DNA from: Candidatus Uhrbacteria bacterium RIFOXYB2_FULL_45_11
Lineage (GTDB): Bacteria; Patescibacteriota; Patescibacteriia; UBA9934; GWF2-40-263
Assembly (NCBI GenBank): GCA_001791715.1
Contig: MGFD01000030.1
Coordinates: 9,246 to 41,609, forward strand
Direction: 5' to 3'
Length of the DNA stretch: 32,364 bases
Shown: piece after piece, positions 1 to 32,364 of the stretch
How the letters are laid out: each line of letters opens with the position of its first letter
How positions within the stretch are numbered: the stretch's first letter is position 1
Made by a program: the position numbers and the translations under genes
The notes under the pieces: model-generated
Seen by the model: the letters and a program-made list of their open reading frames with translations, nothing else
What the model was told of the DNA's origin: nothing
The model's database searches: none

Positions 1-16
1 AACGGAATCGATCTTT

Positions 17-1111
17 TTGACGGTTCTGTATCTGCTCATCGAGTGTCGGCAGCAACTGCCGGTTGTGTCAGACAGTACAACGGATATCGGGTTCCTTGAA
101 AAAGAACTCGGCGACATGCATGCCCGCGGTCTCATTAAGATCGACGGTCAGTACTGGAAAGCCACGAACGAAAACGATCGTGGTGTGAATGGAACGCGTG
201 TTGGCGCAGCAAACGGTACGGCCTTTTTGGGCCAGGCTGTTGCCATGTGCGATCAGCTCATGAAGTTCGAGATTTTCGGTGGTGTGCGTTTGCAACGCAT
301 GCTCACACCAGACGAACGTCTCGACGATGACGAATTCATGGTACGCGATCACATTTGGGATCCGCGTTTCGTGGGTCCAAAAGAAGAAGATCCAGACGCA
401 ACGGATTTGCGTGTGGGAATGATCCGATTTTTTTCAGAAATGATGATGGATCAGATTGGCGGCGTCGTTGATCCTCATCGCATTGTGTTTTTGCAAAAGC
501 TTGCATCGGGTCAACTCAAAGGGGAGAGCTTCTGGTTCAACCTTAGGCTCGGTACGTTTTTCAAGGAAGTGGAAACGATTGTAAATACGGCTTATCAGTG
601 GCGTCAGATTGCTCCAGACGACGAGGCTCAGGCCATCGAAGTCATGAAGATTCTGTACGCCGCCGGCATGATCGAGTCGCGCAAGCGTGCTCCGGATGCG
701 AGCGAGTGTTCCAACTGTCACATCCCGCTTGCACTGTTTGAAGCTGAGGCTCATGGAAACGGTCAACGGCTCAGCGAATGTCCGAATCCGGACTGTGGCG
801 CAAGCTTTGATCCGCCAGCTCCGCAAGGTGCTGCAGAAGCGTGTGCGTGTTGCCATGAAGACATCTGGCCGGGCATGCGTCAGTGCACCAACTGTGGTGC
901 GATCGTTGATCGTCGTTACACGCCCGGTAAAGTTGTGGAAACGGAACGCGTCACCCAAACGACCACGGTCGACTCGGTGTACGATCCGTACTATGACACC
1001 TGGGGCTACGGCTACGGGTACTACGGTTACACGCCGTATGGTTACTACGATCCCTGGAATCCAGTGGCTGACGTTGTTGCCTTCGGTGTACTTTGCGCCA
1101 TTCTGCTCTAG
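17..1111 (+). CDS. hypothetical protein with two zinc-ribbon-like Cys pairs, a Tyr/Gly-rich tail and a C-terminal hydrophobic anchor; the 5' end is uncertain
   Basis: 364-aa ORF starting at TTG 17. The frame has no stop back to nt 2, so it may be 5'-partial; an internal ATG lies at 119. Cys pairs: CSNCH..CPNPDC and CACCH..CTNCG. Tail: YDPYYDTWGYGYGYYGYTPYGYYDPW followed by VVAFGVLCAILL. A terminator hairpin follows. Confidence 0.6.
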   Translation: MTVLYLLIECRQQLPVVSDSTTDIGFLEKELGDMHARGLIKIDGQYWKATNENDRGVNGTRVGAANGTAFLGQAVAMCDQLMKFEIFGGVRLQRMLTPDERLDDDEFMVRDHIWDPRFVGPKEEDPDATDLRVGMIRFFSEMMMDQIGGVVDPHRIVFLQKLASGQLKGESFWFNLRLGTFFKEVETIVNTAYQWRQIAPDDEAQAIEVMKILYAAGMIESRKRAPDASECSNCHIPLALFEAEAHGNGQRLSECPNPDCGASFDPPAPQGAAEACACCHEDIWPGMRQCTNCGAIVDRRYTPGKVVETERVTQTTTVDSVYDPYYDTWGYGYGYYGYTPYGYYDPWNPVADVVAFGVLCAILL

Positions 1112-1122
1112 GTATTCTCCTT

Positions 1123-1151
1123 GCGATCTCCCAAAAAGAGATCGCTTTTTT
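1123..1151 (+). terminator. rho-independent terminator hairpin between convergent genes
   Basis: gcgatctc (1123-1130), loop ccaaaaa, gagatcgc (1138-1145), then T6. Confidence 0.6.
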
Positions 1152-1180
1152 ATTTACATCAAAAAATCCACACAAGTGGA

Positions 1181-1726
1181 TTAATGGTGATGATGCTCAA
1201 ATTCAGGAGCATCTGTTTGATACGTAAGCGTCACGATTCCGTTTTCTCGTTCTTGTTTTGATGTGAATGTCAGCTTCTCCAAAAAATCATCTTCCGCAAA
1301 CACACGTTTTCCTTCACCAACAAGAACGGGTTCGATGTTTAAAATGATTTCGTTGATCAGATGTTCTTTTAAGAACGCTGTGTTCACTTGAGAGCCGCCG
1401 CACACAAACGCGTGATCAAAACCGGATTCTGCAAGAAAGTGCATGGCTTCATGAGGGGAGGGAAGCACGACGAATTCGGGCGGAACTTCCATGTTCACAT
1501 CATTTGAAAGAATAATTTTTGTGACACCGAGTAAATCATCAAATCCATTATGATCCGTCCAGTTCATGACCGCTTCATAGGTTTTTCGACCAAAGATGAC
1601 GTTGCCATACATGTGTGCGAAGCGGACATAATCCGCCCAGTGTGCCATCGATAAAAAATCCTCCTCACCGTCTGGGCGAGCAATGAAGCCGTTGAGGGAC
1701 ATGGCCATGAAAAGGGTGGTGCGCAT
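1181..1726 (-). CDS. dihydrofolate reductase-like protein (RibD C-terminal domain family)
   Basis: From ATG 1726: MRTTLFMAMSLNGFIARPDGEEDF...FGRKTYE...VCGGSQV, typical of RibD_C/DHFR-like proteins. The 39 upstream codons in the ORF track run through a repeat element and were dropped. The protein ends in a natural HHHH. Confidence 0.75.
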   Translation of the reverse strand: MRTTLFMAMSLNGFIARPDGEEDFLSMAHWADYVRFAHMYGNVIFGRKTYEAVMNWTDHNGFDDLLGVTKIILSNDVNMEVPPEFVVLPSPHEAMHFLAESGFDHAFVCGGSQVNTAFLKEHLINEIILNIEPVLVGEGKRVFAEDDFLEKLTFTSKQERENGIVTLTYQTDAPEFEHHHH

Positions 1727-1808
1727 AGGGGAAGGTTTGAAATGTCGGAAACCTGCCTGCCGGCAGGCAGGGGTCGGAGAGGTTTGAATGTCGGAAAGGT
1801 CGAGGTGT
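1727..1808 (-). repeat. leader element H1: 9-nt units (TCGGAAAGG / TTTGAAATG family) flanking a perfect 20-nt palindrome, directly abutting the ATG
   Basis: The + strand reads cat|AGGGGAAGG|TTTGAAATG|TCGGAAACC, then CCTGCCTGCCGGCAGGCAGG (1752-1771), then TCGGAGAGG|TTTGAATG|TCGGAAAGG|TCGAGGTGT. The same units occur at 25646-25681. Confidence 0.8.
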
Positions 1809-1814
1809 GAGGGG

Positions 1815-1820
1815 ATTATA
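1815..1820 (-). promoter_or_regulatory. candidate -10 box (TATAAT) for the DHFR-like gene
   Basis: The reverse complement of attata at 1815-1820 is a perfect TATAAT. A weak -35 (GTGCAA) lies 17 nt upstream. This would make H1 the whole 5' UTR. Confidence 0.35.
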
Positions 1821-1884
1821 TAGCAATAAATCTGAGTTTGCACGAGGGTTTTTTGAATGGTGGTAATCAGGCTAACATGGGAAA

Positions 1885-1912
1885 TAAAAAATACCTCTTA
1901 GAACAGAGGTAT
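1885..1912 (-). terminator. rho-independent terminator after the M15 peptidase gene
   Basis: Minus strand: ATACCTCT-GTTCTA-AGAGGTAT followed by T6, directly after the TGA stop. Confidence 0.7.
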
Positions 1913-2442
1913 CAGGAATGCACTTCGTTTTTTTGAAAGTGCTGGTAGTCTTTGCGATCTGTCCACCGTCCGCCCCATTCCCATCCGAATTGTTCGAATG
2001 TTCGGACTACGATATCTCCATCAAGAATTGTTCCGGGTTGCAGAGGATTGTATGTAGACGTTTCTGGATGAACGGAACCGTCAATCGCAATGTATGGATT
2101 TTGCATCGGGTTTATATCAATTGCACGACCAAAGGAATGAATCGATAACCGATTGGTTAGGTGTATGGGCCGGTAATTGAACGCTGACGAATTGTTGTCG
2201 TCTGTGGATCGTTCGTCCGACCAATTGTATTTGGAGATCGGAATCATTTTTTCGATCGGAAATTTCGCTTCAAAGATGATACGGAAAATTTCCCGCACTT
2301 CATTCGCAAGGTCATTGCATACCACGAGTTGTCCGACATGTTCTTGTTCATCAAATCCCCAGTAGGGAATGGACAGTAACACCATTTGTAAACGTATGTT
2401 GTCCGGAGCAAGAGTTCCGTTCAACGCTTCGATGAGTGTCAT
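1912..2442 (-). CDS. M15-family zinc metallopeptidase (VanY / L-Ala-D-Glu peptidase-like cell-wall hydrolase)
   Basis: The ATG at 2442 is preceded by AAGGAG 7 nt upstream. Motifs: SIHSFGRAIDIN and FGWEWGGRW..KDYQHF. The 67-codon N-terminal extension in the ORF track reads through repeat R1 and was rejected. Confidence 0.8.
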   Translation of the reverse strand: MTLIEALNGTLAPDNIRLQMVLLSIPYWGFDEQEHVGQLVVCNDLANEVREIFRIIFEAKFPIEKMIPISKYNWSDERSTDDNNSSAFNYRPIHLTNRLSIHSFGRAIDINPMQNPYIAIDGSVHPETSTYNPLQPGTILDGDIVVRTFEQFGWEWGGRWTDRKDYQHFQKNEVHS

Positions 2443-2567
2443 GTGAGGTCTCCTTGGTTGGTTTGTAAAATATGCACTTAGACTCTTGTGATATTTTGTT
2501 GCATTGTTTCCGATCGCACAATAGAAGTTTTGAATAAATTGTGCAATAGCTTCGTTTTGAGCTTGAT

Positions 2568-2665
2568 GGAGAGTGTGAGATCGGAGGTCTCGCCCAACAT
2601 CCCGCTTCGCGATCTGTCCAAACCTTCGGTTTGGCTCCGCCAATAAAAAACACCTAATGTAAATA
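2568..2665 (+). repeat. R1: copy 1 of a structured tRNA-like repeat
   Basis: GGAGAGTGTGAGATCGGAGGTCTCGCCCAACATCCCGCTTCGCGATCTGTCCAAACCTTCGGTTTGGCTCCGCCA plus about 20 nt of trailer. Nearly identical to 3616-3710. It contains three hairpins, including CCAAACC-TTCG-GGTTTGG. Confidence 0.85.
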
Positions 2666-2683
2666 TATAAAATTTATTTTTTA

Positions 2684-2692
2684 TGGTAAACT
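2684..2692 (+). promoter_or_regulatory. candidate extended -10 (TGGTAAACT) 9 nt before the ATG; possible leaderless mRNA
   Basis: tggtaaact at 2684-2692, ATG at 2702, no SD in between. Confidence 0.3.
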
Positions 2693-2701
2693 CCCACTAA
2701 T

Positions 2702-3535
2702 ATGAGTGAATACAATCCAGAGCGTGCACAACAAGAACGCATTGAGGCTGAACGCATGGAGTATAAAATAATCTCTCGGCGTGTTTTGAACGATCTTTTC
2801 AAAGACGTGCTTGATGCCCGTGAACTTGAAAGAAGATTGATGCTTGTTGATCGGGTAAAATTCGTTACACATGATCAGATGGATGTCATTGCAAAAAGCA
2901 ACCCGCAAGATGCGGGTGCTGACGGATTGATCCAGTATGAGGTAAGTGAATCTGAGGTTCGTCGGCTACCAATTGTTCTTCATTCTTCGTCGCGTGTAGA
3001 AACATTGCATACATTGGTGCATGAGGGCACTCATCTCATGACTCCTGAGTCTGTACTTGTTACGAACATAATAGCAGAACCGGATGAAGAAACTTTTTCA
3101 GATTATGTTGGAGGATTTCGGTTTGAACGTAACAGAAAAACAAAACAAATTGATCTGATGTCGATCCATAAAGATACACCAGCTCGTTTTCTCTTTTGGG
3201 AATCGGTTACGGATTGGATTGCGGAACTTGGACTTGAGAGTGAGATGAGTGATCAGGAGAAAGAAGAACTTGCAATGAGTGGTTACTTTGAGCGCCATTG
3301 GATCGATTACTTGATGCGTAAGTCGCCCGATGCACCTGGATTGATGCAAGCAATTAAAGAATCTTATGCAGCAGGGAGCGAAGATTCTTTACGTTGGTGC
3401 CTTCAAAAACAGTTAGATGTCCAGGATGATCATTTTTATGATGCACTTATAAAGATCATCGGACGCGATCGAACAGATGAAAAGCGGGTCGATGATTGGA
3501 TGCAAGTCGTTGATGACGCGTTTAAGTCGTCCTAA
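2702..3535 (+). CDS. hypothetical protein with an HExxH motif (putative zinc metalloprotease-like)
   Basis: 277-aa ORF containing LHTLVHEGTHLMTPE. No family recognised by eye. Confidence 0.6.
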   Translation: MSEYNPERAQQERIEAERMEYKIISRRVLNDLFKDVLDARELERRLMLVDRVKFVTHDQMDVIAKSNPQDAGADGLIQYEVSESEVRRLPIVLHSSSRVETLHTLVHEGTHLMTPESVLVTNIIAEPDEETFSDYVGGFRFERNRKTKQIDLMSIHKDTPARFLFWESVTDWIAELGLESEMSDQEKEELAMSGYFERHWIDYLMRKSPDAPGLMQAIKESYAAGSEDSLRWCLQKQLDVQDDHFYDALIKIIGRDRTDEKRVDDWMQVVDDAFKSS

Positions 3536-3583
3536 GCCTTGTTATTGGTTACGTCCTTTCAGCTTGGTTTCGCCATAAAAAAC

Positions 3584-3610
3584 ACCCAACGTAAAGCTGG
3601 GTATTTTTTT
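3584..3610 (+). terminator. rho-independent terminator
   Basis: ACCCAAC-GTAAA-GCTGGGT (one mismatch) followed by a T-run. Confidence 0.55.
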
Positions 3611-3615
3611 ATGTC

Positions 3616-3687
3616 GGAGAGTGTGAGATCGGAGGTCTCGCCCAACATCCCGCTTCGCGGTCTGTCCAAACCTTCGGTTTGGCGCCA
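3616..3687 (+). repeat. R2: copy 2 of the structured tRNA-like repeat
   Basis: Identical to R1 except for one A/G change and a 3-nt CTC indel. It ends in GCCA, and similarity to the R1 trailer continues to about 3710. Confidence 0.85.
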
Positions 3688-3729
3688 TACAAAAACACCG
3701 AACGCAAATGTTCGGTGTTTCTGTATGGC
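3684..3729. terminator. 20-bp-stem palindromic hairpin shared by convergent R2 and tRNA-Ser(UGA)
   Basis: Arms at 3684-3703 and 3710-3729 pair at 19 of 20 positions; the loop is GCAAAT. U-runs follow on both strands. The stem includes the GCCA 3' end of the tRNA. Confidence 0.7.
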
Positions 3730-3814
3730 GGAGAGGGCGAGATTCGAACTCGCGGAAGCTATTAACTTCGACAGTTTTCAAGACTGTTGCCATCAACCAC
3801 TCGGCCACCTCTCC
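3726..3814 (-). tRNA. tRNA-Ser (anticodon UGA), long variable arm, CCA encoded
   Basis: Reverse complement: GGAGAGGTGGCCGAGTGGTTGATGGCAACAGTCTTGAAAACTGTCGAAGTTAATAGCTTCCGCGAGTTCGAATCTCGCCCTCTCCGCCA. Anticodon loop CTTGAAA. Confidence 0.9.
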
Positions 3815-4058
3815 GTAAATTTTCAATGAGTCGCTTGTTTCTGAATGCCTGTCCTGAACCTGATTTGAGATATGTCTCAAATTGTCTTGCTTGAATCCTT
3901 GAGGGGAATGCGCAGTACCAAATAAGCATAACGGGCCTAAGGTTCTTTGTTGATTCTGCTTTCCCAATCTGGTGTTCTTCGAGTCTTCTTTTTAAATCTG
4001 GAGTACAACCTGTGTAGATTGAACTGTTCGATAATTTGAGAAGATAAACGTAGTACAT
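3762..4058 (-). CDS. small GIY-YIG nuclease-domain protein (YhbQ/UPF0213-like)
   Basis: MYYVYLLKLSNSSIYTGCTPDLKRRLEEHQ... from ATG 4058 (the ORF track starts at TTG 4067). The last 17 codons and the stop lie inside tRNA-Ser(UGA). Confidence 0.8.
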   Translation of the reverse strand: MYYVYLLKLSNSSIYTGCTPDLKRRLEEHQIGKAESTKNLRPVMLIWYCAFPSRIQARQFETYLKSGSGQAFRNKRLIENLRRGGRVVDGNSLENCRS

Positions 4059-4134
4059 ATTGGCCAAAGGCCACCCGAAACTTCAACAGATCATCAACTC
4101 TCTTCGCGTCACCCTTCGCCAAGGCTTCGGGTGA

Positions 4135-4179
4135 CACCCTACACTTCAACAATGGTAAACACTGTTGAAGTGTAGGGTG
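4135..4179 (-). terminator. perfect 17-bp hairpin directly after tRNA-Ser(GCU), overlapping its terminal CA
   Basis: caccctacacttcaaca (4135-4151) pairs with tgttgaagtgtagggtg (4163-4179), 17 of 17 positions, with an 11-nt loop. A second hairpin, gtcaccc/gggtgac, lies at 4108-4135. Confidence 0.6.
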
Positions 4180-4272
4180 GCGGAGAGAGAGGGATTTGAA
4201 CCCTCGCGCCGGTTTTAAAGCCGACCTAGGAGATTAGCAATCTCCCCCCTTCAGCCTCTTGGGTATCTCTCC
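4178..4272 (-). tRNA. tRNA-Ser (anticodon GCU), long variable arm, CCA encoded
   Basis: Reverse complement: GGAGAGATACCCAAGAGGCTGAAGGGGGGAGATTGCTAATCTCCTAGGTCGGCTTTAAAACCGGCGCGAGGGTTCAAATCCCTCTCTCTCCGCCA. Confidence 0.9.
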
Positions 4273-4479
4273 TTGAAGGTGCCGTCAGGATACGATATTT
4301 GAGTGAATTGGGCAAGACCTCTTTGTTTGTGCAATGTTCTGCTTTAGAAAAATGAGATTGAGTGGTATTACACTTGACTTTTCTGGGCAAATAATGATAA
4401 GAGGTGCCATTGCTCGTAGGACAAAAAGGTTCTGCTTGCAATGTGTTGCTCTTCACATGAAGAGAAAGGAAGGTGAAAC

Positions 4480-5154
4480 GTGGAATTGCTCGCTGTTCAT
4501 AACCTCGTGTACGAAATGGCGCTTTTGATTGGATGCTTCCTTTCTGTCGGCGCGGTTTTTGGAGGTCATGGTCACGATAGTTCCCATGATCATAATTTGG
4601 ACCATGATGCACATGGTGATTCTCATTCCGGTCATGACCACGAATCAAAGGATTCGAAGAATAGTGATATCTCTGTGCGTTCAAAGTTGAGTCAAGTAAG
4701 TCTGGGAAAATTCCTCTTTTCCGTGCTCGGAATCGGGAATATGCCGATTATGCTTTGGCTCATGATCTTTAACCTGTTTTTTGGAAGCATTGGCATGCTT
4801 ACGAATTTGGTCTTTGGTCCTAACTTGGGATTTGAGATCGTTGGTTTGCTTGTCTCGGTTCCTCTTGCGGGTTTTGGTGCGCTAGTTTTTACAAGCGGAA
4901 CAAGTCATCTGTTTGGGAGATTTGTTCCGACAGATGAAACGTACGCTGTGAAGCGTAAAGAACTTGTTGGATGTGCGGGCATGCTCACACTTCCAGCATC
5001 GAAAGAAACTGGACTCGCGCAAATCTACGATCGTCGTGGAAATTTGCAACAGATCTCAGTTCGTACAATTGAAGGCGAATTGCCAAAAGAGACAAAGATT
5101 ATTGTGATTTATTTCGATGAGGTCGGCGGTTTCTATGTGGTTATCGCTGATTGA
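4480..5154 (+). CDS. NfeD/YqiJ-like membrane protein with a His-rich N-terminal segment and a C-terminal OB-fold
   Basis: GTG at 4480 follows AGGAAGG; an alternative ATG lies at 4516. His-rich run: GGHGHDSSHDHNLDHDAHGDSHSGHDHE. TM helices are followed by ...GLAQIYDRRGNLQQISVRT..KIIVIYFD. It lies upstream of a flotillin gene, as in yqiJ-yqiK. Confidence 0.7.
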   Translation: MELLAVHNLVYEMALLIGCFLSVGAVFGGHGHDSSHDHNLDHDAHGDSHSGHDHESKDSKNSDISVRSKLSQVSLGKFLFSVLGIGNMPIMLWLMIFNLFFGSIGMLTNLVFGPNLGFEIVGLLVSVPLAGFGALVFTSGTSHLFGRFVPTDETYAVKRKELVGCAGMLTLPASKETGLAQIYDRRGNLQQISVRTIEGELPKETKIIVIYFDEVGGFYVVIAD

Positions 5155-5233
5155 TGAGAGATTAGTAGAATGCGGTGAATGGTTCACCGCGACTACTATT
5201 ACCGCTCGCTAAGCGCGAGCATAGAGGTTACCC

Positions 5234-7123
5234 ATGCAACTCGGACTACTCATGCTACTTGGAATTGTTTTCATTTTGGGGCCCGTCGCTGCGAATGTCG
5301 CTGGTCATCCCATGGGTGGGGTTCCGACGACACTTCTTGTTGGAACGGGTCTCATCTTGACTATCGTTTCCGCAGTTCTCGTCATAATCACAAAACTGTA
5401 CGTGAAGACCAAGGCAAACGAAGCCTTCGTTCGTACGGGTATGGGTGGCGTGAAGATTCTGCAGGATGGCGGCGCGATCGTGTTTCCGGTGATTCACGAG
5501 ATCGTCAAGATCACGCTCACTACCATTAAGCTTCAGGTCACGCGTCAGGGTGCAGATGCACTCATCACGCTCGACAAGCTTCGTGCAGATGTGGCAGCTG
5601 AATTCTTTGTTCGTGTGCAGCCCAACACGGAGAGTATCCAGGCTGCGGCGCGAAGTTTCGGTGCCAAAATGGATGATCTCGAATTTGTGACTCGGCTCGT
5701 TGAAGACAAGCTCATTTCCGCGCTGCGTACGGTTGCAGCAACGAAAACCCTTGAGGGTCTCAACACGGAACGCAATGCATTCATCGAGCAGGTAACGCTG
5801 ATCGTTGCGCCGGACTTGGCTCACAACGGCCTCACGCTCGAAACGGCCACGATCAGCAAGCTGGATCAGACGGATCCAAAGAACTTGCGCGATAACAACA
5901 TCTTCGACGCACAAGGGCTGAAGACGATTGCGGAAACGACACAAAAGGCAAAGACCGAGACGAACAATCTTGTTCGCGCCGGAGAGCTTGCGCGTACGCA
6001 GAAGGATGTGGAGACGCGTCAAGCAACGCTTGCACTCGAGCTCACGCAGAAGCAGGCGGAAGCAGATCAGGAAGCTTCTGTCGTTACGGTTCAGGCAGAG
6101 AAGCGGAGCGAGGGTCGTCGGAGGGCGATTGAAGCCGAGCGTCTGTCCGATCTTGCGGATGTGGAAAAGACCACGAACATCGAAGTTGCACAGCAGCAGC
6201 GCTCACAAGCAACGGAAGTTGCCGAGCGCGAGAAGCAGGCGGCTGTCGTTGTGGCGGAACAGAAGGTTGCAGTCGCCGAACGCGACAAGCAGTCTGCTGT
6301 TGCCGCCGCAGAACAGAAGCGTGCGTTGGCAGAAGCCCAGCGTGCGACAGCTGAAGCGGAACTCGAAAAGGCCAAGCAGTCGGTCACGACCGTTCAGGTC
6401 ACGTCCGAAGCGGAGCGAGCAGGTCGCAAACAAGTCATCGAAGCGACAGCTGCGGCAGAGAAGACGTATGTCACTGCGACCAAGCAGGCTGACGGTGATG
6501 CGTACAAGGTGCAGAAGGAAGCTGAAGGTCGCAAGGCGGCGGCAGCGGCAGATGCGGAAGCCATTCGCCAGAAGGCTGATGCGGAATCCGATGCGCAAAA
6601 GAAGAAGGCTGAAGGCGCTAAGGCTGAGCAGTCTGTTCCGGTCGATATCGCGTCGAAGCAAGTCGAAGTCGACAAGGCTCGCGGCATGATCCCCGTGGAC
6701 ATCGCTGCAAAGCAGGTCCTTGTGGACAAGGATCGCGTCGAGACCGTGCTCAAGCCCGAGCTCGAAGCGCGTGACAAGAACGGCAAGGCGGCGCAGGAAT
6801 TCGAACTCGCCAAGTTGCAAGTGACCAAGGAAGCCGAAGTCCGGATCGCGGCCGCGGGTGCTGTGGCTCAGGTTTACGGCAAGATCACGGCTACGGTCTA
6901 CGGTTCGCCCGAAGACGTTGCCAAGGTCGGCGCAGCTGTGGTCAGTGGTATCTCGAAGGCTACGGTCATCGAGAGTTTCATGGGCGAGGCTGGTCCGCTC
7001 ACCAAGGCTGGTCTTCAGGGTGCTCTCAAGTCCCTGCAGCACCTCGTCGACTCCGCGTCCGATCGTCTCAGTGGCGATGCGGCTGTGAAGTCCGGCGAAG
7101 CTCCCAAGGCCGACGAAAAGTAA
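5234..7123 (+). CDS. flotillin-family SPFH/band-7 protein (YqiK-like) with a long Ala/Glu/Lys-rich coiled-coil
   Basis: N-terminal TM, then KANEAFVRTGMGG..IVFPVIHE...LDKLRADV.. SPFH core, then a flotillin-type EA-rich repeat region. Confidence 0.85.
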   Translation: MQLGLLMLLGIVFILGPVAANVAGHPMGGVPTTLLVGTGLILTIVSAVLVIITKLYVKTKANEAFVRTGMGGVKILQDGGAIVFPVIHEIVKITLTTIKLQVTRQGADALITLDKLRADVAAEFFVRVQPNTESIQAAARSFGAKMDDLEFVTRLVEDKLISALRTVAATKTLEGLNTERNAFIEQVTLIVAPDLAHNGLTLETATISKLDQTDPKNLRDNNIFDAQGLKTIAETTQKAKTETNNLVRAGELARTQKDVETRQATLALELTQKQAEADQEASVVTVQAEKRSEGRRRAIEAERLSDLADVEKTTNIEVAQQQRSQATEVAEREKQAAVVVAEQKVAVAERDKQSAVAAAEQKRALAEAQRATAEAELEKAKQSVTTVQVTSEAERAGRKQVIEATAAAEKTYVTATKQADGDAYKVQKEAEGRKAAAAADAEAIRQKADAESDAQKKKAEGAKAEQSVPVDIASKQVEVDKARGMIPVDIAAKQVLVDKDRVETVLKPELEARDKNGKAAQEFELAKLQVTKEAEVRIAAAGAVAQVYGKITATVYGSPEDVAKVGAAVVSGISKATVIESFMGEAGPLTKAGLQGALKSLQHLVDSASDRLSGDAAVKSGEAPKADEK

Positions 7124-7153
7124 GCAATCGTTCGATTCGACGATCATCTCTCA

Positions 7154-7199
7154 CCTCTGAAATCAATGTGCATGCACAAAGATGTCAGAGGGTTTTTTT
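7154..7199 (+). terminator. terminator-like hairpin after the flotillin gene
   Basis: cctctga (7154-7160) pairs with tcagagg (7185-7191), followed by T7. The large loop carries a gtgcatgcac palindrome. Confidence 0.5.
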
Positions 7200-7282
7200 A
7201 TTGTGTTTCCCTTGACTTTTTATTAAAAAATGATACGGTGCGGCCGCTCGTTCTTGTTCCTTTTTCACTTGGAGGTGTGTTC

Positions 7283-8254
7283 ATGTCTGACTTTGTTGAA
7301 CAAACACGTTTGCGATTCGAACAGATGTTTCGTGGTCATCGGACAAGGTTGTCAGAGGTAGCCACACGTTGGCGTCCGGAAATGGATCAGCTCGCACATC
7401 GTGTTGTGGAACTTGTTTGTATGGATGGTCGGATCTCTCCGATCATGCCGTATGGTCTTGCTCCTATTGTTCCAATTGCAGGTGGGGTTCCGCAAGATCA
7501 GAATAAGCCCTATCAGGAATGGCTCAAGCGAAATGTTGGACGCGCAAAAAAAGAAAAGGGCGGACTCATTCAGCTTGTGCAACTTCACACAGAATGCGCA
7601 GCGTTTGATCGAAGTACCGATTTGGCAATTCGGGCCGCGACTCATTTTGACAAACGTGTTCATAAAGCCTATGCGGATGATGTGCACAACATCATTCTGC
7701 TCTATAACGTAATTCATGGAGGTGTGAGTATCTTTGAATCAACGCAACAGCGATGGTATGAACTACTCTCGCTCGATCGTGACCAGAAGCCAAATCCGGA
7801 TTCCGGTTTTTTCAAAGCCGGTTCCATGGCGGCAGGAAATGAAGACCTTGTTTCAGATCTCGCACGCATTGCATACATGGCACGCTTCACACGACAAATA
7901 GCTGGTCGTGTTGTGCAAAAACATCGTGAGCTCGGTATCGTCGCCGGAGACATCACTGTTCCGTGGCGAGGTAATGCAGATTTTCTTAGTTATCGCATGG
8001 ACTTGGTCGATGACACAAGTCACGTACTTCAGTTAAAGCGCGCTGCTGCTGTTGTGCGCGGTGCGCTCAACTCAAGTGGAAAATCTTGTGAACCAATTTG
8101 TATTTTTGTTGTGCGTCGCACAGAAGCCGCGCAAGAAGATGGAAAAAATTCGGTTCAGAAGATTCAAAAGCTTATTGCATCCGTTCTTCCTCAGGAAGAA
8201 GTTGTGCTTTTTCCGTATCACATAACGAAGGCAGATCATCTTGTGGCAGAATAG
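7283..8254 (+). CDS. hypothetical protein with a beta-carbonic-anhydrase-like CxDxR...HxxC motif pair
   Basis: GGAGG lies 7 nt before ATG 7283 (the ORF-track start at 7166 was rejected). VCMDGR places C46/D48/R50 and LHTECAAF places H102/C105, a C-to-H spacing of 56 aa. Confidence 0.6.
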   Translation: MSDFVEQTRLRFEQMFRGHRTRLSEVATRWRPEMDQLAHRVVELVCMDGRISPIMPYGLAPIVPIAGGVPQDQNKPYQEWLKRNVGRAKKEKGGLIQLVQLHTECAAFDRSTDLAIRAATHFDKRVHKAYADDVHNIILLYNVIHGGVSIFESTQQRWYELLSLDRDQKPNPDSGFFKAGSMAAGNEDLVSDLARIAYMARFTRQIAGRVVQKHRELGIVAGDITVPWRGNADFLSYRMDLVDDTSHVLQLKRAAAVVRGALNSSGKSCEPICIFVVRRTEAAQEDGKNSVQKIQKLIASVLPQEEVVLFPYHITKADHLVAE

Positions 8255-8264
8255 AACTCTTTAT

Positions 8265-8295
8265 CACTCTGATCAGAAATGACAGAGTGTTTTTT
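8265..8295 (+). terminator. rho-independent terminator
   Basis: cactctg-atcagaaatga-cagagtg followed by T6. Confidence 0.65.
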
Positions 8296-8357
8296 ATTCA
8301 ATCATCTGAAATAGATGAGTTTTTCTTTTGTGATATTCGATGTAAAATAAACCTGAT

Positions 8358-8615
8358 ATGAAAAAATATTGGTTCAAAGCAAAAACCTATGGCTGGGGTT
8401 GGTATCCTGTAACGTGGCAGGGGTGGCTTGTTATTGTCGGTTTTCTTATTTTGGATGTTGGGAATGTGTATCGGTTAGATTTGGCGCAGGGAACGACGAA
8501 CGAAAAAATCGCCCTTGAATTTGTTTTGGAGACTTTTTTGCTTATTAGTGCCCTTGTCTGGATTTGTTACAAGACCGGAGAAAAACCTGGTTGGAGATGG
8601 GGAAATAAAAAATAA
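8358..8615 (+). CDS. small Trp-rich membrane protein, hypothetical
   Basis: 85-aa ORF with two hydrophobic helices. A TAAAAT hexamer lies 9 nt before the ATG. Confidence 0.55.
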   Translation: MKKYWFKAKTYGWGWYPVTWQGWLVIVGFLILDVGNVYRLDLAQGTTNEKIALEFVLETFLLISALVWICYKTGEKPGWRWGNKK

Positions 8616-8625
8616 ATGATATCGT

Positions 8626-9423
8626 ATGGATTTTCTTCCTGTTTTGAAAGCGATCATTCTCGGAATTGTGGAAGGGGTGACGGAGTTTCTCCCAATCTCA
8701 TCCACAGGGCATTTGATTCTTGTAAATCAATGGGTTTCGTTTGATCCGGCGTTTACCAAACTATTCGATGTTATTATTCAGCTCGGAGCGATTCTTGCAG
8801 TCGTTGTGTATTTTCGAAACGAGATTTGTCCGTGCACGGCACCTAAGGAAAAACGTCCAGAGATTTTTGCCCTTTGGAAAAAGTTACTTATCGGTGTACT
8901 TCCTGCGATTGTGCTTGGCGCATTGTTTGCAAGTAAAATTGAAGAGAAGCTTTTTAATCCGCTCACTGTTTCTATTGCGCTTGTCATTGGGGGTGTTGCG
9001 CTTGTTATGATTGAGAAGCGTAAACACAAAGAAGTATTTACATCGATCAAACAATTGGGTGTTAAAACTGTTTTGCTCATTGGACTCTTTCAATGTCTCG
9101 CCATGATTCCGGGAACGTCTCGATCCGCTGCAACGATTATTGGCGCGCTGCTTCTTGGTGCATCTCGTGTTGTTGCGGTTGAATTTTCATTTTTTCTTGC
9201 GATCCCAACGATGATCGCTGCTTCCGGATATACGCTCATCAAACATTGGCAAAATCTTTCGAGCATGGATTTTGCTCTTCTTGCCGTTGGATTCCTCACC
9301 GCATTTTTTGTTGCGTATCTTGTCATTTCGCAATTCATGCAATTTATCCGAAAACACTCACTCGCTGTGTTCGGTCATTATCGTATTATTTTAGGAATTT
9401 TAATTTTGTTGTTTTTGAATTAA
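8626..9423 (+). CDS. uppP: undecaprenyl-diphosphate phosphatase
   Basis: GIVEGVTEFLPISSTGHLIL...PGTSRSAATI, the classic BacA/UppP motifs; 265 aa. Confidence 0.95.
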   Translation: MDFLPVLKAIILGIVEGVTEFLPISSTGHLILVNQWVSFDPAFTKLFDVIIQLGAILAVVVYFRNEICPCTAPKEKRPEIFALWKKLLIGVLPAIVLGALFASKIEEKLFNPLTVSIALVIGGVALVMIEKRKHKEVFTSIKQLGVKTVLLIGLFQCLAMIPGTSRSAATIIGALLLGASRVVAVEFSFFLAIPTMIAASGYTLIKHWQNLSSMDFALLAVGFLTAFFVAYLVISQFMQFIRKHSLAVFGHYRIILGILILLFLN

Positions 9424-9428
9424 TTTTT

Positions 9429-9506
9429 GTGTCATTCCGACCGACCAAAGGGAGCGGAGGAATCTCGCGTGTACGAGAGATCCCTCGGCTGCGCTCGGGA
9501 TGACAA
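9429..9506 (+). repeat. P1: GTCAT...ATGAC palindromic element directly upstream of the next start codon
   Basis: It shares tgtcat..., atctcgcgtKtacgWgagatccctcggctgcgct and cgggatgaca with 27163-27272. Outer arms gtcattccga / ctcgggatgac. Confidence 0.8.
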
Positions 9507-9514
9507 AGTAACGT

Positions 9515-10123
9515 ATGAATCGTCGCCTTGTTCCTTGGGCTTTATCTCTTGTTTTGGTGACGTTTTTTTGTTTGCTATTGTTGTTTGTTGTGCAAAGGAT
9601 GTATCGACAATCGGCAAATCATCCGCAGATTCAGATTGCGGAAGATGCGTCGGTGGCGTTCGAGCAAAATCAATTCACAAACGAAACACTCAAATCCAGC
9701 TTTGAATCGTTTGTCCCAAGCATTGGACAAGTCGATCTCGGTACAAGTTTGTCTCCGTGGATTCAGATTTATGACGCGTCTCATGAAGTGATCGAATCCT
9801 CCGTGTCGATTCAAGAAGCACAAACAACCCCGCGCGTTTCATCAGAACTGTTCGAAGGGCTTGCCAAGCATGATCAAATTCGTCTGACATGGCAACCACG
9901 AAAGGGGATTCGCCAAGCGATCGTCATCACAAAATTTTCCGGACTCAGAAGCGGATACATTGTTGTTGGTCGATCCCTTCGCGAGGTGGAAGATCAAATG
10001 AAAATTTTGACGGTGATTATTTCGGCAGCGTGGTTTGTGATGATGTCTATGATTGTGTGTACGGCTGCATGGACGTTTGGATGTTTTACAAAGTTTACGA
10101 AAGTAAACAAACTTCGTACGTGA
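9515..10123 (+). CDS. hypothetical membrane-anchored protein (N- and C-terminal TM segments)
   Basis: 202-aa ORF. No family recognised. Confidence 0.55.
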   Translation: MNRRLVPWALSLVLVTFFCLLLLFVVQRMYRQSANHPQIQIAEDASVAFEQNQFTNETLKSSFESFVPSIGQVDLGTSLSPWIQIYDASHEVIESSVSIQEAQTTPRVSSELFEGLAKHDQIRLTWQPRKGIRQAIVITKFSGLRSGYIVVGRSLREVEDQMKILTVIISAAWFVMMSMIVCTAAWTFGCFTKFTKVNKLRT

Positions 10124-10139
10124 TCTTTCGTTTTATTTT

Positions 10140-10148
10140 TGGTATACT
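10140..10148 (+). promoter_or_regulatory. candidate extended -10 (TGGTATACT) 8 nt before the ATG; possible leaderless mRNA
   Basis: tggtatact at 10140-10148, ATG at 10157, no SD. Confidence 0.3.
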
Positions 10149-10156
10149 GTGCACAT

Positions 10157-10678
10157 ATGCAAGAAGAGGAAACACAATCCGGTGTTTTTGAATATCACCC
10201 AGATGAGTTTGGGGATATTTTGGTGAATTGGGAGGTAGATGAATATCCACAACATGAACGTTCTCGCATGTGGTATATCCTTGCAGGCGTCGCTGGAGTT
10301 GGATTGATTATCTACGCCGTTTTTACGTCCAACTTTTTGTTTGCGATCATTATTCTCATGATCGCTGTCATCATGTTGCTTTCCATGTTCACGAAGCCAG
10401 AAAAGATCCCGGTGATTATCACAACAACGGGAATTATCGTCGGAGATATCTATTACGATTATCAGTCCATCAGAGATTTTTCTATTGTGTATGATCCGCC
10501 GGAAGTAAAATTGTTGTATCTGGATTTCTTTGCATTTTCGCACCCACTTTTGTCTGTTTCTCTTGAAGATGTGGACCCAAATATCGTCAGAGAAAACTTG
10601 TTGCCATTTTGTTTAGAGAATCTCAAGAGAAATCAAGAAGACTTGACGGATGTCATGCGAAGGCTGTATAAACTGTGA
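10157..10678 (+). CDS. hypothetical membrane protein
   Basis: MQEEETQSGVFEYHPDEFGD..., two central TM helices. ATG 10157 was preferred over the ORF-track start at 10139. Confidence 0.55.
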   Translation: MQEEETQSGVFEYHPDEFGDILVNWEVDEYPQHERSRMWYILAGVAGVGLIIYAVFTSNFLFAIIILMIAVIMLLSMFTKPEKIPVIITTTGIIVGDIYYDYQSIRDFSIVYDPPEVKLLYLDFFAFSHPLLSVSLEDVDPNIVRENLLPFCLENLKRNQEDLTDVMRRLYKL

Positions 10679-10687
10679 GTCTATTCT

Positions 10688-10764
10688 GCGCTCGTAGCTC
10701 AGCTGGATAGAGCATCAGCTTGCGGAGCTGAGGGTCGTAGGTTCAAATCCTGCCGGGCGCACCA
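10688..10764 (+). tRNA. tRNA-Arg (anticodon GCG), CCA encoded
   Basis: GCGCTCG TA GCTC AGCTGGATA GAGC A TCAGC TTGCGGA GCTGA GGGTC GTAGG TTCAAAT CCTGC CGGGCGC A CCA. A20, C35 and G36 fit Arg identity. Confidence 0.85.
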
Positions 10765-10772
10765 TAACAATT

Positions 10773-11102
10773 ATGGCTTGGGTATATATATTAAAAAGCG
10801 ATCTTGATGGTCGTTTTTATGTTGGAAGTACGACGGATATTGAGCGTAGAATTATTCAGCATGAACGAAATCAAACACCATCAACATATCGAATGCAGGC
10901 GCATAAACTGGTTTTCTCTCAAGAATATTCAACGCTTCGTGAAGCTCGAGAAATTGAGAGGCGACTTAAAAAACTGAAACGAAAAGATTATTTACAAAAG
11001 ATTATAAATGAGGGTTTGATTCGAATGCGACCTGGCGAGAGCCCCGACGCGCCGAATGATAAACTGTCGGCGGTCGGGGTCCCGACAATCGACAGTATTT
11101 AA
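10773..11102 (+). CDS. small GIY-YIG nuclease-domain protein
   Basis: MAWVYILKSDLDGRFYVGSTTDIERRIIQHE... The ATG lies only 8 nt after the tRNA-Arg CCA. The stop codon sits in the loop of a hairpin (arms at 11081-11094 and 11105-11119). Confidence 0.8.
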   Translation: MAWVYILKSDLDGRFYVGSTTDIERRIIQHERNQTPSTYRMQAHKLVFSQEYSTLREAREIERRLKKLKRKDYLQKIINEGLIRMRPGESPDAPNDKLSAVGVPTIDSI

Positions 11103-11120
11103 CGTGTCGATTCGTCGGGA

Positions 11121-11157
11121 CTGAGGGTCGTAGGTTCAAATCCTGCTGGGCGCACCA
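11121..11157 (+). repeat. duplicated 3' half of tRNA-Arg (direct repeat of 10728-10764)
   Basis: ctgagggtcgtaggttcaaatcctgcYgggcgcacca. 36 of 37 positions are identical to the 3' part of the intact tRNA. Confidence 0.9.
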
Positions 11158-11164
11158 CAAAAAA

Positions 11165-11189
11165 CTTGATCTTCACGATCGAGTTTTTT
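11165..11189 (+). terminator. terminator after the partial tRNA copy
   Basis: cttgatc-ttcac-gatcgag followed by T6. Confidence 0.55.
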
Positions 11190-11211
11190 GTTTTGCCCTC
11201 CCTCTGTTACC

Positions 11212-13371
11212 ATGTCTTCATCTATGTCTCTTCGACTCACAACGCCTGTTTCTGGACTTCCGGGAATAGGGGATAAAGCTGCGACCGATCTTGCCTCGAT
11301 TCATGTGAAAACCGTTCGGGATCTTTTGTGGTATGTGCCGTTTCGTTACGATGACTTTTCGAAGCGTGTACCGATTGCGAAGGCTCCAATCGATACTCCT
11401 GTGACGATTGATGCACGCATTAAGTCGATTGGGCTTCGTCCTTCAAGATCAAGTCGTGTGAAGATTGTGGATGCGGTGATTGAAGATGAGACGGGAGAGT
11501 TGAAAGTGATATGGTTCAATCAACTGTATTTGTTAAAGACGATGCTGGTTGGATCGAAACATTCCTTTGCAGGTTTGATCGACCATCGATTTGGAAAAAC
11601 GTTTTCGAATCCGATCCATGAACCTGTTGGACAGAATGTGAATACTGGTCGCATTGTTCCGGTGTATGGATTGACGGGCGGAATCACGATGCGCAAACTG
11701 CGTGACGCGATCAAACGCTCGCTTACGATTGTCGACACACTTCCAGATTGGTTGCCGAGCGAGATTGTCGCATCAAAAGAATTGCCAGCATTGTCAGCGG
11801 CACTTTCGAGCGTACACTTTCCAGAATCACACGAAGCCTTGCAGCGCGGAATAGATCGTCTCAAGTTCGACGAATTATTTTTGCATCAGATGTTGTTCGA
11901 AGAAGTACGCCGCGATCGCAAGACCAAGAATGCGACCGCGATCCCAATCGATGAGGCATCGATTAAAACGTTTGTTGCAACACTTCCGTTTACGCTTACG
12001 CGCGCGCAAAAAGTGGCGGCCTGGGAAATTGTTCAAGATCTCGCGAAGGATGTTCCGATGAATCGTTTGCTCGAGGGTGATGTTGGATCTGGAAAAACGG
12101 TCGTCGCCGCGATCGCCGCACACGCTGCGATGGAACCCCCTCTCCCTTTGGGGGAGAGGGATGGGGAGAGGGGTGTTTCGGTTGTGTACCTTGCGCCAAC
12201 GGAAATTCTCGCAACACAACAACACAAAGCGTTTTGTAAAATGATGCCTTCTCGAAACATTGCACTCCTCACACATAATCAAATTTTTTATAATGCGGAG
12301 AAAGTTAAACGCGCAGAGTTGATCGAGAAAATCTCGAGCGGCGCGGTCGACTGTTTGATCGGAACACATGCGGTTTTACAAGAGGGAATTGATGTTTCAA
12401 ATGCGTCGCTTGTGATTATCGACGAGCAACACAGATTCGGTGTTGCGCAACGTCATGCGCTTTTGCATCGTAACCCCTCTCCCCAACCCTCCCCCTCGCA
12501 GGGGAGGGAGTACGCGCCGCATTTACTTTCGATGACCGCAACGCCAATCCCTCGCTCGCTTGCGCTCACGATTTACGGTGACCTCGAACTTTCCATTCTC
12601 GACGAGCTTCCAAAAGGCCGCAAGCCCATCGGAACCGCAATGGTGCCGGTCGAGCAACGCGTTGGTATGTGGAAACATGTTCGGTCCGAGATTGAAAGCG
12701 GAAGACAAGCATTCGTGATTTGTCCGCTCATCGATCCATCCGATTCGCTTGGAAGCAAATCTGTGACAGAAGTTGAGAAAATGCTCACAGCCCTCTCTCC
12801 TCATCGAGGAGAGAGCGGGGAGAGAGGTGTTCTGAACGGTTTACGTGTCACAACGCTTCATGGAAAGTTGAAGTCGGACGAGAAACAAAAACGCAATGAG
12901 GATTTTCGTGACGGAAAGATCGACGTGCTTGTTTCCACAACTGTGGTCGAAGTCGGTGTCGACGTGCCGAATGCGACCGTCATGGTCATCATGAGCGCCG
13001 AGCGATTCGGCCTTGCACAGCTTCACCAGCTGCGAGGACGTGTCGGACGATCTGATCTGCAATCGTATTGCTACTTGTTGCCCGACGATTTGAATCCACA
13101 TTCGAACAATCGTTTGCAAGCCGTGGTCGAGTCGCAGAACGGATTTGAGCTTGCCGAGCGCGATCTTGAATTGCGCGGCGCCGGAAACGTCTTTGGGAAC
13201 GCCCAGTCCGGATTCCCAGACTTCCAGTTCGCAACGTCTGCGGACGTTCCGCTCATGAAACAAGCGCGCGATTGGTCGCAAAAACTTCTTCTCGAAAAAG
13301 ATTTCTTTGAGAAACATCCACTCGTGCGTGCGCGGATCGAAGAAGCACTCGAACAGATTCATTTGGAATAA
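11212..13371 (+). CDS. recG: ATP-dependent DNA helicase RecG
   Basis: GDVGSGKTVVA, DEQHRFGV, MTATPIPRSLA, TTVVEVGVDVPNAT and QLRGRVGR motifs. ATG 11212 was preferred over TTG 11188. Confidence 0.9.
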   Translation: MSSSMSLRLTTPVSGLPGIGDKAATDLASIHVKTVRDLLWYVPFRYDDFSKRVPIAKAPIDTPVTIDARIKSIGLRPSRSSRVKIVDAVIEDETGELKVIWFNQLYLLKTMLVGSKHSFAGLIDHRFGKTFSNPIHEPVGQNVNTGRIVPVYGLTGGITMRKLRDAIKRSLTIVDTLPDWLPSEIVASKELPALSAALSSVHFPESHEALQRGIDRLKFDELFLHQMLFEEVRRDRKTKNATAIPIDEASIKTFVATLPFTLTRAQKVAAWEIVQDLAKDVPMNRLLEGDVGSGKTVVAAIAAHAAMEPPLPLGERDGERGVSVVYLAPTEILATQQHKAFCKMMPSRNIALLTHNQIFYNAEKVKRAELIEKISSGAVDCLIGTHAVLQEGIDVSNASLVIIDEQHRFGVAQRHALLHRNPSPQPSPSQGREYAPHLLSMTATPIPRSLALTIYGDLELSILDELPKGRKPIGTAMVPVEQRVGMWKHVRSEIESGRQAFVICPLIDPSDSLGSKSVTEVEKMLTALSPHRGESGERGVLNGLRVTTLHGKLKSDEKQKRNEDFRDGKIDVLVSTTVVEVGVDVPNATVMVIMSAERFGLAQLHQLRGRVGRSDLQSYCYLLPDDLNPHSNNRLQAVVESQNGFELAERDLELRGAGNVFGNAQSGFPDFQFATSADVPLMKQARDWSQKLLLEKDFFEKHPLVRARIEEALEQIHLE
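12136..12175 (+). repeat. in-frame palindromic mini-element A within recG
   Basis: CCCCCTCTCCC-TTTGG-GGGAGAGGG-AT-GGGGAGAGGGGTG, translated as PPLPLGERDGERGV. Confidence 0.8.
12474..12510 (-). repeat. in-frame palindromic mini-element B within recG (reverse orientation)
   Basis: The reverse complement reads CTCCCTCCCC-TGCGAG-GGGGAGGG-TT-GGGGAGAGGGG. In the recG frame it is translated as NPSPQPSPSQGRE. Confidence 0.75.
12791..12829 (+). repeat. in-frame palindromic mini-element C within recG
   Basis: CCCTCTCTCCTC-ATC-GAGGAGAGAG-C-GGGGAGAGAGGTG, translated as SPHRGESGERGV. Confidence 0.8.
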
Positions 13372-13377
13372 ACATAA

Positions 13378-13410
13378 AACCACCCTTCGACAAGCTCAGG
13401 GTGGTTTTTT
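13378..13410. terminator. terminator hairpin between convergent recG and the 13415 gene
   Basis: aaccaccct-tcgacaagctc-agggtggtt followed by T-run. Confidence 0.7.
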
Positions 13411-13414
13411 GTGG

Positions 13415-14275
13415 TCATTCAACCGAGGTTGTGATCAGATTAGCCAGTTGTTTTCTGAGTTGTTCAAAGGATGTTGCGGTAAGAAAAACGGAAACAAGGG
13501 TCTCTGTTGGTTCGAATGCGATCTCTTTGAGTGTGAGAAGTTGTTTGCGAACATCGCGCCATGTTTCAACAGCTTTTTGTAAATCGGGATTCTTCGTTGA
13601 TTTCAGACCGTCTATGCTCATGTGCATCGGAATCAAATGCGCTGTTTTTGTTTCGATTTTTCCTTCATTTGCATAGGCGGCGAGTTCATCCATGACGTCG
13701 TGAAAAAATTGTGCTGTTTCAAGATCTGTATATTCAAACGCATCGCGATTTGATTCTGGGGAAGGAAGATACGTTTGATTCAGGAAATGCACATACTCAT
13801 GCAACACCGTTTTTTCCATGGATTCTGCTGGTTGTGAATATGTGATGATAATGCGGTTGAATAATCGCACATCTTTGTGTTTGGGTCGAAAATGATACAG
13901 ACCTGTGATTGTTTCATCTTGTTTGAATCCAAATGTTTGATCAAAGGTCGATTTTGAATCCAATTCAACGATTATACATCCATGAAACACGGTTCGTTTT
14001 GCAATGGTTGTTTCTGGTGATGGAATATTTAAATATTCAAGACCAAACTGTTGGATAAATTCCGACGCAGTTGTGCGTCCAGATTGTTTCAAAAGATGTT
14101 CGTGGTCGATTTGTATTTCTTTTGAAAGGGGCTGTTGTGTCTTTTTGTCACGATGTGTTGTTTGTGAAATTTGATCAATCATCAAGATGATGTGCGCATC
14201 AAGATGATGAAATGGATTTGATTCTTTCGGTTCTTGTTTTACATCCAAGATGTTTGCTCGAGATTCTGTAAACAT
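13415..14275 (-). CDS. hypothetical protein with an HExxH motif
   Basis: 286 aa containing KTVLHEYVHFLNQ. Its start lies 1 nt after the radA stop, so the two are likely co-transcribed. Confidence 0.6.
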   Translation of the reverse strand: MFTESRANILDVKQEPKESNPFHHLDAHIILMIDQISQTTHRDKKTQQPLSKEIQIDHEHLLKQSGRTTASEFIQQFGLEYLNIPSPETTIAKRTVFHGCIIVELDSKSTFDQTFGFKQDETITGLYHFRPKHKDVRLFNRIIITYSQPAESMEKTVLHEYVHFLNQTYLPSPESNRDAFEYTDLETAQFFHDVMDELAAYANEGKIETKTAHLIPMHMSIDGLKSTKNPDLQKAVETWRDVRKQLLTLKEIAFEPTETLVSVFLTATSFEQLRKQLANLITTSVE

Positions 14276-14276
14276 A

Positions 14277-15569
14277 TCAATAAGAGGAAAGCTCTTTAAC
14301 GCTCTTCATGGTCTTTGGTGTCACGGATTTCTCAATCCCAACACGCTTTGCCTCCGTCACGCGTTTTTCAACCGCCATCACGTTTCGAATCTCGCCACCG
14401 AGTCCGACTTCGCCGATGTAGACGATCGGCTCACTATCGATGCGATTCTTTGCTGCGCTCATAATCGCCGCGCACACCGCGAGATCAGACGCAGGCTCTT
14501 TTAGTTGCATGCCTCCGACGACGTTCACATACACATCCGATTCGCCAAGATGTAATCCGGCACGCTTCGAGAGGATCGCAATTAACATCTGCAATCGATT
14601 TTGATCCATGCCGTTCGCTCTTCGAACCGGCGTTCCATAAAAGGATTTCTCGACGAGCGCTTGAACTTCTACAAGAAAAATTCTCGAACCTTCGCGCACG
14701 GTCGCAATGACAGACCCAGGAACACTCACGCGTTCCGCAAGAAATCTTGCACTCGGATTCTCGACGGCCTTTAGTCCCTCGCTTGTCATCTCAAATACAC
14801 CAATTTCATCCGTCGCACCAAAACGATTTTTTGTTGCTTCGAGAATACGCAATTCATGTGAAGGTTCACCTGTAAGCGAGAGAACAGTGTCGACAAGGTG
14901 TTCGAGTGTCTTTGGTCCTGCGACGGATCCATCTTTTGTCACTTGGCCGACGAGGAGAAGGGAAATGCCTGTGCGCTTTGCGAGTTCAAGGAGGCAGGAC
15001 GTTGCGTATCGTACGAGCGTGGGCGATCCACTTTGTGCTTCGACGGCGTTTGAAAACATTGTTTGTACAGAATCCACAATCGCGAGTGTGGGCTTTTCTT
15101 TTTCGAGGGTTGCAACCAGTTCTTCAACGGAAACCATCTCAAGAAACTTGATGCGCGAGAGATCTGCGTTTAATCGATCGAAGCGAGACTTGAGCTGCAT
15201 TGCGGATTCCTCACCCGAAACATACAAAACATCATGCTTCGTTGAAGCGATCTTTGCCGCCATGCCTGCAACGAGCGTGGACTTTCCGATTCCAGGCTCG
15301 CCCGAAAGCAATGTGAGCGACCCCGTTACGATCCCTCCACCAAGGACGCGATCAAGTTCATGTTCACCGATGGAGAGGCGTACATGTTCGTCTTGTGCTT
15401 TGATATCTTTAAGCGATGTTGTTTCTTTTGGTTTTGCTTTTGATCCGCTTGCGCGTGTGGCAGGGGAGGGGTGTTCCGTTTCTTCTTTGATCGTGCCCCA
15501 ATGATCGCACGTCAAACATTTACCAGACCATTTCAGTGATTGTGCATCGCAGTGGGTACAATGGAACAT
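14277..15569 (-). CDS. radA: DNA repair protein RadA/Sms
   Basis: N-terminal CxxC..CxxC zinc finger (CTHCDAQSLKWSGKCLTCDHW), GEPGIGKST Walker A, KNRFG motif and a Lon-like C-terminal domain. Confidence 0.95.
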   Translation of the reverse strand: MFHCTHCDAQSLKWSGKCLTCDHWGTIKEETEHPSPATRASGSKAKPKETTSLKDIKAQDEHVRLSIGEHELDRVLGGGIVTGSLTLLSGEPGIGKSTLVAGMAAKIASTKHDVLYVSGEESAMQLKSRFDRLNADLSRIKFLEMVSVEELVATLEKEKPTLAIVDSVQTMFSNAVEAQSGSPTLVRYATSCLLELAKRTGISLLLVGQVTKDGSVAGPKTLEHLVDTVLSLTGEPSHELRILEATKNRFGATDEIGVFEMTSEGLKAVENPSARFLAERVSVPGSVIATVREGSRIFLVEVQALVEKSFYGTPVRRANGMDQNRLQMLIAILSKRAGLHLGESDVYVNVVGGMQLKEPASDLAVCAAIMSAAKNRIDSEPIVYIGEVGLGGEIRNVMAVEKRVTEAKRVGIEKSVTPKTMKSVKELSSY

Positions 15570-15592
15570 ACATTAAGGTTTTGGATTCAGTG

Positions 15593-17101
15593 CTAGTCAC
15601 CAATTGGTCTGCTTATTTGAACAACGATATCTTGTGCACCAAATTTTGTTGTACTCATGTGAACAAAATGGCGTCCGTCAGCACTTTCGATATTCGCAAC
15701 ACGATTTGTTTTATCCTGCCACCCAAGAAACATTGCGGAGTGAGCTGCACCCACAGATGGATTCCAGTTCACGATCACGTAATAATCACCTGGCTGCAAG
15801 TCGTCTACCCAAGACGGTGACCAGTTTTTTCCACCTGTTGCAGTTTGAAGTAATTGCGTTAGTCGTTGGGCGGCTTCTTGTTTTGTTTTGTAACACGGTT
15901 CTTTCCATTTTCCATTACCAAATGGTGCTGCTGGGCAAAAGATTCCTTTCGTAGCATCAGCAATTGTTAATCCATCAATTGTTTTTAAGCTGAGTGCGTT
16001 GTGTAATATTTTTCTTCCGTTACCGTATCCAAGTGAATTACATTCTTTTGTGACATCCTTGTTTATTAGACAGCGCTCAGCTTCAGGAGATGATCCGGGT
16101 TTTGATGCAAGAGCATATATAGCATGAGTCGCTGCTCCACAGTTTGCATATTGAATTTTACATAGTGAAGCGGCCTCTACAGCCTGAAGCACTCGCTCGA
16201 CTCTTGTGGATCCTGTCAGCAGACTTCTAATTTTTTCATGAAATTCAAGACGTCTAGGAAGATTGTGTGCGACATATTTGATCGGTTTTGTATTTTTTGG
16301 TGGATTGACGTACTCGTTATCATGTGTCAATTGGACTGGGCATTTACCGTCTTTAAAATACTTATAATCAAAAGGACCGGCTTCGTATTGATCTGGAGAC
16401 AAAGTCTCTGGACTAAAATTATATTCCACCTCCTGCACGTTTTGTAGCTCAATCATTTTTTGTAAGACTAACTGTGGATTTGTTGTTTTTAAAACAAGAA
16501 AGACACAGAGCAAAAGAACGAGTCCCGTCACTCCGTTTTTTATACGATCTTTACCTTTTTCAACTTGTGCCGAACTTGCTGCACCGATAGTATATTGTAA
16601 ACCGCCAACCATAATCATAACGATTGCAATGATCGTCGCCGTGCCAATAAGAAAAGCGTAAATTGCATTTAAATAGTCCGCAACAAAACTTGTTTTTATC
16701 GTTGTTGCTGTGATGATTGGATCAGAAAATTTTAGTCCCGGAATTTCTACGTTGAGTATTGGGGTAATGAGAGCTTTAGGGGCCGCCTTGGTTGGACTGG
16801 GTGCTGTGGATGTAGCTGTTTTGGTTGCAATAAACTTCTCGTGTGTTTGTCTACATTGTTGAAACACAATTTCTCCCTCAATATCTTCTGCAAATTTGGA
16901 AGAAGCAAAATTATCTGTAAGGTTTTTTTTGCATGCGGCGGTACAGGCAGCTTCCGTTTCGTCTTTTATGGAAAGAGGTGCTGCCTGACAATCGTTTTCG
17001 GTTGTTGTGCAAACACAGGTTCCGGCAAAGGCAACATGGATCGGCATGCATGTGCCGAGCATGAGAAAAAATGCGAAGAAGAGTTTCCAAAGAGATGTCA
17101 T
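15593..17101 (-). CDS. exported protein: Cys-rich N-terminal domain, T4SS-pilin-like two-TM module and a papain-fold (NlpC/P60- or CHAP-like) C-terminal domain
   Basis: Signal peptide; GTCVCTT..DC..C...C pattern; TPILNVEIPGLKFS; IVMIMVGGLQYTIGA...; NPQLVLQKMIELQNVQEVE. C-terminus has NCGAATHAIY and LQPGDYYVIV..AAHSAMFLGW. The first ~230 aa are paralogous to the 17111..18505 protein. Confidence 0.7.
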   Translation of the reverse strand: MTSLWKLFFAFFLMLGTCMPIHVAFAGTCVCTTTENDCQAAPLSIKDETEAACTAACKKNLTDNFASSKFAEDIEGEIVFQQCRQTHEKFIATKTATSTAPSPTKAAPKALITPILNVEIPGLKFSDPIITATTIKTSFVADYLNAIYAFLIGTATIIAIVMIMVGGLQYTIGAASSAQVEKGKDRIKNGVTGLVLLLCVFLVLKTTNPQLVLQKMIELQNVQEVEYNFSPETLSPDQYEAGPFDYKYFKDGKCPVQLTHDNEYVNPPKNTKPIKYVAHNLPRRLEFHEKIRSLLTGSTRVERVLQAVEAASLCKIQYANCGAATHAIYALASKPGSSPEAERCLINKDVTKECNSLGYGNGRKILHNALSLKTIDGLTIADATKGIFCPAAPFGNGKWKEPCYKTKQEAAQRLTQLLQTATGGKNWSPSWVDDLQPGDYYVIVNWNPSVGAAHSAMFLGWQDKTNRVANIESADGRHFVHMSTTKFGAQDIVVQISRPIGD

Positions 17102-17110
17102 AGTGGGGTA

Positions 17111-18505
17111 TTAGCAGTGTGCGGGAAACGGACAATTTGGATAACTGCATCGACAATAGGTGTCTGCTTTACTTTTTAGCTCAAAGTGCCAGATTTCTTC
17201 TGCGTATCTTACAAAGCCGGCTTGTGTCATGATTTGCGACAAGAGTTGCGCACCATCTTTGTATTTTTGGTTTTGTTGATTGGTGGTGTTAAAGGATGGA
17301 TCTGTAAGAGCCGTACTTCCTTTTTTCAACATGATGTCGATTGCAATACCGCTTCCGTGATTGGATCCACCTGGATAGGCGATTGCTGTTCCGATGCCGG
17401 CGATCTTTTTTTCATCTCCAGTTGCAATGACATCGCAAACCATTTCAATTTGTCGCTTGAGTGGACGATAGGCTGAAATAAGATGAATGGTATAAGCGCT
17501 ATCCATGGACTGTGCAATTTCTCCTGCTTTTTTTAACGCATCTTGCACTTCTTTTGTCACTTGTCCTTTTGGTCCGCTTCCACCTTCATTTACAAAACCG
17601 GGTGCATTTGGTGCTTTTGAAACAAGATTCGGATCGATTGTTTTTGGATTGCTTGATGGCCATGTGTTTTTATCCGTCGCACAAAGTGTTTTACATGCTT
17701 CGGGGTTGCCGCAAACACGTATAGAGCTTGCACTTATTCCACTTGAAGCCATTTGTTCGTCCGACACAACATCTCCTTTGTGTTCTGGAACTTCGACCGT
17801 TTGTACATTTTGAAGTTCAATCGTTTTCATGAGGGTGAGTTGTGGATTGGATGTATACAAAATAAGATAAACCCCAAGAAGCAGGACAAGCCCTGTGAGG
17901 GCGTTTGTGATGCGTGTTTTTCCTTTAGAAACATCCCCGCCACTTGCGGCCATCACATATTGCAATCCTCCAACCATCACCATGACGATTGCGATGGTGA
18001 TGGAGGCGAAAATGAGGAATTTATAGACAGCCGATAGGTAATCAGCGAGGAAGGATGACTTTACAGATGTGGTCGTTGCGATGGCTTTTGAAAAGGAGAG
18101 ACCTGGAATGGGAACGTTGAGGATTGGGGTCGTGGTGGCAGAAGGAGTTTTTGAAGCGGAGGTGTCTGAGCTTGAATCGGTTTTTGATGCAAGAAATGCA
18201 TTATGTTTTTTTTGACAGGAGGATGCAAGAATTTCACCTTCCGTACCATCTGCAAATTCACTTGATGCGAAACTTTTTCCGACGTCTTTTACACAAACTT
18301 CTTTACAACTGTTTGTAGATTGTTGTGAGACAGAAAGAGAAACCGCGCGACAATCTGTGTCTTTTGTTGTGCACACGCATGTTCCGTCTGCAAACGCAAA
18401 CGAGGATGGAAGTGAAAAACCCATCAAGACAAAAAAGAAGATGAGATGTTTTGTGAAACGAAAAATAGAAGCAAGATTATTTTTGTGCAGCAAGTTCGTC
18501 TGCAA
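17111..18505 (-). CDS. exported protein: the same Cys-rich and T4SS-pilin-like module fused to a VanY/M15B-type D-Ala-D-Ala carboxypeptidase domain
   Basis: DGTCVCTT..DC; TPILNVPIPGLSFS; IVMVMVGGLQYVMAA; NPQLTLMKTIELQNVQTVE. C-terminus has SAYRPLKRQ, GGSNHGSGIAIDI and EEIWHFE. The start is uncertain (TTG 18505 or 18493) and overlaps the dsbA-like stop. Confidence 0.75.
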   Translation of the reverse strand: MQTNLLHKNNLASIFRFTKHLIFFFVLMGFSLPSSFAFADGTCVCTTKDTDCRAVSLSVSQQSTNSCKEVCVKDVGKSFASSEFADGTEGEILASSCQKKHNAFLASKTDSSSDTSASKTPSATTTPILNVPIPGLSFSKAIATTTSVKSSFLADYLSAVYKFLIFASITIAIVMVMVGGLQYVMAASGGDVSKGKTRITNALTGLVLLLGVYLILYTSNPQLTLMKTIELQNVQTVEVPEHKGDVVSDEQMASSGISASSIRVCGNPEACKTLCATDKNTWPSSNPKTIDPNLVSKAPNAPGFVNEGGSGPKGQVTKEVQDALKKAGEIAQSMDSAYTIHLISAYRPLKRQIEMVCDVIATGDEKKIAGIGTAIAYPGGSNHGSGIAIDIMLKKGSTALTDPSFNTTNQQNQKYKDGAQLLSQIMTQAGFVRYAEEIWHFELKSKADTYCRCSYPNCPFPAHC

Positions 18506-19133
18506 TCGCTTTTGTTAAATCATTCGCAGAAGGTACGCCCACAATGGATGTGCTGTTGATAAAAAGCGTTGGGGTTGCGAGGATTCCCAAATTCAGAGCC
18601 TCCTGAAGATTTTTTTGCACAATGGGTAATGTATCTTTTGAAGAAAGACATTTTGAGAACGTTGTTTCATTTAATCCAAGTTCTGTGCCAATTTGTGTAA
18701 ATTGTGTTTCGGATAAGTATGTTTGTCGATCAAACAAGGCAGATGCATATTCCCAAAATTTTCCTTGGCGCGCGGCACAGTGTGCGGCAACGGATGCGCT
18801 TGTTGCGTTTGGGTGTGCGGAATCGTTTGGCATGTCTTTCCAAACAAAACGTACATCATTTGGAAACGTCATGAGAGCGACATCGATAATCGGGTTGAGT
18901 TGTTTACAGGCCGCACACTCAAAATCGGAATAGACAACAAGAGTGACTTTTGCCTTTGGAGCTCCGCGTATCGGATCAACAAACGTGACGCTTGGGGTTT
19001 TTAGTGTGGCAGAATTTGTGTTCGTTATTTTTGGTTTTGGAAGCGGAATGGGTTGTGTGCGAATGAAAAAAAACACAAAAACCATGACGGTTAAAAAGCC
19101 AATCACGAGATATGCAAGGAGACGATCGCGCAT
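18477..19133 (-). CDS. DsbA-family thiol:disulfide oxidoreductase, membrane-anchored
   Basis: From ATG 19133: MRDRLLAYLVIGFLTVMVFVFFF (TM segment), FECAACKQ (CxxC) and a thioredoxin-fold remainder. The upstream 27 codons in the ORF track read through element H2. Confidence 0.8.
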   Translation of the reverse strand: MRDRLLAYLVIGFLTVMVFVFFFIRTQPIPLPKPKITNTNSATLKTPSVTFVDPIRGAPKAKVTLVVYSDFECAACKQLNPIIDVALMTFPNDVRFVWKDMPNDSAHPNATSASVAAHCAARQGKFWEYASALFDRQTYLSETQFTQIGTELGLNETTFSKCLSSKDTLPIVQKNLQEALNLGILATPTLFINSTSIVGVPSANDLTKAIADELAAQK

Positions 19134-19255
19134 AGGAATGTTTGAGGTACAGATTACAGATAAGACATACAGATATACAGATGGGAAAAAAGCAGACGTG
19201 CTCTCCGCCTTCATTTGTATATCTGTATGCCGCCATTTGTAATCTGTACCTCAAA
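19134..19255 (-). repeat. intercistronic element H2: TACAGAT-type heptamer arrays forming a long inverted repeat, abutting the dsbA-like ATG
   Basis: Arms at 19141-19184 and 19212-19255. An outer 18-bp and an inner 13-bp perfect helix are separated by an internal loop. Junction on the mRNA strand: CATTCCT-ATG. Confidence 0.8.
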
Positions 19256-19258
19256 TGT

Positions 19259-20506
19259 TTACTTCAACTTAATAAGCTTAAGCTGTCCGGAAAAGGCGTC
19301 TGTGTAATATAAGGAGGAACCGTCTGCGCTTACGGAAAGATTTGACATGGTTGTGTCTCTTTCTGGAATGGCGACAACTTCGTTGCGACCGTTTGTGAGA
19401 TTGAGTTTATAAAGCGTGTCCGGACGGTTTTCATAAAGGGTTCTTTGTAATCCGGCATTGCTTGGAAGGTTTTGCGGTACGGCACAGTAGACAATTGTTT
19501 CTGAACTCCATGTACATTTATCAACCCATGTATTGATGCCAAGGCTGTGTCGATTTTCTCCCATACTTGCCGATGTTCCGTTCACAAGCCACAAGAGTGG
19601 CTTGCCTTGTGAATAATCGCCATAAACGGAATAGAGAATCGTTTTTCCGCTCGGGGACCAGGAAGGGGAAAAACCAAATCCCTCTACCACAAGTCCTTTG
19701 AAATTTTCTTGATTTTTTCCAACCGGATAAATCACCTTTGTATCAAATCCAGATGTGCTGTTGTTTCCGACAATGGATGACGTGTCGGCAAAGGCGATCA
19801 CTTGATCGTTTGGAGACCAGCTGACATCTACCTTGTCCGCATTTTCTCCGAGGGCCTGAACGGAAGTGACGTTTGAACCGTTGTCGTTTGAAAGTACGAG
19901 CCAGCGATTGTTTGGATCGAGCGCAAGGCTTTTTGCGATCAAGTTATCTGATGACGGAGAAAATTCTACGTCTTCCCAGTGTTTTGGAAGCGTGACTTGT
20001 GATTGTGTTTGAAAATTGTAAACGATTTTTGAATCATCCGGAAAAACCATGACTGCTTTTTCTGCATCGCGATTCCATTCAACACTTTGAACGTTTGGAA
20101 ATGTTTGATTTGAAAGTTTTACGATATTTCCATCTTTATCGATGGTATAAAAAAATCCATCATCTTCATTATAAAAATTGATTTTGTTTCCGTCTTTGCT
20201 CAGTGTTGTATTTTGAACCGGGGCTGATGTGAGCGTGATGGTTTTTGTGATTCCTCCATCAGCAATACTTGCAGCCTCTGGAAGCGTACCGTCATTTGTT
20301 GTACTTAATCCGTTTCCTGATCCAGGAGTTCCGTCAAGAGAAGGGGTAAGAGAACCTGTTGGGGTCTCTGTTGTTGAGACGGGTTCGCCGTTAGACGTTG
20401 TGCTTGGACTTTCCGTAAAAAAGACAATATACATGGCAAGACCAATCACAATGACGGACCCAATGAACCCAATGATGAGTAAGATGCGTTTTGGACGTTC
20501 TTGCAT
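19259..20506 (-). CDS. TolB-like PD40 beta-propeller repeat protein with an N-terminal TM anchor
   Basis: WSPNDQVIAF, WSPSGKTILY and FSPSSDNLIA repeats; an N-terminal hydrophobic helix. Confidence 0.7.
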   Translation of the reverse strand: MQERPKRILLIIGFIGSVIVIGLAMYIVFFTESPSTTSNGEPVSTTETPTGSLTPSLDGTPGSGNGLSTTNDGTLPEAASIADGGITKTITLTSAPVQNTTLSKDGNKINFYNEDDGFFYTIDKDGNIVKLSNQTFPNVQSVEWNRDAEKAVMVFPDDSKIVYNFQTQSQVTLPKHWEDVEFSPSSDNLIAKSLALDPNNRWLVLSNDNGSNVTSVQALGENADKVDVSWSPNDQVIAFADTSSIVGNNSTSGFDTKVIYPVGKNQENFKGLVVEGFGFSPSWSPSGKTILYSVYGDYSQGKPLLWLVNGTSASMGENRHSLGINTWVDKCTWSSETIVYCAVPQNLPSNAGLQRTLYENRPDTLYKLNLTNGRNEVVAIPERDTTMSNLSVSADGSSLYYTDAFSGQLKLIKLK

Positions 20507-20565
20507 ATGTGTAAGGGCGGGTCTTGTGCCCGTCCTGTTTCGTTATAAGGAAAAAACGTGAAGGA

Positions 20566-21471
20566 TCAAAATAATTTGCTGATCCCGAAGCCAACAAGAA
20601 GCGCTGGAGAAGCCATGAGAAGAAGCATCAAAACTTGAACGGCAAACAGGATAACAACAATGGTAATGACAATGAGATCGGCCATGATGACCATTCCTTG
20701 GAGGATGATTCCATTTTTATCAATGGGCATTGGGATCGGATCCCAAGAGAGTCTGCCAATGACAGGATCTTTTCCTTTTTTGAGCCATGTTCCATACACC
20801 ATTTCTACGTTGAGCCAACCTAGGCTGAGCAGGTGAATAAAAATGGTGACAACAAGACCAGCTCCTCCTGTTCCTAAATCAAGGGCCGTTGAAATAAAAT
20901 TTGCTCCTGCATTTGCGGCTTTTGGAACCATTTTTTTGGCTGCTTGTTTGGCAGCATCTTGTGCGGCTCTTGTTGCATCGGCTTGTTGTGCGCGCGCATT
21001 GTCATTTTGTGGAAGATCCGCCGCATCTATGAGTGCGCCTTTAATGCGCACAAGCTGCATGAACGACTGAAAAGAAACTCGTCGTTGCTCTTCTTGTTCT
21101 TCTTCCTCTTGATCCTCGTCCTCATTTTCTTGCGCGCGTGCCGCCTGTGCGGGTTGTCTGAGTGGATTTTGTGCTTGTAATTGATTCGTTCGTAATGTGG
21201 ATTGCCTTTGTAGGGGAGACTGCATGGGTGCTCTTGGGGTTTGCGATGATCCTGTGCGCATGATTTGATCGATGTTTGATTCACGATTCATGCCAGGAAT
21301 ACGATTTTGAGCGAAGACACTTTTACGTTCCGCAATACTGCGTGTCTCTTGCGAGGTTGTACTTCCTGCAGACTTAATCATTTGCCCACCAGCTTTGGCG
21401 ACACCTTGTGTGAGTTTTGCGGCGCCCTGTCCCATTTTGACAGCGCCTTGTGCGACAGCTTGTAAGGCCAT
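20566..21471 (-). CDS. hypothetical low-complexity protein (Gln/Ala-rich, acidic stretch) with C-terminal TM helices
   Basis: 301 aa. The start lies 2 nt after the clpC stop. Contains ENEDEDQEEEEQEEQ and a hydrophobic C-terminal third. Confidence 0.55.
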   Translation of the reverse strand: MALQAVAQGAVKMGQGAAKLTQGVAKAGGQMIKSAGSTTSQETRSIAERKSVFAQNRIPGMNRESNIDQIMRTGSSQTPRAPMQSPLQRQSTLRTNQLQAQNPLRQPAQAARAQENEDEDQEEEEQEEQRRVSFQSFMQLVRIKGALIDAADLPQNDNARAQQADATRAAQDAAKQAAKKMVPKAANAGANFISTALDLGTGGAGLVVTIFIHLLSLGWLNVEMVYGTWLKKGKDPVIGRLSWDPIPMPIDKNGIILQGMVIMADLIVITIVVILFAVQVLMLLLMASPALLVGFGISKLF

Positions 21472-21473
21472 GT

Positions 21474-23951
21474 TTATTTTGATTTACGAATCGCGAGTTG
21501 TTTTTTCTCGATCGTAAGGGTGAATTTTTTGTTTTTTTCTTGTTTCAGCAGTCGTTCTGCGAGAATGGATTCCACGTGTGTCTGGATGAGTTGTCGGACA
21601 GAACGCGCGCCGGATTTTGGATCGAGTTTTTCAATCAAGTGGCGCGTGACAACATCCGGAATGGAAAGATGCACACCTTGTTCCATCATGCGGGTGGAGA
21701 ATTCATCTAATTGTTTGCGACAGATTTCGGACAGCACTTCATTCGACAATGGATTGAAGACACAGGTGTGATCAATACGATTCAACAGTTCTGGGCGGAA
21801 ACGTTCTTTGAGTTCTGTCTCGATGTCGCTCGACAAACGCTTCGAAGTCTCAACATCTCCTCCCGAAAAACCAATGCCGCCAGATTCGAATCGTTCAAGT
21901 CCGACGTTCGATGTGAGAATCACAATCGTGTTTCTAAAGTTTACCATTTTTCCGCTTGCGTCACATAGTTCTCCTTCTTCTAAAATTTGCAAAAGCAAAT
22001 TTTGCACATCACGGTGTGCTTTTTCAATCTCATCAAATAAAACGACGGCGTACGGTTTTTGTCGAACGCGATCCGTCAGATTCGCTTGTTCTTTGTAGCC
22101 GATGTATCCCGCCGGCGCACCGATCAACTTTGACATGGTGAAGCCTTCCGAATATTCCGACATGTCGAGGCGGATGAGGTGTTTGGATGTGTGGAAGAAT
22201 TGTTGAGCGATTCCGCGAGCAAGTTCTGTTTTTCCAACACCGGATGGGCCGAGGAATAAGAACGATGCAAGGGGACGCGCCGGATGCGCAACGCCCGTCT
22301 TTGCGCGCTTAAGCGCGTTTGCAACACGAGCAACAACCTCGGTTTGTCCAAGAACATGAGAAGCAAGTTTTGTTTCAATGTCCGCAAAGCTGGATTGATC
22401 TTTTGCGAGCAGATCATTGAGTGGAATGCGCAGCATGCGTGAGATTACGCGTGCGACATCTTCGTGATCAATCACGAGTCCGCTTGTTTCTTCTGTGGCG
22501 AAGGTGTGTGCTTTCAGTTCGCTCTGAAGGAGTTCTTCTGTTGCTTTGAGGTGCACTGCGTCCAAAAAACGTTCTTCAATCACCGCTTGTCGTTTGTCGT
22601 TCTTTAAAAGTTCGATTTGTTTTTCGATTGCTTTACGCTTTTCCTGTGGGCGCAGTTCCGTTGCGTGAATGCGTGCGGATGCGGCGGCTTCATCTAAAAG
22701 ATCAATCGCTTTGTCTGGGAGTCGGCGATCTGTGAGATATCGAGTTGAGAGTTTTACTGCATGTTCAATGGCGGCAGGTGCGATGCGTACTCCGTGAAAC
22801 GATTCGTAATGCGGCGCGATACCTTGAAGAATTTCGATGGCTGCTTCAACGGTTGGTTCTTCGACGGTGACAGTTTGAAAACGTCGTTCAAGTGCGCTGT
22901 CGGATTCAATATGTTTTTTATATTCCGCCTGCGTGGTTGCGCCAATACAATGAATGTCACCGCGTGCGAGGGCGGGTTTTAAAATGTTTGCGGCGTCCAT
23001 GGATCCGGAGGCTGCACCTGCGCCGACGATGGTGTGTAATTCATCGATAAATAAAATAACATCATCGGATTTACTTGCTTCGTCGATGAGTTGTCGCAAG
23101 CGTCCTTCAAATTCACCGCGATACATGGTTCCGGCGACGAGGAGCGCGAGGTCAAGTGCGAATACACGTTTGTTTTGGAGAAGGGGAGGAACCGTTCCTT
23201 CAAAAATACTTTTTGCAAGACCTTCAACAACGGCAGTCTTTCCAACACCCGGTTCGCCGACTAACAATGGATTATTTTTTGTACGGCGACACAAGATTTC
23301 CATCACGCGTTCAATCTCGGCTTCGCGCCCAATCACCGGATCGATCTTCTTTTGCATTTCGGGAGACGTAAGCTCTCTGGAAAAATAGGAGAGTGCTTGG
23401 AATTTTTCTGGTGGTTTTTCTTCTGGTGTTGCGGTTGCGATTTCTTGAAGCAGTCCGAGTTCGTCGGGTTTCATGACTTCTGTCATTTCTGGAAACTTGG
23501 AAGTATTTTTAAGAACAAGAGAGAGCTGTTCACGCAAATATTTTAAATCGATGTTTTGATCTTTCAGAAACGTCAAAATAGACGGAAGTTCAATCTGCGC
23601 GAGTCCAGAGAGCAAGTGTTCTGTGCCAATGTAGCGGTGGCCGTAAATGTTTGCGGTGAGAACGGCTTTTTCAACTGCGCGTTTTGCGTCATCGGATAAA
23701 TGAAGAATCATTCCGTCTGCGGTTGCAGGGAGTGTTTCTGTGACACGAATACTTCCGGCGATTTTTTTAAAATCCGCTTGTTGCATTCCTACCTTTTTTA
23801 AAATCTCTGCAGCGATACATCCTTTTTGCGTGCCAAGCGCCCAAAGCAAATGTTCCGGCAAAATGACCTGTTCATCTGTTTCAACCGCAAAACACAGCGC
23901 TCGCGTGAGCACTGTTTTCAAGTTCGAGGAAAATTTGTCGATAATGTCCAT
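21474..23951 (-). CDS. clpC: Clp ATPase, ClpC-type (two AAA+ modules, Clp_N repeat, short middle domain)
   Basis: GEPGVGKTAV and GPSGVGKTEL Walker A motifs. 825 aa, ClpC-like rather than ClpB-like in length. Confidence 0.85.
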   Translation of the reverse strand: MDIIDKFSSNLKTVLTRALCFAVETDEQVILPEHLLWALGTQKGCIAAEILKKVGMQQADFKKIAGSIRVTETLPATADGMILHLSDDAKRAVEKAVLTANIYGHRYIGTEHLLSGLAQIELPSILTFLKDQNIDLKYLREQLSLVLKNTSKFPEMTEVMKPDELGLLQEIATATPEEKPPEKFQALSYFSRELTSPEMQKKIDPVIGREAEIERVMEILCRRTKNNPLLVGEPGVGKTAVVEGLAKSIFEGTVPPLLQNKRVFALDLALLVAGTMYRGEFEGRLRQLIDEASKSDDVILFIDELHTIVGAGAASGSMDAANILKPALARGDIHCIGATTQAEYKKHIESDSALERRFQTVTVEEPTVEAAIEILQGIAPHYESFHGVRIAPAAIEHAVKLSTRYLTDRRLPDKAIDLLDEAAASARIHATELRPQEKRKAIEKQIELLKNDKRQAVIEERFLDAVHLKATEELLQSELKAHTFATEETSGLVIDHEDVARVISRMLRIPLNDLLAKDQSSFADIETKLASHVLGQTEVVARVANALKRAKTGVAHPARPLASFLFLGPSGVGKTELARGIAQQFFHTSKHLIRLDMSEYSEGFTMSKLIGAPAGYIGYKEQANLTDRVRQKPYAVVLFDEIEKAHRDVQNLLLQILEEGELCDASGKMVNFRNTIVILTSNVGLERFESGGIGFSGGDVETSKRLSSDIETELKERFRPELLNRIDHTCVFNPLSNEVLSEICRKQLDEFSTRMMEQGVHLSIPDVVTRHLIEKLDPKSGARSVRQLIQTHVESILAERLLKQEKNKKFTLTIEKKQLAIRKSK

Positions 23952-23967
23952 AAAGGTGGAAATATTG

Positions 23968-24070
23968 GTAGATACGGATTACAGATGAATACAGATAGGG
24001 ATGACGTATCTGAAAAACGTTTTTCGGAACCGAATATCTCCATCTGTATTCATCTGTAATCCGTATCTAC
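23968..24070 (-). repeat. intercistronic element H3: perfect 29-bp inverted repeat between htpX and clpC
   Basis: gtagatacggattacagatgaatacagat (23968-23996) pairs with its exact complement at 24042-24070. The 45-nt spacer holds the 14-nt palindrome gaaaaacgtttttc (24012-24025). Confidence 0.9.
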
Positions 24071-24076
24071 ACACGT

Positions 24077-24973
24077 TTACAAACCAGCTTTCTTTAATCT
24101 CGCGATACGTTCTTCGATTGGTGGATGAGTGCTGAACATCTGTTCAAACTTTTTTGTGACGTGTGGGTCGAATGGATTTGCGAGGAAGAGGTGGGCTGTT
24201 GCGTGGTTTGCTTTTGACATGGGTTGGTCTTGTACGCTGATTTTTTCGAGTGCGCGAATGAGTCCATCTGGATAACGTGTGAGCAAACATCCGGATGCGT
24301 CTGCGAGATATTCGCGTTGGCGTGAAACCGCGAGTTTGATAAGTTGGGCAAAAATAGGGGAGAGAATCGCAAGCACGATTCCAACGATCAGGATGATTCC
24401 CGCACTACTGTTGTTGTCATTGTCTCGAGAGCCGCGGCCAAAGAAAAACGATCGTGTCATCATGTCAGATAAAAGCAAGACGACTCCGACAAGAACAACC
24501 ACAATGGTCATGACGCGAATATCGTAATTTCCAATGTGTGAGAGTTCATGCGCAAGAACACCTTCCAATTCTTGTCGATCGAGCGCTTGAAGGAGTCCGG
24601 TTGTGACGGCGACCGACGCGTGTTTTGGATCTCGGCCTGTTGCAAAGGCGTTCATGGCAGAGTCTTGGATCACGTAAATTTTTGGGGTTGGGAGTCCGGC
24701 GGTAATCGCGAGATTCTCGACGAGTCGAAACAGTTCTGGGTTATCTTGTTTTTCGATCGGTTTTGCACCAGACGCGGCAAGCGCAACAGAATCACCTTGA
24801 AAATATCCAACAAGCGTCATGACGGTGGAAATAATCACGGCAAGAAAAATGCCAGAAAAGGCATCACCCATCCAAAGACCAAATGCATAGCCGAGCAAAA
24901 TAATCACGACCGAGAAGAGTGAGATCAGAAACCAGGTTTTGTATTTGTTCGCAGAGATTTGGTCGTAGAGCAT
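24077..24973 (-). CDS. htpX: zinc metalloprotease HtpX
   Basis: VLAHELSHIGN (HExxH), four TM segments and C-terminal STHPPIEERIARL. Confidence 0.9.
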   Translation of the reverse strand: MLYDQISANKYKTWFLISLFSVVIILLGYAFGLWMGDAFSGIFLAVIISTVMTLVGYFQGDSVALAASGAKPIEKQDNPELFRLVENLAITAGLPTPKIYVIQDSAMNAFATGRDPKHASVAVTTGLLQALDRQELEGVLAHELSHIGNYDIRVMTIVVVLVGVVLLLSDMMTRSFFFGRGSRDNDNNSSAGIILIVGIVLAILSPIFAQLIKLAVSRQREYLADASGCLLTRYPDGLIRALEKISVQDQPMSKANHATAHLFLANPFDPHVTKKFEQMFSTHPPIEERIARLKKAGL

Positions 24974-25081
24974 AGGGGGAAGTAGAAAGTAGAGAGTAGA
25001 AAGTAGAGAGGAGATAGAAACGTTTTTTAAAATAGCTGCACCAACTAAAACCTTTCTACTTTCTACTTTTCCCTTTCTACT
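24974..25081 (-). repeat. intercistronic element H4: GTAGARA heptamer arrays in inverted orientation, filling the lemA-htpX spacer
   Basis: cat|AGGGGGA|AGTAGAA|AGTAGAG|AGTAGAA|AGTAGAG|AGG. The 31-nt arms at 24981-25011 and 25051-25081 pair at 26 of 31 positions. The spacer contains GAAACGTTTTTT. Confidence 0.85.
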
Positions 25082-25084
25082 TTT

Positions 25085-25636
25085 TTAAAACTTTACTTCT
25101 GGAACCACTTTTTCTGCTTCGTCCATGTCAAAAAATTCTTTTGCGGTAAAGGCAAATGTTCCGGCGATCATGTTGACCGGGAAGGATTGTAAACGTGTGT
25201 TATATTCACGAACGTTTCCGTTGTAAAAGCGACGTGAAGCTTGGATTTTGTCTTCCGCGTCGCGGAGTTCGTGTTGGAGTTGCAAAAAGTTTTGTGAGGC
25301 TTGAAGAGCTGGGTAGCTTTCTGAAACCGCAAACAAAGACTTGAGAGTGCTTGTCAGTACGCCTTCAGCTTGTGCATGTTCTGGAAGCGTGTGCGCGCCC
25401 ATGGCCGCGGAGCGAGCTTTTGTCACGTTTTCAAAGACGCTTGATTCGTGTGAAGCGTATCCTTTTACGGCATTCACCAAGTTTGGAATCAGATCATAAC
25501 GGCGCTTCATTTGAACTTCAATGTCAGACCACGCTTCGTCTACACGGTTTCTGAGCGTGATAAGACCGTTATATGATAAGATGAGCCAGAGTCCGACGAG
25601 GGCGAGAACAATGATAACGATCCAAAGGGTAGACAT
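25085..25636 (-). CDS. lemA: LemA family protein
   Basis: N-terminal TM, then YNGLITLRNRVDEAWSDIEVQMKRRYDLIPNLV..., typical of LemA. Confidence 0.9.
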   Translation of the reverse strand: MSTLWIVIIVLALVGLWLILSYNGLITLRNRVDEAWSDIEVQMKRRYDLIPNLVNAVKGYASHESSVFENVTKARSAAMGAHTLPEHAQAEGVLTSTLKSLFAVSESYPALQASQNFLQLQHELRDAEDKIQASRRFYNGNVREYNTRLQSFPVNMIAGTFAFTAKEFFDMDEAEKVVPEVKF

Positions 25637-25743
25637 AGGGGAATGTTGGAAAGGTTTGAAATGTCGGAAAGGTCGGAAAGGAAACGTTGTAAAAACGTTT
25701 TGGATTACCTTTCAAACATTTCAGACCTTTCCGACCTTTCAGA
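25637..25743 (-). repeat. leader element H5: four plus four inverted 9-nt units (TCGGAAAGG family), abutting the lemA ATG
   Basis: AGGGGAATG|TTGGAAAGG|TTTGAAATG|TCGGAAAGG|TCGGAAAGG, then a 26-nt spacer (AAACGTT-GTAAA-AACGTTT), then CCTTTCAAA|CATTTCAGA|CCTTTCCGA|CCTTTCAGA. Confidence 0.85.
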
Positions 25744-25760
25744 CTAAGTATTACGTTTAA

Positions 25761-25789
25761 ATTCTACGAAATTTACAAGCTTTCGTCAA
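25761..25789 (-). promoter_or_regulatory. sigma70-like promoter for lemA (TTGACG-17 nt-TAGAAT)
   Basis: Minus strand: TTGACG (25789-25784), a 17-nt spacer, TAGAAT (25766-25761). It places H5 inside the transcribed leader. Confidence 0.5.
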
Positions 25790-25794
25790 AAAAT

Positions 25795-27138
25795 ATGGAG
25801 ATACCAAAACACATTTTTCGTGCCTATGATATTCGCGGACTTCTCGCTGAAGTGACGCCTGATATTGCTCGCGTAGTCGGGATGGCGCTTGTTTCAAAAA
25901 CAGGGGCAAAAACCGTGATTGTCGGGCGCGATATGCGTGCAACGAGTCCAGAGCTTGAGCAAGCGGCGATCGAAGGAATTACGTCGATGGGCGCAAACGT
26001 CATCGCAATCGGACTTTGCAGTACATCGATGTTCAATTTTGCGGTTTCAAGCCAAGAACATATTGACGCTGGCATCATGATCACCGCCTCACACAACCCA
26101 CCAGAATTTAATGGAATGAAAATGGCACTCGCAAGCGGATTGCCGATTTCTGGTCTTGAGATTCTTGAAGAGGTGGAGCGTTCCCCCTCTCCTTTCGAAG
26201 GAGAGGGCAGGGGAGAGGTGTCCCATCAAGATATTCTTGGTGCTTACATCGACAAATGTCTCGCTGTCGAGAACTTACCCGATCTCTCTGGAACAAAACT
26301 CGTTATCGACTACGGAAACGGCATGGGAGCAATGTCGGTTCGTGAACTTTGTAAGCGTCTGAAGATCGAAGTGGTCGAACTTTATCCAGAACCAGATGCA
26401 CGTTTTCCAAACCATGAAGCGAATCCGGCAAAAGAAGAAACACTCGCGGATGTGAAAGCGGCTGTTGTTCGAGAAGGCGCAGATTTCGGAATCGCCCTCG
26501 ATGGCGATGCAGATCGTGTAGGGTTTATCGACAATGAAGGAGTTTCGTTGCGCGGTGATCTTACGCTCGCGCTTCTCGCGAAAGAGACGCTCTCGAGAAA
26601 ACCTGGATCAAAAGTTGTTGTCGCACCAAATCAAAGTTGGACCACGTTTGATTCGATCACAGAAAACGGTGGCGTTCCTCTTGAATGTCGTATTGGTCGC
26701 AAATTTGTCGTCGAGGCGGTGCAAAAACAAGGTGCGGTTCTTGGTGGGGAGGTTTCGAGCCATTTCTTCTTTGAAGAATTCCATGGGCTTGAAGCCGTCG
26801 ATCATGCGATCGTTCGCATCTTGTCGATCTGGAAACAATCCGGACAATCATTCGCCGATCTCGTGCGTCCATATCGCGCATATACAAATAGTGGCGAGGT
26901 GAATATTGAAGTGCACAATAAAGAACAGGTTCTGAGCAAGCTCGAACAGTATGCGGGGACAGCATCGAAAGTGAATAAGCTCGATGGAATTCGCTGTGAA
27001 TTTGATCGTGACTGGTGGTTTATTGTGCGACCATCGAATACGGAGCCATTACTTCGATTGATTGTGGAAGCAAAGACGCCGGAACTGATGGTACAGAAAC
27101 GCGACGAATTGGTTGCTTTGATTCAGACGAACGGGTAA
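25795..27138 (+). CDS. phosphomannomutase/phosphoglucomutase (alpha-D-phosphohexomutase)
   Basis: GIMITASHNPPEFNGMKM active-site loop, DGDADR metal loop, GGEVSSH sugar loop. 447 aa. Confidence 0.85.
   Translation: MEIPKHIFRAYDIRGLLAEVTPDIARVVGMALVSKTGAKTVIVGRDMRATSPELEQAAIEGITSMGANVIAIGLCSTSMFNFAVSSQEHIDAGIMITASHNPPEFNGMKMALASGLPISGLEILEEVERSPSPFEGEGRGEVSHQDILGAYIDKCLAVENLPDLSGTKLVIDYGNGMGAMSVRELCKRLKIEVVELYPEPDARFPNHEANPAKEETLADVKAAVVREGADFGIALDGDADRVGFIDNEGVSLRGDLTLALLAKETLSRKPGSKVVVAPNQSWTTFDSITENGGVPLECRIGRKFVVEAVQKQGAVLGGEVSSHFFFEEFHGLEAVDHAIVRILSIWKQSGQSFADLVRPYRAYTNSGEVNIEVHNKEQVLSKLEQYAGTASKVNKLDGIRCEFDRDWWFIVRPSNTEPLLRLIVEAKTPELMVQKRDELVALIQTNG
26183..26220 (+). repeat. in-frame palindromic mini-element D within the phosphohexomutase gene
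   Basis: CCCCCTCTCCTT-TCG-AAGGAGAGGG-C-AGGGGAGAGGTG, translated as SPSPFEGEGRGEV. Same architecture as the recG copies. Confidence 0.8.
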
Positions 27139-27162
27139 TCTTTTATTGTTCTTGTTTATATT

Positions 27163-27272
27163 TGTCATCTTGAGCGACCGTTTTATGTCTAGTCGAAAGA
27201 TCTCGCGTTTACGTGAGATCCCTCGGCTGCGCTAAGAGGCTGCTTCGCAGTGCGCTCCGCTCGGGATGACAC
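27163..27272 (+). repeat. P2: GTCAT...ATGAC palindromic element directly upstream of tyrS
   Basis: It shares both ends and a 33-nt core with P1 and carries an extra 26-nt internal segment (aagaggctgcttcgcagtgcgctccg). It ends 8 nt before the tyrS ATG. Confidence 0.8.
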
Positions 27273-27279
27273 AAAATTT

Positions 27280-28482
27280 ATGTCCACAAATACCGATAAA
27301 GATGCAATCAATCACTTGCTTACGCGCGGGGTAGAAAATATCTACCCGTCTTTCGATTATCTTGAGGCGCGCTTGAATGAGGGGAAACAACTCACATTGT
27401 ATCTTGGAATCGATCCAACCGGTCCAGATTTACATTTGGGTCACGCGATTCCACTTCGCAAAATGGCAGAATTCCAAAAACTTGGTCACAAGTTGATTTT
27501 GCTTATTGGGGATTTCACGGCGATGATTGGCGATCCAACAGATAAATCCGCAACGCGTGTGCAGCAAACGCGCGAGCAAGTTCTTGCGAATGCCGCGAAG
27601 TATAAAGAACAAGCGAGCAAAATCATTTCGTTTGAAGGCGAGAATGCGGCTGAACTCAAATACAACAGCGAATGGCTCGCGAAACTCGGATTCACAGATG
27701 TTGTTGAACTCGCGTCGAACTTTACGGTTCAACAAATGCTTGAACGTGATATGTTCGAAAAGCGTATTGCAGAAGGAAAGCCCGTTCATCTTCATGAGTT
27801 CCTCTATCCATTGATGCAAGCGTACGATTCGGTTGCGATGGATGTCGATGGTGAAATTGGTGGAAACGATCAAACATTCAACATGCTTGCGGGTCGCGAT
27901 TTGATGAAATCGTTGAAAGGAAAAGAAAAATTCGTCATCACTTCGAAATTGCTTACGGATCCAACTGGAAAGAAAATGGGAAAGAGTGAAGGGAACATGA
28001 TCACGCTCTCAGACACACCAGACGATGTGTTCGGCAAAGTCATGAGTTGGACCGATGGAATGATTATTCCTGGATTCGAGATTCTGACGGATCTTCCAAA
28101 CGGAGAAATTAAAGAGATGAAAATCGCGATGGGAGACGGTGTGAATCCACGCGACTTCAAGGTGAAGCTCGCGGCAGAAGTAGTTGCGACGTTTTTCGAC
28201 AGAGCAACGGGTGACGCAGCCGTTGATCGATTCAACAAATTATTCCAAGAACACGCCGTACCGGAAGATGTTCCAGAAGTAAAACTCGAAGGTGCGATGA
28301 GTATCGTTGACGCACTCGTTGCAACCAAGCTTGCGCAATCAAAAGGCGACGCGCGTCGATTAATCGACGGCGGGGGAGTAAAGGTGAACGAGGAAGTCGT
28401 GACCTCATATGATTTTGTTGTGGATCCTGCAATGAGTCCGTTGTTGCAAAAGGGAAAAAGACATTTTGCGCGTATTGTGTAA
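27280..28482 (+). CDS. tyrS: tyrosine--tRNA ligase
   Basis: PTGPDLHLGH (HIGH), KMGKS (KMSKS) and a C-terminal S4-like domain. ATG 27280 was preferred; the ORF-track start at 27250 lies in P2. Confidence 0.95.
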   Translation: MSTNTDKDAINHLLTRGVENIYPSFDYLEARLNEGKQLTLYLGIDPTGPDLHLGHAIPLRKMAEFQKLGHKLILLIGDFTAMIGDPTDKSATRVQQTREQVLANAAKYKEQASKIISFEGENAAELKYNSEWLAKLGFTDVVELASNFTVQQMLERDMFEKRIAEGKPVHLHEFLYPLMQAYDSVAMDVDGEIGGNDQTFNMLAGRDLMKSLKGKEKFVITSKLLTDPTGKKMGKSEGNMITLSDTPDDVFGKVMSWTDGMIIPGFEILTDLPNGEIKEMKIAMGDGVNPRDFKVKLAAEVVATFFDRATGDAAVDRFNKLFQEHAVPEDVPEVKLEGAMSIVDALVATKLAQSKGDARRLIDGGGVKVNEEVVTSYDFVVDPAMSPLLQKGKRHFARIV

Positions 28483-28584
28483 TGTGGATGCGAATGTGTT
28501 ATTTATTTTTCGAGCGAAGTCGAGAGACTGAATGCGTTCATGTTCGAATAGTCTCTCCATAAAGTCGAGAAATAAGTTAGAAAA

Positions 28585-28606
28585 GAACCCGTTACGGGTT
28601 CTTTTT
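28585..28606 (+). terminator. rho-independent terminator of tyrS
   Basis: gaacccg-tta-cgggttc followed by T5. An A-run lies upstream. Confidence 0.75.
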
Positions 28607-28728
28607 CGTATAAGAATAATTATCCACAAGACGCTTGTTTCCTTTGTGTTGATAGAAGAAAATGTATCCAATATGAAAAAACAAACATCCATAAAGACCT
28701 GATTATTTATCAGGCAAAAGATGGGGCG

Positions 28729-29652
28729 TTGGAATTTAAAGCGGACAGTAAAAAAGAAACGATTTGGTTAACACAGCAACAAGTTGCGCAGCTTTTTGAT
28801 GTTCAAAAGGCCGCAATTTCAAAGCATGTTAAGAACATCTTTGATACAAAAGAACTTTCTTATCAAGCAACTGTTTCCAAAATGGAAACAGTTCAAATTG
28901 AAGGAGAGAGAAAAATTAAACGTTCGGTTGAGTATTACAATCTTGATTTAGTTTTGTCTGTGGGTTATCGCGTAAATTCGATTAAAGCTACGCAATTCCG
29001 CCAATGGGCAACCAAAACGTTGCGTCAGCACATCACAAAGGGGTACACCATTAATCCAAAAGTCATTAAAAATCATTACGCCGAATTTCAGAAAGCGATT
29101 CAGAATATTAAACAGCTTTTGCCGGCAGAAACAAATATTGATCACGCAAGTGTATTAGAGTTGATCTCTGCGTTCGCGGACACATGGATTTCGCTTGAGG
29201 CGTATGACAAAGACACATTTGCCACAAAAGGAACAACAAAAAAATCCATCACCATTACCTCTGACATGCTTTCTCAAGCGCTCGCAGAATTAAGGCGCGT
29301 GCTTATGAAGAAAAAAGAAGCAACCGAGTTGTTTGGATCTGAACGCAAATCAGGAAGTGTTCAGGGAATTGTTGGAAACATCATGCAAACATTTGGCGGC
29401 AAGCAACTCTATCCAACCATTGAAGAGAAAGCCGCGAACCTTTTGTACTTCATGGTCAAAGATCATCCATTCTCTGACGGCAATAAGCGCAGTGGTGCGT
29501 ATGCGTTTGTTTGGTTTTTAAATCAAGCCGGTGTTTTGAATCGCTCAACACTCACCCCACCAGCTCTTACGGCACTTACGCTTTTCATCGCGGAAAGTGA
29601 TCCAAAACACAAAGATAAAATGATTGGTCTTGTTTTGCAGCTTCTGAAATAA
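28729..29652 (+). CDS. RhuM-like N-terminal domain fused to a Fic/Doc domain (Doc-type HPFSDGNKR motif); the 5' end is probably disrupted or mis-called
   Basis: TIWLTQQQVAQLF..YYNLDLVLSVGYRVNS..QFRQWAT parallels the RhuM gene at 30535. C-terminus has DHPFSDGNKRSGAYAF. Homology to the paralogue continues upstream of 28729 in the same frame, with no ATG there. Confidence 0.75.
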   Translation: MEFKADSKKETIWLTQQQVAQLFDVQKAAISKHVKNIFDTKELSYQATVSKMETVQIEGERKIKRSVEYYNLDLVLSVGYRVNSIKATQFRQWATKTLRQHITKGYTINPKVIKNHYAEFQKAIQNIKQLLPAETNIDHASVLELISAFADTWISLEAYDKDTFATKGTTKKSITITSDMLSQALAELRRVLMKKKEATELFGSERKSGSVQGIVGNIMQTFGGKQLYPTIEEKAANLLYFMVKDHPFSDGNKRSGAYAFVWFLNQAGVLNRSTLTPPALTALTLFIAESDPKHKDKMIGLVLQLLK

Positions 29653-29711
29653 CCCTTGATGTTTTGATGAAAATAAGGCAAGCTTGCCTCAAATTCACCT
29701 AACGTCCATCT

Positions 29712-30425
29712 ATGTCCACAAAATTGGAACAAATCGAATCCCTTTCGGAACAAAATTCCCTTGAAGCGATCCAAGCGCTTCTTGAGATCTTGCAAGATGA
29801 AACACTCACAGAAGAAGAGCTTGAAGCCGCAGAAGAAGCGTTTGAGACCGTCTCTTTTTTGCACGCGCTTCCACAAAATGAAGAAGAAGAGCGTGATGTC
29901 AAACTTTGTGCGCTCATTGCAAAGCGTCTCGACTATTTGCAAGACCTCGCGTTTGATTTTTACGAAGAGTCTGAAAATTTGGAACGTTGTAAATTAGAAT
30001 CTGAAGTTGCGGCTCGTATGCTGGAGCTTGCAACAGAAGATCAAAAGCAAGATCGCGAAATTGGCGTAAGTGTTGCGCATGACATGCTCGTCATGGCAGA
30101 AGAATCCTGCTCAACGGTTGAAGCTGAACTTGAACGCACAAACGAATGGATCGAATGCGCACACGACATGCTTCTCACACAAAAGTACCGCGCGCTCCCT
30201 GAAGAATGTTTTGAAGTGTTGTTCCCATCGGATGATGAGGATGAAGATGAAGAAGAATTTGATTGCTGCGGCGAGGATGATTGTGGAAGTGAAGAGTGTG
30301 AAGGATGTGACGATTGTACTGGTGGATGTAACGGAGAAGGATGTGAAGGCGGATGTGAGGAAGATATTGTGGAGGATGAAGAAGAGATGGAGGAAGGATG
30401 CTGCGGCGGAGGATGCTGCAAGTAA
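29712..30425 (+). CDS. extremely acidic hypothetical protein with a Cys-rich C-terminal tail
   Basis: 237 aa, Glu/Asp-rich throughout. The last 54 residues contain 13 Cys (DCCGEDDCGSEECEGCDDCTGGCNGEGCEGGC...GCCGGGCCK). Confidence 0.65.
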   Translation: MSTKLEQIESLSEQNSLEAIQALLEILQDETLTEEELEAAEEAFETVSFLHALPQNEEEERDVKLCALIAKRLDYLQDLAFDFYEESENLERCKLESEVAARMLELATEDQKQDREIGVSVAHDMLVMAEESCSTVEAELERTNEWIECAHDMLLTQKYRALPEECFEVLFPSDDEDEDEEEFDCCGEDDCGSEECEGCDDCTGGCNGEGCEGGCEEDIVEDEEEMEEGCCGGGCCK

Positions 30426-30431
30426 ATAAAA

Positions 30432-30459
30432 AGCCGAGCCTGTGAGGGCTTGGCTTTTT
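30432..30459 (+). terminator. terminator hairpin T1 (identical copy at 31590)
   Basis: agccgagcc-tgtgag-ggcttggct followed by T-run. Confidence 0.75.
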
Positions 30460-30534
30460 ATATCCACACAAACCTTTCTTTTTTGAGGGCAATAGGGAAA
30501 GATTGGGATAACTATTTTTTTTACACACAACCCT

Positions 30535-31569
30535 ATGGAAAAGAAAGAATTAAACAACGAAATTATTATCTATCAATCCAAGGATGGACTTACAAAAGTC
30601 GATGTTCAAATGGATGGCGATACGATATGGGTTTCTCAAGCACAACTTGCCGAATTGTTTGGTGTGACTTCACAAAACATCACTATTCACTTAAAAAATA
30701 TCTTTTCCGATGGTGAATTAGATGAAAATCGAACTTGTAAAGAATCCTTACAGGTTCAAAAAGAAGGTGATCGTGAAGTGCAGCGAAAGATAAAAATGTA
30801 TAATTTAGATGTAGTGATTTCGGTTGGTTATCGTATTAACTCTAATATTGCCACGAATTTCCGTATTTGGGCTACAACGCGTCTGCGTGAATATATCGTT
30901 AAGGGTTTTACAATGAATGATGATTTTCTCAAAGAGAGTGGTGGTGGCAAATATTGGCATGAATTGCTTGATCGCATTCGTGACATACGTAGTAGTGAGA
31001 AGGTTTTGTATCGTCAGGTGCTTGATCTGTATGCCACCAGTCTTGATTACAATCCAAAAGCATTGGAATCTATAACGTTCTTCAAAATCGTACAAAATAA
31101 ATTGCACTACGCGGCCCATGGCAACACCGCTGCGGAGGTCATTGCCGCACGAGCAAATGCCGGCAAGCCATTTATGGGTTTGTTGAGTTTTTCGGATGGC
31201 GGAGTAAGTAAAAAAGATATTGCTATTGCAAAAAATTATCTTGATGAGAAAGAGTTAAAGATTTTAAATAATATTGTTTCCGCATTTTTTGATTTGGCGG
31301 AAGTGAAGGTATTGGAACGCCATCCCATGTACATGAAAGACTGGATAACCCAACTCGATAAGTTGATCAGCGCTTTTGACAAAAAAGTTCTTACAGAAAC
31401 TGGCTCAATCAGTCATGAACAGGCAAATGAAAAAGCCGTGAGTGAATATCGCAAGTATCAAGCAAAGATATTGTCTCCGGTTGAGGAGGTGTATTTGGAG
31501 AGTTTGAAGGTGTTGGAAAAGGAGGTGGGGAAGAAGATGAAGGGGGATAGAGTGAAAGAAGGAAAATAG
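30535..31569 (+). CDS. rhuM: RhuM family virulence-associated protein
   Basis: IIIYQSKDGLTKVDVQMDGDTIWVSQAQLAELF..MYNLDVVISVGYRINS..NFRIWATTRLREYIVKGF...KYWHELLDRIRDIRSSEK, the canonical RhuM layout. Confidence 0.85.
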   Translation: MEKKELNNEIIIYQSKDGLTKVDVQMDGDTIWVSQAQLAELFGVTSQNITIHLKNIFSDGELDENRTCKESLQVQKEGDREVQRKIKMYNLDVVISVGYRINSNIATNFRIWATTRLREYIVKGFTMNDDFLKESGGGKYWHELLDRIRDIRSSEKVLYRQVLDLYATSLDYNPKALESITFFKIVQNKLHYAAHGNTAAEVIAARANAGKPFMGLLSFSDGGVSKKDIAIAKNYLDEKELKILNNIVSAFFDLAEVKVLERHPMYMKDWITQLDKLISAFDKKVLTETGSISHEQANEKAVSEYRKYQAKILSPVEEVYLESLKVLEKEVGKKMKGDRVKEGK

Positions 31570-31589
31570 GGTTGATTTTGAACTGTGGG

Positions 31590-31618
31590 AGCCGAGCCTG
31601 TGAGGGCTTGGCTTTTTT
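31590..31618 (+). terminator. terminator hairpin T2 (identical to T1)
   Basis: agccgagcctgtgagggcttggctttttt. Confidence 0.75.
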
Positions 31619-31661
31619 GTTTCATGTTCAAATAAACGGGAAGGGAATAAAATAGACGTAT

Positions 31662-32132
31662 ATGAAAATCCCCTCCAAGCTCAAGCTCCCGATTTCAATC
31701 CTTGTCGCCGTCCTTGTGGGTGCACTCGGTTCGCTTTTTACGTCGTCGTCTGTCACAACGTGGTACGCAACCATCAATAAACCCGCGTTCAATCCGCCCT
31801 CCTGGCTCTTTGCTCCCGTCTGGACGATTCTTTACATCCTTATGGGAATTTCATTCTGGCTCATTTGGAAAAGTCGTTCTCCAGAAAAGCATCGCGCGAT
31901 GGGATTATTCGTCATCCAGCTCATCTTAAACGGAATCTGGTCGCCCATCTTTTTCGGTGCGCAAGCGATCGGCGGAGCACTCGCCCTTATCGTGTTGCTC
32001 TGGGCAGCGATTGTTTTGACCATCCTCGTCTTCAAGAAAATCTCCAAACCAGCCGCCTGGCTTTTGGTGCCGTACATTGTGTGGGTGAGTTTCGCAACCG
32101 TGTTGAACTTTGCGATTTGGAGGTTGAATTAG
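31662..32132 (+). CDS. tspO: TspO/MBR tryptophan-rich sensory protein
   Basis: WYATINKPAFNPPSWLFAPVWTILYILMGIS..., five TM helices, 156 aa. Confidence 0.9.
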   Translation: MKIPSKLKLPISILVAVLVGALGSLFTSSSVTTWYATINKPAFNPPSWLFAPVWTILYILMGISFWLIWKSRSPEKHRAMGLFVIQLILNGIWSPIFFGAQAIGGALALIVLLWAAIVLTILVFKKISKPAAWLLVPYIVWVSFATVLNFAIWRLN

Positions 32133-32173
32133 GGGTTTGATATAAAAATTTCAATTTTAGATTGATGAGAGTT

Positions 32174-32364
32174 ATGTATAGCGAAAATCCGTTTCATTCG
32201 ATGAAACATCTGGATGGAAGTTTGGAAAAAAAAGATGTCGTGAGTCTGGATGCGTCTCTTGATTCTGCAAAAAAGATTGAGAGACTTGGTGGTGGTCAAA
32301 CGGCGAGTGTTTGGAAGATGGAAACAGAGATTGATCATAAGCCATTTTATTTTGCACGAAAACA
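32174..32364 (+). CDS. 3'-truncated ORF running off the window; possible kinase-like N-terminus
   Basis: ATG at 32174 (or 32165), no stop before the window end. LGGGQTASVWKME...FYFARK resembles a Gly-rich loop plus an A-x-K lysine. This ORF is not in the supplied track. Confidence 0.35.
   Translation, partial: MYSENPFHSMKHLDGSLEKKDVVSLDASLDSAKKIERLGGGQTASVWKMETEIDHKPFYFARK

What the first reader, a model, noticed from the sequence alone, without database searches (positions are those of the whole stretch)
1727..1820. The same 9-nt units, 24 kb from the lemA copy, here as direct repeats flanking a perfect 20-nt palindrome in the DHFR-like leader
Between a perfect TATAAT (complement of 1815-1820) and the ATG at 1726, the minus-strand leader reads ...CCTTTCCGA|CATTCAAA|CCTCTCCGA, then CCTGCCTGCCGGCAGGCAGG, then TTTCCGA|CATTTCAAA|CCTTCCCCT-ATG. 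The TCGGAAAGG and TTTGAAATG units are those of the lemA leader (25646-25681), in the same orientation relative to the gene and in the same 9-nt phase with the ATG. Here the distal inverted array is replaced by a GC-rich perfect palindrome. This variant suggests a modular element: a unit array plus an interchangeable hairpin.
Basis: partly seen in the sequence, partly recalled or inferred. Interest (0 to 1): 0.6.

Follow-up and report, generated by a model that had tools for sequence, protein, structure and literature searches.

The report
Mobile 20-base palindrome nested in repeat leader
The stretch in front of this reductase gene is two unrelated kinds of tiny repeated DNA, one inside the other; the inner one is a 20-base palindrome missing from a near-identical strain yet found letter for letter in many bacterial phyla and phages, so it behaves like very small mobile DNA and not a gene switch.

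Summary
Between a perfect TATAAT (1820-1815, minus strand) and the ATG (1726) lie five 8-9-nt units of the lemA-leader family and a perfect 20-nt palindrome (1752-1771). The two leaders share an exact 18-mer in the same 9-nt phase, far above chance.

The "array plus interchangeable hairpin" reading is only partly right.
- Three congeners keep the same -10 box just 9 nt from the ATG. The whole ~79-nt block is therefore an insertion into a leaderless-type promoter.
- A 99%-identical strain, seen in three groundwater samples, has an unbroken array. It lacks exactly the 20 nt and shows no target duplication.
- The two families are distributed independently among relatives. The array is frequent in the window's own genome and three relatives. 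The palindrome is in 17 of 41.
- The exact 20-mer occurs in at least 120 stretches across many phyla (about 0.5 expected) and in 35 viral stretches. It splits tandem arrays, other hairpin repeats and decoy tRNA fragments beside mini GIY-YIG genes.

Best reading: nested selfish or neutral repeats that create an SD-less 5' UTR of about 80 nt. The closest known analogues are cyanobacterial STRR arrays and "very small mobile repeated elements". The enzyme that moves the palindrome and its effect on expression are untested.

The parts
1815..1820 (-). -10 box TATAAT of the RibD_C/DHFR-like gene. It is the same box as TTATAAT in the orthologous loci of G006, G002 and G007, where it lies only 9 nt from the ATG.
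   Evidence: Sequence; orthologous upstream regions. -10-like hexamers peak at 8-9 nt from the ATG genome-wide.
1807..1814 (-). CCCCTCAC, the remnant of the ancestral short leader. It aligns with CCAATCAC in G002 and CCCCATAC in G006.
   Evidence: aligned by eye because MAFFT misplaces the insertion.
1728..1806 (-). A block of about 79 nt that is inserted relative to the congeners. It consists of a 7-nt lead-in, the 9-nt-unit array and the nested palindrome.
   Evidence: 88 nt lie between the -10 box and the ATG here, against 9 nt in G006, G002 and G007.
1774..1799 (-). Promoter-side part of the array: CCTTTCCGA, CATTCAAA, CCTCTCCGA. It carries 5 of the 8 differences between the two strain alleles.
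   Evidence: One search lists the differences at 1775, 1789, 1794, 1797 and 1798. One search shows L021 reading CTCTTTCGA CCTTCAAA CCTCTCCAA.
1752..1771 (.). Perfect 20-nt palindrome CCTGCCTGCCGGCAGGCAGG. It is a discrete insertion between CC (1773-1772) and TTTCCGA (1751-1745) of one array unit. As RNA it forms an 8-bp GC stem with a 4-nt loop.
   Evidence: One search reports 'left out 20 at 1752' in contigs of X1, X3 and X5. One search shows the empty allele. Also: 15 copies in this genome; at least 120 stretches across phyla; fold.
1727..1751 (-). Gene-side part of the array: (CC)TTTCCGA, CATTTCAAA and the terminal unit CCTTCCCCT, which abuts the ATG. It contains no Shine-Dalgarno motif.
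   Evidence: The same terminal unit, CCTT(C/T)CCCT-ATG, ends other copies of the array.
1181..1726 (-). RibD_C / DHFR-like reductase gene of 181 aa.
   Evidence: Pfam PF01872 at 1.3e-15 and PF00186 at 7e-6. Orthologues are 77-87% identical in four congeners.
1890..1913 (-). Terminator-like hairpin plus T-run after the upstream Peptidase_M15_4 gene. It marks the reductase gene as its own transcription unit.
25639..25744 (-). Partner copy in the lemA leader: a sense array at 25639-25681 and its inverted arm at 25707-25744.
   Evidence: (I5, I23).

Best explanation
The leader is a two-layer nest of independent small repeats and not a dedicated regulator.

Layer 1 is the array. It belongs to a family of degenerate 9-nt tandem units, C[C/A]TTTC[C/A][G/A]A. 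In this genus the family occupies the short spacers just upstream of start codons. Several copies run exactly from a TAA stop to the next ATG and end in CCTT(C/T)CCCT-ATG. Here the array was inserted between a conserved -10 box and the ATG of a gene whose orthologues have leaderless-type spacing of 9 nt. Growth or shrinkage by whole units keeps the 9-nt phase with the ATG automatically (inferred).

Layer 2 is the palindrome. It is a self-contained 20-nt perfect palindrome that entered one unit of the array as a discrete piece, without target-site duplication. This event is recent enough to still be polymorphic among co-occurring strains. The same 20-mer is dispersed through many bacterial phyla and phages. 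It is typically found inside tandem arrays, in the tips of other hairpin repeats, and in the D-loop of decoy tRNA fragments.

Inferred mechanism for the palindrome: it behaves as very small mobile DNA. It is probably handled as a single-strand hairpin by an enzyme acting in trans, or copied between arrays by recombination.

Consequence (inferred, not measured): the promoter now drives an SD-less, C/U-rich 5' UTR of about 80 nt, with one 8-bp GC hairpin lying 25-44 nt before the AUG. This is probably close to neutral, because most genes of this genome start without a Shine-Dalgarno sequence.
For: - The -10 box is orthologous. Its distance to the ATG is 9 nt in G006, G002 and G007 and 88 nt here. 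G004 has a different tandem-repeat filler at the same spot.
- An empty site exists. Metagenome contig L021 (99% aa identity) and contigs from three groundwater samples lack exactly 1752-1771 and read a continuous array. A contig of run X7 matches the filled allele exactly over 1758-1999.
- The two families are independent among 41 genomes. The 24-nt array pattern matches at 35 places in G000, 14 in G004, 8 in G013, 6 in G002 and 1 in G006, and nowhere else. Palindrome counts are 58 in G003, 15 each in G000 and G007, and 0 in G006 and G001. G003 and G007 have no arrays.
- This genome holds 15 palindrome copies, in a symmetric 20-nt form and an oriented 21-nt form. They are nested in four different repeat families and lie in frame in genes.
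- The exact 20-mer occurs in at least 120 stretches of genome contigs from many phyla, against about 0.5 expected in 596 Gb. It also occurs in 35 viral stretches. The flanks are not conserved.
- Four tRNA cassettes each show the exact 20-mer in the decoy fragment, while the intact tRNA copy beside it serves as the empty site.
- Arrays run flush from TAA to ATG. They are conserved at orthologous junctions in G000, G002 and G004, with turnover of individual units.
- Only about 21% of starts have an SD-like motif, and T occupies position -1 in 61-63%.
- Only the palindrome folds in the leader; the overall z-score is -1.3.
Against: - No transcript data exist, so the TSS and any effect on expression are unknown.
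- Polarity cannot be rooted at this site. The outgroups lack the array altogether, so insertion and precise excision cannot be distinguished here.
- The left junction of the filled allele (about 1745-1760) is supported only by the window assembly. X7 covers the right junction only.
- Two other palindrome copies (C25, C9) are fixed in all strains examined, so current mobility is shown at only one site.
- No mobilising enzyme is identified. Y1 transposases do not correlate with the palindrome. GIY-YIG genes adjoin it in only a few loci.
- Arrays conserved at orthologous junctions across species could mean the array layer is selected and not neutral.
Confidence: 0.72

Rival explanations
1. The array layer is functional. 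It would be an SD-independent translation-initiation or coupling spacer. Being unstructured, G-poor and free of start codons, the C/U-rich tract would deliver ribosomes (by standby binding or by post-termination scanning) to the next AUG. It would then be selected at stop-start junctions and in leaders. The palindrome remains a passenger. This reading is compatible with the nested-insertion history.
For: - Sense-oriented arrays end 5-19 nt before start codons, most often 9 nt. Several begin right after TAA.
- The same junctions carry arrays in G000, G002 and G004 even though the units differ.
- Most genes in this genome lack an SD motif.
- The leader is unstructured outside the palindrome.
- A similar role has been suggested, without testing, for cyanobacterial STRR repeats (PMC2670836).
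Against: - The family is absent from 36 of 41 related genomes, including congeners with the same genes.
- Copies also occur inverted, downstream of genes, and in frame inside coding regions.
- The units have no complementarity to 16S rRNA.
- The orthologous reductase genes work with a 9-nt leader.
Confidence: 0.3
2. The array plus hairpin would be one dedicated cis-regulatory 5'-UTR element, a riboregulator with an exchangeable hairpin module, controlling the reductase and lemA genes.
For: Both copies share an 18-mer, orientation and phase relative to the ATG. Both lie downstream of a promoter-like -10 box.
Against: - The block is absent from orthologous leaders in three congeners.
- The hairpin is absent from a 99%-identical strain.
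- The two modules have unrelated phylogenetic distributions.
- The family precedes unrelated genes and sits inside ORFs.
- There is no Rfam match and no significant fold beyond the palindrome.
Confidence: 0.08
3. The elements act at the DNA level as protein-binding sites. The 9-bp units would be iteron-like sites and the 20-bp palindrome an operator for a dimeric regulator or nucleoid protein.
For: A perfect 20-bp palindrome and phased short repeats are typical shapes for operators. The palindrome sequence is kept exactly across lineages.
Against: - Identical 20-mers occur in many phyla and in phages with no shared neighbouring genes.
- Copies lie inside coding regions and in tRNA fragments.
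- Copy number ranges from 0 to 58 within one genus.
- The 9-nt period does not match the helical repeat of DNA.
Confidence: 0.06
4. The palindrome difference is an assembly artefact, a false path through repeats shared with other palindrome-bearing arrays.
For: Other loci (C25, C32, C63) combine the same array family with the palindrome. The left junction is not covered by an independent contig.
Against: - The junctions here (GGAAA|P and P|GGTCGGAGAGG) differ from those of all other copies.
- An independent X7 contig spans the right junction plus the allele-specific array variants with no mismatch.
- The same clean 20-nt insertion pattern recurs in unrelated assemblies next to intact reference copies.
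Confidence: 0.03

Closest known systems
Small dispersed repeats (SDR) of Nostoc and related cyanobacteria. Source: Elhai et al. [quoted passage not shown] The citation was confirmed from reference lists. The paper is not held, so its content is recalled from memory.
   Same: These are hairpin-forming elements of 20-odd nt, with no coding capacity. They are found nested inside tandem short-unit repeats, inside other small elements and inside each other. Their mobility was inferred from clean presence/absence at otherwise matching sites.
   Different: - The sequence here is different, and the palindrome is perfect at 20 nt.
- As I recall them, SDR families are confined to some cyanobacteria. This identical 20-mer spans many phyla and phages.
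- I could not compare the sequences with SDR4-6.
Cyanobacterial STRR (short tandemly repeated repetitive) heptamer arrays
   Same: These are tandem short units in intergenic regions close to gene starts and between operon genes. They can form hairpins when inverted copies pair. Their function is unknown, with mRNA stability or translational coupling suggested (PMC2670836).
   Different: The units here are 9 nt, not 7. The arrays have a distinct terminal unit abutting the ATG. The host lineage is Patescibacteria, and the distribution is patchy even within one genus.
REP / REPIN elements mobilised by RAYT transposases
   Same: These are short, abundant palindromes. Their copy number differs sharply between close relatives, they sometimes lie inside genes, and they are probably handled as single-strand hairpins (PMC3733652, PMC3116915).
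   Different: - There is no GTAG or CGTC tag, and the flanks are not conserved at all.
- There is no link to Y1/RAYT genes.
- The copies are single and not organised as doublets.
Neisseria dRS3 / NTS repeats and the Ssn family of single-domain GIY-YIG ssDNA nucleases (PMC11893778)
   Same: dRS3 is a 20-bp palindromic repeat in many copies. Hairpin repeats are associated with tiny GIY-YIG genes. Here the 20-mer sits directly upstream of mini GIY-YIG genes in at least three cassettes.
   Different: - NTS carries a conserved oriented flank needed for cleavage; this palindrome has none.
- It lies on one side of the nuclease gene only, inside a decoy tRNA fragment.
- Most copies are far from any GIY-YIG gene.
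- No biochemistry has been done.
Haemophilus influenzae hmw1A 5'-UTR heptamer SSR hairpin processed by RNase III (PMC12721329)
   Same: A tandem short-unit repeat is transcribed as part of a 5' UTR between the promoter and the start codon.
   Different: In hmw1A the repeat number varies and tunes expression through a long hairpin. Here the two alleles have the same unit number, the array is direct with no complementary arm, and the only structure is the inserted palindrome.

Membership tests
REP/REPIN (RAYT-mobilised) | Short palindrome of 20-40 bp in many copies | tested here: met
   A 20-nt perfect palindrome with 15 copies in G000 and 58 in G003.
REP/REPIN (RAYT-mobilised) | Conserved unpaired GTAG or CGTC tag at one end (PMC3733652) | tested here: not met
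   The flanks of 124 copies show no conserved tetranucleotide. The only bias is A at 41% and T at 9% at position -1.
REP/REPIN (RAYT-mobilised) | Cognate RAYT (Y1 transposase) gene flanked by the repeats, with co-occurrence | tested here: not met
   G007 has 15 palindromes and no Y1_Tnp gene; G015 has no palindromes and 7 Y1_Tnp genes. The two Y1 genes of G000 (C19, C47) lie on contigs without palindromes.
Very small mobile repeats (SDR type, Elhai 2008) | About 20-27 nt, hairpin-forming and non-coding | tested here: met
   The element is 20 or 21 nt and forms an 8-bp stem. The defining feature itself is recalled from memory.
Very small mobile repeats (SDR type, Elhai 2008) | Nested in tandem short-unit repeats and in other small elements | tested here: met
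   It lies inside 9-nt, 7-nt and CT-rich arrays, inside BoxC-like palindromes and inside the GTCATTGCGAGG-type element.
Very small mobile repeats (SDR type, Elhai 2008) | Clean presence/absence at otherwise identical sites | tested here: met
   There is a strain-level 20-nt indel at 1752-1771. In four cases a decoy tRNA fragment carries the palindrome while the intact tRNA copy does not.
Very small mobile repeats (SDR type, Elhai 2008) | Sequence relationship to SDR4, SDR5 or SDR6 | not testable with these tools
   The paper and its sequences are not held.
STRR-like tandem arrays | Short tandem units, intergenic, near gene boundaries, able to pair with inverted copies | tested here: met
   There are 32 arrays. 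Several run from TAA to ATG, and several occur as inverted pairs. The unit is 9 nt and not 7.
Ssn / SRM system | Hairpin repeat with a conserved oriented flank, lying on both sides of a single-domain GIY-YIG gene | tested here: inconclusive
   The palindrome lies immediately upstream of mini GIY-YIG genes in G003:C29, G007:C1 and L065, on one side only. Only 1 of 80 random loci shows this, and there is no oriented flank.
Ssn / SRM system | Site-specific ssDNA cleavage at the repeat | not testable with these tools
   This needs purified protein and oligonucleotides.
Phase-variable SSR 5' UTR (hmw1A type) | Repeat-number variation between strains, coupled to expression | tested here: not met
   The two alleles have the same number of units. 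They differ by the palindrome and 5 substitutions.
Intrinsic terminator / attenuator | GC hairpin followed by a U-run | tested here: not met
   The scan calls the hairpin at 1913-1890 but not the palindrome, whose tail is UUUCCGAC.
Curated RNA families (Rfam 15) | Match at or above the gathering score | tested here: not met
   Only three tRNAs are found in the window.

The most novel reading that the evidence does not exclude
The 20-nt perfect palindrome CCTGCCTGCCGGCAGGCAGG would be a self-contained mobile unit, among the smallest known. It is kept letter for letter across many bacterial phyla and their phages. In this reading it is inserted precisely, without target duplication, by a hairpin-recognising enzyme acting in trans. 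Candidate enzymes are the mini GIY-YIG (Ssn-like) nucleases, whose tRNA-lodged cassettes carry the palindrome in the D-loop of their decoy tRNA fragment. The reductase leader would then show a live filled/empty polymorphism in a natural population.
Probability: 0.3. Interest if true: 0.85.

Novelty: new variant of a known kind. Interest (0 to 1): 0.6.

Why it matters
- For annotation: conspicuous repeat-plus-hairpin leaders in ultra-small (CPR) genomes should not be read as riboregulators by default. Here the whole leader is recent filler placed between a conserved promoter and the start codon.
- For translation biology: a gene appears to have gone from a 9-nt leader to an SD-less leader of about 88 nt. 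This makes a natural test case for how these bacteria start translation.
- For mobile DNA: the finding gives a clean filled/empty pair for a 20-nt palindrome that is identical across phyla and phages. I found no description of it in the searchable literature. Identifying what moves it would add a new minimal class of mobile DNA. It might also yield a hairpin-specific nuclease useful as a tool, as proposed for the Ssn enzymes.

Tried and rejected
- RAYT / Y1 transposase link: counts do not track the palindrome and the genes are not adjacent.
- rRNA-pairing enhancer: the complements of the units are absent from the 16S gene. The 16S 3' end is the canonical ...GATCACCTCCTTTCT.
- Terminator or attenuator role for the palindrome: it does not fit the consensus.
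- Rfam: no family matches.
- A new promoter inside the array: there is no -10-like hexamer 8-9 nt before the ATG; the sequence there is TTCAAA.
- RNA-seq for the TSS: only DNA runs exist.
- More alleles in other runs: none were found.
- Polymorphism at two other palindrome copies (C25, C9): both are fixed.
- Target-site motif: there is only a weak A preference at -1.
- Literature search for the 12-mer core: only irrelevant zebrafish primer hits.
- Elhai 2008 could not be opened.
- Earlier scan notes searched by sequence: nothing found.
- MAFFT alignment of the orthologous leaders misplaced the insertion, so I aligned them by eye.

Full report
**1. Observation**

On the minus strand the region reads as follows: TATAAT (1820-1815), CCCCTCACACCTCGA, CCTTTCCGA, CATTCAAA, CCTCTCCGA, CC, the perfect palindrome CCTGCCTGCCGGCAGGCAGG (1771-1752), TTTCCGA, CATTTCAAA, CCTTCCCCT, then ATG (1726-1724).

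The lemA leader reads ...CCTTTCCGA CCTTTCCGA CATTTCAAA CCTTTCCAA CATTCCCCT ATG. The two leaders share the exact 18-mer TTTCCGACATTTCAAACC. It lies 7 nt from the ATG here and 16 nt from the ATG in lemA, which is the same 9-nt phase. With up to 3 mismatches the window holds 4 matches against 0.07 expected.

The gene is a RibD_C/DHFR-like reductase. The upstream Peptidase_M15_4 gene ends in a terminator-like hairpin at 1913-1890, so the reductase gene is probably its own transcription unit.

**2. The flanking "direct repeats" are one array cut by the palindrome**

Removing the 20 nt joins CC to TTTCCGA and restores a canonical unit, CCTTTCCGA, in phase with all the others. This prediction was confirmed directly.
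- A metagenome contig encoding a 99%-identical protein (L021) reads tataatcccctcacacctcga CTCTTTCGA CCTTCAAA CCTCTCCAA CCTTTCCGA CATTTCAAA CCTTCCCCT ATG.
- Contigs from three groundwater samples (runs X1/X2, X3, X5) show "left out 20 at 1752".
- A contig of run X7 matches the window allele exactly from 1758 to 1999.

The insertion can be placed in only one way. It is exactly the palindrome, with no target-site duplication.

The two alleles also differ at 1775, 1789, 1794, 1797 and 1798. All five sites lie in the 26 nt of array on the promoter side of the palindrome. Only three differences occur in the other ~550 nt. Clustered differences also occur elsewhere between these strains, so I leave this cluster unexplained. 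It could be a recombination tract or fast array turnover.

**3. The whole block is an insertion into a leaderless-type promoter**

Four congeners carry orthologues that are 77-87% identical.
- G006 reads ...gttttttgTTATAATccccatactATG.
- G002 reads TTATAATccaatcactATG.
- G007 reads TTATAATccaatcattATG.

The sequence upstream of the box also aligns with the window. The -10 box is therefore orthologous. It sits 9 nt from the ATG in these three genomes and 88 nt from it here. G004 has a different 60-nt filler at the same spot, itself containing a tandem ATTCGTAG.

Stringent -10 hexamers peak at 8-9 nt from the ATG across this genome: 17 of 314 well-constrained starts, against about 2 per other spacing. 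This agrees with an earlier first-reader note. The block of about 79 nt thus turned a leaderless-type gene into one with a long leader. The array contains no -10-like box near the ATG.

No RNA runs exist, so the TSS is inferred and not shown.

**4. The array family**

The genome (0.88 Mb, 44.7% GC) holds 32 arrays of units fitting C[C/A]TTTC[C/A][G/A]A, against 0-1 in shuffles.
- In sense orientation they typically end 5-19 nt before a start codon, most often 9 nt. They close with a terminal unit CCTT(C/T)CCCT.
- Several begin immediately after the TAA of the preceding gene.
- Others are the inverted partners of such arrays, and several are read in frame inside genes.

Among 41 related genomes the 24-nt array pattern matches at 35 places in G000, 14 in G004, 8 in G013 (another genus), 6 in G002 and 1 in G006, and nowhere else. 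At least four junctions carry arrays in both G000 and G002 or G004, with different unit strings. Some copies have therefore persisted through speciation while their units turned over.

The genome relies little on Shine-Dalgarno pairing. SD-like 4-mers occur before about 21% of ATG starts, and T occupies position -1 in 61-63%. This holds even though the 16S 3' end is canonical. The units have no complement in the 16S gene. An SD-less C/U-rich leader is thus ordinary for this organism. That fits either neutrality or a role as an unstructured spacer.

**5. The palindrome family**

The 20-mer, allowing up to 2 mismatches in its 18-nt core, occurs 15 times in this genome. It comes in a symmetric 20-nt form and in an oriented 21-nt form, CCTTGCCTGCCGGCAGGCAGG, seen in both orientations. 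An oriented variant implies copying and not convergence.

Copies lie inside the 9-nt arrays (C25, C32, C63 and this one), a TACAGAT array (C9), CT-rich arrays (C23, C64) and the loops of BoxC-like palindromes (C46, C48). In genes they are read in frame as LPAGRQ, for example in TsaD as ...NLSLPAGRQSDLSDISNLSN....

Counts in relatives are patchy and unrelated to the array counts: G003 has 58, G007 has 15, G012 has 5, G002 and G010 have 4 each, and G006 and G001 have 0. The backwards control gives 0-1.

About 0.5 is expected in 596 Gb. The hosts include Parcubacteria, Saccharibacteria, WWE3, Omnitrophota, Bacteroidota (including cultured isolates), Planctomycetota, Gamma- and Deltaproteobacteria, Bdellovibrionales, Chloroflexi and others. 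It also occurs in 35 stretches of viral contigs.

The flanks are not conserved. The palindrome often splits local tandem arrays or other hairpin repeats. In 35% of copies the two 30-nt flanks share a 6-mer, against 21% of controls. Nine percent of copies lie within 200 nt of a tRNA gene.

In four cassettes the exact 20-mer sits in the D-loop of a duplicated 5' tRNA fragment, while the intact tRNA a few hundred nt away gives the uninterrupted sequence. The four are G003 tRNA-Leu, G007 tRNA-Asn, a WWE3 tRNA-Lys and a Patescibacterial tRNA-Met locus. In three of them a mini GIY-YIG gene follows directly. Earlier notes of this scan described a GC palindrome in such cassettes. I confirm the architecture for these four loci only.

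**6. Mechanism**

Shown:
- Two independent repeat families are nested here.
- The palindrome is a discrete 20-nt unit that is present or absent between near-identical strains.
- It recurs with exact boundaries at unrelated sites.
- The block separates a conserved -10 box from the ATG.

Inferred:
- The palindrome is mobile DNA of the "very small" kind. It is probably handled as a single-strand hairpin by a trans-acting enzyme, or spread between arrays by recombination after DNA uptake or phage traffic.
- The array changes by whole-unit slippage, which keeps its phase with the ATG.
- The expression effect is small. As RNA, only the palindrome folds (8-bp GC stem, 25-44 nt before the AUG), and the leader as a whole is not unusually stable (z = -1.3).

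Y1/RAYT transposases do not correlate and are not adjacent. GIY-YIG genes are present in every genome examined. They adjoin the palindrome in only a few cassettes. Two other copies in this genome (C25, C9) are fixed across the strains sampled.

**7. Comparison with known systems**

- The nearest analogue of the palindrome is the cyanobacterial small dispersed repeats of Elhai et al. 2008. As I recall them, these are 21-27-nt hairpin elements nested in heptamer arrays and in each other. The citation was verified, but the paper is not held, so its content is recalled from memory.
- The nearest analogue of the array is the STRR heptamer repeat (PMC2670836).
- REP/REPIN membership fails on the GTAG/CGTC tag and on the RAYT link (PMC3733652).
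- The Neisseria dRS3/NTS-Ssn system (PMC11893778) is a functional lead and not a membership.
- The hmw1A repeat-UTR switch (PMC12721329) differs because there is no unit-number variation and no long hairpin here.
- A full-text search for the palindrome core found nothing relevant.

**8. Verdict**

The feature is real. It is best described as a young, nested insertion of two small repeat families and not a regulator. Its most interesting part is the 20-nt palindrome found across many phyla, caught here as a filled/empty polymorphism.

I classify it as a new variant of a known kind: very small mobile repeats nested in tandem-repeat arrays. Interest is 0.6. The main open points are the TSS, the expression effect, the polarity of the indel and the mobilising activity.

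Noticed in passing
L149 (G003:C29:6700-8000), L150 (G007:C1:78900-80300), L065 ~2080-2480, L043 ~4000-4165: These loci share a recurrent cassette. A duplicated 5' tRNA fragment carries the exact 20-nt palindrome in its D-loop. A mini GIY-YIG gene of about 85 aa follows (absent in L043), and then the intact tRNA (Leu, Asn, Lys, Met). The intact copy shows the uninterrupted site each time.
   Followed up: partly
G000 C63:9660-9740 (tsaD); C70:440-500 (uvrC-like); C24:7225-7270; C46:4480-4550; C48:5760-5830; C30:2000-2080: Arrays and the 21-nt palindrome variant lie in frame inside protein-coding genes. The palindrome is always read as LPAGRQ, for example TsaD ...NLSLPAGRQSDLSDISNLSN... This resembles Rickettsia palindromic elements.
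   Followed up: partly
Whole genome G000: Translation starts look largely SD-independent. SD-like 4-mers precede only about 21% of ATG starts, T occupies position -1 in 61-63%, and -10-like hexamers peak 8-9 nt before the ATG (17 of 314). The anti-SD of the 16S rRNA is nevertheless canonical.
   Followed up: partly
window 1912-2640 compared with L002 (G006) and L004 (G002): In G006 and G002 the reductase promoter directly follows a tRNA-like 71-nt repeat and a small hairpin. In this genome a Peptidase_M15_4 gene with its own terminator lies between the copy of that repeat (2568-2638) and the promoter remnant. This suggests the gene was inserted here.
   Followed up: partly
L005 (G004:C93) 391-450: The G004 orthologue has a different 60-nt filler between TATAAT and the ATG, containing a tandem ATTCGTAG ATTCGTAG. 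The gap between the -10 box and the ATG therefore seems to be a repeated landing site for short-repeat filler in this genus.
   Followed up: no
window 1774-1799: Five of the eight differences between the filled and empty alleles fall in the 26 nt of array on one side of the palindrome. This could be a co-conversion tract or array hypervariability. It is unresolved.
   Followed up: partly
L025 (G003:C1:34900-35000), L028 (G003:C7), L077 ~920-980, G000 C24:7200-7290: The palindrome is repeatedly found at the centre of another widespread hairpin element of the type GTCATTGCGAGGAGCG...CGACGAAGCAATCTC. This is a further layer of nesting.
   Followed up: no
L177 10596-11273 and L206 4880-5557 (IMG/VR contigs); L197/L204/L205 (one 29.5-kb viral contig with 6 copies): Viral contigs carry the exact 20-mer, again inside short-unit arrays (GAGAGGT type) that flank ordinary genes. 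Phages are therefore a possible route for its spread across phyla.
   Followed up: partly
window 30432-30459 and 31590-31617: An exact 28-nt repeat, AGCCGAGCCTGTGAGGGCTTGGCTTTTT (a hairpin plus T-run, terminator-like), occurs twice, 1158 nt apart.
   Followed up: no

Follow-up and report, generated by a model that had tools for sequence, protein, structure and literature searches.

Some integrative elements target the 3′ parts of tRNA genes, and phages, ICEs, genomic islands and gene-less derivatives are all found among them. Base pairing with the target is a feature of the single-strand transposition of IS200/IS605 elements, in which a short guide located beside a subterminal hairpin pairs with the target sequence and a Y1 transposase is needed for the reaction. 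Furthermore, single-domain GIY-YIG proteins that are flanked by hairpin repeats (NTS/SRM) have been characterized as site-specific ssDNA nucleases, named Ssn, and the NTS-ssnA-NTS layout has been likened to that of insertion sequences; the word tRNA has 0 occurrences in that paper (PMC11893778), whose discussion mentions IS200/IS605. Finally, double-hairpin elements (DHEs) are found in fungal mitochondrial DNA (Paquin, Laforest and Lang 2000, cited in PMC5910586). These are short, gene-less units of two hairpins in compact genomes, which are proposed to be mobile and to mediate gene transfer (PMC5910586).

The window analyzed here, by which the whole stretch of 32,364 nucleotides is meant, derives from a Candidatus Uhrbacteria genome (G000; candidate phyla radiation, Patescibacteria) with an assembly of ~0.88 Mb that is 77% complete. 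Positions 3616-3729 of the window are a ~115-nt, gene-less and strongly folded insert behind a tRNA-Ser(UGA) gene. We consider it fairly probable that this insert, denoted R, is a non-autonomous insertion module that acts at the DNA level, has ends matched to its target, and has since been amplified in tandem and become flanked by acquired genes.

The part of the insert that was flagged in the initial annotation is R2, described there as a 72-nt element that begins with GGAGAG like tRNA-Ser. The sequence bears this out: R2 occupies positions 3616..3687 on the plus strand (GGAGAG...GCGCCA). It contains the three hairpins that had been proposed, of which the last has a 3-nt loop (TTC) and not a 4-nt TTCG loop. 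Hairpin 1 (3621..3643) has the arms GTGTGAGA/TCTCGCCC at 3621-3628/3636-3643 and the 7-nt loop TCGGAGG, whose CCTC core is common to the module at tRNA-Val discussed below. The GAGA/TCTC pairing that had been likened to a D-arm is present with this 7-nt loop, but forms only the core of the longer stem. Hairpin 2 (3645..3665, ACA..CCGC-TTC-GCGG..TGT, with the CCGC-TTC-GCGG core at 3650-3660) is variable in sequence, and in one relative (G007) it has been rebuilt through 3 compensatory pairs (AAACTTGC-TTC-GCAAGTTT). The structure-preserving substitutions that the annotation had proposed to look for thus exist as double substitutions in this one hairpin, but in G007 alone. Hairpin 3 (3666..3682) reads CCAAACC-TTC-GGTTTGG and includes the 15-nt core CAAACCTTCGGTTTG. 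The terminal GCCA of R2 follows at 3684-3687.

On the opposite strand lies the intact tRNA-Ser(UGA) gene (3726..3814, minus strand; called by ARAGORN and by Rfam as RF00005 with 59.9 bits). The two meet in a palindrome centered on a terminator (3683..3730), which has arms of 21 nt (3683-3703 and 3710-3730) that are 95% complementary. The GCCA terminus of R2 and the palindrome it was said to have in common with the minus-strand tRNA are both real. The outer arms consist of the GCCA end of tRNA-Ser(UGA) and the GCCA end of R, and the G·U wobbles of the terminator, as read from the sequences, favor folding in the minus-strand (tRNA) transcript. The fold energy of R alone is ordinary (z = -1.0 on the plus strand and -0.1 on the minus strand), while that of R together with the palindrome (3616-3730) reaches z = -6.8. 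The evidence that R is more than a chance occurrence is comparative.

The key to the anatomy of R is a repeat. tRNA-Ser(UGA) ends in an 18-nt sequence (copy A, 3726-3743, minus strand, ATCTCGCCCTCTCCGCCA) that recurs as a direct repeat, A′, at 3612..3629 on the minus strand (ATCTCACACTCTCCGACA). The identity between A′ and A is 15/18 in the window and in G007, and 18/18 in G002, G004 and G006; none of 500 shuffled 18-mers matched as well. The identity in G004 does not stop there but includes the arm of the terminator, for a total of 33 identical nt, and the terminators behind A′ and A resemble each other. The suggestion that the element is tRNA-derived is upheld. Since R is bounded on the tRNA strand by an 18-nt direct repeat of the 3′ end of tRNA-Ser(UGA), the supposed D-arm of hairpin 1 is in fact A′ (the 3′ strand of the T-stem plus the first acceptor bases) paired with its own complement. 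Similarly, the supposed acceptor stem GGAG/CUCC is the complement of the end of A paired with the end of the split sense copy.

Read on the tRNA strand, the order of the segments is A, the module's own palindromic terminator, TGGCGGAG (the complement of the last 8 nt of A), hairpin 3, hairpin 2, GGGCGAGA (complementary to the first 8-9 nt of A, at the T-stem/acceptor junction of the tRNA), the 7-nt loop, A′ and a second terminator, A′ and this terminator being read as the older ones. On this strand R2 opens with TGGCG, the complement of the tRNA end, and R as a whole has an 8-nt terminal inverted repeat, TGGCGGAG/CTCCGCCA, that is tRNA-derived as well. In G002, G004 and G006, R begins with TGGCGGAGAGGGCGAGAT, which is reverse-complementary to the final 18 nt of tRNA-Ser(UGA) without a mismatch. 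A non-coding module that carries both a direct copy and a hairpin-split inverted copy of the 3′ end of its own tRNA is thus present at tRNA-Ser in five genomes.

R shows some resemblance to tRNA and tRNA-like RNAs (RF00005; minihelix substrates). It starts with GGAGAG like tRNA-Ser and has GCCA at its end, and a four-way junction in which an acceptor-like closing stem is stacked on a hairpin can be drawn for it. However, the closing stem has 4 bp, the loop of the middle hairpin has 3 nt, and a 7-nt anticodon loop, a T-loop and a D-loop are all lacking, in agreement with the earlier remark that R2 does not fold into a canonical cloverleaf. The checks with ARAGORN and Rfam that had been recommended were carried out. 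ARAGORN and Infernal (at gathering and E<=1 thresholds) call no tRNA in R on either strand, and no Rfam 15 family is found for R at gathering or E<=1, with only the three tRNAs of the window being reported. The sole sub-threshold Rfam overlap is sX4, with 34 bits where 70 are needed, and it spans the tRNA. With ARAGORN and Rfam negative at two thresholds, an assignment to tRNA, tmRNA or a known RNA family was rejected. A decayed tandem tRNA-Ser pseudogene was also considered, as the reverse complement of R aligns loosely with tRNA-Ser by eye, but this was rejected because the hairpin that would form its D-arm is the 15-mer that also occurs at Val, Asn, Gln and Ile loci.

R is found at the same site, convergent with tRNA-Ser(UGA), in five of the eight genomes of the genus, i.e., in the genome of the window and in four relatives with R identities of 96% (G002), 91% (G004), 89% (G006) and 78% (G007). 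A covariance model built from six R copies was searched in 73 genomes of the family and gave strong hits only in these five R-bearing genomes. In two further members of the genus (G003 and G005) the order of the tRNA-Ser pair is reversed and R is missing, and in two other genera (G013 and G084) tRNA-Ser(UGA) is followed by a simple terminator and then by a gene, again with no R. This distribution marks R as an insertion that only some genomes of a single genus carry. In 401 sampled genomes of the class, a search for an exact direct repeat of the end of tRNA-Ser gave no match, but as the R-bearing relatives were not in this sample, the result shows only that the Ser module is not widespread. 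A scan of public collections with the R pattern recovered the same genus only, in 4 genome records and 1 metagenome contig. Three of the records are titled Candidatus Uhrbacteria and one is labeled uncultured Gammaproteobacteria; the stretch of the metagenome contig that was read agrees with G002. R diverges about as fast as its surroundings. Some copies carry changes that break a stem (G002 in hairpin 3, the window in hairpin 1), and a 3-nt deletion in R2 and in G002 takes away the free NCCA tail.

Modules of the same design occur at other tRNA genes. In G004, the covariance model finds a diverged copy behind tRNA-Val(UAC) with 37 bits. Its blocks complementary to the last 8 nt of the tRNA and to the first 10 are situated at +38 and +81, respectively, and its direct copy (17/18) is at +96. 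The corresponding positions in the Ser modules, with which the Val module is collinear, are +38-40, +83-86 and +97-101, the direct copy being at +98-101 in G004, G006 and G007. Compared with the Ser module of the window, its terminator matches at 26/37 positions, which makes the two as alike as the orthologous Ser terminators of the window and G007 (26/38). Hairpin 3 (14/15) and the loop (5/7) likewise belong to a shared body, whereas the target-complementary block matches at only 2/7 positions and follows the local tRNA. The design recurs in G004 at tRNA-Asn, where the first hairpin of the module is longer, and inverted and direct copies of a local tRNA end are present at tRNA-Val and tRNA-Asn in this genome too. 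A search of 162 genomes of the order for the 15-mer of hairpin 3, CAAACCTTCGGTTTG, gave 16 matches. The genus accounts for 13 of these, and a reversed control has 0; all but one of the copies in the genus adjoin tRNA genes (Ser, Val, Asn, Gln, Ile). In sum, the module body (terminator, hairpin 3 and loop) is common to different loci, whereas the four segments of tRNA origin correspond to the tRNA at each locus. As only ~3-5 modules are recognized per genome, the argument for mobility rests on homology between few loci.

In the window, R has been amplified. A second full copy on the plus strand, R1, extends over 2568..2642 up to its GCCA (it was found as 2568-2638) and is 97% identical to R2. 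Its CTCCGCCA end is free of the deletion, and a decayed copy of the terminator follows at 2643-2690. A third copy, R′, is represented by its decayed 3′ part at 3553-3575 (GTCCTTTCAGCTTGGTTTCGCCA) with a terminator copy at 3576-3611, and the motif 'GCCATAAAAAACACC..' occurs three times. In addition, a decayed 5′ fragment of a further copy is present at 1858..1882 (TGGTGGTAATCAGGCTAACATGGGA; both also on the plus strand), as seen from its alignment with the RibD_C-R junctions of G002 and G006, and stands where R begins in these two genomes. The order in the window is the RibD_C gene, this 5′ fragment, an endolysin-like Peptidase_M15_4 gene (1912..2442, minus strand), R1 with its decayed terminator, ORF277 (2702..3535, plus strand), the R′ 3′ fragment with its terminator, R2 with its terminator, and tRNA-Ser(UGA). 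The same array is found in independently assembled contigs of the strain of the window (PRJNA292723). The neighbor to the left of R is a RibD_C-type gene in G002 and G006 and a different gene, read as pirin-like, in G007; the peptidase gene is absent at this position in G002 and G006. ORF277 is an acquired hypothetical gene between R1 and R′/R2, with no match in Pfam, PHROG or NCBIfam. Its homologues occur in 4 of 72 family genomes and in none of the genus, they stand in ordinary tRNA-free contexts, and the named matches are only in Uhrbacteria-type sequences. That ORF277 is part of a traveling cassette was rejected, its homologues elsewhere not being tRNA-linked.

From the anatomy, the distribution, the homology of modules at different tRNAs and the amplification, all of which are observed, we infer a mechanism at the DNA level, a type of mobilizing enzyme and an order of events. 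The module would lodge at the 3′ end of a tRNA gene, where one copy of the end completes the gene, which thereby stays intact, and the other is displaced downstream, in the manner of integrative elements that enter tRNA genes. It would act as folded single-stranded or cruciform DNA and be moved or copied in trans, a candidate for the mobilizer being one of the small Ssn-like GIY-YIG nucleases sited at tRNA genes. The match between the complementary segments and the tRNA may be maintained through gene conversion or palindrome correction. The direct repeats would then permit unequal crossing-over, which, followed by gene insertions, would give an array as observed, with the R″ fragment, R1, the R′ fragment and R2 bracketing two acquired genes; the order of these events is the presumed one. 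A polymorphic pair of filled and empty sites within one species was not found.

A bolder version of this reading, which we put forward tentatively and with more doubt than belief, takes the segments as guides. The two guide-like segments together would be exactly complementary to the final 16-18 nt of the local tRNA, and the target might be found or copied by base pairing in folded ssDNA, with a trans-acting small nuclease moving the module; in a variant, the modules might be transcribed as acceptor-stem mimics tailored to each tRNA. The conserved body would then comprise the module's own terminator, a 15-nt recognition hairpin and the CCTC loop, and R might, with the same reservation, represent a new kind of target-matched mobile DNA.

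The module could instead function as RNA, although we hold this to be unlikely. R would then be a plus-strand gene for a small tRNA-like RNA that is transcribed toward the shared bidirectional terminator, folds into an acceptor/T-type minihelix or a four-way junction, and serves as a mimic or decoy of the acceptor end of tRNA-Ser (...CUCC-G-CCA) toward the CCA-adding enzyme, SerRS, processing enzymes or acceptor-targeting toxins. In the consensus fold, GGAG/CUCC indeed closes a four-way junction that carries a GCCA tail, but the closing stem is not conserved, and the free NCCA tail is removed in R2 and G002 by the deletion mentioned above. The compensatory pairs in hairpin 2 would speak for a selected structure in RNA, but every one of them comes from a single genome (G007), and other copies have stem-breaking changes. 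G·U wobbles arose in 6 independent events that suit the plus strand, including both changes in the closing stem of G004, against 2 that suit the minus strand; this 6:2 bias is not significant, for which reason the use of wobble pairs to find the strand of action was abandoned, and the wobbles of the terminator favor the tRNA strand. The plus-strand GCCA is kept in 6/6 copies while the CCA of the minus-strand copy A′ is lost in 3/6, and modules at other tRNAs end in the NCCA of the respective tRNA. The conservation of GCCA is, however, expected anyway, because it forms one palindrome arm with the real tRNA end. No promoter-like site was found upstream of R1 or R2, and the upstream neighbor in G002 and G006 is a divergent gene. 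The missing promoter and the non-conserved closing stem weaken the idea of a small RNA with a mature CCA end. The lean of the wobbles and the kept GCCA are also compatible with a plus-strand RNA, which counts against the DNA-level reading.

That R arose in place, with no mobile module involved, is judged quite unlikely. Template switching at the terminator hairpin and the T-arm during replication (palindrome growth) could yield first inverted and then direct copies of the tRNA end, or a tandem duplicate of tRNA-Ser and its terminator could have decayed. In favor of such an origin, the terminators behind A′ and A resemble each other, the terminator palindromes of several other tRNAs extend 5-7 nt into the tRNA end, R is about as long as tRNA-Ser minus its variable arm, and the antisense of tRNA-Ser scores weakly against the R model (16.8 bits). 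Local template switching leaves unexplained that tRNA-Val and tRNA-Asn are followed by the same 15-nt hairpin, a closely similar terminator and a similar loop, with order and spacing unchanged, and that the 15-mer recurs 13 times in the genus against 0 for the control; moreover, R is called neither a tRNA nor a pseudo-tRNA on either strand. It is very improbable that R is the attL/attR scar of a tyrosine-integrase island once present in tRNA-Ser, of which the M15 peptidase gene and ORF277 would be leftovers. The direct repeat of the tRNA 3′ end, the acquired genes next to R, one of them endolysin-like, and a tRNA-Asn-type module in G007 located 3.5 kb from integrase genes would agree with such a scar. 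On the other hand, R is without cargo in G002, G004, G006 and G007, no PF00589 match was found in G000 (77% complete), and G004 and G006 have just a Xer-like gene elsewhere. To our knowledge, integrase att sites contain no hairpin-split inverted copies of their target.

Among the known systems, R as an insertion module shares several features with the integrative elements that target tRNA genes. As in these, R sits at the 3′ end of a tRNA that stays whole because a second copy replaces its end, the insert is bounded by a direct repeat, and the site is a hotspot where foreign genes gather. However, R is only ~115 nt long, has no integrase, has no cargo in most genomes and brings its own terminator. 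It also holds the complement of the repeat, split in two by hairpins, and the same R-type body is found with ends that match different tRNAs. With IS200/IS605, R shares folded ssDNA hairpins and internal bases complementary to the target, but the IS200/IS605 guides have 4 nt where the segments of R have 8+8, an 18-nt target duplication is absent from IS200/IS605, and Y1 (PF01797) has no match in the R-bearing G006 and G007. Integron attC sites are likewise structured, imperfectly palindromic elements, and they too bracket single acquired genes in an array next to a fixed site; R differs in that no Y-recombinase (PF00589) was found in G000, in that the two genes are in opposite orientations, and in that R copies the neighboring tRNA. 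DHEs resemble R as short, gene-less hairpin units, but they are multi-copy, dispersed and located in organelles instead of bacteria. The Ssn systems are similar in that small hairpin-forming repeats occur in genomes carrying single-domain GIY-YIG genes, whereas R is without a nuclease gene and its hairpins differ in sequence from those beside GIY-YIG genes. We know of no DHEs that carry copies of the end of an adjoining gene.

In contrast to MITE and REP sequences, R has 1-2 full copies per genome, always at tRNA-Ser(UGA), with no dispersal. The copy count recommended in the initial annotation gave 2 copies in G000 and single copies in the relatives, on which ground a dispersed SINE- or MITE-like repeat was rejected. 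The SINE-like reading offered there does not stand, as the ends of R copy the neighboring tRNA and not a master element. R lacks at least one defining feature of each of the nearest published systems, and literature searches returned no published description of such modules. Taken together, R and its sister copies point to an undescribed kind of small insertion element. Should the body indeed move between tRNA genes while its segments are rewritten for each target, R would represent a minimal insertion element without any protein, and the way it recognizes a target could be deduced from its sequence. Such a moving module would bear on how genes are acquired beside tRNAs in the very small genomes of the candidate phyla radiation, the two foreign genes inside the R array being a case at hand, and on the search for programmable ssDNA tools, for which the Ssn nucleases may be compared. 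Transcription of the modules, if it takes place instead, would yield mimics that are each tailored to the acceptor end of one tRNA, an RNA class that is undescribed in bacteria. Even under the most cautious interpretation, R explains a source from which pseudo-tRNA signals and assembly breaks repeatedly arise around the tRNA genes of Patescibacteria.

As to the enzyme that would move the module, no nuclease or recombinase is encoded inside R, which has no ORF. A small GIY-YIG nuclease gene, not part of R, is located between the two tRNA-Ser genes (3762..4067, minus strand; Pfam PF01541, 54 bits) and is a candidate for a nuclease acting in trans. It is the nearest GIY-YIG gene and lies on the other side of the tRNA from R. 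R is also present in G004, where only 18 nt separate the tRNA-Ser pair and no nuclease gene intervenes. The hairpins of R are unlike the CCCCGAC-type double hairpins beside GIY-YIG genes in this genome, and the link between R and these genes is therefore circumstantial, consisting of co-occurrence only. Matches to PF01797 (Y1) were found in G000, G002 and G004 and none in G006 and G007, which also carry R, and a link to Y1/HUH enzymes (IS200 or RAYT) was rejected since the Y1 matches do not track R. A bridge-RNA or IS110-type element was likewise rejected, PF01548 having no match in five genomes. Tyrosine recombinases in the relatives are far from R.

The genome of the window is full of hairpin inserts lodged at tRNAs. 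It has three small GIY-YIG genes, all of which adjoin tRNAs, at tRNA-Arg(GCG), between the tRNA-Ser pair and at tRNA-Trp, and have hairpins and duplicated pieces of tRNA next to them. Within the window, cassettes of a GIY-YIG gene plus a double hairpin are lodged at tRNAs at 10765-11163 and 3762-4177, and the cassette at tRNA-Arg(GCG) includes a double hairpin and a duplicated 3′ half. Several other tRNAs have terminator palindromes that reach 5-7 nt into the tRNA end. Upstream of both tRNA-Thr genes lies a 5′ fragment whose D-loop is interrupted by a double hairpin, and tRNA-Arg(UCU) is enclosed by an older split copy of itself.

One hairpin of R, the gene-less insert behind tRNA-Ser(UGA), is also found at other tRNA genes of the same genome (G000). 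A conserved structure of ~130 nt lies upstream of tRNA-Gln (G000:C66:3413-3560) and is present in two congeneric genomes as well, G004 (locus L048) and G006 (loci L049 and L054). The structure is closed by the pair GGAATGGCC/GGCCATTCC and contains three hairpins, the last of which is R's own CAAACCTTCGGTTTG hairpin; a comparison with Rfam gave no match for this ~130-nt structure. Similarly, an 80-nt element located immediately upstream of tRNA-Ile(GAU) (G000:C22:1889-1968, L043) starts with a copy of the first 11 nt of the tRNA and includes the 15-nt hairpin that is also found in R.

Pieces of tRNA ends, in complementary orientation, accompany hairpins or a palindrome on the downstream side of two tRNA genes. 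Downstream of tRNA-Gln (G000:C66:3200-3338), a terminator is followed by the complement of the tRNA-Gln end, which is split by two hairpins into TGGTTCC and CGGACAGGGAT. A long hairpin (containing GAACGGAGAAAGC) then occurs twice in tandem; its relative in the tRNA-Asn modules is their first hairpin. The region downstream of tRNA-Trp (G000:C11:5287-5499) consists, in order, of a GC-rich palindrome, whose sequence is partly N-masked, the motif TGGCAGG, which is the complement of the tRNA's own end, a terminator and, last, a small GIY-YIG gene.

A module of the tRNA-Asn type is found in the congeneric genome G007 (L047, G007:C1:72.9-73.2 kb), where no more than ~10 nt of the tRNA-Asn end come after the module plus terminator. 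At a distance of 3.5-6.5 kb from this module (G007:C1:76.5-79.7 kb) lie a small GIY-YIG gene and two genes of the integrase family, and together these elements look like an island integrated in tRNA-Asn. Open frames of ~285 aa that encode a transposase domain of the Y1 class (IS200/RAYT-type) are present in G000 (C19:9574-9897) and in the congeneric G002 (C5:291695-292018), while no such frames were found in G006 and G007.

Compared with the window, L092, another assembly of the same strain, contains one additional tandem copy, ~129 nt long, of the hairpin region that separates tRNA-Ser(GCU) from the start of the GIY-YIG gene (L092:2230-2490 vs window 4068-4180), and in the loop of R2 hairpin 3 it has T in place of C. 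These two differences show that the hairpin regions vary within the population. Between the R copies and fragments, the window encodes an endolysin-like M15_4 peptidase (1912-2442) and a hypothetical protein of 277 aa (2702-3535), the latter with only a patchy distribution in the family. Neither gene is found at this position in the closest relatives.

Split tRNA copies were also observed at tRNA-Thr and tRNA-Arg(UCU) genes of G000 outside the window. Upstream of each of the two tRNA-Thr genes lies a duplicate of the gene's own first ~25 nt (G000:C11:2060-2140 and G000:C66:6064-6165), in which the D-loop is interrupted by a double hairpin (CCCCGA..TCGGGG and AGCYGAC..GTCGGCT). This hairpin type is the same as that of the tRNA-Arg(GCG) cassette, which carries a small GIY-YIG gene, whereas the Thr sites lack a nuclease gene. 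At G000:C14:1890-2260, a 25-bp hairpin bearing an intact tRNA-Arg(UCU) at its tip is situated inside an older tRNA-Arg copy, of which the D-loop is split and the T-loop holds a further insert of ~80 nt.

Follow-up and report, generated by a model that had tools for sequence, protein, structure and literature searches.

Why should a small nuclease gene lie wedged between two tRNA-Ser genes and read into one of them before it stops? The locus that raises this question is on the minus strand of a 32,364-nt stretch of DNA (the window) from Candidatus Uhrbacteria bacterium RIFOXYB2_FULL_45_11, and a preliminary description had taken the arrangement as a sign of a mobile or processing role tied to tRNA.

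Layout of the locus

The minus strand had been described as carrying, in this order, tRNA-Ser(GCU), two hairpins, a 98-codon GIY-YIG ORF and tRNA-Ser(UGA), and ARAGORN, Rfam and Pfam agree with that order. The full ORF extends over 98 codons from an ATG at 4058 to the stop at 3762-3764 that had been assigned to it, with the GIY-YIG match at residues 1-70. The conserved part, 78 codons long, reaches to 3825 and leaves 10 nt to the 5' end of tRNA-Ser(UGA). The reported run of 17 codons into this tRNA is borne out as well: three spacer codons are followed by 17 codons of tRNA sequence. The features of the locus, all on the minus strand, are as follows.

4287..4315, minus: promoter-like element TTGCCC-17 nt-TATCCT, 14 nt upstream of tRNA-Ser(GCU), read by eye from an alignment
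4178..4272, minus: tRNA-Ser(GCU), intact, with its CCA end marking the insert's left border (ARAGORN, Rfam, alignment of filled and empty sites)
3822..4177, minus: inserted cassette (leader and nuclease gene), its right border uncertain by about 10 nt
4135..4179, minus: hairpin A, 19 bp, in which arm X (4160-4179) pairs with arm X' (4135-4154)
4109..4134, minus: hairpin B, here called H(-)
4070..4089, minus: arm Xm, likewise complementary to X except for a conserved 3-nt mismatch at its centre
4061..4072, minus: GGCCtttGGCC mini-hairpin directly before the ATG
3825..4058, minus: conserved 78-codon GIY-YIG nuclease ORF (Slx1/UPF0213-like)
3822..3824, minus: codon 79, GAA, the lost stop (TAA or TGA in relatives)
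3762..3821, minus: read-through tail with its stop; its final 53 nt (3762-3814) fall within tRNA-Ser(UGA)
3726..3814, minus: tRNA-Ser(UGA), intact native neighbour (ARAGORN, Rfam)
3683..3730, minus: terminator-like 21-bp hairpin and T-run after tRNA-Ser(UGA)
3612..3665, minus: decayed copy of a tRNA-Ser 3' part, comprising variable arm, T arm and acceptor; a second hairpin comes after it

Filled and empty sites

The spacer between the two tRNA-Ser genes measures 363 nt in the window genome (G000), likewise 363 nt in its sister G002 (88% identity) and about the same in G024 (74%), as against 17-19 nt in the congeners G004, G001 and G006. The ORF, whose presence or absence at this place the preliminary description had singled out as informative, is thus found in the first three genomes and missing in the other three, whose sites read CCA-17/19 nt-GGAGAGG and bear no cassette scars. 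Where the site is filled, the extra DNA begins at the base right after the CCA of tRNA-Ser(GCU). Comparison of the aligned sites therefore shows 3822-4177 to be a cassette inserted behind this CCA, within a former two-tRNA operon. The gene had been thought joined to a tRNA at the 5' end; the attachment itself holds, but to the 3' CCA end of tRNA-Ser(GCU) and not to the 5' end of tRNA-Ser(UGA), a native neighbour 17-19 nt away.

The window's Ser locus has no repeat of the tRNA 3' end downstream of the ORF and no partial tRNA duplicate bracketing the cassette, and an insertion after the CCA leaves no need for one. Such duplicates are present at the window's second cassette, at tRNA-Arg, and in other clades. 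The decayed tRNA-Ser 3' copy at 3612..3665, which is better kept in G004, is possibly the footprint of an older event. In a search for co-conversion of the tRNA flanks, the 3' parts of tRNA-Ser(GCU) proved identical in filled and empty congeners. Joints that skip the cassette (3814 to 4178/4180) do occur among contigs assembled from the source samples; they have short sides and low depth, probably belong to other organisms, and were set aside.

Further relatives suggest that such inserts come and go. In G007 the same tRNA site holds an ORF-less leader from a different cassette family, and contig C32 of G003 carries a leader 88-90% identical to that of the window, with a decayed tRNA-Ser 3' fragment before it and an unrelated gene after it. 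The ORF is broken in G035/L046, L027, L075 and L060, and several copies have internal stops. Broken ORFs and ORF-less leaders are the signs of a cycle of invasion, decay and loss, and across these genomes both are found. Patchy presence may in part reflect losses, however, which weakens the case for mobility. The insert of about 350 bp in this ultra-small bacterium is a further copy of a widespread, probably selfish type of DNA found at tRNA genes.

The run into tRNA-Ser(UGA)

Codon 79 is GAA in the window genome and in G002, and a stop (TAA or TGA) in the homologous loci L006, L011, L013, L014 and L025. Since these relatives stop there, the tail into tRNA-Ser(UGA) is derived: as the aligned codons indicate, the 20 additional codons are the product of a stop loss (TAA to GAA) in the lineage of the window genome and G002. 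The junction with the 5' end of tRNA-Ser(UGA), which had been read as a physical joining of the two genes, is thus undesigned.

The locus is probably read as one transcript of tRNA, cassette and tRNA that starts from the promoter-like element at 4287..4315, whose pattern TTG(ccc/att)-17-TA(tccT/agcT/ttcT/tctT) is kept, by eye, in G000, G002, G004, G001, G007, G024 and G013. A scan of the minus strand for consensus promoters returned none, the TTGCCC/TATCCT element seen by eye included. The cassette would thus have no promoter of its own and be transcribed from that of the tRNA. A gene in a probable tRNA-mRNA-tRNA transcript, with an end that overlaps tRNA-Ser(UGA) as at least eight homologous ORFs likewise end within a downstream tRNA, might suggest a role at the RNA level, in which the nuclease processes the tRNA precursor or the overlap couples translation to tRNA maturation. 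However, the overlap is the outcome of a point mutation in a stop codon and is missing in most homologues; both tRNAs are made in G004, G001 and G006, which lack the gene; and GIY-YIG enzymes are DNA nucleases. We regard such a role as extremely improbable, and the processing part of the earlier proposal finds no support.

A conserved stand-alone nuclease

The protein matches the Pfam GIY-YIG family (PF01541, residues 1-70) with 54.1 bits against a cut-off of 22.6 (E 2e-14). Across 75 homologues, V4, Y5, G17, R25, E61 and K65 are invariant, and Y2, Y3, Y15 and H29 are at least 90% conserved. AlphaFold2 predicts a GIY-YIG alpha/beta fold (pLDDT 97), to which Foldseek matches UPF0213 (1zg2), Slx1 (7cq3/6seh; TM 0.70, 32-40% identity) and, weakly, I-TevI. 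The best sequence match in the PDB is the UPF0213 protein BH0048 (1zg2, E 6.5e-9). By sequence and predicted fold the enzyme is a stand-alone, Slx1/UPF0213-like GIY-YIG nuclease; a search of NCBIfam and PHROGs returned no family for it. The modal ORF length is 78 aa (35 of the 80 homologous loci), and a protein of this size is the catalytic domain only, with no separate DNA-binding domain.

The dN/dS ratio of the ORF is 0.03 against G002 and 0.07 against L006. The sister copy in G002 differs by 22 synonymous and 4 non-synonymous substitutions, and a variant contig differs nearly only at third codon positions. Judged by these substitutions, the nuclease ORF is under strong purifying selection.

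The hairpin leader

The leader consists of 119 nt of mutually complementary arms. As RNA, the leader region, taken as a 135-nt stretch, is predicted to fold at -66 kcal/mol (z = -6.6), a stability reached by 0 of 200 shuffled sequences, and the two hairpins first noticed by inspection are real, with arms that can be mapped. Hairpin A takes in the last two bases of tRNA-Ser(GCU): arm X begins in the tRNA's CA, and X' is its perfect complement. Among the homologues 99% of the cells of hairpin A are paired, with eight pairs changed on both sides. Xm pairs with X as well (86% paired, seven pairs changed on both sides, central columns unpaired) and also with the GCCA end of the tRNA. X, X' and Xm covary three ways. 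The GGCC mini-hairpin is present in most homologous leaders. The type of hairpin follows the protein clade, whichever tRNA is occupied; L136 (Leu) and L160 (Asn), which are sisters, have CCTGCCTGCCGGCAGGCAGG in common. A stretch upstream of the ORF, gcgaagagagttgatgat (4090-4107), weakly resembles the 5' part of tRNA-Ser(UGA) and was considered as a duplicate of it, of the kind that cassettes in other clades carry. Neither this resemblance nor the pairing of the stretch with the acceptor strand in the predicted fold is conserved in G002 or G024, and both were dropped as chance.

Hairpin B, or H(-), reads TCACCC-GAA-GC-cttg-GC-GAA-GGGTGA, that is, 6 bp, a GAA x GAA internal loop, 2 bp and a tetraloop. 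Three solo copies of the pattern lie elsewhere in the window genome, and a fourth, degenerate one lies on contig C37; solo copies are framed by A- and T-runs, like bidirectional terminators. In 61 related genomes the motif has 52 matches against 3 for a reversed control, at about 1-14 copies per genome. Solo copies tend to occur where a genome also has a close homologue (Fisher p 0.006), a figure that comes from few, related genomes.

A nuclease with a dispersed hairpin recalls the Ssn family, site-specific single-strand DNA nucleases of which SsnA of Neisseria, together with the repeat NTS, modulates uptake or recombination of transforming DNA (PMC11893778). It is possible, then, that the window nuclease is an Ssn-like enzyme that serves its host, with scattered H(-) copies modulating the uptake or recombination of transforming DNA and the position at tRNA genes being secondary. 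A single-domain GIY-YIG protein under strong purifying selection, flanked by an oriented hairpin whose solo copies recur in terminator-like frames and are tied to close homologues, is what such an enzyme might look like. However, this leaves unexplained that the leader starts exactly at the CCA, that relatives lodge in tRNA loops with duplicated tRNA parts, and that congeners differ in presence and absence and hold broken and ORF-less copies. Moreover, the hairpins number about 1-14 per genome, not hundreds, and in the genus tree the window protein stands apart from the putatively Ssn-like 'VLYIGVTNNL' clade (31% identity, E 4e-6). We therefore consider a host-serving enzyme of this kind improbable. 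Under it, the position at tRNA genes could follow from the hairpins doubling as terminators or trailer structures.

Association with tRNA genes

The homologue set comprises 80 loci, 76 of them with enough upstream sequence. In 52 of these 76 a tRNA or tmRNA gene on the same strand ends 63-260 nt upstream; 28 of the 52 are tRNA-Ser genes, of all four isoacceptors, and the others are Lys, Ala, Arg, Trp, Glu, Gly, Ile, Leu, Pro, Tyr and tmRNA genes. Most of the remaining loci have a tRNA 3' fragment ending in CCA ahead of arm X. The insertion points in relatives are the D-loop, the anticodon loop, the T-loop and the position after the CCA, all unpaired parts of the cloverleaf. In the window genome all three small GIY-YIG genes abut tRNA genes, which with 25 tRNAs in 883 kb has a chance probability of about 5e-7 and upholds the earlier view that the adjacency is no coincidence. 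The second gene in the window (10773-11102) lies behind tRNA-Arg(GCG), and after the gene comes a 37-48-nt copy of the 3' part of this tRNA that starts inside the anticodon loop; the third (contig C11) lies behind tRNA-Trp on the same strand. Among congeners, a same-strand tRNA adjoins 14 of the 33 small GIY-YIG genes (binomial p about 1e-20), whose copy number is 1 to 10 per genome.

The association is nevertheless not a property of the whole small nuclease family, as had been proposed. On the protein tree of the genus tRNA adjacency clusters (3 changes against 12.3 when shuffled, 0/500), and only particular clades show it. Neither the YhbQ-like genes of the genus, a separate starred clade (96), nor its 'VLYIGVTNNL'-type genes lie next to tRNAs. 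The signature of the latter ('VLYIGVTNNL...GFTxKY...NPxWxDL') is one that we take to be Ssn/cd10448-like. On the tree of the 76 homologues, tRNA identity clusters (17 changes against 21.6, 0/300), and host phylum needs 33 changes for 52 rows. The protein tree is a short one, of 79 columns, with poor resolution. Transfer across phyla, as read from record titles, was rejected in part: several NCBI organism labels are unreliable, and because L011, labelled 'Gammaproteobacteria', is G024, of the same family as the window genome, such transfer is less certain than the labels suggest.

Perhaps the gene is a non-mobile passenger, a UPF0213-like repair nuclease that borrows strong tRNA promoters and owes its patchy distribution to repeated loss in shrinking genomes. 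UPF0213 proteins are its closest solved relatives, the minus-strand scan detected no promoter of its own, selection on the ORF is strongly purifying, and the window genome and G002 share both copy and stop loss by descent. A passenger would not be expected, however, at more than 20 different tRNA species and tmRNA, nor in 1 to 10 copies per congener genome; the different cassette family at the same tRNA site in G007, the near-identical leader and tRNA fragment at a non-tRNA locus in G003, the duplicated tRNA halves in relatives and the scarless empty sites likewise speak against it. A passenger is, in our judgement, quite unlikely. The locus very probably holds an inserted member of a family of tRNA-lodged cassettes, with a tail that arose by stop loss.

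A model for mobility

At the window locus a small GIY-YIG ORF and GC-rich hairpins lie on the same strand as the tRNA gene that they abut, and that tRNA is intact. Read together with the comparative patterns, a mobile hairpin-plus-nuclease cassette that lodges in tRNA genes is the best reading and a likely one; the mobile half of the role first proposed stands to this extent, and every check suggested with it came out in its favour. To the idea that the cassette's own nuclease drives its mobility we give slightly less than even weight. The cassette would then spread as a free-standing homing-endonuclease gene does. By analogy with Ssn and Slx1, the nuclease may recognise and cut folded DNA, the candidate targets being the mismatch hairpins of the cassette, the unpaired parts of a tRNA gene whose DNA is extruded as a single strand, or both. 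A copy that bears the cassette would then be the template for repair, which would install the cassette, and the tRNA sequences that flank it on one side or both, being highly conserved, would provide portable homology arms. A copy of the tRNA 3' end (at least 10 nt) follows the ORF in only 8 of the 52 subfamily loci, so that a right homology arm is evident only where another tRNA follows, as here. The presumed target, an intact tRNA, still lies beside the cassette, which therefore lacks the immunity that classically protects an occupied homing site.

A more far-reaching scenario, which we put forward as rather doubtful, is that the nuclease and about 120 nt of mismatch hairpins make up a self-sufficient mobile element that needs neither integrase nor transposase. 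Cutting would occur where the displaced strand of a heavily transcribed tRNA gene folds as a cloverleaf, in its loops or after the CCA. The near-universal tRNA sequence would be target and homology arm at once, carrying the element across distant ultra-small bacteria, and solo hairpins would be footprints reused as terminators.

Implications

Should the cassette's 78-residue nuclease be what moves it, the cassette would rank with the smallest autonomous mobile elements known, and would suggest a route of gene transfer between the streamlined genomes of the Candidate Phyla Radiation (CPR), which are poor in classical mobile-element machinery. A mini-nuclease specific for structures or hairpins would have practical interest, as the Ssn enzymes do. 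For annotation, such cassettes account for odd calls that are common in CPR genomes, among them tRNA-overlapping ORFs, orphan tRNA fragments, inflated N-termini of 'GIY-YIG family proteins' and long hairpin spacers in tRNA operons. The window locus offers a clean test case: its left border is exact, the genus provides three empty sites, and there are both a sister copy and a natural stop-loss variant.

Comparison with known systems

A GIY-YIG protein is among the transferred genes in a survey of horizontal transfer in the CPR (PMC12455944); our literature search found no description of tRNA-lodged GIY-YIG cassettes in bacteria. The best matches of the window nuclease in sequence and fold are UPF0213/YhbQ and Slx1. 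Slx1 is a structure-specific nuclease, which would fit recognition of hairpins or branched DNA, but it has a RING domain and needs Slx4, and the YhbQ-like genes of the genus are a separate clade that is not found at tRNAs.

IS200/IS605 and REP/RAYT elements are likewise small, with imperfect-hairpin ends and dispersed solo hairpins. They use HUH (Y1) transposases with covalent intermediates, however, whereas a GIY-YIG hydrolase alone cannot rejoin DNA. Integrase-borne islands also insert at tRNA and tmRNA genes and duplicate or restore the tRNA end, as seen in the window's Arg cassette and many relatives. The cassette, by contrast, has no integrase or other recombinase, measures about 0.35 kb rather than kilobases, and has relatives in D-, anticodon and T-loops as well as at the 3' ends that such islands use.

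Like the cassette, the Ssn system (SsnA/NTS, cd10448) combines a small single-domain GIY-YIG protein with an oriented hairpin repeat, found beside the gene and again elsewhere in the genome. The authors of the Ssn paper, which makes no mention of tRNA, remark on the IS-like NTS-ssnA-NTS layout (PMC11893778). The hairpin of the cassette differs in sequence and has few copies, and the window protein belongs to another clade than the 'VLYIGVTNNL'-type proteins of its genus.

Characterised homing endonucleases have a DNA-binding domain that the window protein lacks. Among the free-standing GIY-YIG homing endonuclease genes of T-even phages, T4 SegB is the closest parallel: its recognition site contains the T-psi-C stem-loop motif conserved in tRNA genes, and it promotes its own inheritance by genomes that lack it (PMC2330249). 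SegB has several domains and cuts double-stranded DNA; here a bare 78-residue domain is found in bacterial chromosomes and is known from sequence, always with a hairpin leader that starts from the tRNA's CCA, and with relatives that carry duplicated tRNA parts. In both cases, nevertheless, a GIY-YIG gene lies between tRNA genes, and the presence and absence of the cassette would fit the same life style.

Results

The preliminary description had placed tRNA-Ser(GCU), two hairpins, a GIY-YIG ORF and tRNA-Ser(UGA) in this order, with the ORF ending inside the second tRNA, and ARAGORN, Rfam, Pfam and the ORF coordinates confirm this as accurate. The window (C30:9246-41609 of a Candidatus Uhrbacteria MAG of 883 kb and 77% completeness) carries the following features at this locus:

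14 nt upstream of tRNA-Ser(GCU): promoter-like TTGCCC, 17-nt spacer, TATCCT; conserved, by eye in the alignment
4178-4272 (-): tRNA-Ser(GCU); ARAGORN and Rfam in agreement
4160-4179 and 4135-4154 (-): arms of a perfect 19-bp hairpin (hairpin A), the first beginning within the terminal CA of tRNA-Ser(GCU)
4109-4134 (-): second hairpin (hairpin B)
4070-4089 (-): third arm, complementary once more to 4162-4181
4061-4072 (-): GGCCtttGGCC mini-hairpin
ATG 4058 to stop 3762-3764 (-): GIY-YIG ORF (Pfam GIY-YIG, E 2e-14)
3726-3814 (-): tRNA-Ser(UGA); ARAGORN and Rfam in agreement

The last 53 nt of the ORF lie within tRNA-Ser(UGA). A promoter scan of the leader, the structured segment ahead of the ORF, found none, and no T-run follows hairpin A.

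When 60 related genomes were searched with a 941-nt region and matching loci were fetched and aligned, the two tRNA-Ser genes proved to be 17, 19 and 17 nt apart in three genomes of the same genus (G004, G001 and G006) against 363 nt in the window, and the first extra base in the window is the one right after the CCA of tRNA-Ser(GCU). Judged from this alignment with empty sites, the window segment between the two genes is an insertion. The same cassette (leader plus ORF) sits at the same position in G002, of the same genus (88% nucleotide identity), and in G024, of another genus of the family (74%); the GCU-cassette-UGA layout also occurs at L006 and L025, and the reverse order at L030 and L041. 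In G035, with tRNA-Ser(UGA) preceding tRNA-Ser(GCU), the leader and a broken ORF still lie behind tRNA-Ser(GCU). The cassette is thus tied to the 3' end of tRNA-Ser(GCU), and tRNA-Ser(UGA) is a mere native neighbour. The site has also been used independently, since in G007 (L118, G007:C3, 1087-1185) the 99-nt spacer behind the tRNA-Ser(GCU) CCA, without an ORF, corresponds to the leader of another cassette family (ttcgact...agtcgaatgccctgagcctgtcgaagggc; L139 and L140, at tRNA-Thr/Val). At L125 (G003:C32, ~990-1136), a leader 88-90% identical to that of the window is preceded by a decayed tRNA-Ser fragment reaching from T arm to CCA; behind it, in place of the nuclease gene, lies an unrelated 160-aa membrane-like ORF. 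A 76-nt spacer without any nuclease gene separates the two tRNA-Ser genes at L123 (G013:C1); it opens right after the CCA with a GTTCAA-TGA-AGCCAA ctgc TTGGCT-TGA-TTGAAC hairpin, whose layout of stem, 3 x 3 mismatch and stem is that of the cassette hairpins.

The modal ORF length is 78 codons (35/80 homologous loci). Codon 79 is TAA or TGA in L006, L011 (= G024), L013, L014 and L025 and GAA in the window and G002, so that a single T-to-G change at this stop accounts for the 20-codon extension (3 spacer codons and 17 within the tRNA); by this comparison, the ORF tail in tRNA-Ser(UGA) is the result of a lost stop. Substitution patterns indicate that the protein is kept under selection after this loss: window and G002 differ by 22 synonymous and 4 non-synonymous changes (dN/dS 0.03), dN/dS is 0.07 between window and L006, and a variant contig from another groundwater run differs almost solely at third codon positions. 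ORFs also end within the downstream tRNA at at least eight other loci (L018, L042, L065, L072, L143, L151, L160 and G002); evidently, cassettes packed this close to tRNAs tolerate the overlap.

The preliminary description had proposed a tRNA-associated mobile or processing role for this small nuclease family; the association with tRNAs is real, but it is limited to particular clades and does not extend to all small GIY-YIG proteins. The window's own genome has four GIY-YIG matches. Each of the three small ones adjoins a same-strand tRNA (Ser, Arg and Trp), with a chance probability of ~5e-7 given 25 detected tRNAs; the fourth, a 471-aa open frame, is presumably UvrC-like, judged by length only. 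An unbiased survey of six congeners found 14/33 small GIY-YIG ORFs abutting a same-strand tRNA (p ~1e-20). The two conditions under which the preliminary description would have been refuted, GIY-YIG genes elsewhere without a tRNA association and a stably syntenic ORF, thus both fail. On the genus protein tree the tRNA-adjacent ORFs group together (3 label changes, 12.3 in shuffles, 0/500), and the YhbQ-like and 'VLYIGVTNNL' clades never adjoin tRNAs. Among homologues, a same-strand tRNA or tmRNA ends 63-260 nt upstream in 52 of the 76 loci (of 80) with enough upstream sequence, comprising 28 tRNA-Ser genes (all four isoacceptors) and eleven other kinds; of the 23 loci lacking a full tRNA, most either retain a CCA-ended tRNA 3' fragment immediately ahead of the leader or are truncated by a contig end. 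Downstream, a same-strand tRNA begins within 60 nt of the stop in 18 loci, often after 1-5 nt.

The 'VLYIGVTNNL' clade, which we presume to be Ssn/cd10448-like, includes L134, L138, L145, L147 and L156 (in G003, G004, G006 and G007). An in-frame stretch upstream, '...LRGGVIDDEAIF', is common to several copies, suggesting a conserved repeat of the clade's own just ahead of the start codon. Upstream of the third small GIY-YIG gene of the window's genome, an N-run (G000:C11:5413-5486) falls exactly in the loop of a long hairpin behind tRNA-Trp, whose arms (cgtcgctcgcga / tcgcgagcgacgtggcagg) take in the tRNA 3' end; it is probably an assembly gap due to the inverted repeat.

In other tRNA-adjacent clades of the genus, the ORF precedes an intact tRNA and follows a duplicate of that tRNA's 5' part. 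This duplicate stops within the D-loop at L136 (Leu) and L160 (Asn) and within the anticodon loop at L128 (Lys), L151 (Glu) and L143 (Ser-CGA), and a GC-rich hairpin comes after it. At tRNA-Arg(GCG) in L132 (G001:C55), an intact tRNA and a GIY-YIG ORF are accompanied by two partial tRNA copies broken by the same 40-nt hairpin, one in the D-loop and the other in the T-loop, and in the window's own Arg cassette the tRNA 3' part is duplicated from within the anticodon loop. All insertion points, the post-CCA position here included, fall in unpaired parts of the cloverleaf.

The folded leader greatly exceeds shuffled sequence in stability (RNA -66 kcal/mol, z -6.6; DNA z -7.2 and -8.0 for the two strands). 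Across homologues it consists of one ~10-20-nt word and its complements:

X: begins at the tRNA CCA
Xm: complement of X except for the central triplet (TTC-type against TTC/TAC)
mini-hairpin: GGCCtttGGCC
X': perfect complement of X (X:X' is hairpin A)
H(-): TCACCC-GAA-GC-loop-GC-GAA-GGGTGA (hairpin B), resembling the reverse complement of the X-loop-Xm hairpin

This last resemblance means that a hairpin containing a GAA x GAA internal loop can form once on each DNA strand. Normally the elements run X, Xm, mini-hairpin, X', H(-), ATG; in the window and six relatives they are permuted to X, X', H(-), Xm, mini-hairpin, ATG. In an alignment of these seven leaders, pairing reaches 99% for X:X', where both sides have changed in 8 pairs, and 86% for X:Xm, where this holds for 7 pairs and the central columns almost never pair. 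That the arms covary three ways while the mismatch is kept speaks for a structure that is recognised and not for a mere terminator. Hairpin type follows protein clade, irrespective of the tRNA occupied.

Solo copies matching the H(-) pattern lie at C51:2707-2732, C64:28701-28726 and C43:9367-9387 of the window's genome, and a degenerate one, outside the strict pattern, at C37:3111-3131. All are away from any tRNA or GIY-YIG gene, and those at C51, C64 and C37 lie between A- and T-runs, like bidirectional terminators. In 61 related genomes the motif is matched 52 times and a reversed control 3 times. Genomes with two or more solo copies tend to have a close homologue (Fisher p 0.006), an association that, with few and related genomes, is suggestive only.

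By sequence, the solved structures nearest to the protein are those of the UPF0213 proteins BH0048 (E 6.5e-9) and EF2693, with Slx1 next. An AlphaFold2 model (75 homologues, pLDDT 97) matches the same structures (Slx1, TM 0.70, rmsd 2.3-2.6 Å) and I-TevI weakly, and the GIY-YIG catalytic-core residues are conserved among homologues. Neither NCBIfam nor PHROGs has a family for the protein. The subfamily is widespread, since a search of 1.84 billion cluster representatives matched 332 clusters at E <= 1e-10 and 5067 at E <= 1e-3.

Behind tRNA-Ser(UGA), after ~60 nt, lies the 3' part of a pseudo-tRNA-Ser (variable arm, T arm and acceptor; 3612-3665, -), better preserved in G004. Another terminator-like hairpin (3571-3616) comes after this part, which is possibly a tRNA end displaced by an older cassette. 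A ~100-nt direct repeat, ~90% identical (2556-2665 and 3610-3709, both -), comprises a terminator hairpin 3' arm, a CCAAACCGAAGGTTTGG hairpin and the decayed tRNA-Ser 3' part, and flanks a 277-aa ORF (2702-3535) that matched no Pfam family. In G002 the decayed tRNA part runs straight into a DHFR/RibD_C-like gene, which lies further on in the window, so that the 277-aa gene may have been inserted separately and its repeats may be att-like.

Discussion

The cassette is an inserted, clade-specific element under selection and lodged at tRNA genes, and decaying and ORF-less copies of it exist. Its transcription would start from the tRNA promoter, as the conserved promoter-like element, a leader in which no promoter was found and a hairpin A without T-run suggest. 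The nuclease may recognise structure, as do Slx1 and Ssn, a single-strand DNA nuclease family whose members bind an oriented hairpin and cut single-stranded DNA beside it (PMC11893778). In homing-like spread, it would cut a folded DNA structure and repair would copy the cassette from a filled template; the flanks here, two conserved tRNAs, would serve well as homology arms. Such mobility by the cassette's own nuclease is what we tentatively infer. However, the protein lacks a DNA-binding domain, an intact and still cleavable tRNA, the presumed target, remains next to the cassette, and right-hand homology is unclear at loci without a second tRNA downstream.

On a tree of 76 proteins, the identity of the upstream tRNA shows clustering (17 changes against 21.6 in shuffles, 0/300), as does Ser versus other tRNA (9 against 16.3, 0/300). 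Host phylum requires 33 changes over 52 rows, and copies from Uhrbacteria are dispersed across the tree. Such a pattern is consistent with spread between hosts that is faithful to the site, with the cautions that the alignment has 79 columns only, that many forks are unresolved and that NCBI organism labels are wrong for several MAGs. L011, labelled 'Gammaproteobacteria', is contig C3 of G024, from the window's own family. Several third-party annotation (TPA) MAG records titled 'uncultured Gammaproteobacteria' (L009, L010, L011, L014 and others) carry CPR-type loci, and the organism labels of these records are unfit as evidence of cross-phylum transfer. In a published CPR survey, a GIY-YIG protein is among the genes listed as having moved out of Patescibacteria by transfer (PMC12455944).

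Our literature search turned up no account of GIY-YIG cassettes residing in the tRNA genes of bacteria. What this locus adds is an exact left border with three empty congeners, a tRNA overlap explained by stop loss, a leader that covaries three ways and is permuted in order, tRNA adjacency that is clade-specific within one genus, a cassette clade separate from the probable Ssn-like clade, and solo leaders and solo hairpins. The nearest functional precedent is T4 SegB, a GIY-YIG homing endonuclease in a tRNA cluster, whose recognition site includes the T-psi-C motif (PMC2330249).

What the first reader, a model, noticed from the sequence alone, without database searches (positions are those of the whole stretch)
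10688..11189. GIY-YIG gene cassette bracketed by a 37-nt duplication of the tRNA-Arg 3' half
An intact tRNA-Arg (10688-10764) is followed after 8 nt by a 109-codon GIY-YIG ORF. Next comes a 14-bp hairpin whose loop carries the stop codon. Then comes a second copy of the tRNA 3' half (11121-11157), identical at 36 of 37 positions and starting in the 3' strand of the anticodon stem. The presumable original tRNA terminator follows. This is the footprint of an insertion into a tRNA gene that brought its own replacement 3' half, as tRNA-targeting integrative elements do. Here the whole unit is only about 393 bp, and its only gene is a minimal GIY-YIG nuclease with no integrase. A homing-type or otherwise undescribed tRNA-targeting mini-element is a reasonable hypothesis.
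Basis: partly seen in the sequence, partly recalled or inferred. Interest (0 to 1): 0.75.

Follow-up and report, generated by a model that had tools for sequence, protein, structure and literature searches.

The report
tRNA-lodged mini GIY-YIG nuclease and hairpin cassette
A 393-bp insertion in a tRNA-Arg gene carries a tiny nuclease gene and two DNA hairpins, and it is one copy of a widespread, apparently undescribed cassette that sits in tRNA genes of ultra-small (CPR) bacteria and keeps the tRNA working by duplicating part of it.

Summary
The window has an intact tRNA-Arg(GCG), a GIY-YIG ORF 8 nt downstream, two strong hairpins, a 36/37-identical copy of the last 37 nt of the tRNA, then a terminator. 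Related genomes have empty sites with the tRNA joined directly to that terminator, and one has two tandem cassettes.

The unit belongs to a large family (at least 2,256 protein clusters, top hits all CPR/Patescibacteria). In essentially all 80 loci examined, the 87-aa single-domain nuclease gene abuts a tRNA gene on the same strand. It is accompanied by a rigid double hairpin (HH: CCGACG…GTCGG-4 nt-CCGAC…CGTCGG) set inside a partial copy of that tRNA, mostly after nt 10-11 or 15-17 (D arm). The window's "3' half" is a decayed nt 16-77 copy.

The hairpins are Watson-Crick palindromes with no strand bias, so they act at the DNA level. They also spread alone, even in frame inside a ribosomal protein gene.

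The closest known system is the Ssn family of hairpin-directed single-strand DNA nucleases. Phage SegB is a functional parallel.

The best reading is an Ssn-like nuclease/hairpin cassette that enters tRNA genes by insertion-duplication. No description was found in nine full-text literature searches. The mechanism is inferred, not shown.

The parts
10688..10764 (+). Intact tRNA-Arg(GCG), 77 nt with encoded CCA. It is the functional copy and presumably supplies the transcript that carries the nuclease ORF.
   Evidence: ARAGORN. Rfam RF00005, 67.1 bits. 100% identical to the tRNA of syntenic L081 and L082.
10765..10772 (+). 8-nt spacer (TAACAATT) between the tRNA 3' end and the ATG. No separate promoter is evident.
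   Evidence: Sequence. Spacers of the same type, 7-9 nt long, occur in L081, L082 and L004.
10773..11102 (+). GIY-YIG nuclease ORF of 109 codons. The conserved domain is aa 1-87 (10773-11033). The 22-aa tail is read-through into hairpin DNA and is not conserved.
   Evidence: Pfam PF01541 E=2.7e-14. Homologs are 86-88 aa, and Y5, Y16, R26, H30 and E62 are invariant. dN/dS is 0.075-0.21 against the syntenic copies.
11042..11079 (.). Hairpin H1 (CCCCGAC-G-...-GTCGGGG), first half of the double hairpin HH.
   Evidence: Family consensus from 91 hairpin pairs.
11080..11120 (.). Hairpin H2 (TCCCGAC...C-GTCGGGA), second half of HH. The ORF stop codon (11100-11102) lies in its loop, which appears incidental.
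   Evidence: Stop positions differ among relatives (L081a/b and L082).
11121..11157 (+). Displaced remnant of the tRNA-Arg gene (gene nt 41-77), 36/37 identical to the intact copy. It has T where the intact copy has C at position 66.
   Evidence: L081 cassette 1 shows the undeleted form, nt 16-77. T66 is shared with the tRNA of empty-site L090.
11158..11196 (+). The tRNA's original terminator-like hairpin plus T-run.
   Evidence: Inverted repeat I1 and fold. A near-identical sequence directly follows the uninterrupted tRNA in L090-L092. The simple terminator scan did not call it.
10723..10770 (+). Left copy of the 48-nt direct repeat that brackets the 393-bp unit. The right copy is 11116-11163.
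   Evidence: the repeat finder family D1, 90% identity, spacing 393.

Best explanation
The 393-bp unit is one copy of a widespread CPR/Patescibacteria cassette with three parts.

1. An 87-aa single-domain GIY-YIG nuclease gene related to the Ssn family of hairpin-directed single-strand DNA nucleases.
2. A rigid pair of DNA palindromes (HH).
3. A fragment of the tRNA gene it lives in, interrupted by HH in the D arm.

The cassette entered tRNA-Arg by recombination inside the tRNA sequence (insertion-duplication). The crossover lay on the side of HH that leaves an intact tRNA. In the window ('type B') the intact tRNA lies upstream and also provides transcription for the nuclease gene. The HH-capped, 5'-truncated tRNA copy plus the original terminator lie downstream, and this copy has since lost 25 nt.

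By inference from Ssn, the nuclease binds HH when the DNA is single-stranded or extruded and cuts beside it. That would make breaks inside tRNA-homologous DNA, which would drive gain, tandem amplification and loss of cassettes.

Shown here: the presence/absence variation, the tandem copies, the partial tRNA duplications, the HH architecture and its independent spread, and purifying selection on the protein.

Inferred: what the nuclease cuts, and the recombination route.
For: **Presence and absence at one locus.** Empty sites occur in L093 and L090-L092, one cassette in the window and L082-L089, and two tandem cassettes in L081.

**Two nuclease lineages at this locus.** L081 carries a+b, L082 carries a, and the window carries b. 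The window gene is about 82% identical in nucleotides to L081b, while the flanks are 73-75%. Against L082 the upstream flank is 88% and the RecG flank 77%, while the gene is 77%.

**tRNA linkage in the family.**
- 62 of 80 loci have a same-strand tRNA starting 30 nt or less after the gene, 72 of 80 within 120 nt, and 4 have it just upstream.
- The remaining loci are intron-containing tRNA-Asn genes, a contig end, or a remnant lying first.

**Partial tRNA copies.**
- nt 1 to 10-17 lie upstream of the gene in type A.
- nt 7/8/10-15 + HH + 16-76 lie downstream in type B (L001, L004, L054, L081).
- These copies are often 100% identical to the adjacent tRNA.

**HH.**
- 216 of 273 CCGAC…GTCGG hairpins lie within 150 nt of the gene.
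- 88 of 91 pairs have an exact 4-nt spacer and share a dyad-symmetric consensus.
- There is no sense/antisense energy bias (83 versus 84) and few G·U pairs (1.5% on the sense strand, 2.9% on the antisense).
- HH also occurs without the gene and in frame inside the L7/L12 gene.

**Co-evolution.** The protein tree clusters by arrangement, tRNA identity and HH site.

**Protein relatives.**
- The family profile scores 47 bits on a Rhizobium Ssn flanked by Ssn-related motif (SRM) repeats.
- It scores 40 bits on UPF0213 structures, and also hits the I-TevI catalytic domain and SLX1.
- Ssn proteins are 94-aa hairpin-binding ssDNA nucleases whose genes are flanked by their repeats (PMC11893778).

**Selection.** dN/dS is 0.075-0.22.

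**Remnant.** It has T66, as does the tRNA of empty-site L090, whereas the intact copy has C66.
Against: - There is no biochemical evidence, so the substrate and cut site are unknown.
- HH does not fit the published Ssn repeat motif: 0 hits in the window and 1 in 461 kb of CPR loci.
- CDD cd10448 membership could not be tested. The profile is only slightly closer to Ssn than to UPF0213.
- No recent transfer was caught. The most similar cassettes in different genomes are about 82% identical, roughly tracking their flanks. Long vertical inheritance with differential loss therefore fits as well as repeated gain.
- Strong purifying selection could also mean a host-beneficial function.
- Moving to a new tRNA type needs an illegitimate step that the model does not explain.
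- The intact tRNA still carries the D-arm sequence, so how self-cutting is avoided is open.
Confidence: 0.6

Rival explanations
1. This is a classical free-standing homing endonuclease. The protein recognises the double-stranded tRNA gene (D-arm region) of cassette-free alleles and makes a double-strand break. The cassette is then copied in by repair, as with phage SegB. HH is only a passenger, or a disruption of the target site in the spare tRNA copy.
For: - The fold is GIY-YIG, with weak matches to intron and homing endonuclease models.
- Presence/absence varies at one locus.
- HH sits at recurrent D-arm positions 10|11 and 15|16, as a cut-site disruption would.
- SegB cuts inside tRNA genes, is tRNA-linked across phages, and drives recombination-dependent tandem amplification of tRNA+segB (PMC2330249; PMC13096335). 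L081 shows such a tandem.
Against: - The protein is only 87 aa with no DNA-binding domain, whereas characterised GIY-YIG proteins other than Ssn carry additional domains (PMC11893778).
- The intact tRNA next to the gene keeps the putative target.
- HH is conserved, rigidly built and spreads on its own, which a passenger would not do.
- The nearest characterised relatives are the Ssn and UPF0213 families.
- No phage relatives were found.
Confidence: 0.2
2. This is a domesticated, non-mobile Ssn-like system. The nuclease and its hairpins serve the host, for example by limiting recombination or transformation at tRNA loci or by shaping tRNA operon transcripts. The tRNA fragments would be by-products of hairpin-stimulated slippage and local duplication.
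For: - Purifying selection acts on the protein (dN/dS 0.075-0.22).
- Cassette divergence roughly tracks flank divergence.
- SsnA in Neisseria modulates transformation (PMC11893778).
- Tandem duplications of HH plus a partial tRNA occur without the gene (L050).
Against: - The cassette is absent from close relatives at the same locus.
- It sits at many different tRNA species in different lineages.
- Copy number at one site varies from 0 to 2.
- Gene-less decayed remnants exist.

Together these form the pattern of an accessory, selfish element.
Confidence: 0.13
3. The hairpins act as RNA. They would be a structured leader or trailer that controls stability, processing or translation of the nuclease mRNA, or a tRNA-like RNA, and the DNA palindromy would be secondary.
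For: - HH is co-transcribed with a tRNA.
- It folds very stably (z=-7.8).
- It lies in the 5' leader in type A and in the 3' trailer in type B.
Against: - There is no strand asymmetry in folding energy (83 versus 84) and almost no G·U pairs.
- The position relative to the ORF is not fixed.
- HH occurs inside coding genes and away from the nuclease gene.
- There is no Rfam match.
- SsnA does not act on RNA.
Confidence: 0.04
4. This is a leftover of a larger tRNA-targeting genomic island whose integrase and cargo were deleted, or an assembly duplication.
For: Direct repeats made of a tRNA 3' part are the classic attL/attR footprint.
Against: - The same approximately 400-bp architecture recurs in more than 80 loci with no integrase nearby.
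- In most loci the duplicated part is the 5' end.
- Independent assemblies agree on the layout.
- The two copies differ at one base.
Confidence: 0.03

Closest known systems
Ssn family of site-specific single-strand DNA nucleases (SsnA of Neisseria meningitidis; CDD cd10448) with their NTS/SRM hairpin repeats (PMC11893778)
   Same: - Both are single-domain GIY-YIG proteins of about 90 aa.
- The catalytic Tyr/Tyr/Glu residues lie at matching positions (SsnA Y6/Y17/E64; here Y5/Y16/E62).
- The gene lies next to 20-50-nt hairpin-forming inverted repeats.
- The repeats also occur elsewhere in the genome.
- The family profile scores 47 bits on an SRM-flanked Rhizobium Ssn.
   Different: - The hairpin sequence does not fit the SRM motif.
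- The two hairpins are back-to-back on one side of the gene rather than flanking it.
- The gene is always fused to a tRNA gene with a partial tRNA duplication; that paper does not mention tRNA or Patescibacteria.
- Family membership (cd10448) was not testable here.
Phage T4/T6 SegB, a free-standing GIY-YIG homing endonuclease in the tRNA gene cluster (PMC2330249; PMC13096335)
   Same: - Both are GIY-YIG nucleases tied to tRNA genes.
- SegB cuts inside tRNA genes.
- SegB promotes recombination-dependent tandem amplification of a tRNA+nuclease segment, which resembles the two tandem cassettes of L081.
   Different: - From my own knowledge, SegB is about 220 aa with a DNA-binding part, against 87 aa here.
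- SegB is phage-borne, while no phage relatives of this family were found.
- SegB has no hairpin partner.
- SegB shows no regular partial tRNA duplication.
tRNA-targeting integrative elements (tyrosine-integrase islands and prophages)
   Same: Insertion into a tRNA gene leaves an intact tRNA plus a displaced partial copy as direct repeats.
   Different: - There is no integrase, and the whole unit is 393 bp.
- In most family members the 5' part, not the 3' part, is duplicated.
- The junction is in the D arm.
REP/REPIN-RAYT, IS200/IS605 and Rickettsia palindromic elements (from my own knowledge, and as discussed in PMC11893778)
   Same: - All involve short palindromic repeats, often as inverted doublets.
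- They are linked to a single small nuclease gene.
- The repeats proliferate and can sit in frame inside protein genes, as HH does in L7/L12.
   Different: - The enzyme here is a GIY-YIG hydrolase, not an HUH/Y1 transposase.
- The gene is anchored at tRNA genes.
Mitochondrial mobile endonuclease ORFs that carry a replacement gene end (Allomyces atp6) and the 'double hairpin elements' of the same genomes (from my own knowledge; these papers were not among the listed results)
   Same: An endonuclease ORF is inserted into an essential gene together with a replacement piece, and the displaced piece is left as a pseudogene. Small G+C-rich double hairpins are associated with it.
   Different: That system is organellar and targets a protein-coding gene, and the proteins are unrelated in detail. 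This resemblance is a lead from memory, not a test.

Membership tests
GIY-YIG nuclease superfamily | GIY-YIG domain with the conserved Tyr, Tyr, Arg, His/Tyr and Glu residues | tested here: met
   PF01541 matches at E=2.7e-14, 53.7 bits against a cut-off of 22.6. Y5, Y16, G18, R26, H30 and E62 are invariant in 24 aligned sequences. The PDB profile hits UPF0213 proteins, the I-TevI catalytic domain and SLX1.
Ssn family (cd10448) | Single-domain protein of about 90-95 aa with no extra domain | tested here: met
   Family members are 86-88 aa. The window's extra 22 aa are read-through into hairpin DNA.
Ssn family (cd10448) | Gene lies next to hairpin-forming inverted repeats of 20-50 nt | tested here: met
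   69 of 81 loci have a CCGAC…GTCGG hairpin within 150 nt upstream, and only 2 have none within about 450 nt of the gene centre. 91 hairpin pairs share a fixed architecture.
Ssn family (cd10448) | Repeats fit the published SRM motif HGTCWYN(0-2)YYVSBRHN(0-5)WNVSBRGN(0-2)RNCYNB | tested here: not met
   A regex scan gives 0 hits in the window and 1 in 461 kb of CPR loci, against 5 hits in the 3.1-kb Rhizobium Ssn locus.
Ssn family (cd10448) | Assignment to CDD cd10448, or a place in the Ssn clade of a GIY-YIG tree | tested here: inconclusive
   CDD is not available here. The family profile scores 47.0 bits on an SRM-flanked Rhizobium Ssn, 40.3 bits on UPF0213 BH0048 and 34.4 bits on EF2693. It is therefore related to both families, with no clear placement.
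Ssn family (cd10448) | Cuts only single-stranded DNA, a few nt upstream of its hairpin | not testable with these tools
   This needs the purified protein. The only indirect support is that the hairpins are strand-symmetric DNA palindromes.
Free-standing GIY-YIG homing endonucleases (Seg type) | N-terminal GIY-YIG domain plus a linker and C-terminal DNA-binding domain | tested here: not met
   The protein is 87 aa. Pfam, NCBIfam and PHROGs matches cover only the catalytic domain.
Free-standing GIY-YIG homing endonucleases (Seg type) | Presence/absence polymorphism at a fixed site in related genomes | tested here: met
   0, 1 or 2 cassettes occur at the same tRNA-Arg locus.
Free-standing GIY-YIG homing endonucleases (Seg type) | Cleavage of the cassette-free allele and co-conversion of flanks | tested here: inconclusive
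   Cleavage is not testable here. The C66/T66 difference and the G7/A7 difference against L090 are compatible with import and co-conversion, but also with point mutation.
tRNA-targeting integrative elements | Integrase (tyrosine or serine recombinase) encoded at one end | tested here: not met
   The only ORF with family support in the 393 bp is the GIY-YIG gene. No recombinase lies next to the cassette in syntenic loci.
tRNA-targeting integrative elements | Direct repeats formed by the 3' part of the tRNA gene | tested here: met
   The 48-nt repeat has a 36/37 core. In most family members, however, the repeat is the 5' part.
Group I intron in a tRNA gene | Catalytic intron RNA interrupting the tRNA, usually in the anticodon loop | tested here: not met
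   There is no Rfam match in the window apart from tRNAs, and the tRNA is uninterrupted. True group I introns were seen in tRNA-Asn of L002 and L056 as a separate feature.

The most novel reading that the evidence does not exclude
The nuclease gene plus HH is a new class of minimal mobile element. A hairpin-directed GIY-YIG single-strand nuclease, with no recombinase, would move itself and its 40-nt double hairpin into the D arm of tRNA genes. It would always carry, or create, a tRNA fragment so that a working tRNA survives. The universally conserved tRNA sequence would serve as portable homology for insertion-duplication into any genome that takes up the DNA. The hairpins would also spread alone as tiny non-autonomous elements, even in frame inside protein genes.
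Probability: 0.35. Interest if true: 0.9.

Novelty: new variant of a known kind. Interest (0 to 1): 0.8.

Why it matters
This would give the newly described class of single-domain, hairpin-directed GIY-YIG nucleases a concrete genomic lifestyle: lodging in tRNA genes of CPR bacteria. These organisms have tiny genomes and mostly single-copy tRNA genes, and their mobile DNA is poorly known.

It explains recurrent tRNA pseudo-fragments and contig breaks next to tRNAs in CPR assemblies. It also corrects annotation; this ORF is deposited as a 69-aa hypothetical protein.

It offers a natural set of hundreds of co-evolving nuclease/hairpin pairs. These could be tested as programmable single-strand DNA cutters.

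If the insertion-duplication route is right, it shows how an element without any recombinase can use a conserved host gene as its own homology arm.

Tried and rejected
- **RNA-level reading of the hairpins.** Rejected. There is no sense/antisense energy bias, G·U pairs are 1.5% (sense strand), and HH occurs inside coding genes.
- **Stop codon in the hairpin loop as a regulatory device.** Rejected as incidental. Relatives stop before H1, in the H1 loop or in the H2 loop.
- **The 109-aa length as real.** Rejected. Homologs are 86-88 aa. Tails such as 'SPDAP' and 'QAQPRR' are translations of hairpin or tRNA DNA.
- **Integrase-island remnant and assembly duplication.** Rejected.
- **Phage origin.** No relatives in 50,697 phage records, and only weak partial hits in IMG/VR.
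- **Literal Ssn membership through the SRM motif.** Not met.
- **Getting the N. meningitidis SsnA sequence for a direct comparison.** It was not available, and the paper's supplements are not held. An SRM-flanked Rhizobium homolog was used instead.
- **Search for recent transfers among sampled loci.** None above about 82% identity.
- **Identical proteins in different genomic contexts.** P0005, P0127 and P0173 each showed only one context.
- **Literature.** Nine full-text searches found no description of this tRNA-linked cassette.
Full report
**Observation.** The window comes from Candidatus Uhrbacteria bacterium RIFOXYB2_FULL_45_11. A 69-aa deposited protein of that genome is 100% identical to part of the ORF.

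ARAGORN and Rfam place an intact tRNA-Arg(GCG) at 10688-10764. Eight nt later a 109-codon ORF (10773-11102) matches the GIY-YIG domain (PF01541, E=2.7e-14).

One direct repeat family brackets the unit: 10723-10770 and 11116-11163 (48 nt, 90%, spacing 393). Its core is 36/37 identical.

Just upstream of the second copy lie two strong hairpins, H1 (11042-11079) and H2 (11080-11120). The region folds with z=-7.8. The motif CCCGAC-N-GTCGGG occurs nowhere else in the 32 kb, against 0.04 expected. A terminator-like hairpin with a T-run follows.

**Empty sites and copy-number variation.** Relatives share the gene order BacA, 202-aa gene, 173/179-aa gene, tRNA-Arg, (cassette), RecG. They were found through the nuclease protein (L081-L089) and through the upstream 179-aa protein (L090-L093).

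- L093 has the tRNA followed by a terminator and RecG.
- L090-L092 have the tRNA followed directly by CAAAAAACCTGATCTTCATGATCGGGTTTTTTGTTT. This is nearly the same sequence that follows the window's remnant.
- These loci contain no GIY-YIG gene and no hairpins.
- L082-L089 have one cassette.
- L081 has two in tandem: tRNA, gene a, HH, tRNA nt 16-77, gene b, HH, decayed remnant.

The window's gene belongs to lineage b. It is about 82% identical in nucleotides to L081b, where the flanks are 73-75%. L082 carries lineage a. There the upstream flank is 88% and the RecG flank 77% identical to the window, but the gene is 77%.

This pattern needs either differential loss from a tandem ancestor or independent gains. 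Either way the cassette is accessory and unstable. dN/dS of 0.075-0.22 shows the protein is kept functional.

The remnant has T at position 66, as does the tRNA of L090 (A7/T66). The window's intact copy has G7/C66, like L081 and L082. This fits the view that the remnant is the displaced original end, but one transition is weak evidence.

**Family-wide anatomy.** The nuclease family has at least 2,256 clusters at 90% identity. Nearly all members are 86-88 aa, and the top hits are all from CPR/Patescibacteria. Y5, Y16, G18, R26, H30 and E62 are invariant.

In 80 loci from one-genome-per-species assemblies:

- 62 have a same-strand tRNA starting 30 nt or less after the gene, and 72 within 120 nt.
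- 4 have it just upstream.
- Of the remaining five, two hold a group I intron by Rfam (L002, L056) and L010 looks the same.
- L049 is cut by a contig end, and L003 has a remnant lying first.
- The tRNAs are Thr, Arg, Phe, Val, Asn, Ile, Ala and Pro.

The conserved non-coding partner is a double hairpin (HH): NN-CCGAC-G…GTCGG-NN followed by NN-CCGAC…C-GTCGG-NN.

- The spacing is exactly 4 nt in 88 of 91 pairs.
- 216 of 273 such hairpins lie within 150 nt of the gene.
- HH always sits inside a partial copy of the neighbouring tRNA. In 35 resolved loci it lies after nt 10-11 (16 loci) or 15-17 (14 loci), and rarely at 5, 12, 13 or 22.

Two arrangements exist.

- **Type A (most loci):** tRNA nt 1-10/15, HH, the next 5-13 nt of the tRNA, nuclease gene, full tRNA.
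- **Type B (a clade that includes the window):** full tRNA, nuclease gene, tRNA nt 7/8/10-15, HH, tRNA nt 16-76 (L001 Ala, L004 Arg, L054 Pro, L081).

The window's 37-nt 'half' equals the L081 type-B copy minus 25 nt between two CTG triplets. The protein tree groups by arrangement, tRNA identity and HH site, so gene, hairpins and target co-evolve.

**Nature of the hairpins.** Among 212 unique hairpins, sense and antisense strands fold equally well (83 versus 84). G·U pairs make up only 1.5% of pairs on the sense strand and 2.9% on the antisense. Inner stems differ between loci while staying complementary, and hairpins are often nested in the loop of H2. They are therefore DNA palindromes, not a strand-specific RNA structure.

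They also occur without the gene.

- HH-bearing tRNA leaders lie in front of other tRNAs (L007, L074).
- One such leader is tandemly duplicated (L050).
- In a complete CPR genome (L110, CP066687.1) six HH lie in 5.2 kb.
- One of these is a 45-nt in-frame insertion in the hinge of ribosomal protein L7/L12, and another is a 39-nt in-frame insertion in a 222-aa ORF.

HH is thus a small mobile repeat in its own right.

**Comparison with known systems.** A profile of the family hits the UPF0213 structures 1ZG2 and 1YWL, then the I-TevI catalytic domain and SLX1. No close relatives exist in phage collections.

The literature search turned up the Ssn family (PMC11893778).

- Its members are 94-aa single-domain GIY-YIG proteins.
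- They bind a hairpin repeat only as single-stranded DNA and cut a few nt upstream.
- Their genes are flanked by the repeats, and Y6, Y17 and E64 are essential.
- That paper does not mention tRNA or Patescibacteria.

A Rhizobium plasmid gene flanked by perfect SRM repeats served as a bona fide Ssn. The family profile scores 47 bits on it, slightly more than on UPF0213 proteins.

HH does not fit the SRM motif. I therefore do not file the cassette as an Ssn member, but 'works like an Ssn' is the best-supported reading.

Phage SegB is a functional parallel. It is a GIY-YIG enzyme that cuts in tRNA genes, is tRNA-linked across phages, and drives recombination-dependent tandem amplification of tRNA+segB (PMC2330249; PMC13096335).

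**Mechanism (inferred).** Both arrangements follow from one scheme. The cassette carries a tRNA fragment interrupted by HH. Recombination with the resident tRNA occurs on the side of HH that leaves one intact tRNA.

- A fragment lacking the 3' part gives type A.
- A fragment lacking the 5' part gives type B.

This is ordinary insertion-duplication, as seen when a DNA with an internal gene fragment integrates by a single crossover. A nuclease that cuts beside HH would place the break inside the tRNA homology and stimulate gain, amplification and loss. Recombination between the tRNA repeats explains the tandem cassettes and the clean empty sites.

Three things remain unexplained.

- How a cassette switches to a new tRNA species.
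- How the intact tRNA avoids being cut.
- Whether the protein cuts single- or double-stranded DNA.

**Verdict.** It opens onto a large tRNA-lodged nuclease/hairpin system in CPR bacteria for which I found no description in nine full-text searches. I rate it a new variant of known kinds (Ssn-type nuclease/repeat pairs and tRNA-targeting insertions), with high interest.

Noticed in passing
window 12144-12174, 12473-12503, 12784-12824 (inside RecG ORF 11188-13371): Three copies of a roughly 30-nt GGGGAGAGGG-type element lie inside RecG, one of them inverted and one a small palindrome. They are read in frame as PLPLGERDGERG, PSPQPSPSQGREYAP and SPHRGESGERG. RecG here is 727 aa, against 672-679 aa in syntenic relatives. 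They look like small repeat insertions inside a coding gene.
   Followed up: partly
L110 1468-1512 and 1946-1984 (CP066687.1, complete CPR genome): The double hairpin HH is inserted in frame in the hinge of ribosomal protein L7/L12 (45 nt, read as PTLAVGAPTPEDVG) and in a 222-aa ORF (39 nt). This resembles Rickettsia palindromic elements. Six HH lie in this 5.2-kb locus.
   Followed up: partly
L002 3656-3903; L056 440-796; L010 downstream of 3258: The tRNA-Asn(GUU) genes directly after the nuclease gene look interrupted after the anticodon. Rfam RF00028 (group I intron) matches there in L002 and L056 at 80-85 bits. ARAGORN misses these tRNAs.
   Followed up: partly
L050 1383-1536; L007 5617-5670; L074 1822-1862: HH-bearing partial tRNA leaders (tRNA nt 1-10, HH, nt 11-23) stand in front of full tRNA-Arg genes with no nuclease gene. 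In L050 the unit is tandemly duplicated.
   Followed up: partly
L090-L092 3538-3684 and downstream of 3800: In the relatives whose terminator matches the window's (empty site), 147 extra nt separate the 179-aa gene from the tRNA, and the downstream gene is not RecG. The locus is therefore rearranged on both sides.
   Followed up: no
window 10688-10764; also L081-L093: The tRNA-Arg of this lineage has anticodon GCG rather than the usual bacterial ACG. This holds with or without the cassette.
   Followed up: no
L001, L004, L011, L019, L032, L033, L049, L086 (contig ends): Many contigs stop within about 30-220 nt after the nuclease gene, consistent with assembly breaks at the duplicated tRNA and hairpin sequence.
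   Followed up: no
window 10773-11102: The deposited annotation of this ORF is a 69-aa hypothetical protein (P0004, A2318_01295). It is much shorter than the 109-codon ORF and covers only 63% of it.
   Followed up: no
L101 1439-1834 (Rhizobium sp. CIAT894 plasmid pRheCIAT894e): This is a textbook Ssn arrangement. A 94-aa GIY-YIG gene is flanked by inverted SRM repeats (CGTCATCCCAGGGCTTGACCCTGGGATCCAC), next to an IS4 transposase and not near a tRNA.
   Followed up: yes

Follow-up and report, generated by a model that had tools for sequence, protein, structure and literature searches.

The recG gene of Candidatus Uhrbacteria bacterium RIFOXYB2_FULL_45_11 reads in frame through three GC-rich palindromic elements of ~37-40 nt each (A, B and C), and a related element (D) lies in frame in a second gene of the same stretch of DNA. 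The explanation that we favour, at a probability of about 0.75, is that A-D are solo triplex-motif (TM) repeats, selfish or neutral in nature and tolerated in loops, with an origin from DUF559 cassettes that is inferred. The analysis established the identity of the motif, its lineage-specific presence, its placement in loops, the frequent occurrence of copies within genes and the bracketing of DUF559 genes by motif pairs. That the solo repeats are non-autonomous relatives of the DUF559 cassettes is a probable interpretation of these results.

The stretch analysed (here, the window) comprises 32,364 nt of assembly GCA_001791715.1, contig MGFD01000030.1, positions 9,246-41,609 of the forward strand. 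The host protein P0001 is a 100% match to the window RecG, with the Pfam domains RecG_wedge, DEAD/ResIII and Helicase_C all intact, and the RecG of T. maritima (1GM5) matches the window protein with an E value of 4e-120. The features of interest are listed in Table 1.

Table 1. Location of recG and of the four triplex-motif elements in the window.
Feature	Position	Strand	Description
recG	11212-13371	+	Host gene; ORF and translation, 719 aa, protein P0001
Element A	12136-12175	+	Sequence CCCCCTCTCCCTTTGGGGGAGAGGGATGGGGAGAGGGGTG, peptide PPLPLGERDGERGV; canonical TM copy, sense
Element B	12474-12510	-	TM copy antisense to recG; peptide NPSPQPSPSQGRE
Element C	12791-12829	+	Degenerate TM variant CTCTCTCC / GGAGAGAG / GGGGAGAGAGG, sense; peptide SPHRGESGERGV
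Element D	26183-26221	+	In frame in phosphomannomutase/phosphoglucomutase ORF 25795-27138; peptide SPSPFEGEGRGEV

Three in-frame palindromes had been reported for recG in a preliminary description of this DNA, and the sequences, coordinates and peptides given there were all reproduced, as was the placement of the elements just after the GSGKT segment, between DEQHRFG and MTATPIPR, and just before TTLHGKL. The single layout proposed for A-C was likewise confirmed, although C is a degenerate variant that falls outside the strict TMECO pattern (see below). Element D, missed in that first reading, was recovered by a direct-repeat search at 82% identity to A, and its position corresponds to the linker between domains I and II of PGM_PMM (Pfam domains at residues 6-120 and 150-249). 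All four elements consist of a C-rich arm, a loop, a complementary G-rich arm, 1-3 nt and a second G-rich block. The tail GGGGAGAG ends every window copy and the copies in locus L007 end in GGGGGTGG; within the 32 kb, three copies are in sense and one in antisense orientation. With ≤1 mismatch allowed, GGGGAGAGG was counted 12 times where 2.56 were expected, and 0/100 shuffles reach 12; the element pattern thus exceeds chance.

Folding with Watson-Crick pairs only predicted a DNA hairpin of 9-10 bp in each of A-D, and in the predicted fold of A the C-arm is able to pair with either G block. A four-tract G-quadruplex (G4) motif (G3+N1-7 x4) is present in A (GGGGGAGAGGGATGGGGAGAGGGG, G strand) and in B, and absent from C and D. 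Nearly all frames of the elements are free of stop codons (6, 6, 5 and 6 of 6 for A, B, C and D, respectively). Among the four copies, three frame/orientation combinations are in use and the resulting peptides are unrelated, which places the conservation at the DNA level and not at the peptide level. At gathering thresholds, an Rfam search of the window yielded three tRNAs only and no RNA family over the elements. In the AlphaFold model of RecG the inserted residues (312-318 for A, 422-431 for B and 529-536 for C) all have pLDDT <50 and form coil between secondary-structure elements, in agreement with the earlier suggestion that the inserts occupy loops.

On sequence criteria, A-D were found to belong to a long-known, bacteria-wide repeat that has been described as BoxC, PIT, TMECO and HPG1/HPG2, known since the 1990s and with no origin or function assigned. 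TMECO was defined by Holder et al. (2015, NAR 43:10126, PMC4666352) as 5'-CCCTCNCCC N3-6 GGGNGAGGG N3 GGGNGAGGG-3', with one mismatched triplet allowed, and the strict pattern was reported in 262 proteobacterial genomes; in E. coli the motif was unassociated with transposons, phages or plasmids. As a single strand, the motif is described on CD/NMR grounds as a purine-motif C-G-G intrastrand triplex. TMECO is reportedly missing from Salmonella, and its copy number in E. coli strains extends from 1 to 29. HPG1/HPG2 was described by Kaplan et al. (2016, NAR 44:9083, PMC5100583) as a switch between G-quadruplex, hairpin and duplex, in which a G4 lies beside a competing C-arm. The TMECO pattern matches A exactly at 12138-12172 and none of 100 shuffles; B and D fit with 1-3 mismatches, and C, a CT/GA variant, fails the strict pattern. 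When aligned, A-D are collinear with the motifs that flank DUF559 genes in Uhrbacteria and with the E. coli BoxC beside ycjD. Pattern scans found the motif, among the matches listed, across many phyla and also in metagenomes and viral contigs, and the same DNA architecture in intergenic DNA of at least hundreds of taxa.

The elements share with BoxC/TMECO a three-block architecture of near-identical sequence, hairpin potential (with G4 potential in A and B), and the reported behaviour of a dispersed, multi-copy repeat in both orientations whose presence varies among close relatives. They differ in three respects. The E. coli copies are described as always intergenic (23/23 in one study and every member of both groups in the other; PMC4666352, PMC5100583), whereas A-D and the copies in recG and radA of relatives all lie inside ORFs and in frame; the genomes in which Holder et al. 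reported the strict pattern are proteobacterial, whereas the host here is a CPR bacterium and the scans extend to many phyla; and neither paper ties the motif to a gene, whereas here it brackets DUF559 cassettes. Since intergenic location is a reported property and not part of the sequence definition, A-D were kept in the BoxC/TMECO family as an intragenic variant. The suggestion of a mobile palindrome family needs correction in two points: the family is not a new one, and its mobility is only inferred.

The recG segments had been proposed to be lineage-specific insertions. The nearest orthologues (P0003, P0004 and P0007; 83-90% identical) have none of inserts A-C at the protein and DNA levels, with empty sites visible in the DNA of L001 and L005. 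The inserts are also missing from 1GM5 and from ~25 Uhrbacteria RecGs that are less closely related. Relative to empty orthologues the net length is +45 nt for A, +30 nt for B and +33 nt for C. Site A holds differing motif variants in P0002, P0005, P0006, P0008 and P0009, and in a protein comparison two 96% identical RecGs differ in this respect, P0009 being filled and P0010 empty. Element C is confined to the window RecG among the aligned orthologues. Further copies, also anticipated earlier, exist in the window phosphomannomutase gene (D) and in recG and radA of relatives; RadA has 430 aa and no motif in the window, compared to 439 aa (L001) and 441 aa (L007) with a motif. These alignments show that the presence and absence of the recG segments is lineage-specific, and they speak for insertion and not for ancestry. 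No target-site duplication or target consensus was evident when sites A-C were compared to the empty L001 and L005 sites, nor was one evident at cassette ends. With nucleotide identity at ~80%, each insert boundary may lie a few bases to either side, and precise gain therefore cannot be distinguished from precise loss. Mobility is an inference from the presence/absence patterns and from the architecture of the DUF559 cassettes, no transposition event having been seen.

Copies within genes are not restricted to Uhrbacteria. At low-GC metagenome loci, 25/68 assessable motif copies span long ORFs and 43/68 do not. Coding status in this set was judged by ORF length, with Pfam support for 10 cases only; all 10 of the motif-spanning ORFs tested proved to be real proteins (MetRS, TsaD, GatB, Dus, ComEC and others). 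High-GC loci were left out of the coding calls because such composition often gives rise to long spurious ORFs. The occurrence of in-frame motif copies inside genes, common in low-GC environmental bacteria, appears to be new, and no earlier description of in-frame palindromes in CPR/Patescibacteria was found in the literature, a search that left out most subscription journals.

Inverted motif pairs bracket cassettes of ~0.4 kb, in Uhrbacteria as well, that code only for a DUF559 nuclease (Vsr-like, PD-(D/E)XK). In three motif-centred sets of loci (~2.6 Mb), each of the 11 DUF559 domains found lies within ~200 bp of a motif. The cassettes are consistent in architecture, with a TM(+) 48-195 bp upstream and a TM(-) 21-49 bp downstream of the gene and a loop sequence common to both ends of one cassette. 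A search begun from DUF559 genes instead found a flanking motif at all five (two from Uhrbacteria, one from Bacteroidota, one unassigned and E. coli ycjD). The stop codon of the DUF559 ORF lies in the motif spacer, as a TAA that complements the spacer TTA in L251 and L254 and as a TAG in the corresponding spacer in L253. The Uhrbacteria cassettes L251 and L253 lie in genomic contexts that are unrelated, and their homology covers exactly 405 bp, with the motifs as its limits. Entire TM-DUF559-TM cassettes were also found in frame within MetRS and LeuRS genes, and C-terminal peptides of the motif type occur in 38/120 DUF559 homologues versus 0/120 RecG controls. In E. coli ycjD is accessory (3378/5426 genomes).

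The arrangement is not uniform. At 277 of the ~290 motif loci examined there is no DUF559 nearby, the flanking motifs of L054 are reversed so that their tails point outward, and beside E. coli ycjD a clear motif is present on a single side only. In the window and in eight related Uhrbacteria loci, tblastn and a custom HMM found no DUF559, nor was a DUF559 gene found in ~80 kb of the closest relatives, and its link to the source genome is therefore indirect, resting on other Uhrbacteria MAGs. An insertion of DUF559 that split a pre-existing motif was considered and rejected, both flanks being complete inverted motifs with matching loops. As regards adjacency alone, DUF559 genes could alternatively target pre-existing motifs. 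The association between the motif and DUF559 appears to be new; within the literature searched, from which most subscription journals were again missing, no earlier report joining DUF559 to repeats was found.

Several known systems resemble this arrangement in part. Rickettsia palindromic elements (RPE), reportedly described by Ogata and colleagues in 2000, are said to be ~100-150 bp long, restricted to Rickettsia and inserted in frame in protein-coding genes. They are similar to A-D in being palindromic, in their in-frame insertion and surface tolerance and in a stop-free used frame, but the present family is ~33-45 nt long, has a third block rich in G and is bacteria-wide. Membership among RPEs was rejected on length (37-40 nt) and host (Uhrbacteria), and on sequence as judged from the general traits of RPEs, without comparison to an RPE sequence. 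REP/REPIN repeats with their RAYT transposase (Bertels & Rainey 2011, PMC3116915; Di Nocera et al. 2013, PMC3733652) are also short GC-rich hairpins that occur as singlets and inverted doublets in genome-specific variants, with a single-copy gene flanked by repeats as the proposed mobilising enzyme. However, REPs are extragenic whereas triplex motifs are often inside genes, and the motif-flanked gene here is a DUF559 PD-(D/E)XK nuclease and not a Y1 transposase of the IS200/IS605 type; membership was rejected since no GTAG or CGTC tag adjoins the hairpins. The cassettes in frame inside MetRS and LeuRS, the insert presumably being retained in the host protein, recall inteins and homing-endonuclease insertions in essential genes, and a homing endonuclease of a group I intron belongs to the Vsr/DUF559 group (PMC3424549), but Pfam finds no splicing domains in the L011 and L054 ORFs and no specific homing site is evident. 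The pairing of inverted motifs with a candidate autonomous unit (TM-DUF559-TM, ~0.4 kb) is like that of MITEs, for which in-frame fusions have been mentioned (PMC5896051), but no target-site duplication was seen at the recG sites or cassette ends, and the recG copies are single ends and not pairs.

The alternative that carries most weight, unlikely as we consider it, is spread without any dedicated enzyme, in which the hairpin, triplex or G-quadruplex would stall replication and cause breaks, templated repair or gene conversion would paste copies, and loss would occur by slippage, DUF559 genes merely landing beside the motifs or being stabilised by them. Holder et al. (PMC4666352) linked the E. 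coli motif to local instability, with small deletions and copies that have mutated, and proposed slippage and repair; the missing target-site duplications and the majority of copies without a nearby nuclease gene are in keeping with such a process, and the differing variants at one recG site and the resemblance of copies within a genome fit gene conversion. It leaves unexplained, however, a ~35-nt sequence common to nearly all phyla, the complete inverted copies with matching loops around a nuclease ORF, the stop codon in the motif spacer and the cassette homology between loci that ends exactly at the motifs. We regard as very improbable that the recG elements are functional hairpin, G-quadruplex or triplex switches controlling transcription, translation or mRNA stability. 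The canonical G4 beside a competing C-arm in A and B is the arrangement of Kaplan et al. (PMC5100583), and hairpins are predicted in all four elements, but C and D have no G4 motif, copies differ in orientation, close relatives do without every element, the host genes are unrelated (recG, PMM, radA, aaRS, TsaD and others) and, in published work, the E. coli motifs had neither promoter or terminator activity nor an in vivo triplex footprint.

Harder still to credit is an adaptive role for the peptides as protein loops specific to the lineage, with the DNA palindromy incidental. Insertions in the surface loops of a helicase can modulate interactions, but a single DNA motif read in three frame/orientation combinations gives unrelated peptides, the identical architecture recurs between genes across those hundreds of taxa, and presence differs between 96% identical orthologues. 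Wrong joining of repeats into recG during assembly or binning can practically be dismissed: short GC-rich repeats may mislead short-read assemblers and many contigs with DUF559 or the motif are short, yet the identical 719-aa RecG is present in two separate assemblies (ENA ERZ28563708 and JGI 3300025081), all four inserts preserve the reading frame, and many independent MAGs and metagenomes contain comparable inserts. The agreement of the two assemblies approximates the mapping of raw reads that the preliminary description had proposed and disfavours a chimera. That description had named three outcomes that would refute it (the same peptides in distant orthologues without palindromic DNA, no further copies, chimeric assembly); the corresponding tests, run or approximated, refuted nothing, and its interpretation is supported.

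Under the explanation of solo, loop-tolerated repeats, motif copies would have recently entered, and could leave, the loop-coding parts of genes in the source Uhrbacteria lineage. Their persistence would be owed to net insertions that are each a multiple of three, to the absence of a stop codon in 5-6 of the 6 motif frames, and to the Pro/Ser/Gly/Glu/Arg-rich coil that every frame would give, tolerable in a surface loop or inter-domain linker. By inference, a minimal selfish element carrying DUF559 would have the motif pair as its terminal inverted repeat, and motifs that lack the gene, whether solo or in pairs, would be its non-autonomous derivatives. The DUF559 nuclease, or repair at its breaks, would spread them in trans; such a relation between element and solo motif may parallel, by analogy, those of REP/REPIN with RAYT and of MITEs with IS. 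A broader proposal, to which we give slightly less than even odds, is that a family of minimal ~0.4-kb selfish elements, each encoding a single DUF559 nuclease, has gone unrecognised and that BoxC/PIT/TMECO/HPG repeats in general are its terminal inverted repeats, with solos and pairs as its non-autonomous offspring. On this proposal, the openness of nearly all motif frames would allow solos and cassettes to colonise essential genes in frame (recG, radA, aaRS, TsaD, GatB), especially in gene-dense CPR genomes.

The motif is among the most widespread short bacterial repeats, and its rediscovery on four occasions gave it the names BoxC, PIT, TMECO and HPG. The argument that it is always intergenic, a partial basis for proposed regulatory roles, is removed by its routine occurrence in frame in essential genes of bacteria with small genomes. 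The Pro/Gly-rich peptides that it adds to many CPR proteins affect annotation, alignments, structure prediction and phylogenetic markers. The consistent TM-DUF559-TM cassette provides a candidate enzyme, represented by YcjD in E. coli K-12, and makes the origin and spread of the repeat, together with the function of DUF559, testable in a model organism.

The three GC-rich palindromes that the preliminary description had placed within recG, here elements A, B and C, were confirmed in their coordinates and peptides. The window is assigned to a Candidatus Uhrbacteria (CPR/Patescibacteria) bacterium from the names recorded for RecG homologues of 85-89% identity. All three have a common layout, in which a C-rich arm is followed by a loop of 3-7 nt, a complementary G-rich arm, a spacer of 1-3 nt and a second G-rich block, and words resembling GGGGAGAGG were observed 12 times in the window against 2.56 expected (4.7-fold excess). 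A hairpin of 9-10 bp was predicted by DNA folding in each of them and in a further copy, element D, located in the phosphomannomutase (PMM) gene. In element A either G block can pair with the C-arm, and canonical four-tract G4 motifs are present in A and B and absent from C and D. Between them, the four copies use three different combinations of frame and orientation in translation, and the resulting peptides are unrelated; 6, 6, 5 and 6 of their six frames are free of stops and every frame codes for Pro/Ser/Gly/Glu/Arg-rich sequence. Conservation of the elements is at the DNA level. The suggested placement in surface loops agrees with an AlphaFold2 model of RecG (mean pLDDT 77), in which the inserts (residues 312-318, 422-431 and 529-536) are coil with pLDDT below 50, connect elements of regular secondary structure in the two RecA-like domains and are predicted to occupy tolerant loop positions.

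Features of the window referred to in the text
Feature	Position	Length	Remarks
tRNA-Arg	10688-10764		
GIY-YIG nuclease ORF	10773-11102	109 aa	between tRNA-Arg and copy of tRNA 3' half
recG	11212-13371	719 aa	ORF crosses all three GC-rich elements uninterrupted
Element A	12136-12175		in frame in recG
Element B	12474-12510		in frame in recG
Element C	12791-12829		in frame in recG
Large intergenic inverted repeat (first)	23957-24081		the three flank htpX-like and lemA-like genes
Large intergenic inverted repeat (second)	24980-25082		
Large intergenic inverted repeat (third)	25642-25738		
Element D	26183-26221		in frame in phosphomannomutase gene; linker between Pfam domains I and II

The elements are assigned by their sequence to a known repeat family, termed in E. 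coli BoxC, PIT ('potential intrastrand triplex'), TMECO (Holder et al. 2015, PMC4666352) or HPG1/HPG2 (Kaplan et al. 2016, PMC5100583) and here the triplex motif (TM); element A is an exact fit to the TMECO pattern CCCTCNCCC-N3-6-GGGNGAGGG-N3-GGGNGAGGG. In vitro, the motif forms a purine-motif intrastrand triplex, with a hairpin or G-quadruplex as an alternative; neither promoter or terminator activity nor an in vivo triplex footprint was found for it, and it has been tied to local genomic instability (PMC4666352, PMC5100583). The E. coli copies are described as 'always intergenic' (PMC4666352, PMC5100583) and their inverted pairs always consist of one TTA-spacer and one CCG-spacer copy (Holder et al., PMC4666352), whereas the window has them in frame within genes of a CPR bacterium.

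When one genome per GTDB species was scanned with a degenerate pattern, at least 120 matches resulted, and among the matches listed were copies from Proteobacteria, Bacteroidota, Chloroflexota, Planctomycetota, Cyanobacteria, Verrucomicrobiota, Bifidobacterium and others, with flanks that are not conserved; frequencies from our motif scans are samples among the matches listed and not censuses. JGI metagenomes were scanned with a low-GC variant (CCCCYCTCCTT...AAGGAGRGG...GGGGRDRG; at least 120 matches), and copies at loci with GC below 0.5 were called coding where a stop-free frame continued for 50 codons or more to each side of the motif. Among the matches listed, 25 copies lie in such frames, 43 do not and 7 are at contig ends; both orientations occur among the in-frame copies, and nearly all scanned copies have 4-6 open frames. 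All ten spanning ORFs tested by Pfam (10/10) are genuine proteins, namely two MetRS, another class I aaRS, Dus, O-antigen ligase, DUF4012, TsaD, ComEC, GatB and a BolA-binding-protein fusion. In-frame copies are widespread and nearly all reading frames are tolerated. At locus L239 (5509-6882), BolA and periplasmic-binding-protein domains occur in one ORF with a motif copy at residues 130-143 between the Pfam domains, and a repeat open in all frames may here have fused two genes.

As anticipated for lineage-specific insertions, all three peptides are absent from the nearest orthologues (P0003, P0004 and P0007; 679 aa, 83-90% identical) and from the more distant Uhrbacteria RecGs in an alignment of 36 sequences, and each insert site is a gap in T. 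maritima RecG (1GM5). Codon-level DNA comparison with loci L001 and L005 revealed clean empty sites, with net inserts of +45, +30 and +33 nt. Differing variants of the same architecture occupy site A in P0002, P0005, P0006, P0008 and P0009, and this site is a hot spot; another motif variant stands at site B in L007. The pair P0009 (filled) and P0010 (empty) is 96% identical. Further copies exist outside recG, both in element D and in radA, where the motif is present in L001 and L007 and absent in the window. The tails are lineage-specific and common to the copies of one genome (GGGGAGAG in the window, GGGGGTGG in L007). Presence or absence is lineage-specific in recG, radA and PMM, and on this comparative evidence the recG elements are insertions that were recently gained or lost, gain and precise loss not being separable; no target-site duplication was found. 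The mobile palindrome family proposed in the preliminary description withstood the tests set out there, but it is not a new family and its spread is only inferred.

Because a DUF559 domain lies between two motifs in the in-frame case L054, all motif-centred loci (about 2.6 Mb, from the matches listed) were searched for this domain by tblastn and HMM. Every DUF559 domain found (6 in the genome, 3 in the metagenome and 2 in the IMG/VR set) has a motif no more than about 200 bp away. The usual cassette, oriented by its gene, has the motif in one orientation, TM(+), 48-195 bp upstream and in the other, TM(-), 21-49 bp downstream, with G tails inward and a loop sequence common to both ends. In a reverse test that began from DUF559 proteins and then inspected their flanks, TM(-) was found at the 3' end in Uhrbacteria (L251, L253), Bacteroidota (L254) and an unassigned locus (L255), with TM(+) upstream in three of the four. 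In L251 and L254 the motif's TTA spacer supplies, on the opposite strand, the TAA stop codon, and the ORF of L253 ends at a TAG within the corresponding spacer. The two Uhrbacteria cassettes, L251 and L253, lie in unrelated surroundings, and their homology runs from motif to motif over exactly 405 bp. Complete TM-DUF559-TM cassettes are in frame within MetRS of a Variovorax MAG (L011 2-2161) and LeuRS of a Cytophagales MAG (L054 5682-8000), comprising about 140-170 extra residues, nuclease domain included, and Pfam detected no intein or splicing domains in these two ORFs. Motif-type peptides are present at the C terminus of 38/120 DUF559 homologues versus 0/120 RecG controls. The Uhrbacteria DUF559 protein P0196 matches PF04480 and PDB 3HRL ('endonuclease-like protein'), and the Vsr/DUF559 group has a homing endonuclease among its members (PMC3424549). 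The TM-DUF559-TM architecture is clearly recognisable at the sequence level, Uhrbacteria included; no DUF559 gene was found in the window or in the loci of its nearest relatives. Titles and abstracts of the DUF559 literature examined give no evident link to these repeats, and a description in a subscription journal is not excluded.

The E. coli gene ycjD encodes a DUF559 protein, and about 165 bp downstream of it a BoxC copy lies beside fabI (formerly envM), the locus of the first BoxC description. The ycjD gene is accessory and is carried by 62% of complete E. coli genomes (3378/5426). In E. coli K-12 (L129 6338-6465) a 23-nt stretch near the ycjD 3' end (GAATATTCTCCAGCACCGTCTCC) has a second copy about 105 bp further on, in the interval that separates ycjD from BoxC, which suggests that the 3' end of another DUF559 gene has left a remnant there. 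IMG/VR viral contigs (L256-L375) gave at least 120 motif matches, and both DUF559 domains found among the matches listed are motif-flanked; the element could be spread from phylum to phylum by phages or prophages, but the provirus calls may contain host flanking DNA. Just 3' of the recG stop (13380-13404), a terminator-like hairpin, CCACCCTTCGACAAGCTCAGGGTGG, precedes a T run and has TCGACAAGCTC(A)GGG in common with a palindrome nested in the downstream motif of a Uhrbacteria DUF559 cassette (L253 4380-4410). The upstream motif of L251 (3925-3960) likewise has a palindrome within its loop, and small palindromes appear to insert into one another.

Other repeats were also observed in the window. 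The 3' half of tRNA-Arg (10723-10770) is duplicated at 11116-11163 (90%), and 10688-11163 resembles a cassette with a single nuclease gene that has integrated at the tRNA 3' end; GIY-YIG genes are directly upstream of recG in L007 and L008. A 71-nt direct repeat (2568-2638 and 3616-3686, 97% identical), whose first ~29 nt match the beginnings of two tRNA-Ser regions (at 3726 and 4178) with 69-72% identity, may represent further tRNA-end duplications. The large inverted repeats, with mostly purine-rich arms of 26-46 nt and spacers of 33-39 nt, are a dispersed hairpin family different from TM, possibly terminators or MITE-like, and the arm of the third is found again at 1724-1751. A 34-nt dispersed intergenic repeat (9462-9495 and 27200-27233, 94% identical) has inverted matches close by at 9412-9443 and 27258-27289.

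We infer that the motif pair would represent the terminal inverted repeats of a minimal selfish element built around DUF559, and that lone copies such as those in recG would be non-autonomous derivatives, spread by the DUF559 nuclease or by repair at its breaks. Since gene-dense CPR genomes have little intergenic space, the surviving copies would be those whose insertion into a loop kept the frame. The TTA/CCG inverted pairs of E. coli fit, by our inference, cassettes minus the gene. Spread without an enzyme, by structure-induced breakage and gene conversion, is still possible for the lone copies, though we consider it rather improbable, and it leaves the cassette architecture unexplained.

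A role of the elements as a regulatory switch is decidedly more doubtful, as the G4 motif is missing in C and D, orientation differs among copies, the inserts are missing from close relatives and the host genes are unrelated. Selection for the inserts as adaptive peptides is contradicted by the diversity of frames and deserves very little credence, and less still is left for an assembly artefact, a concern answered by independent assemblies, two of which contain an identical RecG protein. The observation in recG is real; the elements belong to a repeat family that was already known, and what is new is their setting within genes, in frame, in a CPR bacterium. Following the recG elements gave a candidate explanation for the whole repeat family.

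What the first reader, a model, noticed from the sequence alone, without database searches (positions are those of the whole stretch)
15593..19133. Tandem exported proteins sharing a Cys-rich plus T4SS-pilin-like module but carrying different peptidoglycan-hydrolase heads, next to a DsbA-like gene
The 464-aa and 502-aa proteins share the same first ~230 residues. This module comprises a signal peptide, a six-Cys domain (G-T-C-V-C-T-T..D-C....C...C......C), an S/T/P linker, TPILNV.IPGL.FS, a two-TM segment (IVM.MVGGLQY....A, as in TrbC/VirB2-type pilins) and NPQL.L.K.IELQNVQ.VE. They then diverge completely. One carries a VanY/M15B carboxypeptidase (SAYRP..Q, SNHGSGIAIDI, EIWHFE). The other carries a papain-fold NlpC/P60- or CHAP-like domain (NCGAATHAIY ... 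PGDYYVIV..AAHSAMFLGW). A conserved delivery or anchor module with swapped enzymatic heads is the logic of polymorphic toxin or effector families. The membrane-anchored DsbA-like oxidoreductase immediately upstream overlaps the first gene and fits a need for disulfide formation. In an episymbiotic CPR-type cell these could act on the host wall.
Basis: partly seen in the sequence, partly recalled or inferred. Interest (0 to 1): 0.7.

Follow-up and report, generated by a model that had tools for sequence, protein, structure and literature searches.

The report
Pilin-anchored wall hydrolases with swappable heads
An uncultivated ultra-small bacterium (Candidatus Uhrbacteria) encodes two adjacent surface proteins that share a pilin-like membrane anchor but carry different cell-wall-cutting enzymes, and close relatives show these enzyme heads being swapped like cassettes at one conserved locus, which suggests a tool for cutting cell walls, possibly those of a host.

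Summary
Genes A (15593-17101, 502 aa) and B (17111-18505, 464 aa) share a signal peptide, a six-Cys domain and a VirB2-like two-helix module (Pfam T4SS_pilin) at 54% identity. They are unrelated after the motif NPQL..IELQNVQ.VE. B's head is a VanY/LdcB-type zinc peptidase with all catalytic motifs present. A's head matches no Pfam or PDB sequence. It defines a family of about 166 sequence clusters that is almost always fused to this anchor, has invariant Cys321 and His454, and gives a confident model with papain-like topology but only weak lysin-like fold matches.

In about 30 Uhrbacteria genomes the order ClpC-u301-PD40-DsbA-[1-3 anchor::head genes]-RadA-RecG is conserved, while the heads vary among VanY, M15_4, M23, NlpC/P60, C39_2, Amidase_2, SLT, glucosaminidase and orphan domains. 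Anchors group by lineage and slot position, not by head. A relative with 97% identical RadA has both heads replaced, with DNA breakpoints exactly at the anchor/head junctions.

No immunity genes, T4SS genes or phage genes are adjacent. I read this as a polymorphic cassette of DsbA-dependent, pilin-anchored muralytic enzymes. Whether they target the host's wall or the cell's own wall is unresolved.

The parts
15593..17101 (-). Gene A (502 aa): signal peptide + six-Cys domain + VirB2-like anchor + orphan Cys/His head
   Evidence: ORF. T4SS_pilin 31.3 bits. The identical protein is found on 11 public contigs.
17024..17101 (-). A signal peptide (aa 1-26, ...HVAFA|G)
   Evidence: Translation. Hydrophobic segment 3-21.
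16772..17023 (-). A N-terminal six-Cys domain plus S/T/P/A-rich linker (aa 27-110)
   Evidence: Translation. Shared with B and with L009 slot 2.
16424..16771 (-). A anchor core (aa 111-226): PILNVEIPGLKFS motif, TM1, K/R-rich loop, TM2, NPQL..IELQNVQEVE
   Evidence: Alignment A1. Pfam T4SS_pilin aa 144-203. Topology. DNA homology to L009 resumes at 16423.
15596..16423 (-). A head (aa 227-502): sequence-orphan domain, putative papain-like Cys-His hydrolase. Cys321 = nt 16139-16141, His454 = nt 15740-15742.
   Evidence: No Pfam or PDB hit. 166 related clusters. AF2 pLDDT 88.9. Invariant C321, H454, G438, D439, N447. Weak lysin/CHAP/NlpC fold hits.
17111..18505 (-). Gene B (464 aa from TTG 18505): signal peptide + six-Cys domain + VirB2-like anchor + VanY/M15 head
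   Evidence: ORF. Pfam. Start-codon analysis.
17792..18136 (-). B anchor core (aa 124-238)
   Evidence: 66% identical to A's core. 86% identical to the L009 slot-1 core. DNA homology to L009 resumes at 17809.
17114..17791 (-). B head (aa 239-464) with 8 Cys. The VanY domain is aa 315-437 = nt 17195-17563.
   Evidence: VanY 41.2 bits, Peptidase_M15 30.1 bits. Aligned to B. subtilis YodJ (PDB 4ox3) with the SxYR..RQ, H-x6-D and ExxH motifs in register.
18477..19214 (-). Membrane-anchored DsbA-like thiol-disulfide oxidoreductase (CAAC motif)
   Evidence: Thioredoxin_4 90 bits, DSBA 48 bits. CxxC at residue 100. A homologue lies directly upstream of the anchor::head gene in 38 of 43 such loci.
19259..20506 (-). 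Conserved neighbour: TolB/PD40-like beta-propeller with an N-terminal TM helix
   Evidence: PD40 36 bits. Weak TolB hit. Conserved position in about 30 loci.
20566..21471 (-). Conserved neighbour u301: low-complexity N-terminal half plus C-terminal TM helices, fast-evolving
   Evidence: No Pfam or NCBIfam hit. Conserved position. Only 41-43% identical where RadA is 92-94%.
14277..15569 (-). RadA: conserved downstream boundary of the variable slot
   Evidence: Pfam. Synteny.
21474..23951 (-). ClpC-like ATPase: conserved upstream boundary of the locus
   Evidence: Pfam. Synteny.

Best explanation
This is a polymorphic cassette locus for pilin-anchored, disulfide-stabilised cell-wall hydrolases in a Candidatus Uhrbacteria (CPR) genome.

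Each protein is exported by a cleavable signal peptide. It is held in the membrane by a VirB2-like helical hairpin whose K/R-rich loop faces the cytoplasm. Both the N-terminal six-Cys domain and the C-terminal enzyme head therefore lie outside the cell. The co-transcribed, membrane-anchored DsbA oxidises their many cysteines.

B's head is a zinc VanY/LdcB-type peptidase acting on peptidoglycan stem peptides. A's head is a previously uncatalogued, probably papain-like Cys321/His454 hydrolase.

During evolution the heads are replaced by recombination at a fixed junction just after the conserved NPQL..ELQN motif. The anchor, DsbA, PD40, u301 and the ClpC/RadA flanks stay in place.

What is shown: the architecture, the topology prediction, the catalytic motifs of B, conservation of the locus, and head replacement with exact breakpoints.

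What is inferred: that the heads are active muralytic enzymes; that their preferred target is foreign (host or neighbour) peptidoglycan at the cell-cell interface rather than the cell's own wall, which I infer from the very fast head turnover; and that the pilin module may allow them to be drawn into a T4SS-type pilus.
For: Shared module and divergent heads.

The anchor is PF18895 in 42 of 43 related proteins. Topology and positive-inside loop.

B's head aligns to LdcB/YodJ with metal and catalytic motifs conserved.

Head A: 166 clusters, 71 of 95 scanned members carry the pilin module. Invariant Cys/His. pLDDT 88.9 with Cys at a helix N-terminus and His on a strand. The best weak fold hits are amidases, CHAP and NlpC/P60 lysins.

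Heads in relatives: VanY, M15_4, M23, NlpC/P60, C39_2/C70, Amidase_2, SLT, glucosaminidase.

Conserved order ClpC-u301-PD40-DsbA-[slot]-RadA-RecG in about 30 loci, and in distant members.

Anchors group by lineage and slot, not by head. B against L009 slot 1 is 75% identical to aa 249 and unrelated afterwards. A against L009 slot 2 is 59% identical to aa 231 and unrelated afterwards.

L009 has RadA 97% and ClpC 91% identical to the window, yet both heads differ. blastn gaps coincide exactly with the two heads, and L011 lacks exactly gene A.

Heads are Cys-rich, mostly with 8-16 Cys, and DsbA is adjacent in 38 of 43 anchor::head loci.

CPR VirB2-like pilins are essential for epibiotic growth in Southlakia (PMC10633639, PMC12857230).
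Against: No enzymatic activity has been tested.

No immunity gene is present: the gaps are 9 nt between B and A, and 23 nt between A and RadA.

No T4SS genes lie in the window or at the second locus type. Only one relative contig has VirB4-like, TraC-like and PrgI genes, 7-10 kb away.

The heads sit only about 25 residues beyond TM2, so while membrane-bound they can reach only the producer's own wall.

Every genome keeps at least one such gene inside an operon-like housekeeping context, which also fits a core autolysin role.

Head A has no significant structural neighbour (best E 0.17 in PDB, 0.04 in BFVD), and I could not identify a conserved third catalytic residue.
Confidence: 0.5

Rival explanations
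1. These are housekeeping autolysins. The pilin-like hairpin is only a lineage-specific membrane anchor. The heads remodel the bacterium's own peptidoglycan during growth, septation or turnover. Head exchange is tolerated because different hydrolases are functionally redundant, as in the modular autolysins and endolysins of Firmicutes.
For: The locus lies inside a conserved clpC...radA housekeeping neighbourhood, and every genome surveyed has at least one gene in the slot. There are no immunity genes and no adjacent T4SS genes. A short tether keeps the heads next to the producer's own wall. VanY/LdcB-type enzymes typically trim a cell's own stem peptides (plus established knowledge of LdcB).
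Against: Both heads are replaced between genomes whose RadA is 97% identical, which is unusually fast for core autolysins. The same slot can hold enzymes that cut quite different bonds. The neighbouring surface proteins u301, PD40 and DsbA also evolve faster than the flanks. The anchor keeps extra conserved motifs beyond what a plain TM anchor needs.
Confidence: 0.3
2. These are VirB1-VirB2 fusions. The proteins would be the wall-opening component of the CPR type IV secretion system. The pilin module targets the hydrolase to the assembling channel or pilus, so that it locally opens the producer's own wall.
For: The anchor is homologous to T4SS pilins, with weak similarity to a mycoplasma ICE pilin-like protein. 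Monoderm T4SSs need membrane-anchored hydrolases, and CPR VirB1 homologues are rarely found next to virB4 (PMC12102498). One Uhrbacteria contig has VirB4-like, TraC-like and PrgI genes 7-10 kb from the gene.
Against: Neither locus type is part of a T4SS cluster. A machine-assembly factor would not be expected to change its enzymatic head between near-identical strains. Genomes carry up to three tandem copies, plus a second DsbA-linked locus.
Confidence: 0.15
3. These are prophage or mobile-element lysins, an endolysin-like cassette brought in by a phage or an ICE.
For: The heads belong to families common in phage endolysins. Gene A is present or absent as a unit between close relatives.
Against: There are no phage, integrase or relaxase genes around the locus. 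The chromosomal position is fixed across about 30 genomes. The anchor has no relative in 2.9 million viral contigs. The signal peptide plus anchor architecture is unlike holin/endolysin pairs.
Confidence: 0.02

Closest known systems
CPR/Patescibacteria VirB2-like T4SS pilins (Pfam PF18895; for example the essential pilin array of Southlakia epibionticum)
   Same: Homologous two-helix hairpin preceded by a signal peptide. Often tandemly duplicated and divergent. Found in the same superphylum.
   Different: Known members are small stand-alone proteins of about 100-150 aa encoded in arrays near virB4. The proteins here are 320-780 aa with an N-terminal Cys-rich domain and a C-terminal enzyme. They lie next to dsbA in a housekeeping neighbourhood and carry extra conserved motifs (PxLxVxIPxLxF and NPxL..L.N).
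VirB1-type peptidoglycan hydrolases of monoderm T4SSs (PrgK, TcpG, CwlT, TrsG)
   Same: Membrane-tethered extracytoplasmic muralytic enzymes using SLT, M23, NlpC/P60 or CHAP-type domains.
   Different: Those have a single N-terminal TM helix or lipobox, are encoded within the T4SS operon, and have a fixed domain content. Here the anchor is the pilin itself and the heads are interchangeable.
Polymorphic toxin and effector systems (CDI, Rhs, T6SS/T7SS effectors, Xanthomonas T4SS X-Tfe peptidoglycan-hydrolase effectors) and colicin/pyocin domain swapping
   Same: A conserved N-terminal trafficking or anchor module with unrelated C-terminal enzymatic domains, exchanged at a fixed junction between close strains.
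   Different: No cognate immunity gene, no adjacent secretion apparatus, and every head whose family could be assigned is a wall hydrolase rather than a nuclease, deaminase or pore former.
Modular type IV (T4P) pilins with grafted functional modules (for example Streptococcus sanguinis PilB and PilC; from my own knowledge, not checked here)
   Same: The concept of a pilin carrying an extra functional domain that would be displayed on a filament.
   Different: An unrelated pilin class (T4P rather than VirB2-like), and the grafted modules are adhesive, not enzymatic.
LdcB/YodJ and VanY (MEROPS M15B) for head B; NlpC/P60 and CHAP papain-like amidases and peptidases for head A
   Same: B keeps the SxYR, H-x6-D and ExxH motifs. 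A has a Cys at a helix N-terminus, a 'PGD...H' strand motif, and a predicted core of a helix plus a five-stranded sheet.
   Different: B carries 8 extra cysteines and a long insert. A matches no HMM, has large Cys-rich insertions, and no significant structural neighbour.

Membership tests
Pfam PF18895 T4SS_pilin (VirB2-like pilins of CPR) | HMM score at or above the gathering cut-off (26.6 bits) | tested here: met
   A scores 31.3 bits. B alone scores 18.5 bits, below cut-off, but its core is 66% identical to A's. 42 of 43 relatives match at E<=0.01.
Pfam PF18895 T4SS_pilin (VirB2-like pilins of CPR) | Signal peptide followed by two hydrophobic helices joined by a short, positively charged loop | tested here: met
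   Hydropathy segments, and a loop with K+R 3.8 against D+E 1.4 over 61 anchors.
Pfam PF18895 T4SS_pilin (VirB2-like pilins of CPR) | Small stand-alone subunit of about 100-150 aa | tested here: not met
   A is 502 aa and B is 464 aa. Relatives range from 321 to 776 aa.
Pfam PF18895 T4SS_pilin (VirB2-like pilins of CPR) | Encoded in or near a virB4 T4SS cluster or a pilin array | tested here: not met
   No T4SS domains in the window or at the second locus type. One relative contig has VirB4-like, TraC-like and PrgI genes 7-10 kb away.
Pfam PF18895 T4SS_pilin (VirB2-like pilins of CPR) | Polymerises into a T4SS pilus | not testable with these tools
   Needs imaging or biochemistry.
VanY / MEROPS M15B zinc peptidases (head B) | HMM score above the cut-off | tested here: met
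   VanY 41.2 bits (cut-off 25) and Peptidase_M15 30.1 bits (cut-off 27).
VanY / MEROPS M15B zinc peptidases (head B) | Zinc ligands H-x6-D and a distal H, the catalytic E of ExxH, and the substrate-binding R of SxxR | tested here: met
   SAYRPLKRQ, SNHGSGIAID and EIWHF align with SGYRSYDRQ, SEHQTGLAMD and EPWHL of YodJ (4ox3).
NlpC/P60 (PF00877) and CHAP (head A) | Match to the family HMM | tested here: not met
   No Pfam hit for A's head at E<=10, nor any NlpC_P60 or CHAP hit among 36 family members. hhalign against a C39_2 head gives probability 0.3%. No PDB sequence hit with the profile.
NlpC/P60 (PF00877) and CHAP (head A) | Conserved catalytic Cys at the N-terminus of a helix and His on a beta-strand | tested here: met
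   C321 and H454 are invariant in 36 sequences. In the model (pLDDT 88.9) Cys is the first residue of helix 95-106 and His is at the start of strand 227-237, in head numbering.
NlpC/P60 (PF00877) and CHAP (head A) | Significant structural similarity to family members | tested here: inconclusive
   Best PDB hit is 4q68 amidase at E 0.17, TM 0.32-0.36. CHAP of LysK and LysGH15, staphopain and PCAT1 C39 score E 0.6-2. BFVD lysin, NlpC/P60 and CHAP hits score E 0.04-0.2.
Polymorphic toxin / effector systems | Conserved N-terminal module with unrelated C-terminal domains at orthologous loci in close strains | tested here: met
   75% and 59% identity up to the junction and none after; RadA 97% identical; DNA breakpoints fall at the junctions.
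Polymorphic toxin / effector systems | Cognate immunity gene immediately downstream of each toxin domain | tested here: not met
   Gaps of 9 nt and 23 nt. No recurrent small ORF in the slot across about 30 loci.
Polymorphic toxin / effector systems | Genetic linkage to a dedicated secretion apparatus | tested here: not met
DsbA-like thiol-disulfide oxidoreductase (upstream gene) | Thioredoxin-fold HMM match and a CxxC motif | tested here: met
   Thioredoxin_4 90.4 bits and DSBA 48.5 bits. CAAC at residue 100.
Monoderm T4SS VirB1-like hydrolases (PrgK, TcpG, CwlT) | Encoded within the T4SS operon | tested here: not met

The most novel reading that the evidence does not exclude
These are enzyme-bearing VirB2-like pilins. 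The CPR type IV secretion machinery would extract them from the membrane and build them, alone or mixed with small pilins, into a 'lytic pilus' whose surface or tip carries peptidoglycan hydrolases that drill the host's wall. The interchangeable heads would tune the epibiont to the wall chemistry of different hosts and so help set host range. The conserved NPxL motif after TM2 could alternatively be a processing site that releases the head.
Probability: 0.2. Interest if true: 0.9.

Novelty: new variant of a known kind. Interest (0 to 1): 0.72.

Why it matters
How CPR/Patescibacteria epibionts breach or exploit host envelopes is an open question. Their unusual T4SS with VirB2-like pilins is essential in the one system tested, yet its function is unknown.

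This locus shows that in one large CPR lineage the pilin module is routinely fused to nearly every class of peptidoglycan hydrolase. The heads turn over between near-identical strains at a fixed, DsbA-linked chromosomal slot.

That gives directly testable candidates for host-wall attack or wall remodelling. It also gives a natural experiment in domain swapping with mapped junctions, and a new, fairly large Cys/His domain family (about 166 clusters) with no Pfam model. Current annotation hides the architecture: NCBI calls the 508-aa orthologue simply 'pilin'.

Tried and rejected
- **First AlphaFold run on head A.** With a 3-sequence alignment it gave pLDDT 40 and was discarded. A 36-sequence alignment fixed this.
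- **Sequence routes to classify head A all failed.** These were Pfam at E<=10 on A and on 36 relatives, PDB phmmer and profile searches, and hhalign against a C39_2-headed relative.
- **Foldseek** against PDB and BFVD gave no significant hit. I use only the qualitative enrichment for papain-like lysins.
- **T4SS genes.** I looked for VirB4, VirB6 and VirD4 in the window and at the second DsbA-linked locus. I found only housekeeping genes: RNase J, a solute-binding protein and UvrA.
- **Immunity-like ORFs.** None found within or after the slot.
- **Phage origin.** A viral-contig scan found no relatives.
- **Word-index homology searches** were nearly blind to this family, returning 2, 3 and 17 hits. 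The exhaustive profile search and the genome scan were what opened it up.
- **Cluster look-up** added almost no taxonomy.
- **'Old paralogues with differential loss'.** I considered this as an explanation for head diversity. I rejected it for the close relatives because anchors group by slot and lineage, and because the DNA breakpoints coincide with the head boundaries.

Full report
**1. The observation**

A is 15593-17101 (-), 502 aa. B is 17111-18505 (-), 464 aa from a TTG start. A 245-aa gene lies at 18477-19214 (-).

A and B are 54% identical (70% positives) over A 6-226 / B 19-238 (E 4e-61) and unrelated afterwards.

Pfam places T4SS_pilin (PF18895) on A at aa 144-203 (31.3 bits, cut-off 26.6), and on B below cut-off (18.5 bits). 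VanY (41.2 bits) and Peptidase_M15 match B at aa 315-447. Thioredoxin_4 (90 bits) and DSBA match the upstream gene, which carries a CAAC motif.

Each protein has a signal peptide ending in AFA and two strongly hydrophobic helices. Across 61 related anchors the connecting loop averages 3.8 K+R against 1.4 D+E. By the positive-inside rule the loop is cytoplasmic, and both the six-Cys N-domain and the head are outside the cell.

B's start is ambiguous. Gene callers chose ATG 18424 (437 aa), which cuts into the signal peptide. Residues from aa 14 onward are conserved in an orthologue, which favours TTG 18505 or TTG 18493. Either start overlaps the 3' end of dsbA by 29 or 17 nt.

**2. The heads**

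*Head B.* It aligns to B. subtilis YodJ (PDB 4ox3; E 2.7e-7). SAYRPLKRQ, AYPGGSNHGSGIAIDI and EIWHF sit opposite the corresponding substrate-binding, zinc-binding and catalytic motifs. From my own knowledge YodJ is the LD-carboxypeptidase LdcB; I did not check this here. B's head is therefore a bona fide M15B-type peptidase. Its bond specificity cannot be assigned.

*Head A (aa 227-502).* It has no Pfam hit even at E<=10 and no PDB sequence hit. It is nevertheless a real family:
- An exhaustive profile search of 1.84 billion representatives found 166 clusters at E<=1e-3, with the domain always C-terminal.
- 71 of 95 scanned members carry T4SS_pilin, and none of their heads matches a known family.
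- In a 36-sequence alignment C314, C321, G438, D439, N447, H454 and F458 are invariant.
- With that alignment AlphaFold gives pLDDT 88.9 and pTM 0.88. Cys321 opens a helix. 'PGDYYVIV' and 'HSAMFLGW' form the first two strands of a five-stranded sheet. This is the NlpC/P60-, CHAP- and papain-like arrangement.
- Foldseek finds nothing significant. The weak hits that stand out are a MurNAc-L-Ala amidase (4q68), CHAP of LysK and LysGH15, staphopain and the PCAT1 C39 domain in PDB, and phage lysins with NlpC/P60 or CHAP domains in BFVD.

I conclude that head A is a sequence-orphan, probably papain-like Cys/His hydrolase. It is not a demonstrable member of NlpC/P60 or CHAP. I could not identify the third catalytic residue.

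**3. Who carries it, and where**

The window's proteins occur on an ENA groundwater metagenome scaffold. A pattern scan of one genome per GTDB species with the anchor profile returned 45 loci. Almost all are Candidatus Uhrbacteria or Patescibacteria MAGs; the 'uncultured Gammaproteobacteria' titles on some TPA MAGs are probably mislabels, given their synteny with the Uhrbacteria loci.

Of the 43 anchor::head ORFs I extracted, 42 match T4SS_pilin. Their C-terminal extensions of 106-568 aa include VanY/M15, Peptidase_M15_4, M23, NlpC/P60, C39_2/C70/C10, Amidase_2, SLT, glucosaminidase and several Cys-rich domains with no Pfam hit.

Using the window's own proteins as probes, about 30 loci show the same gene order: (HtpX)-ClpC-u301-PD40-DsbA-[one to three anchor::head genes]-RadA-RecG. 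The slot content differs between genomes. Examples:

| Slot content | Loci |
|---|---|
| VanY alone | L011, L014, L021, L026, L030 |
| VanY + head A | window, L008 |
| NlpC-like + U8 | L009 |
| C39_2 + VanY + frameshifted Amidase_2 | L010 |
| head A + U10 | L012 |
| M23 + M15_4 | L015 |
| M23 + C39_2 | L017, L032 |
| VanY + Amidase_2 | L019, L024 |
| Amidase_2 + VanY | L020 |
| Glucosaminidase + SLT | L033 |
| Amidase_2 + C39_2 | L036 |

Distant head-A family members on long contigs lie in the same slot, or in a rearranged version of it.

The same genomes have a second locus type: RNase J / solute-binding protein / DsbA / anchor::Cys-rich head / UvrA.

A DsbA homologue is directly upstream of the anchor::head gene in 38 of the 43 loci. 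The heads typically hold 8-16 cysteines.

**4. Head swapping is real and recent**

Anchor cores group by lineage and slot position, not by head type:
- B's core (VanY head) is 86% identical to the L009 slot-1 core, which carries an NlpC-like head.
- A's core is 72% identical to the L009 slot-2 core, which carries head U8.
- The L026 VanY anchor is 84% identical to the L022 C39_2 anchor.
- The L017 C39_2 anchor is 80% identical to the L015 M15_4 anchor.

At full length, B and L009 slot 1 are 75% identical through the signal peptide, Cys domain and anchor up to aa 249, and unrelated beyond. A and L009 slot 2 are 59% identical up to aa 231, and unrelated beyond.

L009 is a very close relative: RadA 97%, ClpC 91%, DsbA and PD40 83% identical.

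blastn between the window and L009 gives collinear HSPs over RadA (14299-15593), A's anchor (16423-17106), B's anchor plus dsbA (17809-19137), PD40/u301 and ClpC. The two gaps are exactly head A and head B. Against L011, exactly gene A is missing.

The junction lies about 10 residues after the conserved NPQL..IELQNVQ motif. This meets the 'conserved module, polymorphic C-terminus' criterion of polymorphic effector systems.

**5. What is missing**

- There is no room for immunity genes: 9 nt separate B from A, and 23 nt separate A from RadA. No small ORF recurs in the slot.
- No VirB4, VirB6 or VirD4 is encoded in the window or at either locus type. One Uhrbacteria contig has VirB4-like, TraC-like and PrgI genes 7-10 kb away, so at least some of these organisms have a T4SS.
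- The anchor has no relative in viral contigs.

**6. Mechanism**

*Shown:* architecture, predicted topology, intact catalytic motifs in B, a conserved Cys/His pair in A, DsbA linkage, and cassette-like head replacement.

*Inferred:* the proteins are Sec-exported, inserted as a VirB2-like hairpin, oxidatively folded by the co-encoded DsbA, and act as muralytic enzymes outside the membrane.

The target is the uncertain step.
- *For a non-self or host-interface role:* fast head turnover between near-identical strains, the faster evolution of neighbouring surface proteins (u301 is 41-43% identical where RadA is 92-94%), and the use of a pilin module. Stand-alone relatives of that module are essential for epibiotic growth in Southlakia (PMC10633639 and PMC12857230).
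- *For a self-directed autolysin role:* the housekeeping context, universal presence, the short tether and the lack of immunity genes.

I put the host or non-self reading at about 0.5 including its architecture-level core, self-autolysins at about 0.3, a VirB1-like role in opening the cell's own wall for the T4SS at about 0.15, and phage-derived lysins at about 0.02.

**7. Comparison with known systems, and novelty**

The closest described entities are:
- CPR VirB2-like pilin arrays (PMC12102498), which are small, T4SS-linked and carry no enzyme.
- Monoderm VirB1-type hydrolases, which use a different anchor, sit in T4SS operons and have fixed domains.
- Polymorphic toxins, which have immunity genes and dedicated secretion systems.

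Four full-text searches and four papers on the CPR T4SS gave no mention of pilin-hydrolase fusions. NCBI names the 508-aa orthologue simply 'pilin'.

I rate this a new variant of known kinds: a VirB2-like pilin module used as the constant part of a polymorphic family of wall hydrolases at a fixed, DsbA-linked slot. It also includes a previously uncatalogued Cys/His domain family.

Noticed in passing
window 20566-21471 (-): u301 has a low-complexity Q/A/E-rich N-terminal half, C-terminal TM helices, and no Pfam or NCBIfam match. It is always positioned ClpC>u301>PD40>DsbA, but is only 41-43% identical in relatives whose RadA is 92-94% identical. It is a fast-evolving surface or membrane protein that may belong functionally to the locus.
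   Followed up: partly
window 19259-20506 (-): A TolB/PD40-like beta-propeller with an N-terminal TM helix is conserved between u301 and DsbA in about 30 Uhrbacteria loci. Its role is unknown. In these genomes u301, PD40, DsbA and the anchor::head gene(s) all lie between clpC and radA. From memory, not checked here, clpC and radA are adjacent in Bacillus subtilis.
   Followed up: partly
window 2568-2638 and 3616-3686: A 71-nt direct repeat (97% identical) flanks a 277-aa ORF with no Pfam hit (2702-3535, +), next to tRNA-Ser (3726-3814). It could be an att-like duplication of a small inserted element or a repeated structured RNA. It also means the TTG start of the M15_4 ORF at 2643 probably over-extends.
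   Followed up: partly
window 1912-2643 (-): A stand-alone Peptidase_M15_4 protein (78 bits) without the pilin anchor. The genome therefore also encodes a conventional wall peptidase, which bears on the self-versus-host question.
   Followed up: no
window 28729-31569 (+): Two adjacent RhuM-family genes, the first fused to a Fic/DOC domain, with an unannotated 237-aa ORF between them. This may be a toxin or defence islet.
   Followed up: no
window 6001-7000: A local composition anomaly (GC 0.60, AT skew +0.245) inside the 629-aa SPFH/Band_7 ORF, probably a low-complexity coding repeat.
   Followed up: no
L018 5704-8034: A single 776-aa ORF contains two pilin modules plus M23 and NlpC/P60 heads, which looks like a read-through fusion of a tandem pair. 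In L010 an anchor (7042-7761) and an Amidase_2 ORF (7706-8617) overlap out of frame, probably one frameshifted anchor::Amidase_2 gene.
   Followed up: partly
L031, L038-L040, L042-L044, L046-L049: A second DsbA-linked locus occurs in the same genomes: DsbA > anchor::Cys-rich head (12-32 Cys, no Pfam hit), usually followed by UvrA and an unknown protein of about 490-570 aa, and often preceded by a solute-binding protein and RNase J.
   Followed up: partly
L053 3187-8318: In a more distant lineage the anchor::headA-like and anchor::VanY genes are interleaved with two genes of about 600 aa that show only faint FGE-sulfatase-like hits, on the opposite strand.
   Followed up: no
L051 4308-6685: A classical array of six small (94-139 aa) pilin ORFs in a non-Uhrbacteria MAG was detected by the same anchor profile. 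This shows the anchor's homology to ordinary CPR pilin arrays.
   Followed up: no

Follow-up and report, generated by a model that had tools for sequence, protein, structure and literature searches.

What fills the long spacer between two adjacent genes of a Candidatus Uhrbacteria (Patescibacteria/CPR) population from aquifer groundwater, and does it serve the gene that follows it? The spacer (125 nt, 19134-19258, with the - strand as the sense strand) lies within a stretch of 32,364 nucleotides, here called the window, and separates a tolB-like gene from a dsbA-like gene. CPR genomes are tiny and tightly packed, and they are thought to be poor in repetitive DNA. An earlier note on this DNA had described the spacer as an inverted array of TACAGAT repeats, and had suggested that it and similar arrays before lemA, htpX and clpC might form a post-transcriptional regulon of envelope and protein quality control. 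We find that the spacer, termed E1, belongs to a family of palindromic repeats which is dispersed and polymorphic, occupies operon spacers of Patescibacteria and is tied to no class of genes.

All genes between 13415 and 25636 lie on the - strand, in the order lemA, htpX, clpC, a gene for a 301-aa protein without assigned function, the PD40 tolB-like gene and the DsbA/thioredoxin-like gene; a VanY-like peptidase and then a T4SS-pilin-domain protein follow downstream on the same strand. Proteins of the window are also found on Rifle-type metagenome contigs, and their closest named relatives are Uhrbacteria MAGs. The public call of the dsbA-like gene is 245 aa long and starts at an ATG at 19214, within the E1 hairpin, whereas in an alignment to nine relatives the conserved N-terminus starts at the ATG at 19133. 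Since all nine alignments begin there, the 27 additional residues of the public call (MKAESTSAFFPSVYLYVLSVICTSNIP, window 19134-19214, - strand) are element-derived, and they are common to no relative. The start codon given in the earlier note is thus the correct one. Coordinates of the features are collected in the table.

Table. Features of the window discussed in the text, with positions counted from its first nucleotide.
Feature	Position	Strand	Remark
tolB-like (PD40) stop codon (tta on + strand)	19259-19261	-	3 nt from E1 stem
dsbA-like true start codon ('cat' on + strand)	19131-19133	-	N-terminus conserved in relatives
dsbA-like gene, 218 aa	18477-19133	-	start at ATG 19133
E1, whole tolB-like/dsbA-like spacer, 125 nt	19134-19258	-	
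E1 5' arm (sense): TTTGAGG-TACAGAT-TACAAAT-GGCGGCA-TACAGAT-A-TACAAAT-G	19212-19255	-	four heptads, start-to-start 7/14/8
E1 3' arm (sense): four ATCTGTA heptads, CCTCAAA at end	19141-19183	-	spacing 7/13/8
E1 apex, non-palindromic	19184-19211	-	weak terminator-like mini-hairpin and T6 run (AGGCGGAGAGCACGTCT GCTTTTTT)
E1 gene-proximal tail CATTCCT, immediately 5' of ATG	19134-19140	-	conserved in E1-subfamily copies elsewhere
E2, htpX-to-clpC spacer	23966-24072	-	TACAGAT family, arm spacing 7/10, apex GAAAAACGTTTTTC
E3, lemA-to-htpX spacer	24974-25084	-	AAGTAGA/CTTTCTA heptad arms, apex motif AAACGTTT
E4, whole lemA 5' UTR	25642-25746	-	GGAAAGGTC nonamer arms, two unrelated alleles in population
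lemA promoter TTGACG-17-TAGAAT	25761-25789	-	kept across all Uhrbacteria examined
Direct-only array of E4-type units, leader of gene at ATG 1726	1727-1830	-	

The + strand of the spacer reads exactly as first described, and a 115-nt imperfect palindrome (19141-19255) makes up nearly all of it. The outer helix (19141-19158 with 19238-19255) is perfect over 18 bp, and the inner arms (19166-19183 with 19212-19229) pair over 18 nt with one mismatch, that is, 13 perfect bp and 4 more beyond the mismatch, which bears out the two helices of 18 and 13 bp that had been reported. The arms hold four heptads each, six of the eight being exact TACAGAT and two TACAAAT. As the earlier note stated, 3 nt separate the hairpin from the upstream stop codon; on the other side 7 nt (AGGAATG on the + strand) lie between it and the ATG. 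As a possible target-site duplication, AAACAT(T) is present at both ends of E1, but it overlaps with the stem and belongs to the conserved tail.

Folded as - strand RNA, E1 reaches -64.3 kcal/mol (reported range -63 to -64), compared with -28.8 +/- 3.6 in 200 dinucleotide shuffles, none of which was as stable (z = -9.7). The window contains 15 copies of TACAGAT where 1.9 are expected, a count of 15 being reached in none of 100 shuffles, and 10 of the 15 occurrences sit in E1 and in E2, the element between htpX and clpC. E1 is identical, or one apex SNP apart, in nine independent assemblies and is therefore no assembly artefact; that SNP, the sole strain SNP of E1, falls in the apex. Rfam scans at gathering and E-value thresholds brought only tRNAs above threshold, and the sub-threshold matches of the elements were to eukaryotic miRNA-precursor models, i.e., generic long hairpins.

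Three further hairpins of ~105 nt with tandem-repeat arms (E2, E3 and E4) each occupy a neighbouring spacer, and the relatedness of E1 to the other arrays of the window, which had been claimed, is confirmed: E1 and E2 share TACAGAT; the apices of E2, E3 and E4 have the motif AAACGTTT in common, accounting for three of its five occurrences in the window; and E1 to E4 all have one layout and fill their spacers. E4 stands directly downstream of the conserved lemA promoter and hence constitutes the complete lemA 5' UTR. Its unit (GGTCnGAAA, period 9) recalls a CtsR heptad operator and CTGTATATCTGT recalls a LexA box, but spacing and symmetry misfit in both cases.

Other palindromes and arrays were observed in the window. 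In the direct-only array of 1727-1830 the units are those of the E4 3' arm (...TTTCCGACATTTCAAACCTTCCCCT-ATG) and surround a GC palindrome, CCTGCCTGCCGGCAGGCAGG; a promoter-like box TTGCTATATAAT and a terminator (~1885-1915) lie upstream. A second, unrelated class of palindrome (GTCATCCTGAG...CGAAGGATCTC / GAGATCCCTCGGCTGCGCTCGGGATGAC) is present at 9475-9514 and 27225-27279, in the lemA and htpX leaders of the related loci L013 and L014, and at 8004-8553 of contig L233, in the same sorts of leader and spacer as the array hairpins. Both tRNA-Ser genes are bordered at the 3' end by a near-perfect hairpin of 20-21 bp with a loop of 5-6 nt (3683-3730 and 4135-4179), and a longer inverted pair spans 4070-4181.

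E1 was rejected as a Rho-independent terminator, as its 3' arm runs into CATTCCTATG and only a weak 5-bp stem with a T6 run is present, in the apex. The promoter/terminator scan found no promoter in E1, the lemA promoter being the one strong promoter of the region. No U run follows any of the elements, and members of the family sit within ribosomal operons; the elements are therefore almost certainly transcribed through.

Comparison with relatives shows that the genes are stable and the spacers are not. The PGM-lemA-htpX-clpC-tolB-like-dsbA-like synteny is conserved in 15 Uhrbacteria-like loci, whereas the spacers are not conserved. At the site of E1 the tolB-to-dsbA spacer is 1-8 nt long in six more distant Uhrbacteria genomes, and in L014 it holds another array hairpin, with an apex and 3' arm like those of E3. 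In L013 and L015 it holds a canonical terminator (AAAAATCGATGC...GCATCGATTTTTT) and then TGCTATAAT, a terminator/promoter pair (L013 15300-15385, L015 15650-15765) which splits the operon in place of a hairpin element. The htpX and lemA spacers of the relatives contain array hairpins, direct arrays, GTCATCCTGAG...GGATCTC palindromes, or nothing. Even within one population two unrelated E4 alleles occur across 10 kb with only two SNPs; allele B, built of GAGATGCTN/GCCTCTCNN nonamers, is present in seven contigs.

A scan of public metagenome contigs with the pattern TACAGAT-N0-3-TACAGAT-N20-50-ATCTGTA yielded at least 120 loci. Family members were defined by three to four TACAGAT-type heptads per arm (at most one mismatch) in inverted orientation, with start-to-start spacings of 7-8, 10-14 and 8 within the arm. 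Among the matches listed, 60 of 124 matched places form hairpins with at least two heptads per arm, and most arms have four heptads, spaced (7,10,8), (8,10,8) or (7,11,8), of which the first two are commonest. E1 shows every trait of the family: the heptads, the spacing, copies at non-orthologous sites, and a spacer filled to both ends. Its own spacing, (7,13,8)/(7,14,8), equals that of the copies L138, L176 and L196, which also share its outer stem TTGAGG...CCTCAA, its heptads and its tail, although the flanking genes differ (the genes behind them are an amino-acid kinase, a pseudouridine synthase and one of no assigned function). Elements measure ~90-125 bp with a variable apex. In the case of viral contigs, 36 pattern matches were found, and the four entries that passed the hairpin filter represent three loci (L207 on both strands). 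The open-access papers searched contained no TACAGAT dimer strings and no description of MITEs or array hairpins in CPR; the family of heptad-array palindromes is widespread and apparently so far undescribed.

Copies at unrelated loci resemble each other over their whole length. In the E2 subfamily (L083, L143 and L165) 28 of the 30 pairs in the arms do not vary and the apex AAAACGTTT is retained between unrelated flanks; across E2-like copies conservation is higher in the arms than in the apex. L084 has two near-identical copies in adjacent spacers. In the E1 and E2 subfamilies alike, the central part (linkers and apex) can face either way between the tails. Half of the copies have this segment inverted against the conserved outer tails (L138, L176 and L196 compared with E1, and L083 with E2). 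A flipped centre is what recombination between the arms would yield, so that the pattern is consistent with a flip-flop.

The genes behind family members are of many kinds: RecX, L5, L22, L2, S7, NusB, GatA, a class II aldolase, a radical-SAM protein, a NiFe hydrogenase subunit, ATP synthase delta, PGI, a glycosyltransferase, TatD, a nucleotidyl transferase and a pseudouridine synthase. Among the matches listed there is no bias toward envelope or protein-quality-control genes. The regulon proposed in the earlier note is therefore not upheld: downstream genes show no functional enrichment, an outcome that the note itself had named as refuting, with unrelated housekeeping genes following the elements elsewhere, and lemA, htpX, clpC and the dsbA-like gene make up one syntenic cluster and not four independent associations.

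These data also bear on the related proposal that the elements are a post-transcriptional switch (a thermosensor or attenuator) for those four genes. All four window elements do precede such genes, and ~7 of 16 array hairpins in htpX-centred CPR loci flank htpX, an enrichment confounded by the sampling of these loci around htpX. The four genes stand in one syntenic block, the same genes occur in relatives without elements, and family members precede unrelated housekeeping genes. An RNA thermometer of the ROSE or fourU type was rejected for E1 on structural grounds: an SD site that could be masked is lacking, 7 nt separate the AUG from the stem, and physiological temperatures cannot melt a helix of -63 kcal/mol. 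We rank this switch last among the alternatives and regard it as very improbable.

Family members sit between a stop and a start codon, and for 16 metagenome members between co-directional genes, among the matches listed, most distances on either side are -6 to 20 nt. In L233 the medians are 4 nt from stop to stem and 5 nt from stem to start, and metagenome members are similar. Initiation in these genomes seldom involves a recognisable SD site, which is seen in 1 of 25 window genes (an SD-like tetramer), 1 of 27 ribosomal genes of L233 and 1 of 27 of L238. The 15 nt before starts are strongly depleted in G, with 7-16% across the three gene sets (7% at -15 to -1 in the window). 'CCT ATG' is the commonest pre-ATG context in the window. 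We also observed that 'CCCCT ATG' or 'CCT ATG' recurs in Uhrbacteria leaders; it may be a lineage-specific initiation context.

This context qualifies a further claim, namely that the gene-proximal junction of E1 resembles that of lemA and so links the copies. The tail does travel with the E1 subfamily to unrelated loci: in four of four copies the outer stem CCTCAA(A/G) leads, toward the gene, into C(A/G)TTC(C/T)(C/T)-(A/G)TG. Its general G-free, C/T-rich and SD-less flavour, however, is the genome-wide context before ATG.

Near-complete occupation was seen in a ribosomal-protein super-operon (the S12-to-Adk genes; L233, L234 and L235, from one genome), compared with that of a relative (L238/L239) whose L2 is 81% identical. 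One protein search placed the carrier of L112/L233, a Parcubacteria genome, in the Patescibacteria, with an L2 81% identical to a protein of a 'Patescibacteria group bacterium' and 70% identical to a Portnoybacteria protein. In L233, 18 of 20 tested spacers contain array hairpins that fold at z <= -2.3; the median spacer is 96.5 nt, versus 12.5 nt in L238/L239, and the spacers total 3535 nt versus 701 nt. The unit families there include TACAGAT, TACGAAT (in the same four-heptad layout), CAAAATG/AAATCAAAA, CATATAA and others; within an element, the eight heptads are all of one variant. Arrays of the TACGAAT type were seen in loci of Uhrbacteria, Nealsonbacteria and Moranbacteria as well.

Occupation of nearly every spacer of a highly expressed operon would be expected if the elements were selected as punctuation between cistrons, with dsRNA stems that serve as RNase III or other processing sites and hairpins that protect the resulting ends; operon transcripts would be cut into separately stable mRNAs, and the elements maintained for that function. 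RNase III sites of phage T7 and the Correia and ERIC elements are precedents. The stems of 40-50 bp with internal loops would suit such a role, the E4 hairpin would form the extreme 5' end of the lemA mRNA, and the orientation bias described below is suggestive. Close relatives, however, do with spacers of 3-30 nt and no hairpins, and no strand asymmetry of G-U versus A-C pairs is seen. We rank this explanation first among the alternatives and hold it to be possible, on the unlikely side.

The strand comparison was made with 27 elements of known orientation. Sense and antisense folds did not differ in stability (11 versus 16, Wilcoxon p = 0.45) and G-U counts were equal, so this comparison yields no positive evidence that selection acts on the mRNA structure and not just on a DNA palindrome. 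A purine-rich 5' arm with a pyrimidine-rich 3' arm was rejected as a strand indicator, since palindromes show it on both strands. Orientation markers do show some bias: of 10 informative copies, several of them from one genome, 9 have an A-run linker in the sense 3' arm, and subfamily tails are all oriented alike relative to transcription. This suggests that only insertions with suitable stop and leader sides survive, or that insertion itself is oriented, and it hints at more than neutral tolerance.

The absence of an RNA strand signal would also fit an array that acts as DNA, i.e., as an operator- or centromere-like site at which a cooperative DNA-binding protein could occupy the two arms flanking a bendable centre. 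Binding to repeated short boxes is known from the WATCACW heptads of the omega repressor (pSM19035) and the parS boxes of P1 ParB. In favour of this reading, heptad sequence and spacing are conserved over distant CPR lineages and the arms are better conserved than the apex. The many unit sequences that coexist within a genome, and indeed within a single operon, would nevertheless call for many binding proteins; the positions follow stop and start codons and not promoters; and repression sites at each cistron inside ribosomal operons make little sense. This reading, second in our ranking, appears improbable.

Turnover between strains, as with E4 in the window, is also seen in the super-operon, and it speaks for a mobile family. 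The element between SecY and Adk belongs to different families in L233 and L234, having been swapped between strains. In the L14-to-L24 spacer (L233 14301-14425) the two differ by a 90-nt indel flanked by a 13-nt direct repeat, CGCGGAACTACGC; either the stretch between two repeats was deleted, or an insertion brought a duplication with it. Within the coding region of rplC (L3; L233 ~7571-7615) one strain has AAAATTAAAAATGAAAAATT... and the other AAAGTTC five times. Such strain-variable, in-frame arrays within rplC imply that array turnover also takes place outside spacers.

In the third-ranked alternative the elements would not be mobile but a by-product of slippage of a leader motif in place, followed by inverted template switching, their likeness being convergent. 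The flanking repeat of the 90-nt indel, the in-frame polymorphism of rplC, the direct-only arrays in leaders and the variation of unit families from site to site all agree with slippage. It would not be expected to produce a fixed four-heptad layout with non-repetitive linkers, nor near-identical whole elements, apex and tails included, at unrelated loci and in different genomes. We give it little credence.

The reading that we favour, at about an even chance, is that E1 is a MITE- or foldback-like copy that colonises operon spacers and 5' UTRs of SD-less Patescibacteria and is tolerated there, and that it is no gene-specific regulator. E1 has the attributes of a MITE (terminal inverted repeats, small size, no ORF, multiple copies), and the family behaves like selfish DNA, with many non-orthologous sites, presence/absence differences, swapped alleles and a flipping centre. 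We infer from this distribution that it spread as a MITE or foldback-like element; the distribution is the sole ground for mobility because no target-site duplication was found at E2, and no autonomous element or transposase with matching ends in the window or the loci compared with it.

Tolerance would follow from the way the hairpin is placed. E1 would have inserted at a site where more distant Uhrbacteria have a spacer of just 1-8 nt and, having no terminator tail, would become part of the tolB-like/dsbA-like mRNA. Its RNA is predicted to form a helix of ~50 bp, the foot of which would bring the stop codon (3 nt away) and the AUG (7 nt away) together and hold them within ~10 nt. A ribosome terminating on tolB-like would open the lower stem and free the G-free leader CAUUCCU-AUG, which the element's own 3' tail supplies. 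SD-less translation of the dsbA-like gene would thus remain coupled to tolB-like, and coupling kept through the hairpin foot would explain why insertions are tolerated even between ribosomal-protein genes.

Some observations fit a MITE or foldback origin less well. The existence of direct-only arrays counts against it, and several unit families that share one layout, with uniform heptads in each element, go beyond a simple model of a transposase and its inverted repeats and leave room for a sequence-specific factor. Conservation of the heptad across CPR classes could reflect such a factor in the host. A lineage-wide system might then exist in which a sequence-specific factor writes or propagates arrays from a short template, and the hairpins are obligatory punctuation between cistrons, for coupling or processing, at nearly every junction. 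An array-writing factor would account for the uniform heptad variant of each element and for the same heptads across CPR classes; we consider the system as a whole quite unlikely.

Whichever reading applies, in one lineage the palindrome family adds ~2.8 kb to a ribosomal-protein operon of 16 kb, and elements turn over between strains that are 2 SNPs per 10 kb apart. If they are merely tolerated, the mRNA hairpin makes an insertion invisible to SD-less coupled translation; if they are used, they represent a new level at which operon expression is controlled, in a major branch of the bacteria that is uncultivated. In practice, the elements lead to wrong start-codon calls in public protein sets, as in the 245-aa DsbA-like protein, and can act as hypervariable strain markers. 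As a caution, a local cluster of repeats should not be taken for a regulon.

MITE-like intergenic palindromes within operons are known as Correia/NEMIS in Neisseria, ERIC/IRU in enterobacteria, RUP/BOX in pneumococcus and RPE in Rickettsia. Like the present elements, these are ~100-150 bp long, multi-copy and free of ORFs, with long inverted arms; they lie in spacers near start codons, are co-transcribed, form long hairpins and are polymorphic between strains. They differ in having one genome-wide consensus and arms that are not tandem short repeats, whereas the heptad-array elements have arms of four heptads, several unit families per layout and near-saturation of an essential operon, with no target-site duplication or transposase known. 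Foldback (FB) elements, as generally described, are similarly inverted repeats of tandem short subrepeats around a variable central loop. They are, however, kilobase-sized and eukaryotic, with transposase-bearing partners; the heptad-array elements are ~100 bp, bacterial and confined to stop-to-start spacers.

A match in position is provided by the TAACTGA heptamer direct repeats of Beggiatoaceae, Cyanobacteria and Bacteroidetes (MacGregor 2015, PMC4679880), which contain stop codons in all frames in one orientation and have a distribution that suggests horizontal spread; we count both properties as further likeness. Both these repeats and the cyanobacterial STRR heptamers are tandem heptamers a few nt upstream of starts, in spacers without an RBS, and the TAACTGA repeats also occur inside ribosomal-protein operons and before genes of no particular class (PMC4679880). 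The TAACTGA arrays are direct only (with one indirect case), predicted to be unstructured and built of a single unit (PMC4679880), in contrast to heptad arrays paired with an inverted copy, in a fixed four-unit layout with linkers and with many unit types. E1 was accordingly rejected as a TAACTGA-type direct repeat: its position fits, but it has inverted, hairpin-forming pairs and another unit.

REP/BIME elements with a GTAG or CGTC tag (Di Nocera 2013, PMC3733652) are likewise extragenic palindromes in operon spacers, and many family members end in ...TCTGTAG / CTACAGA... with GTAG outermost, which recalls the REP tag. REPs are, however, single stem-loops of 20-40 bp mobilised by RAYT transposases, and E1, with 115 nt and the ends GAGGTAC/GTACCTC lacking GTAG, was rejected as one of them; no RAYT gene was seen. 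CRISPR and TIGR-Tas arrays were rejected as well, the elements being solitary and without variable spacers and the window without a Nop or Cas gene. Set against the known bacterial intergenic palindromic repeats, what is new and unusual here is the heptad-array architecture and the host range.
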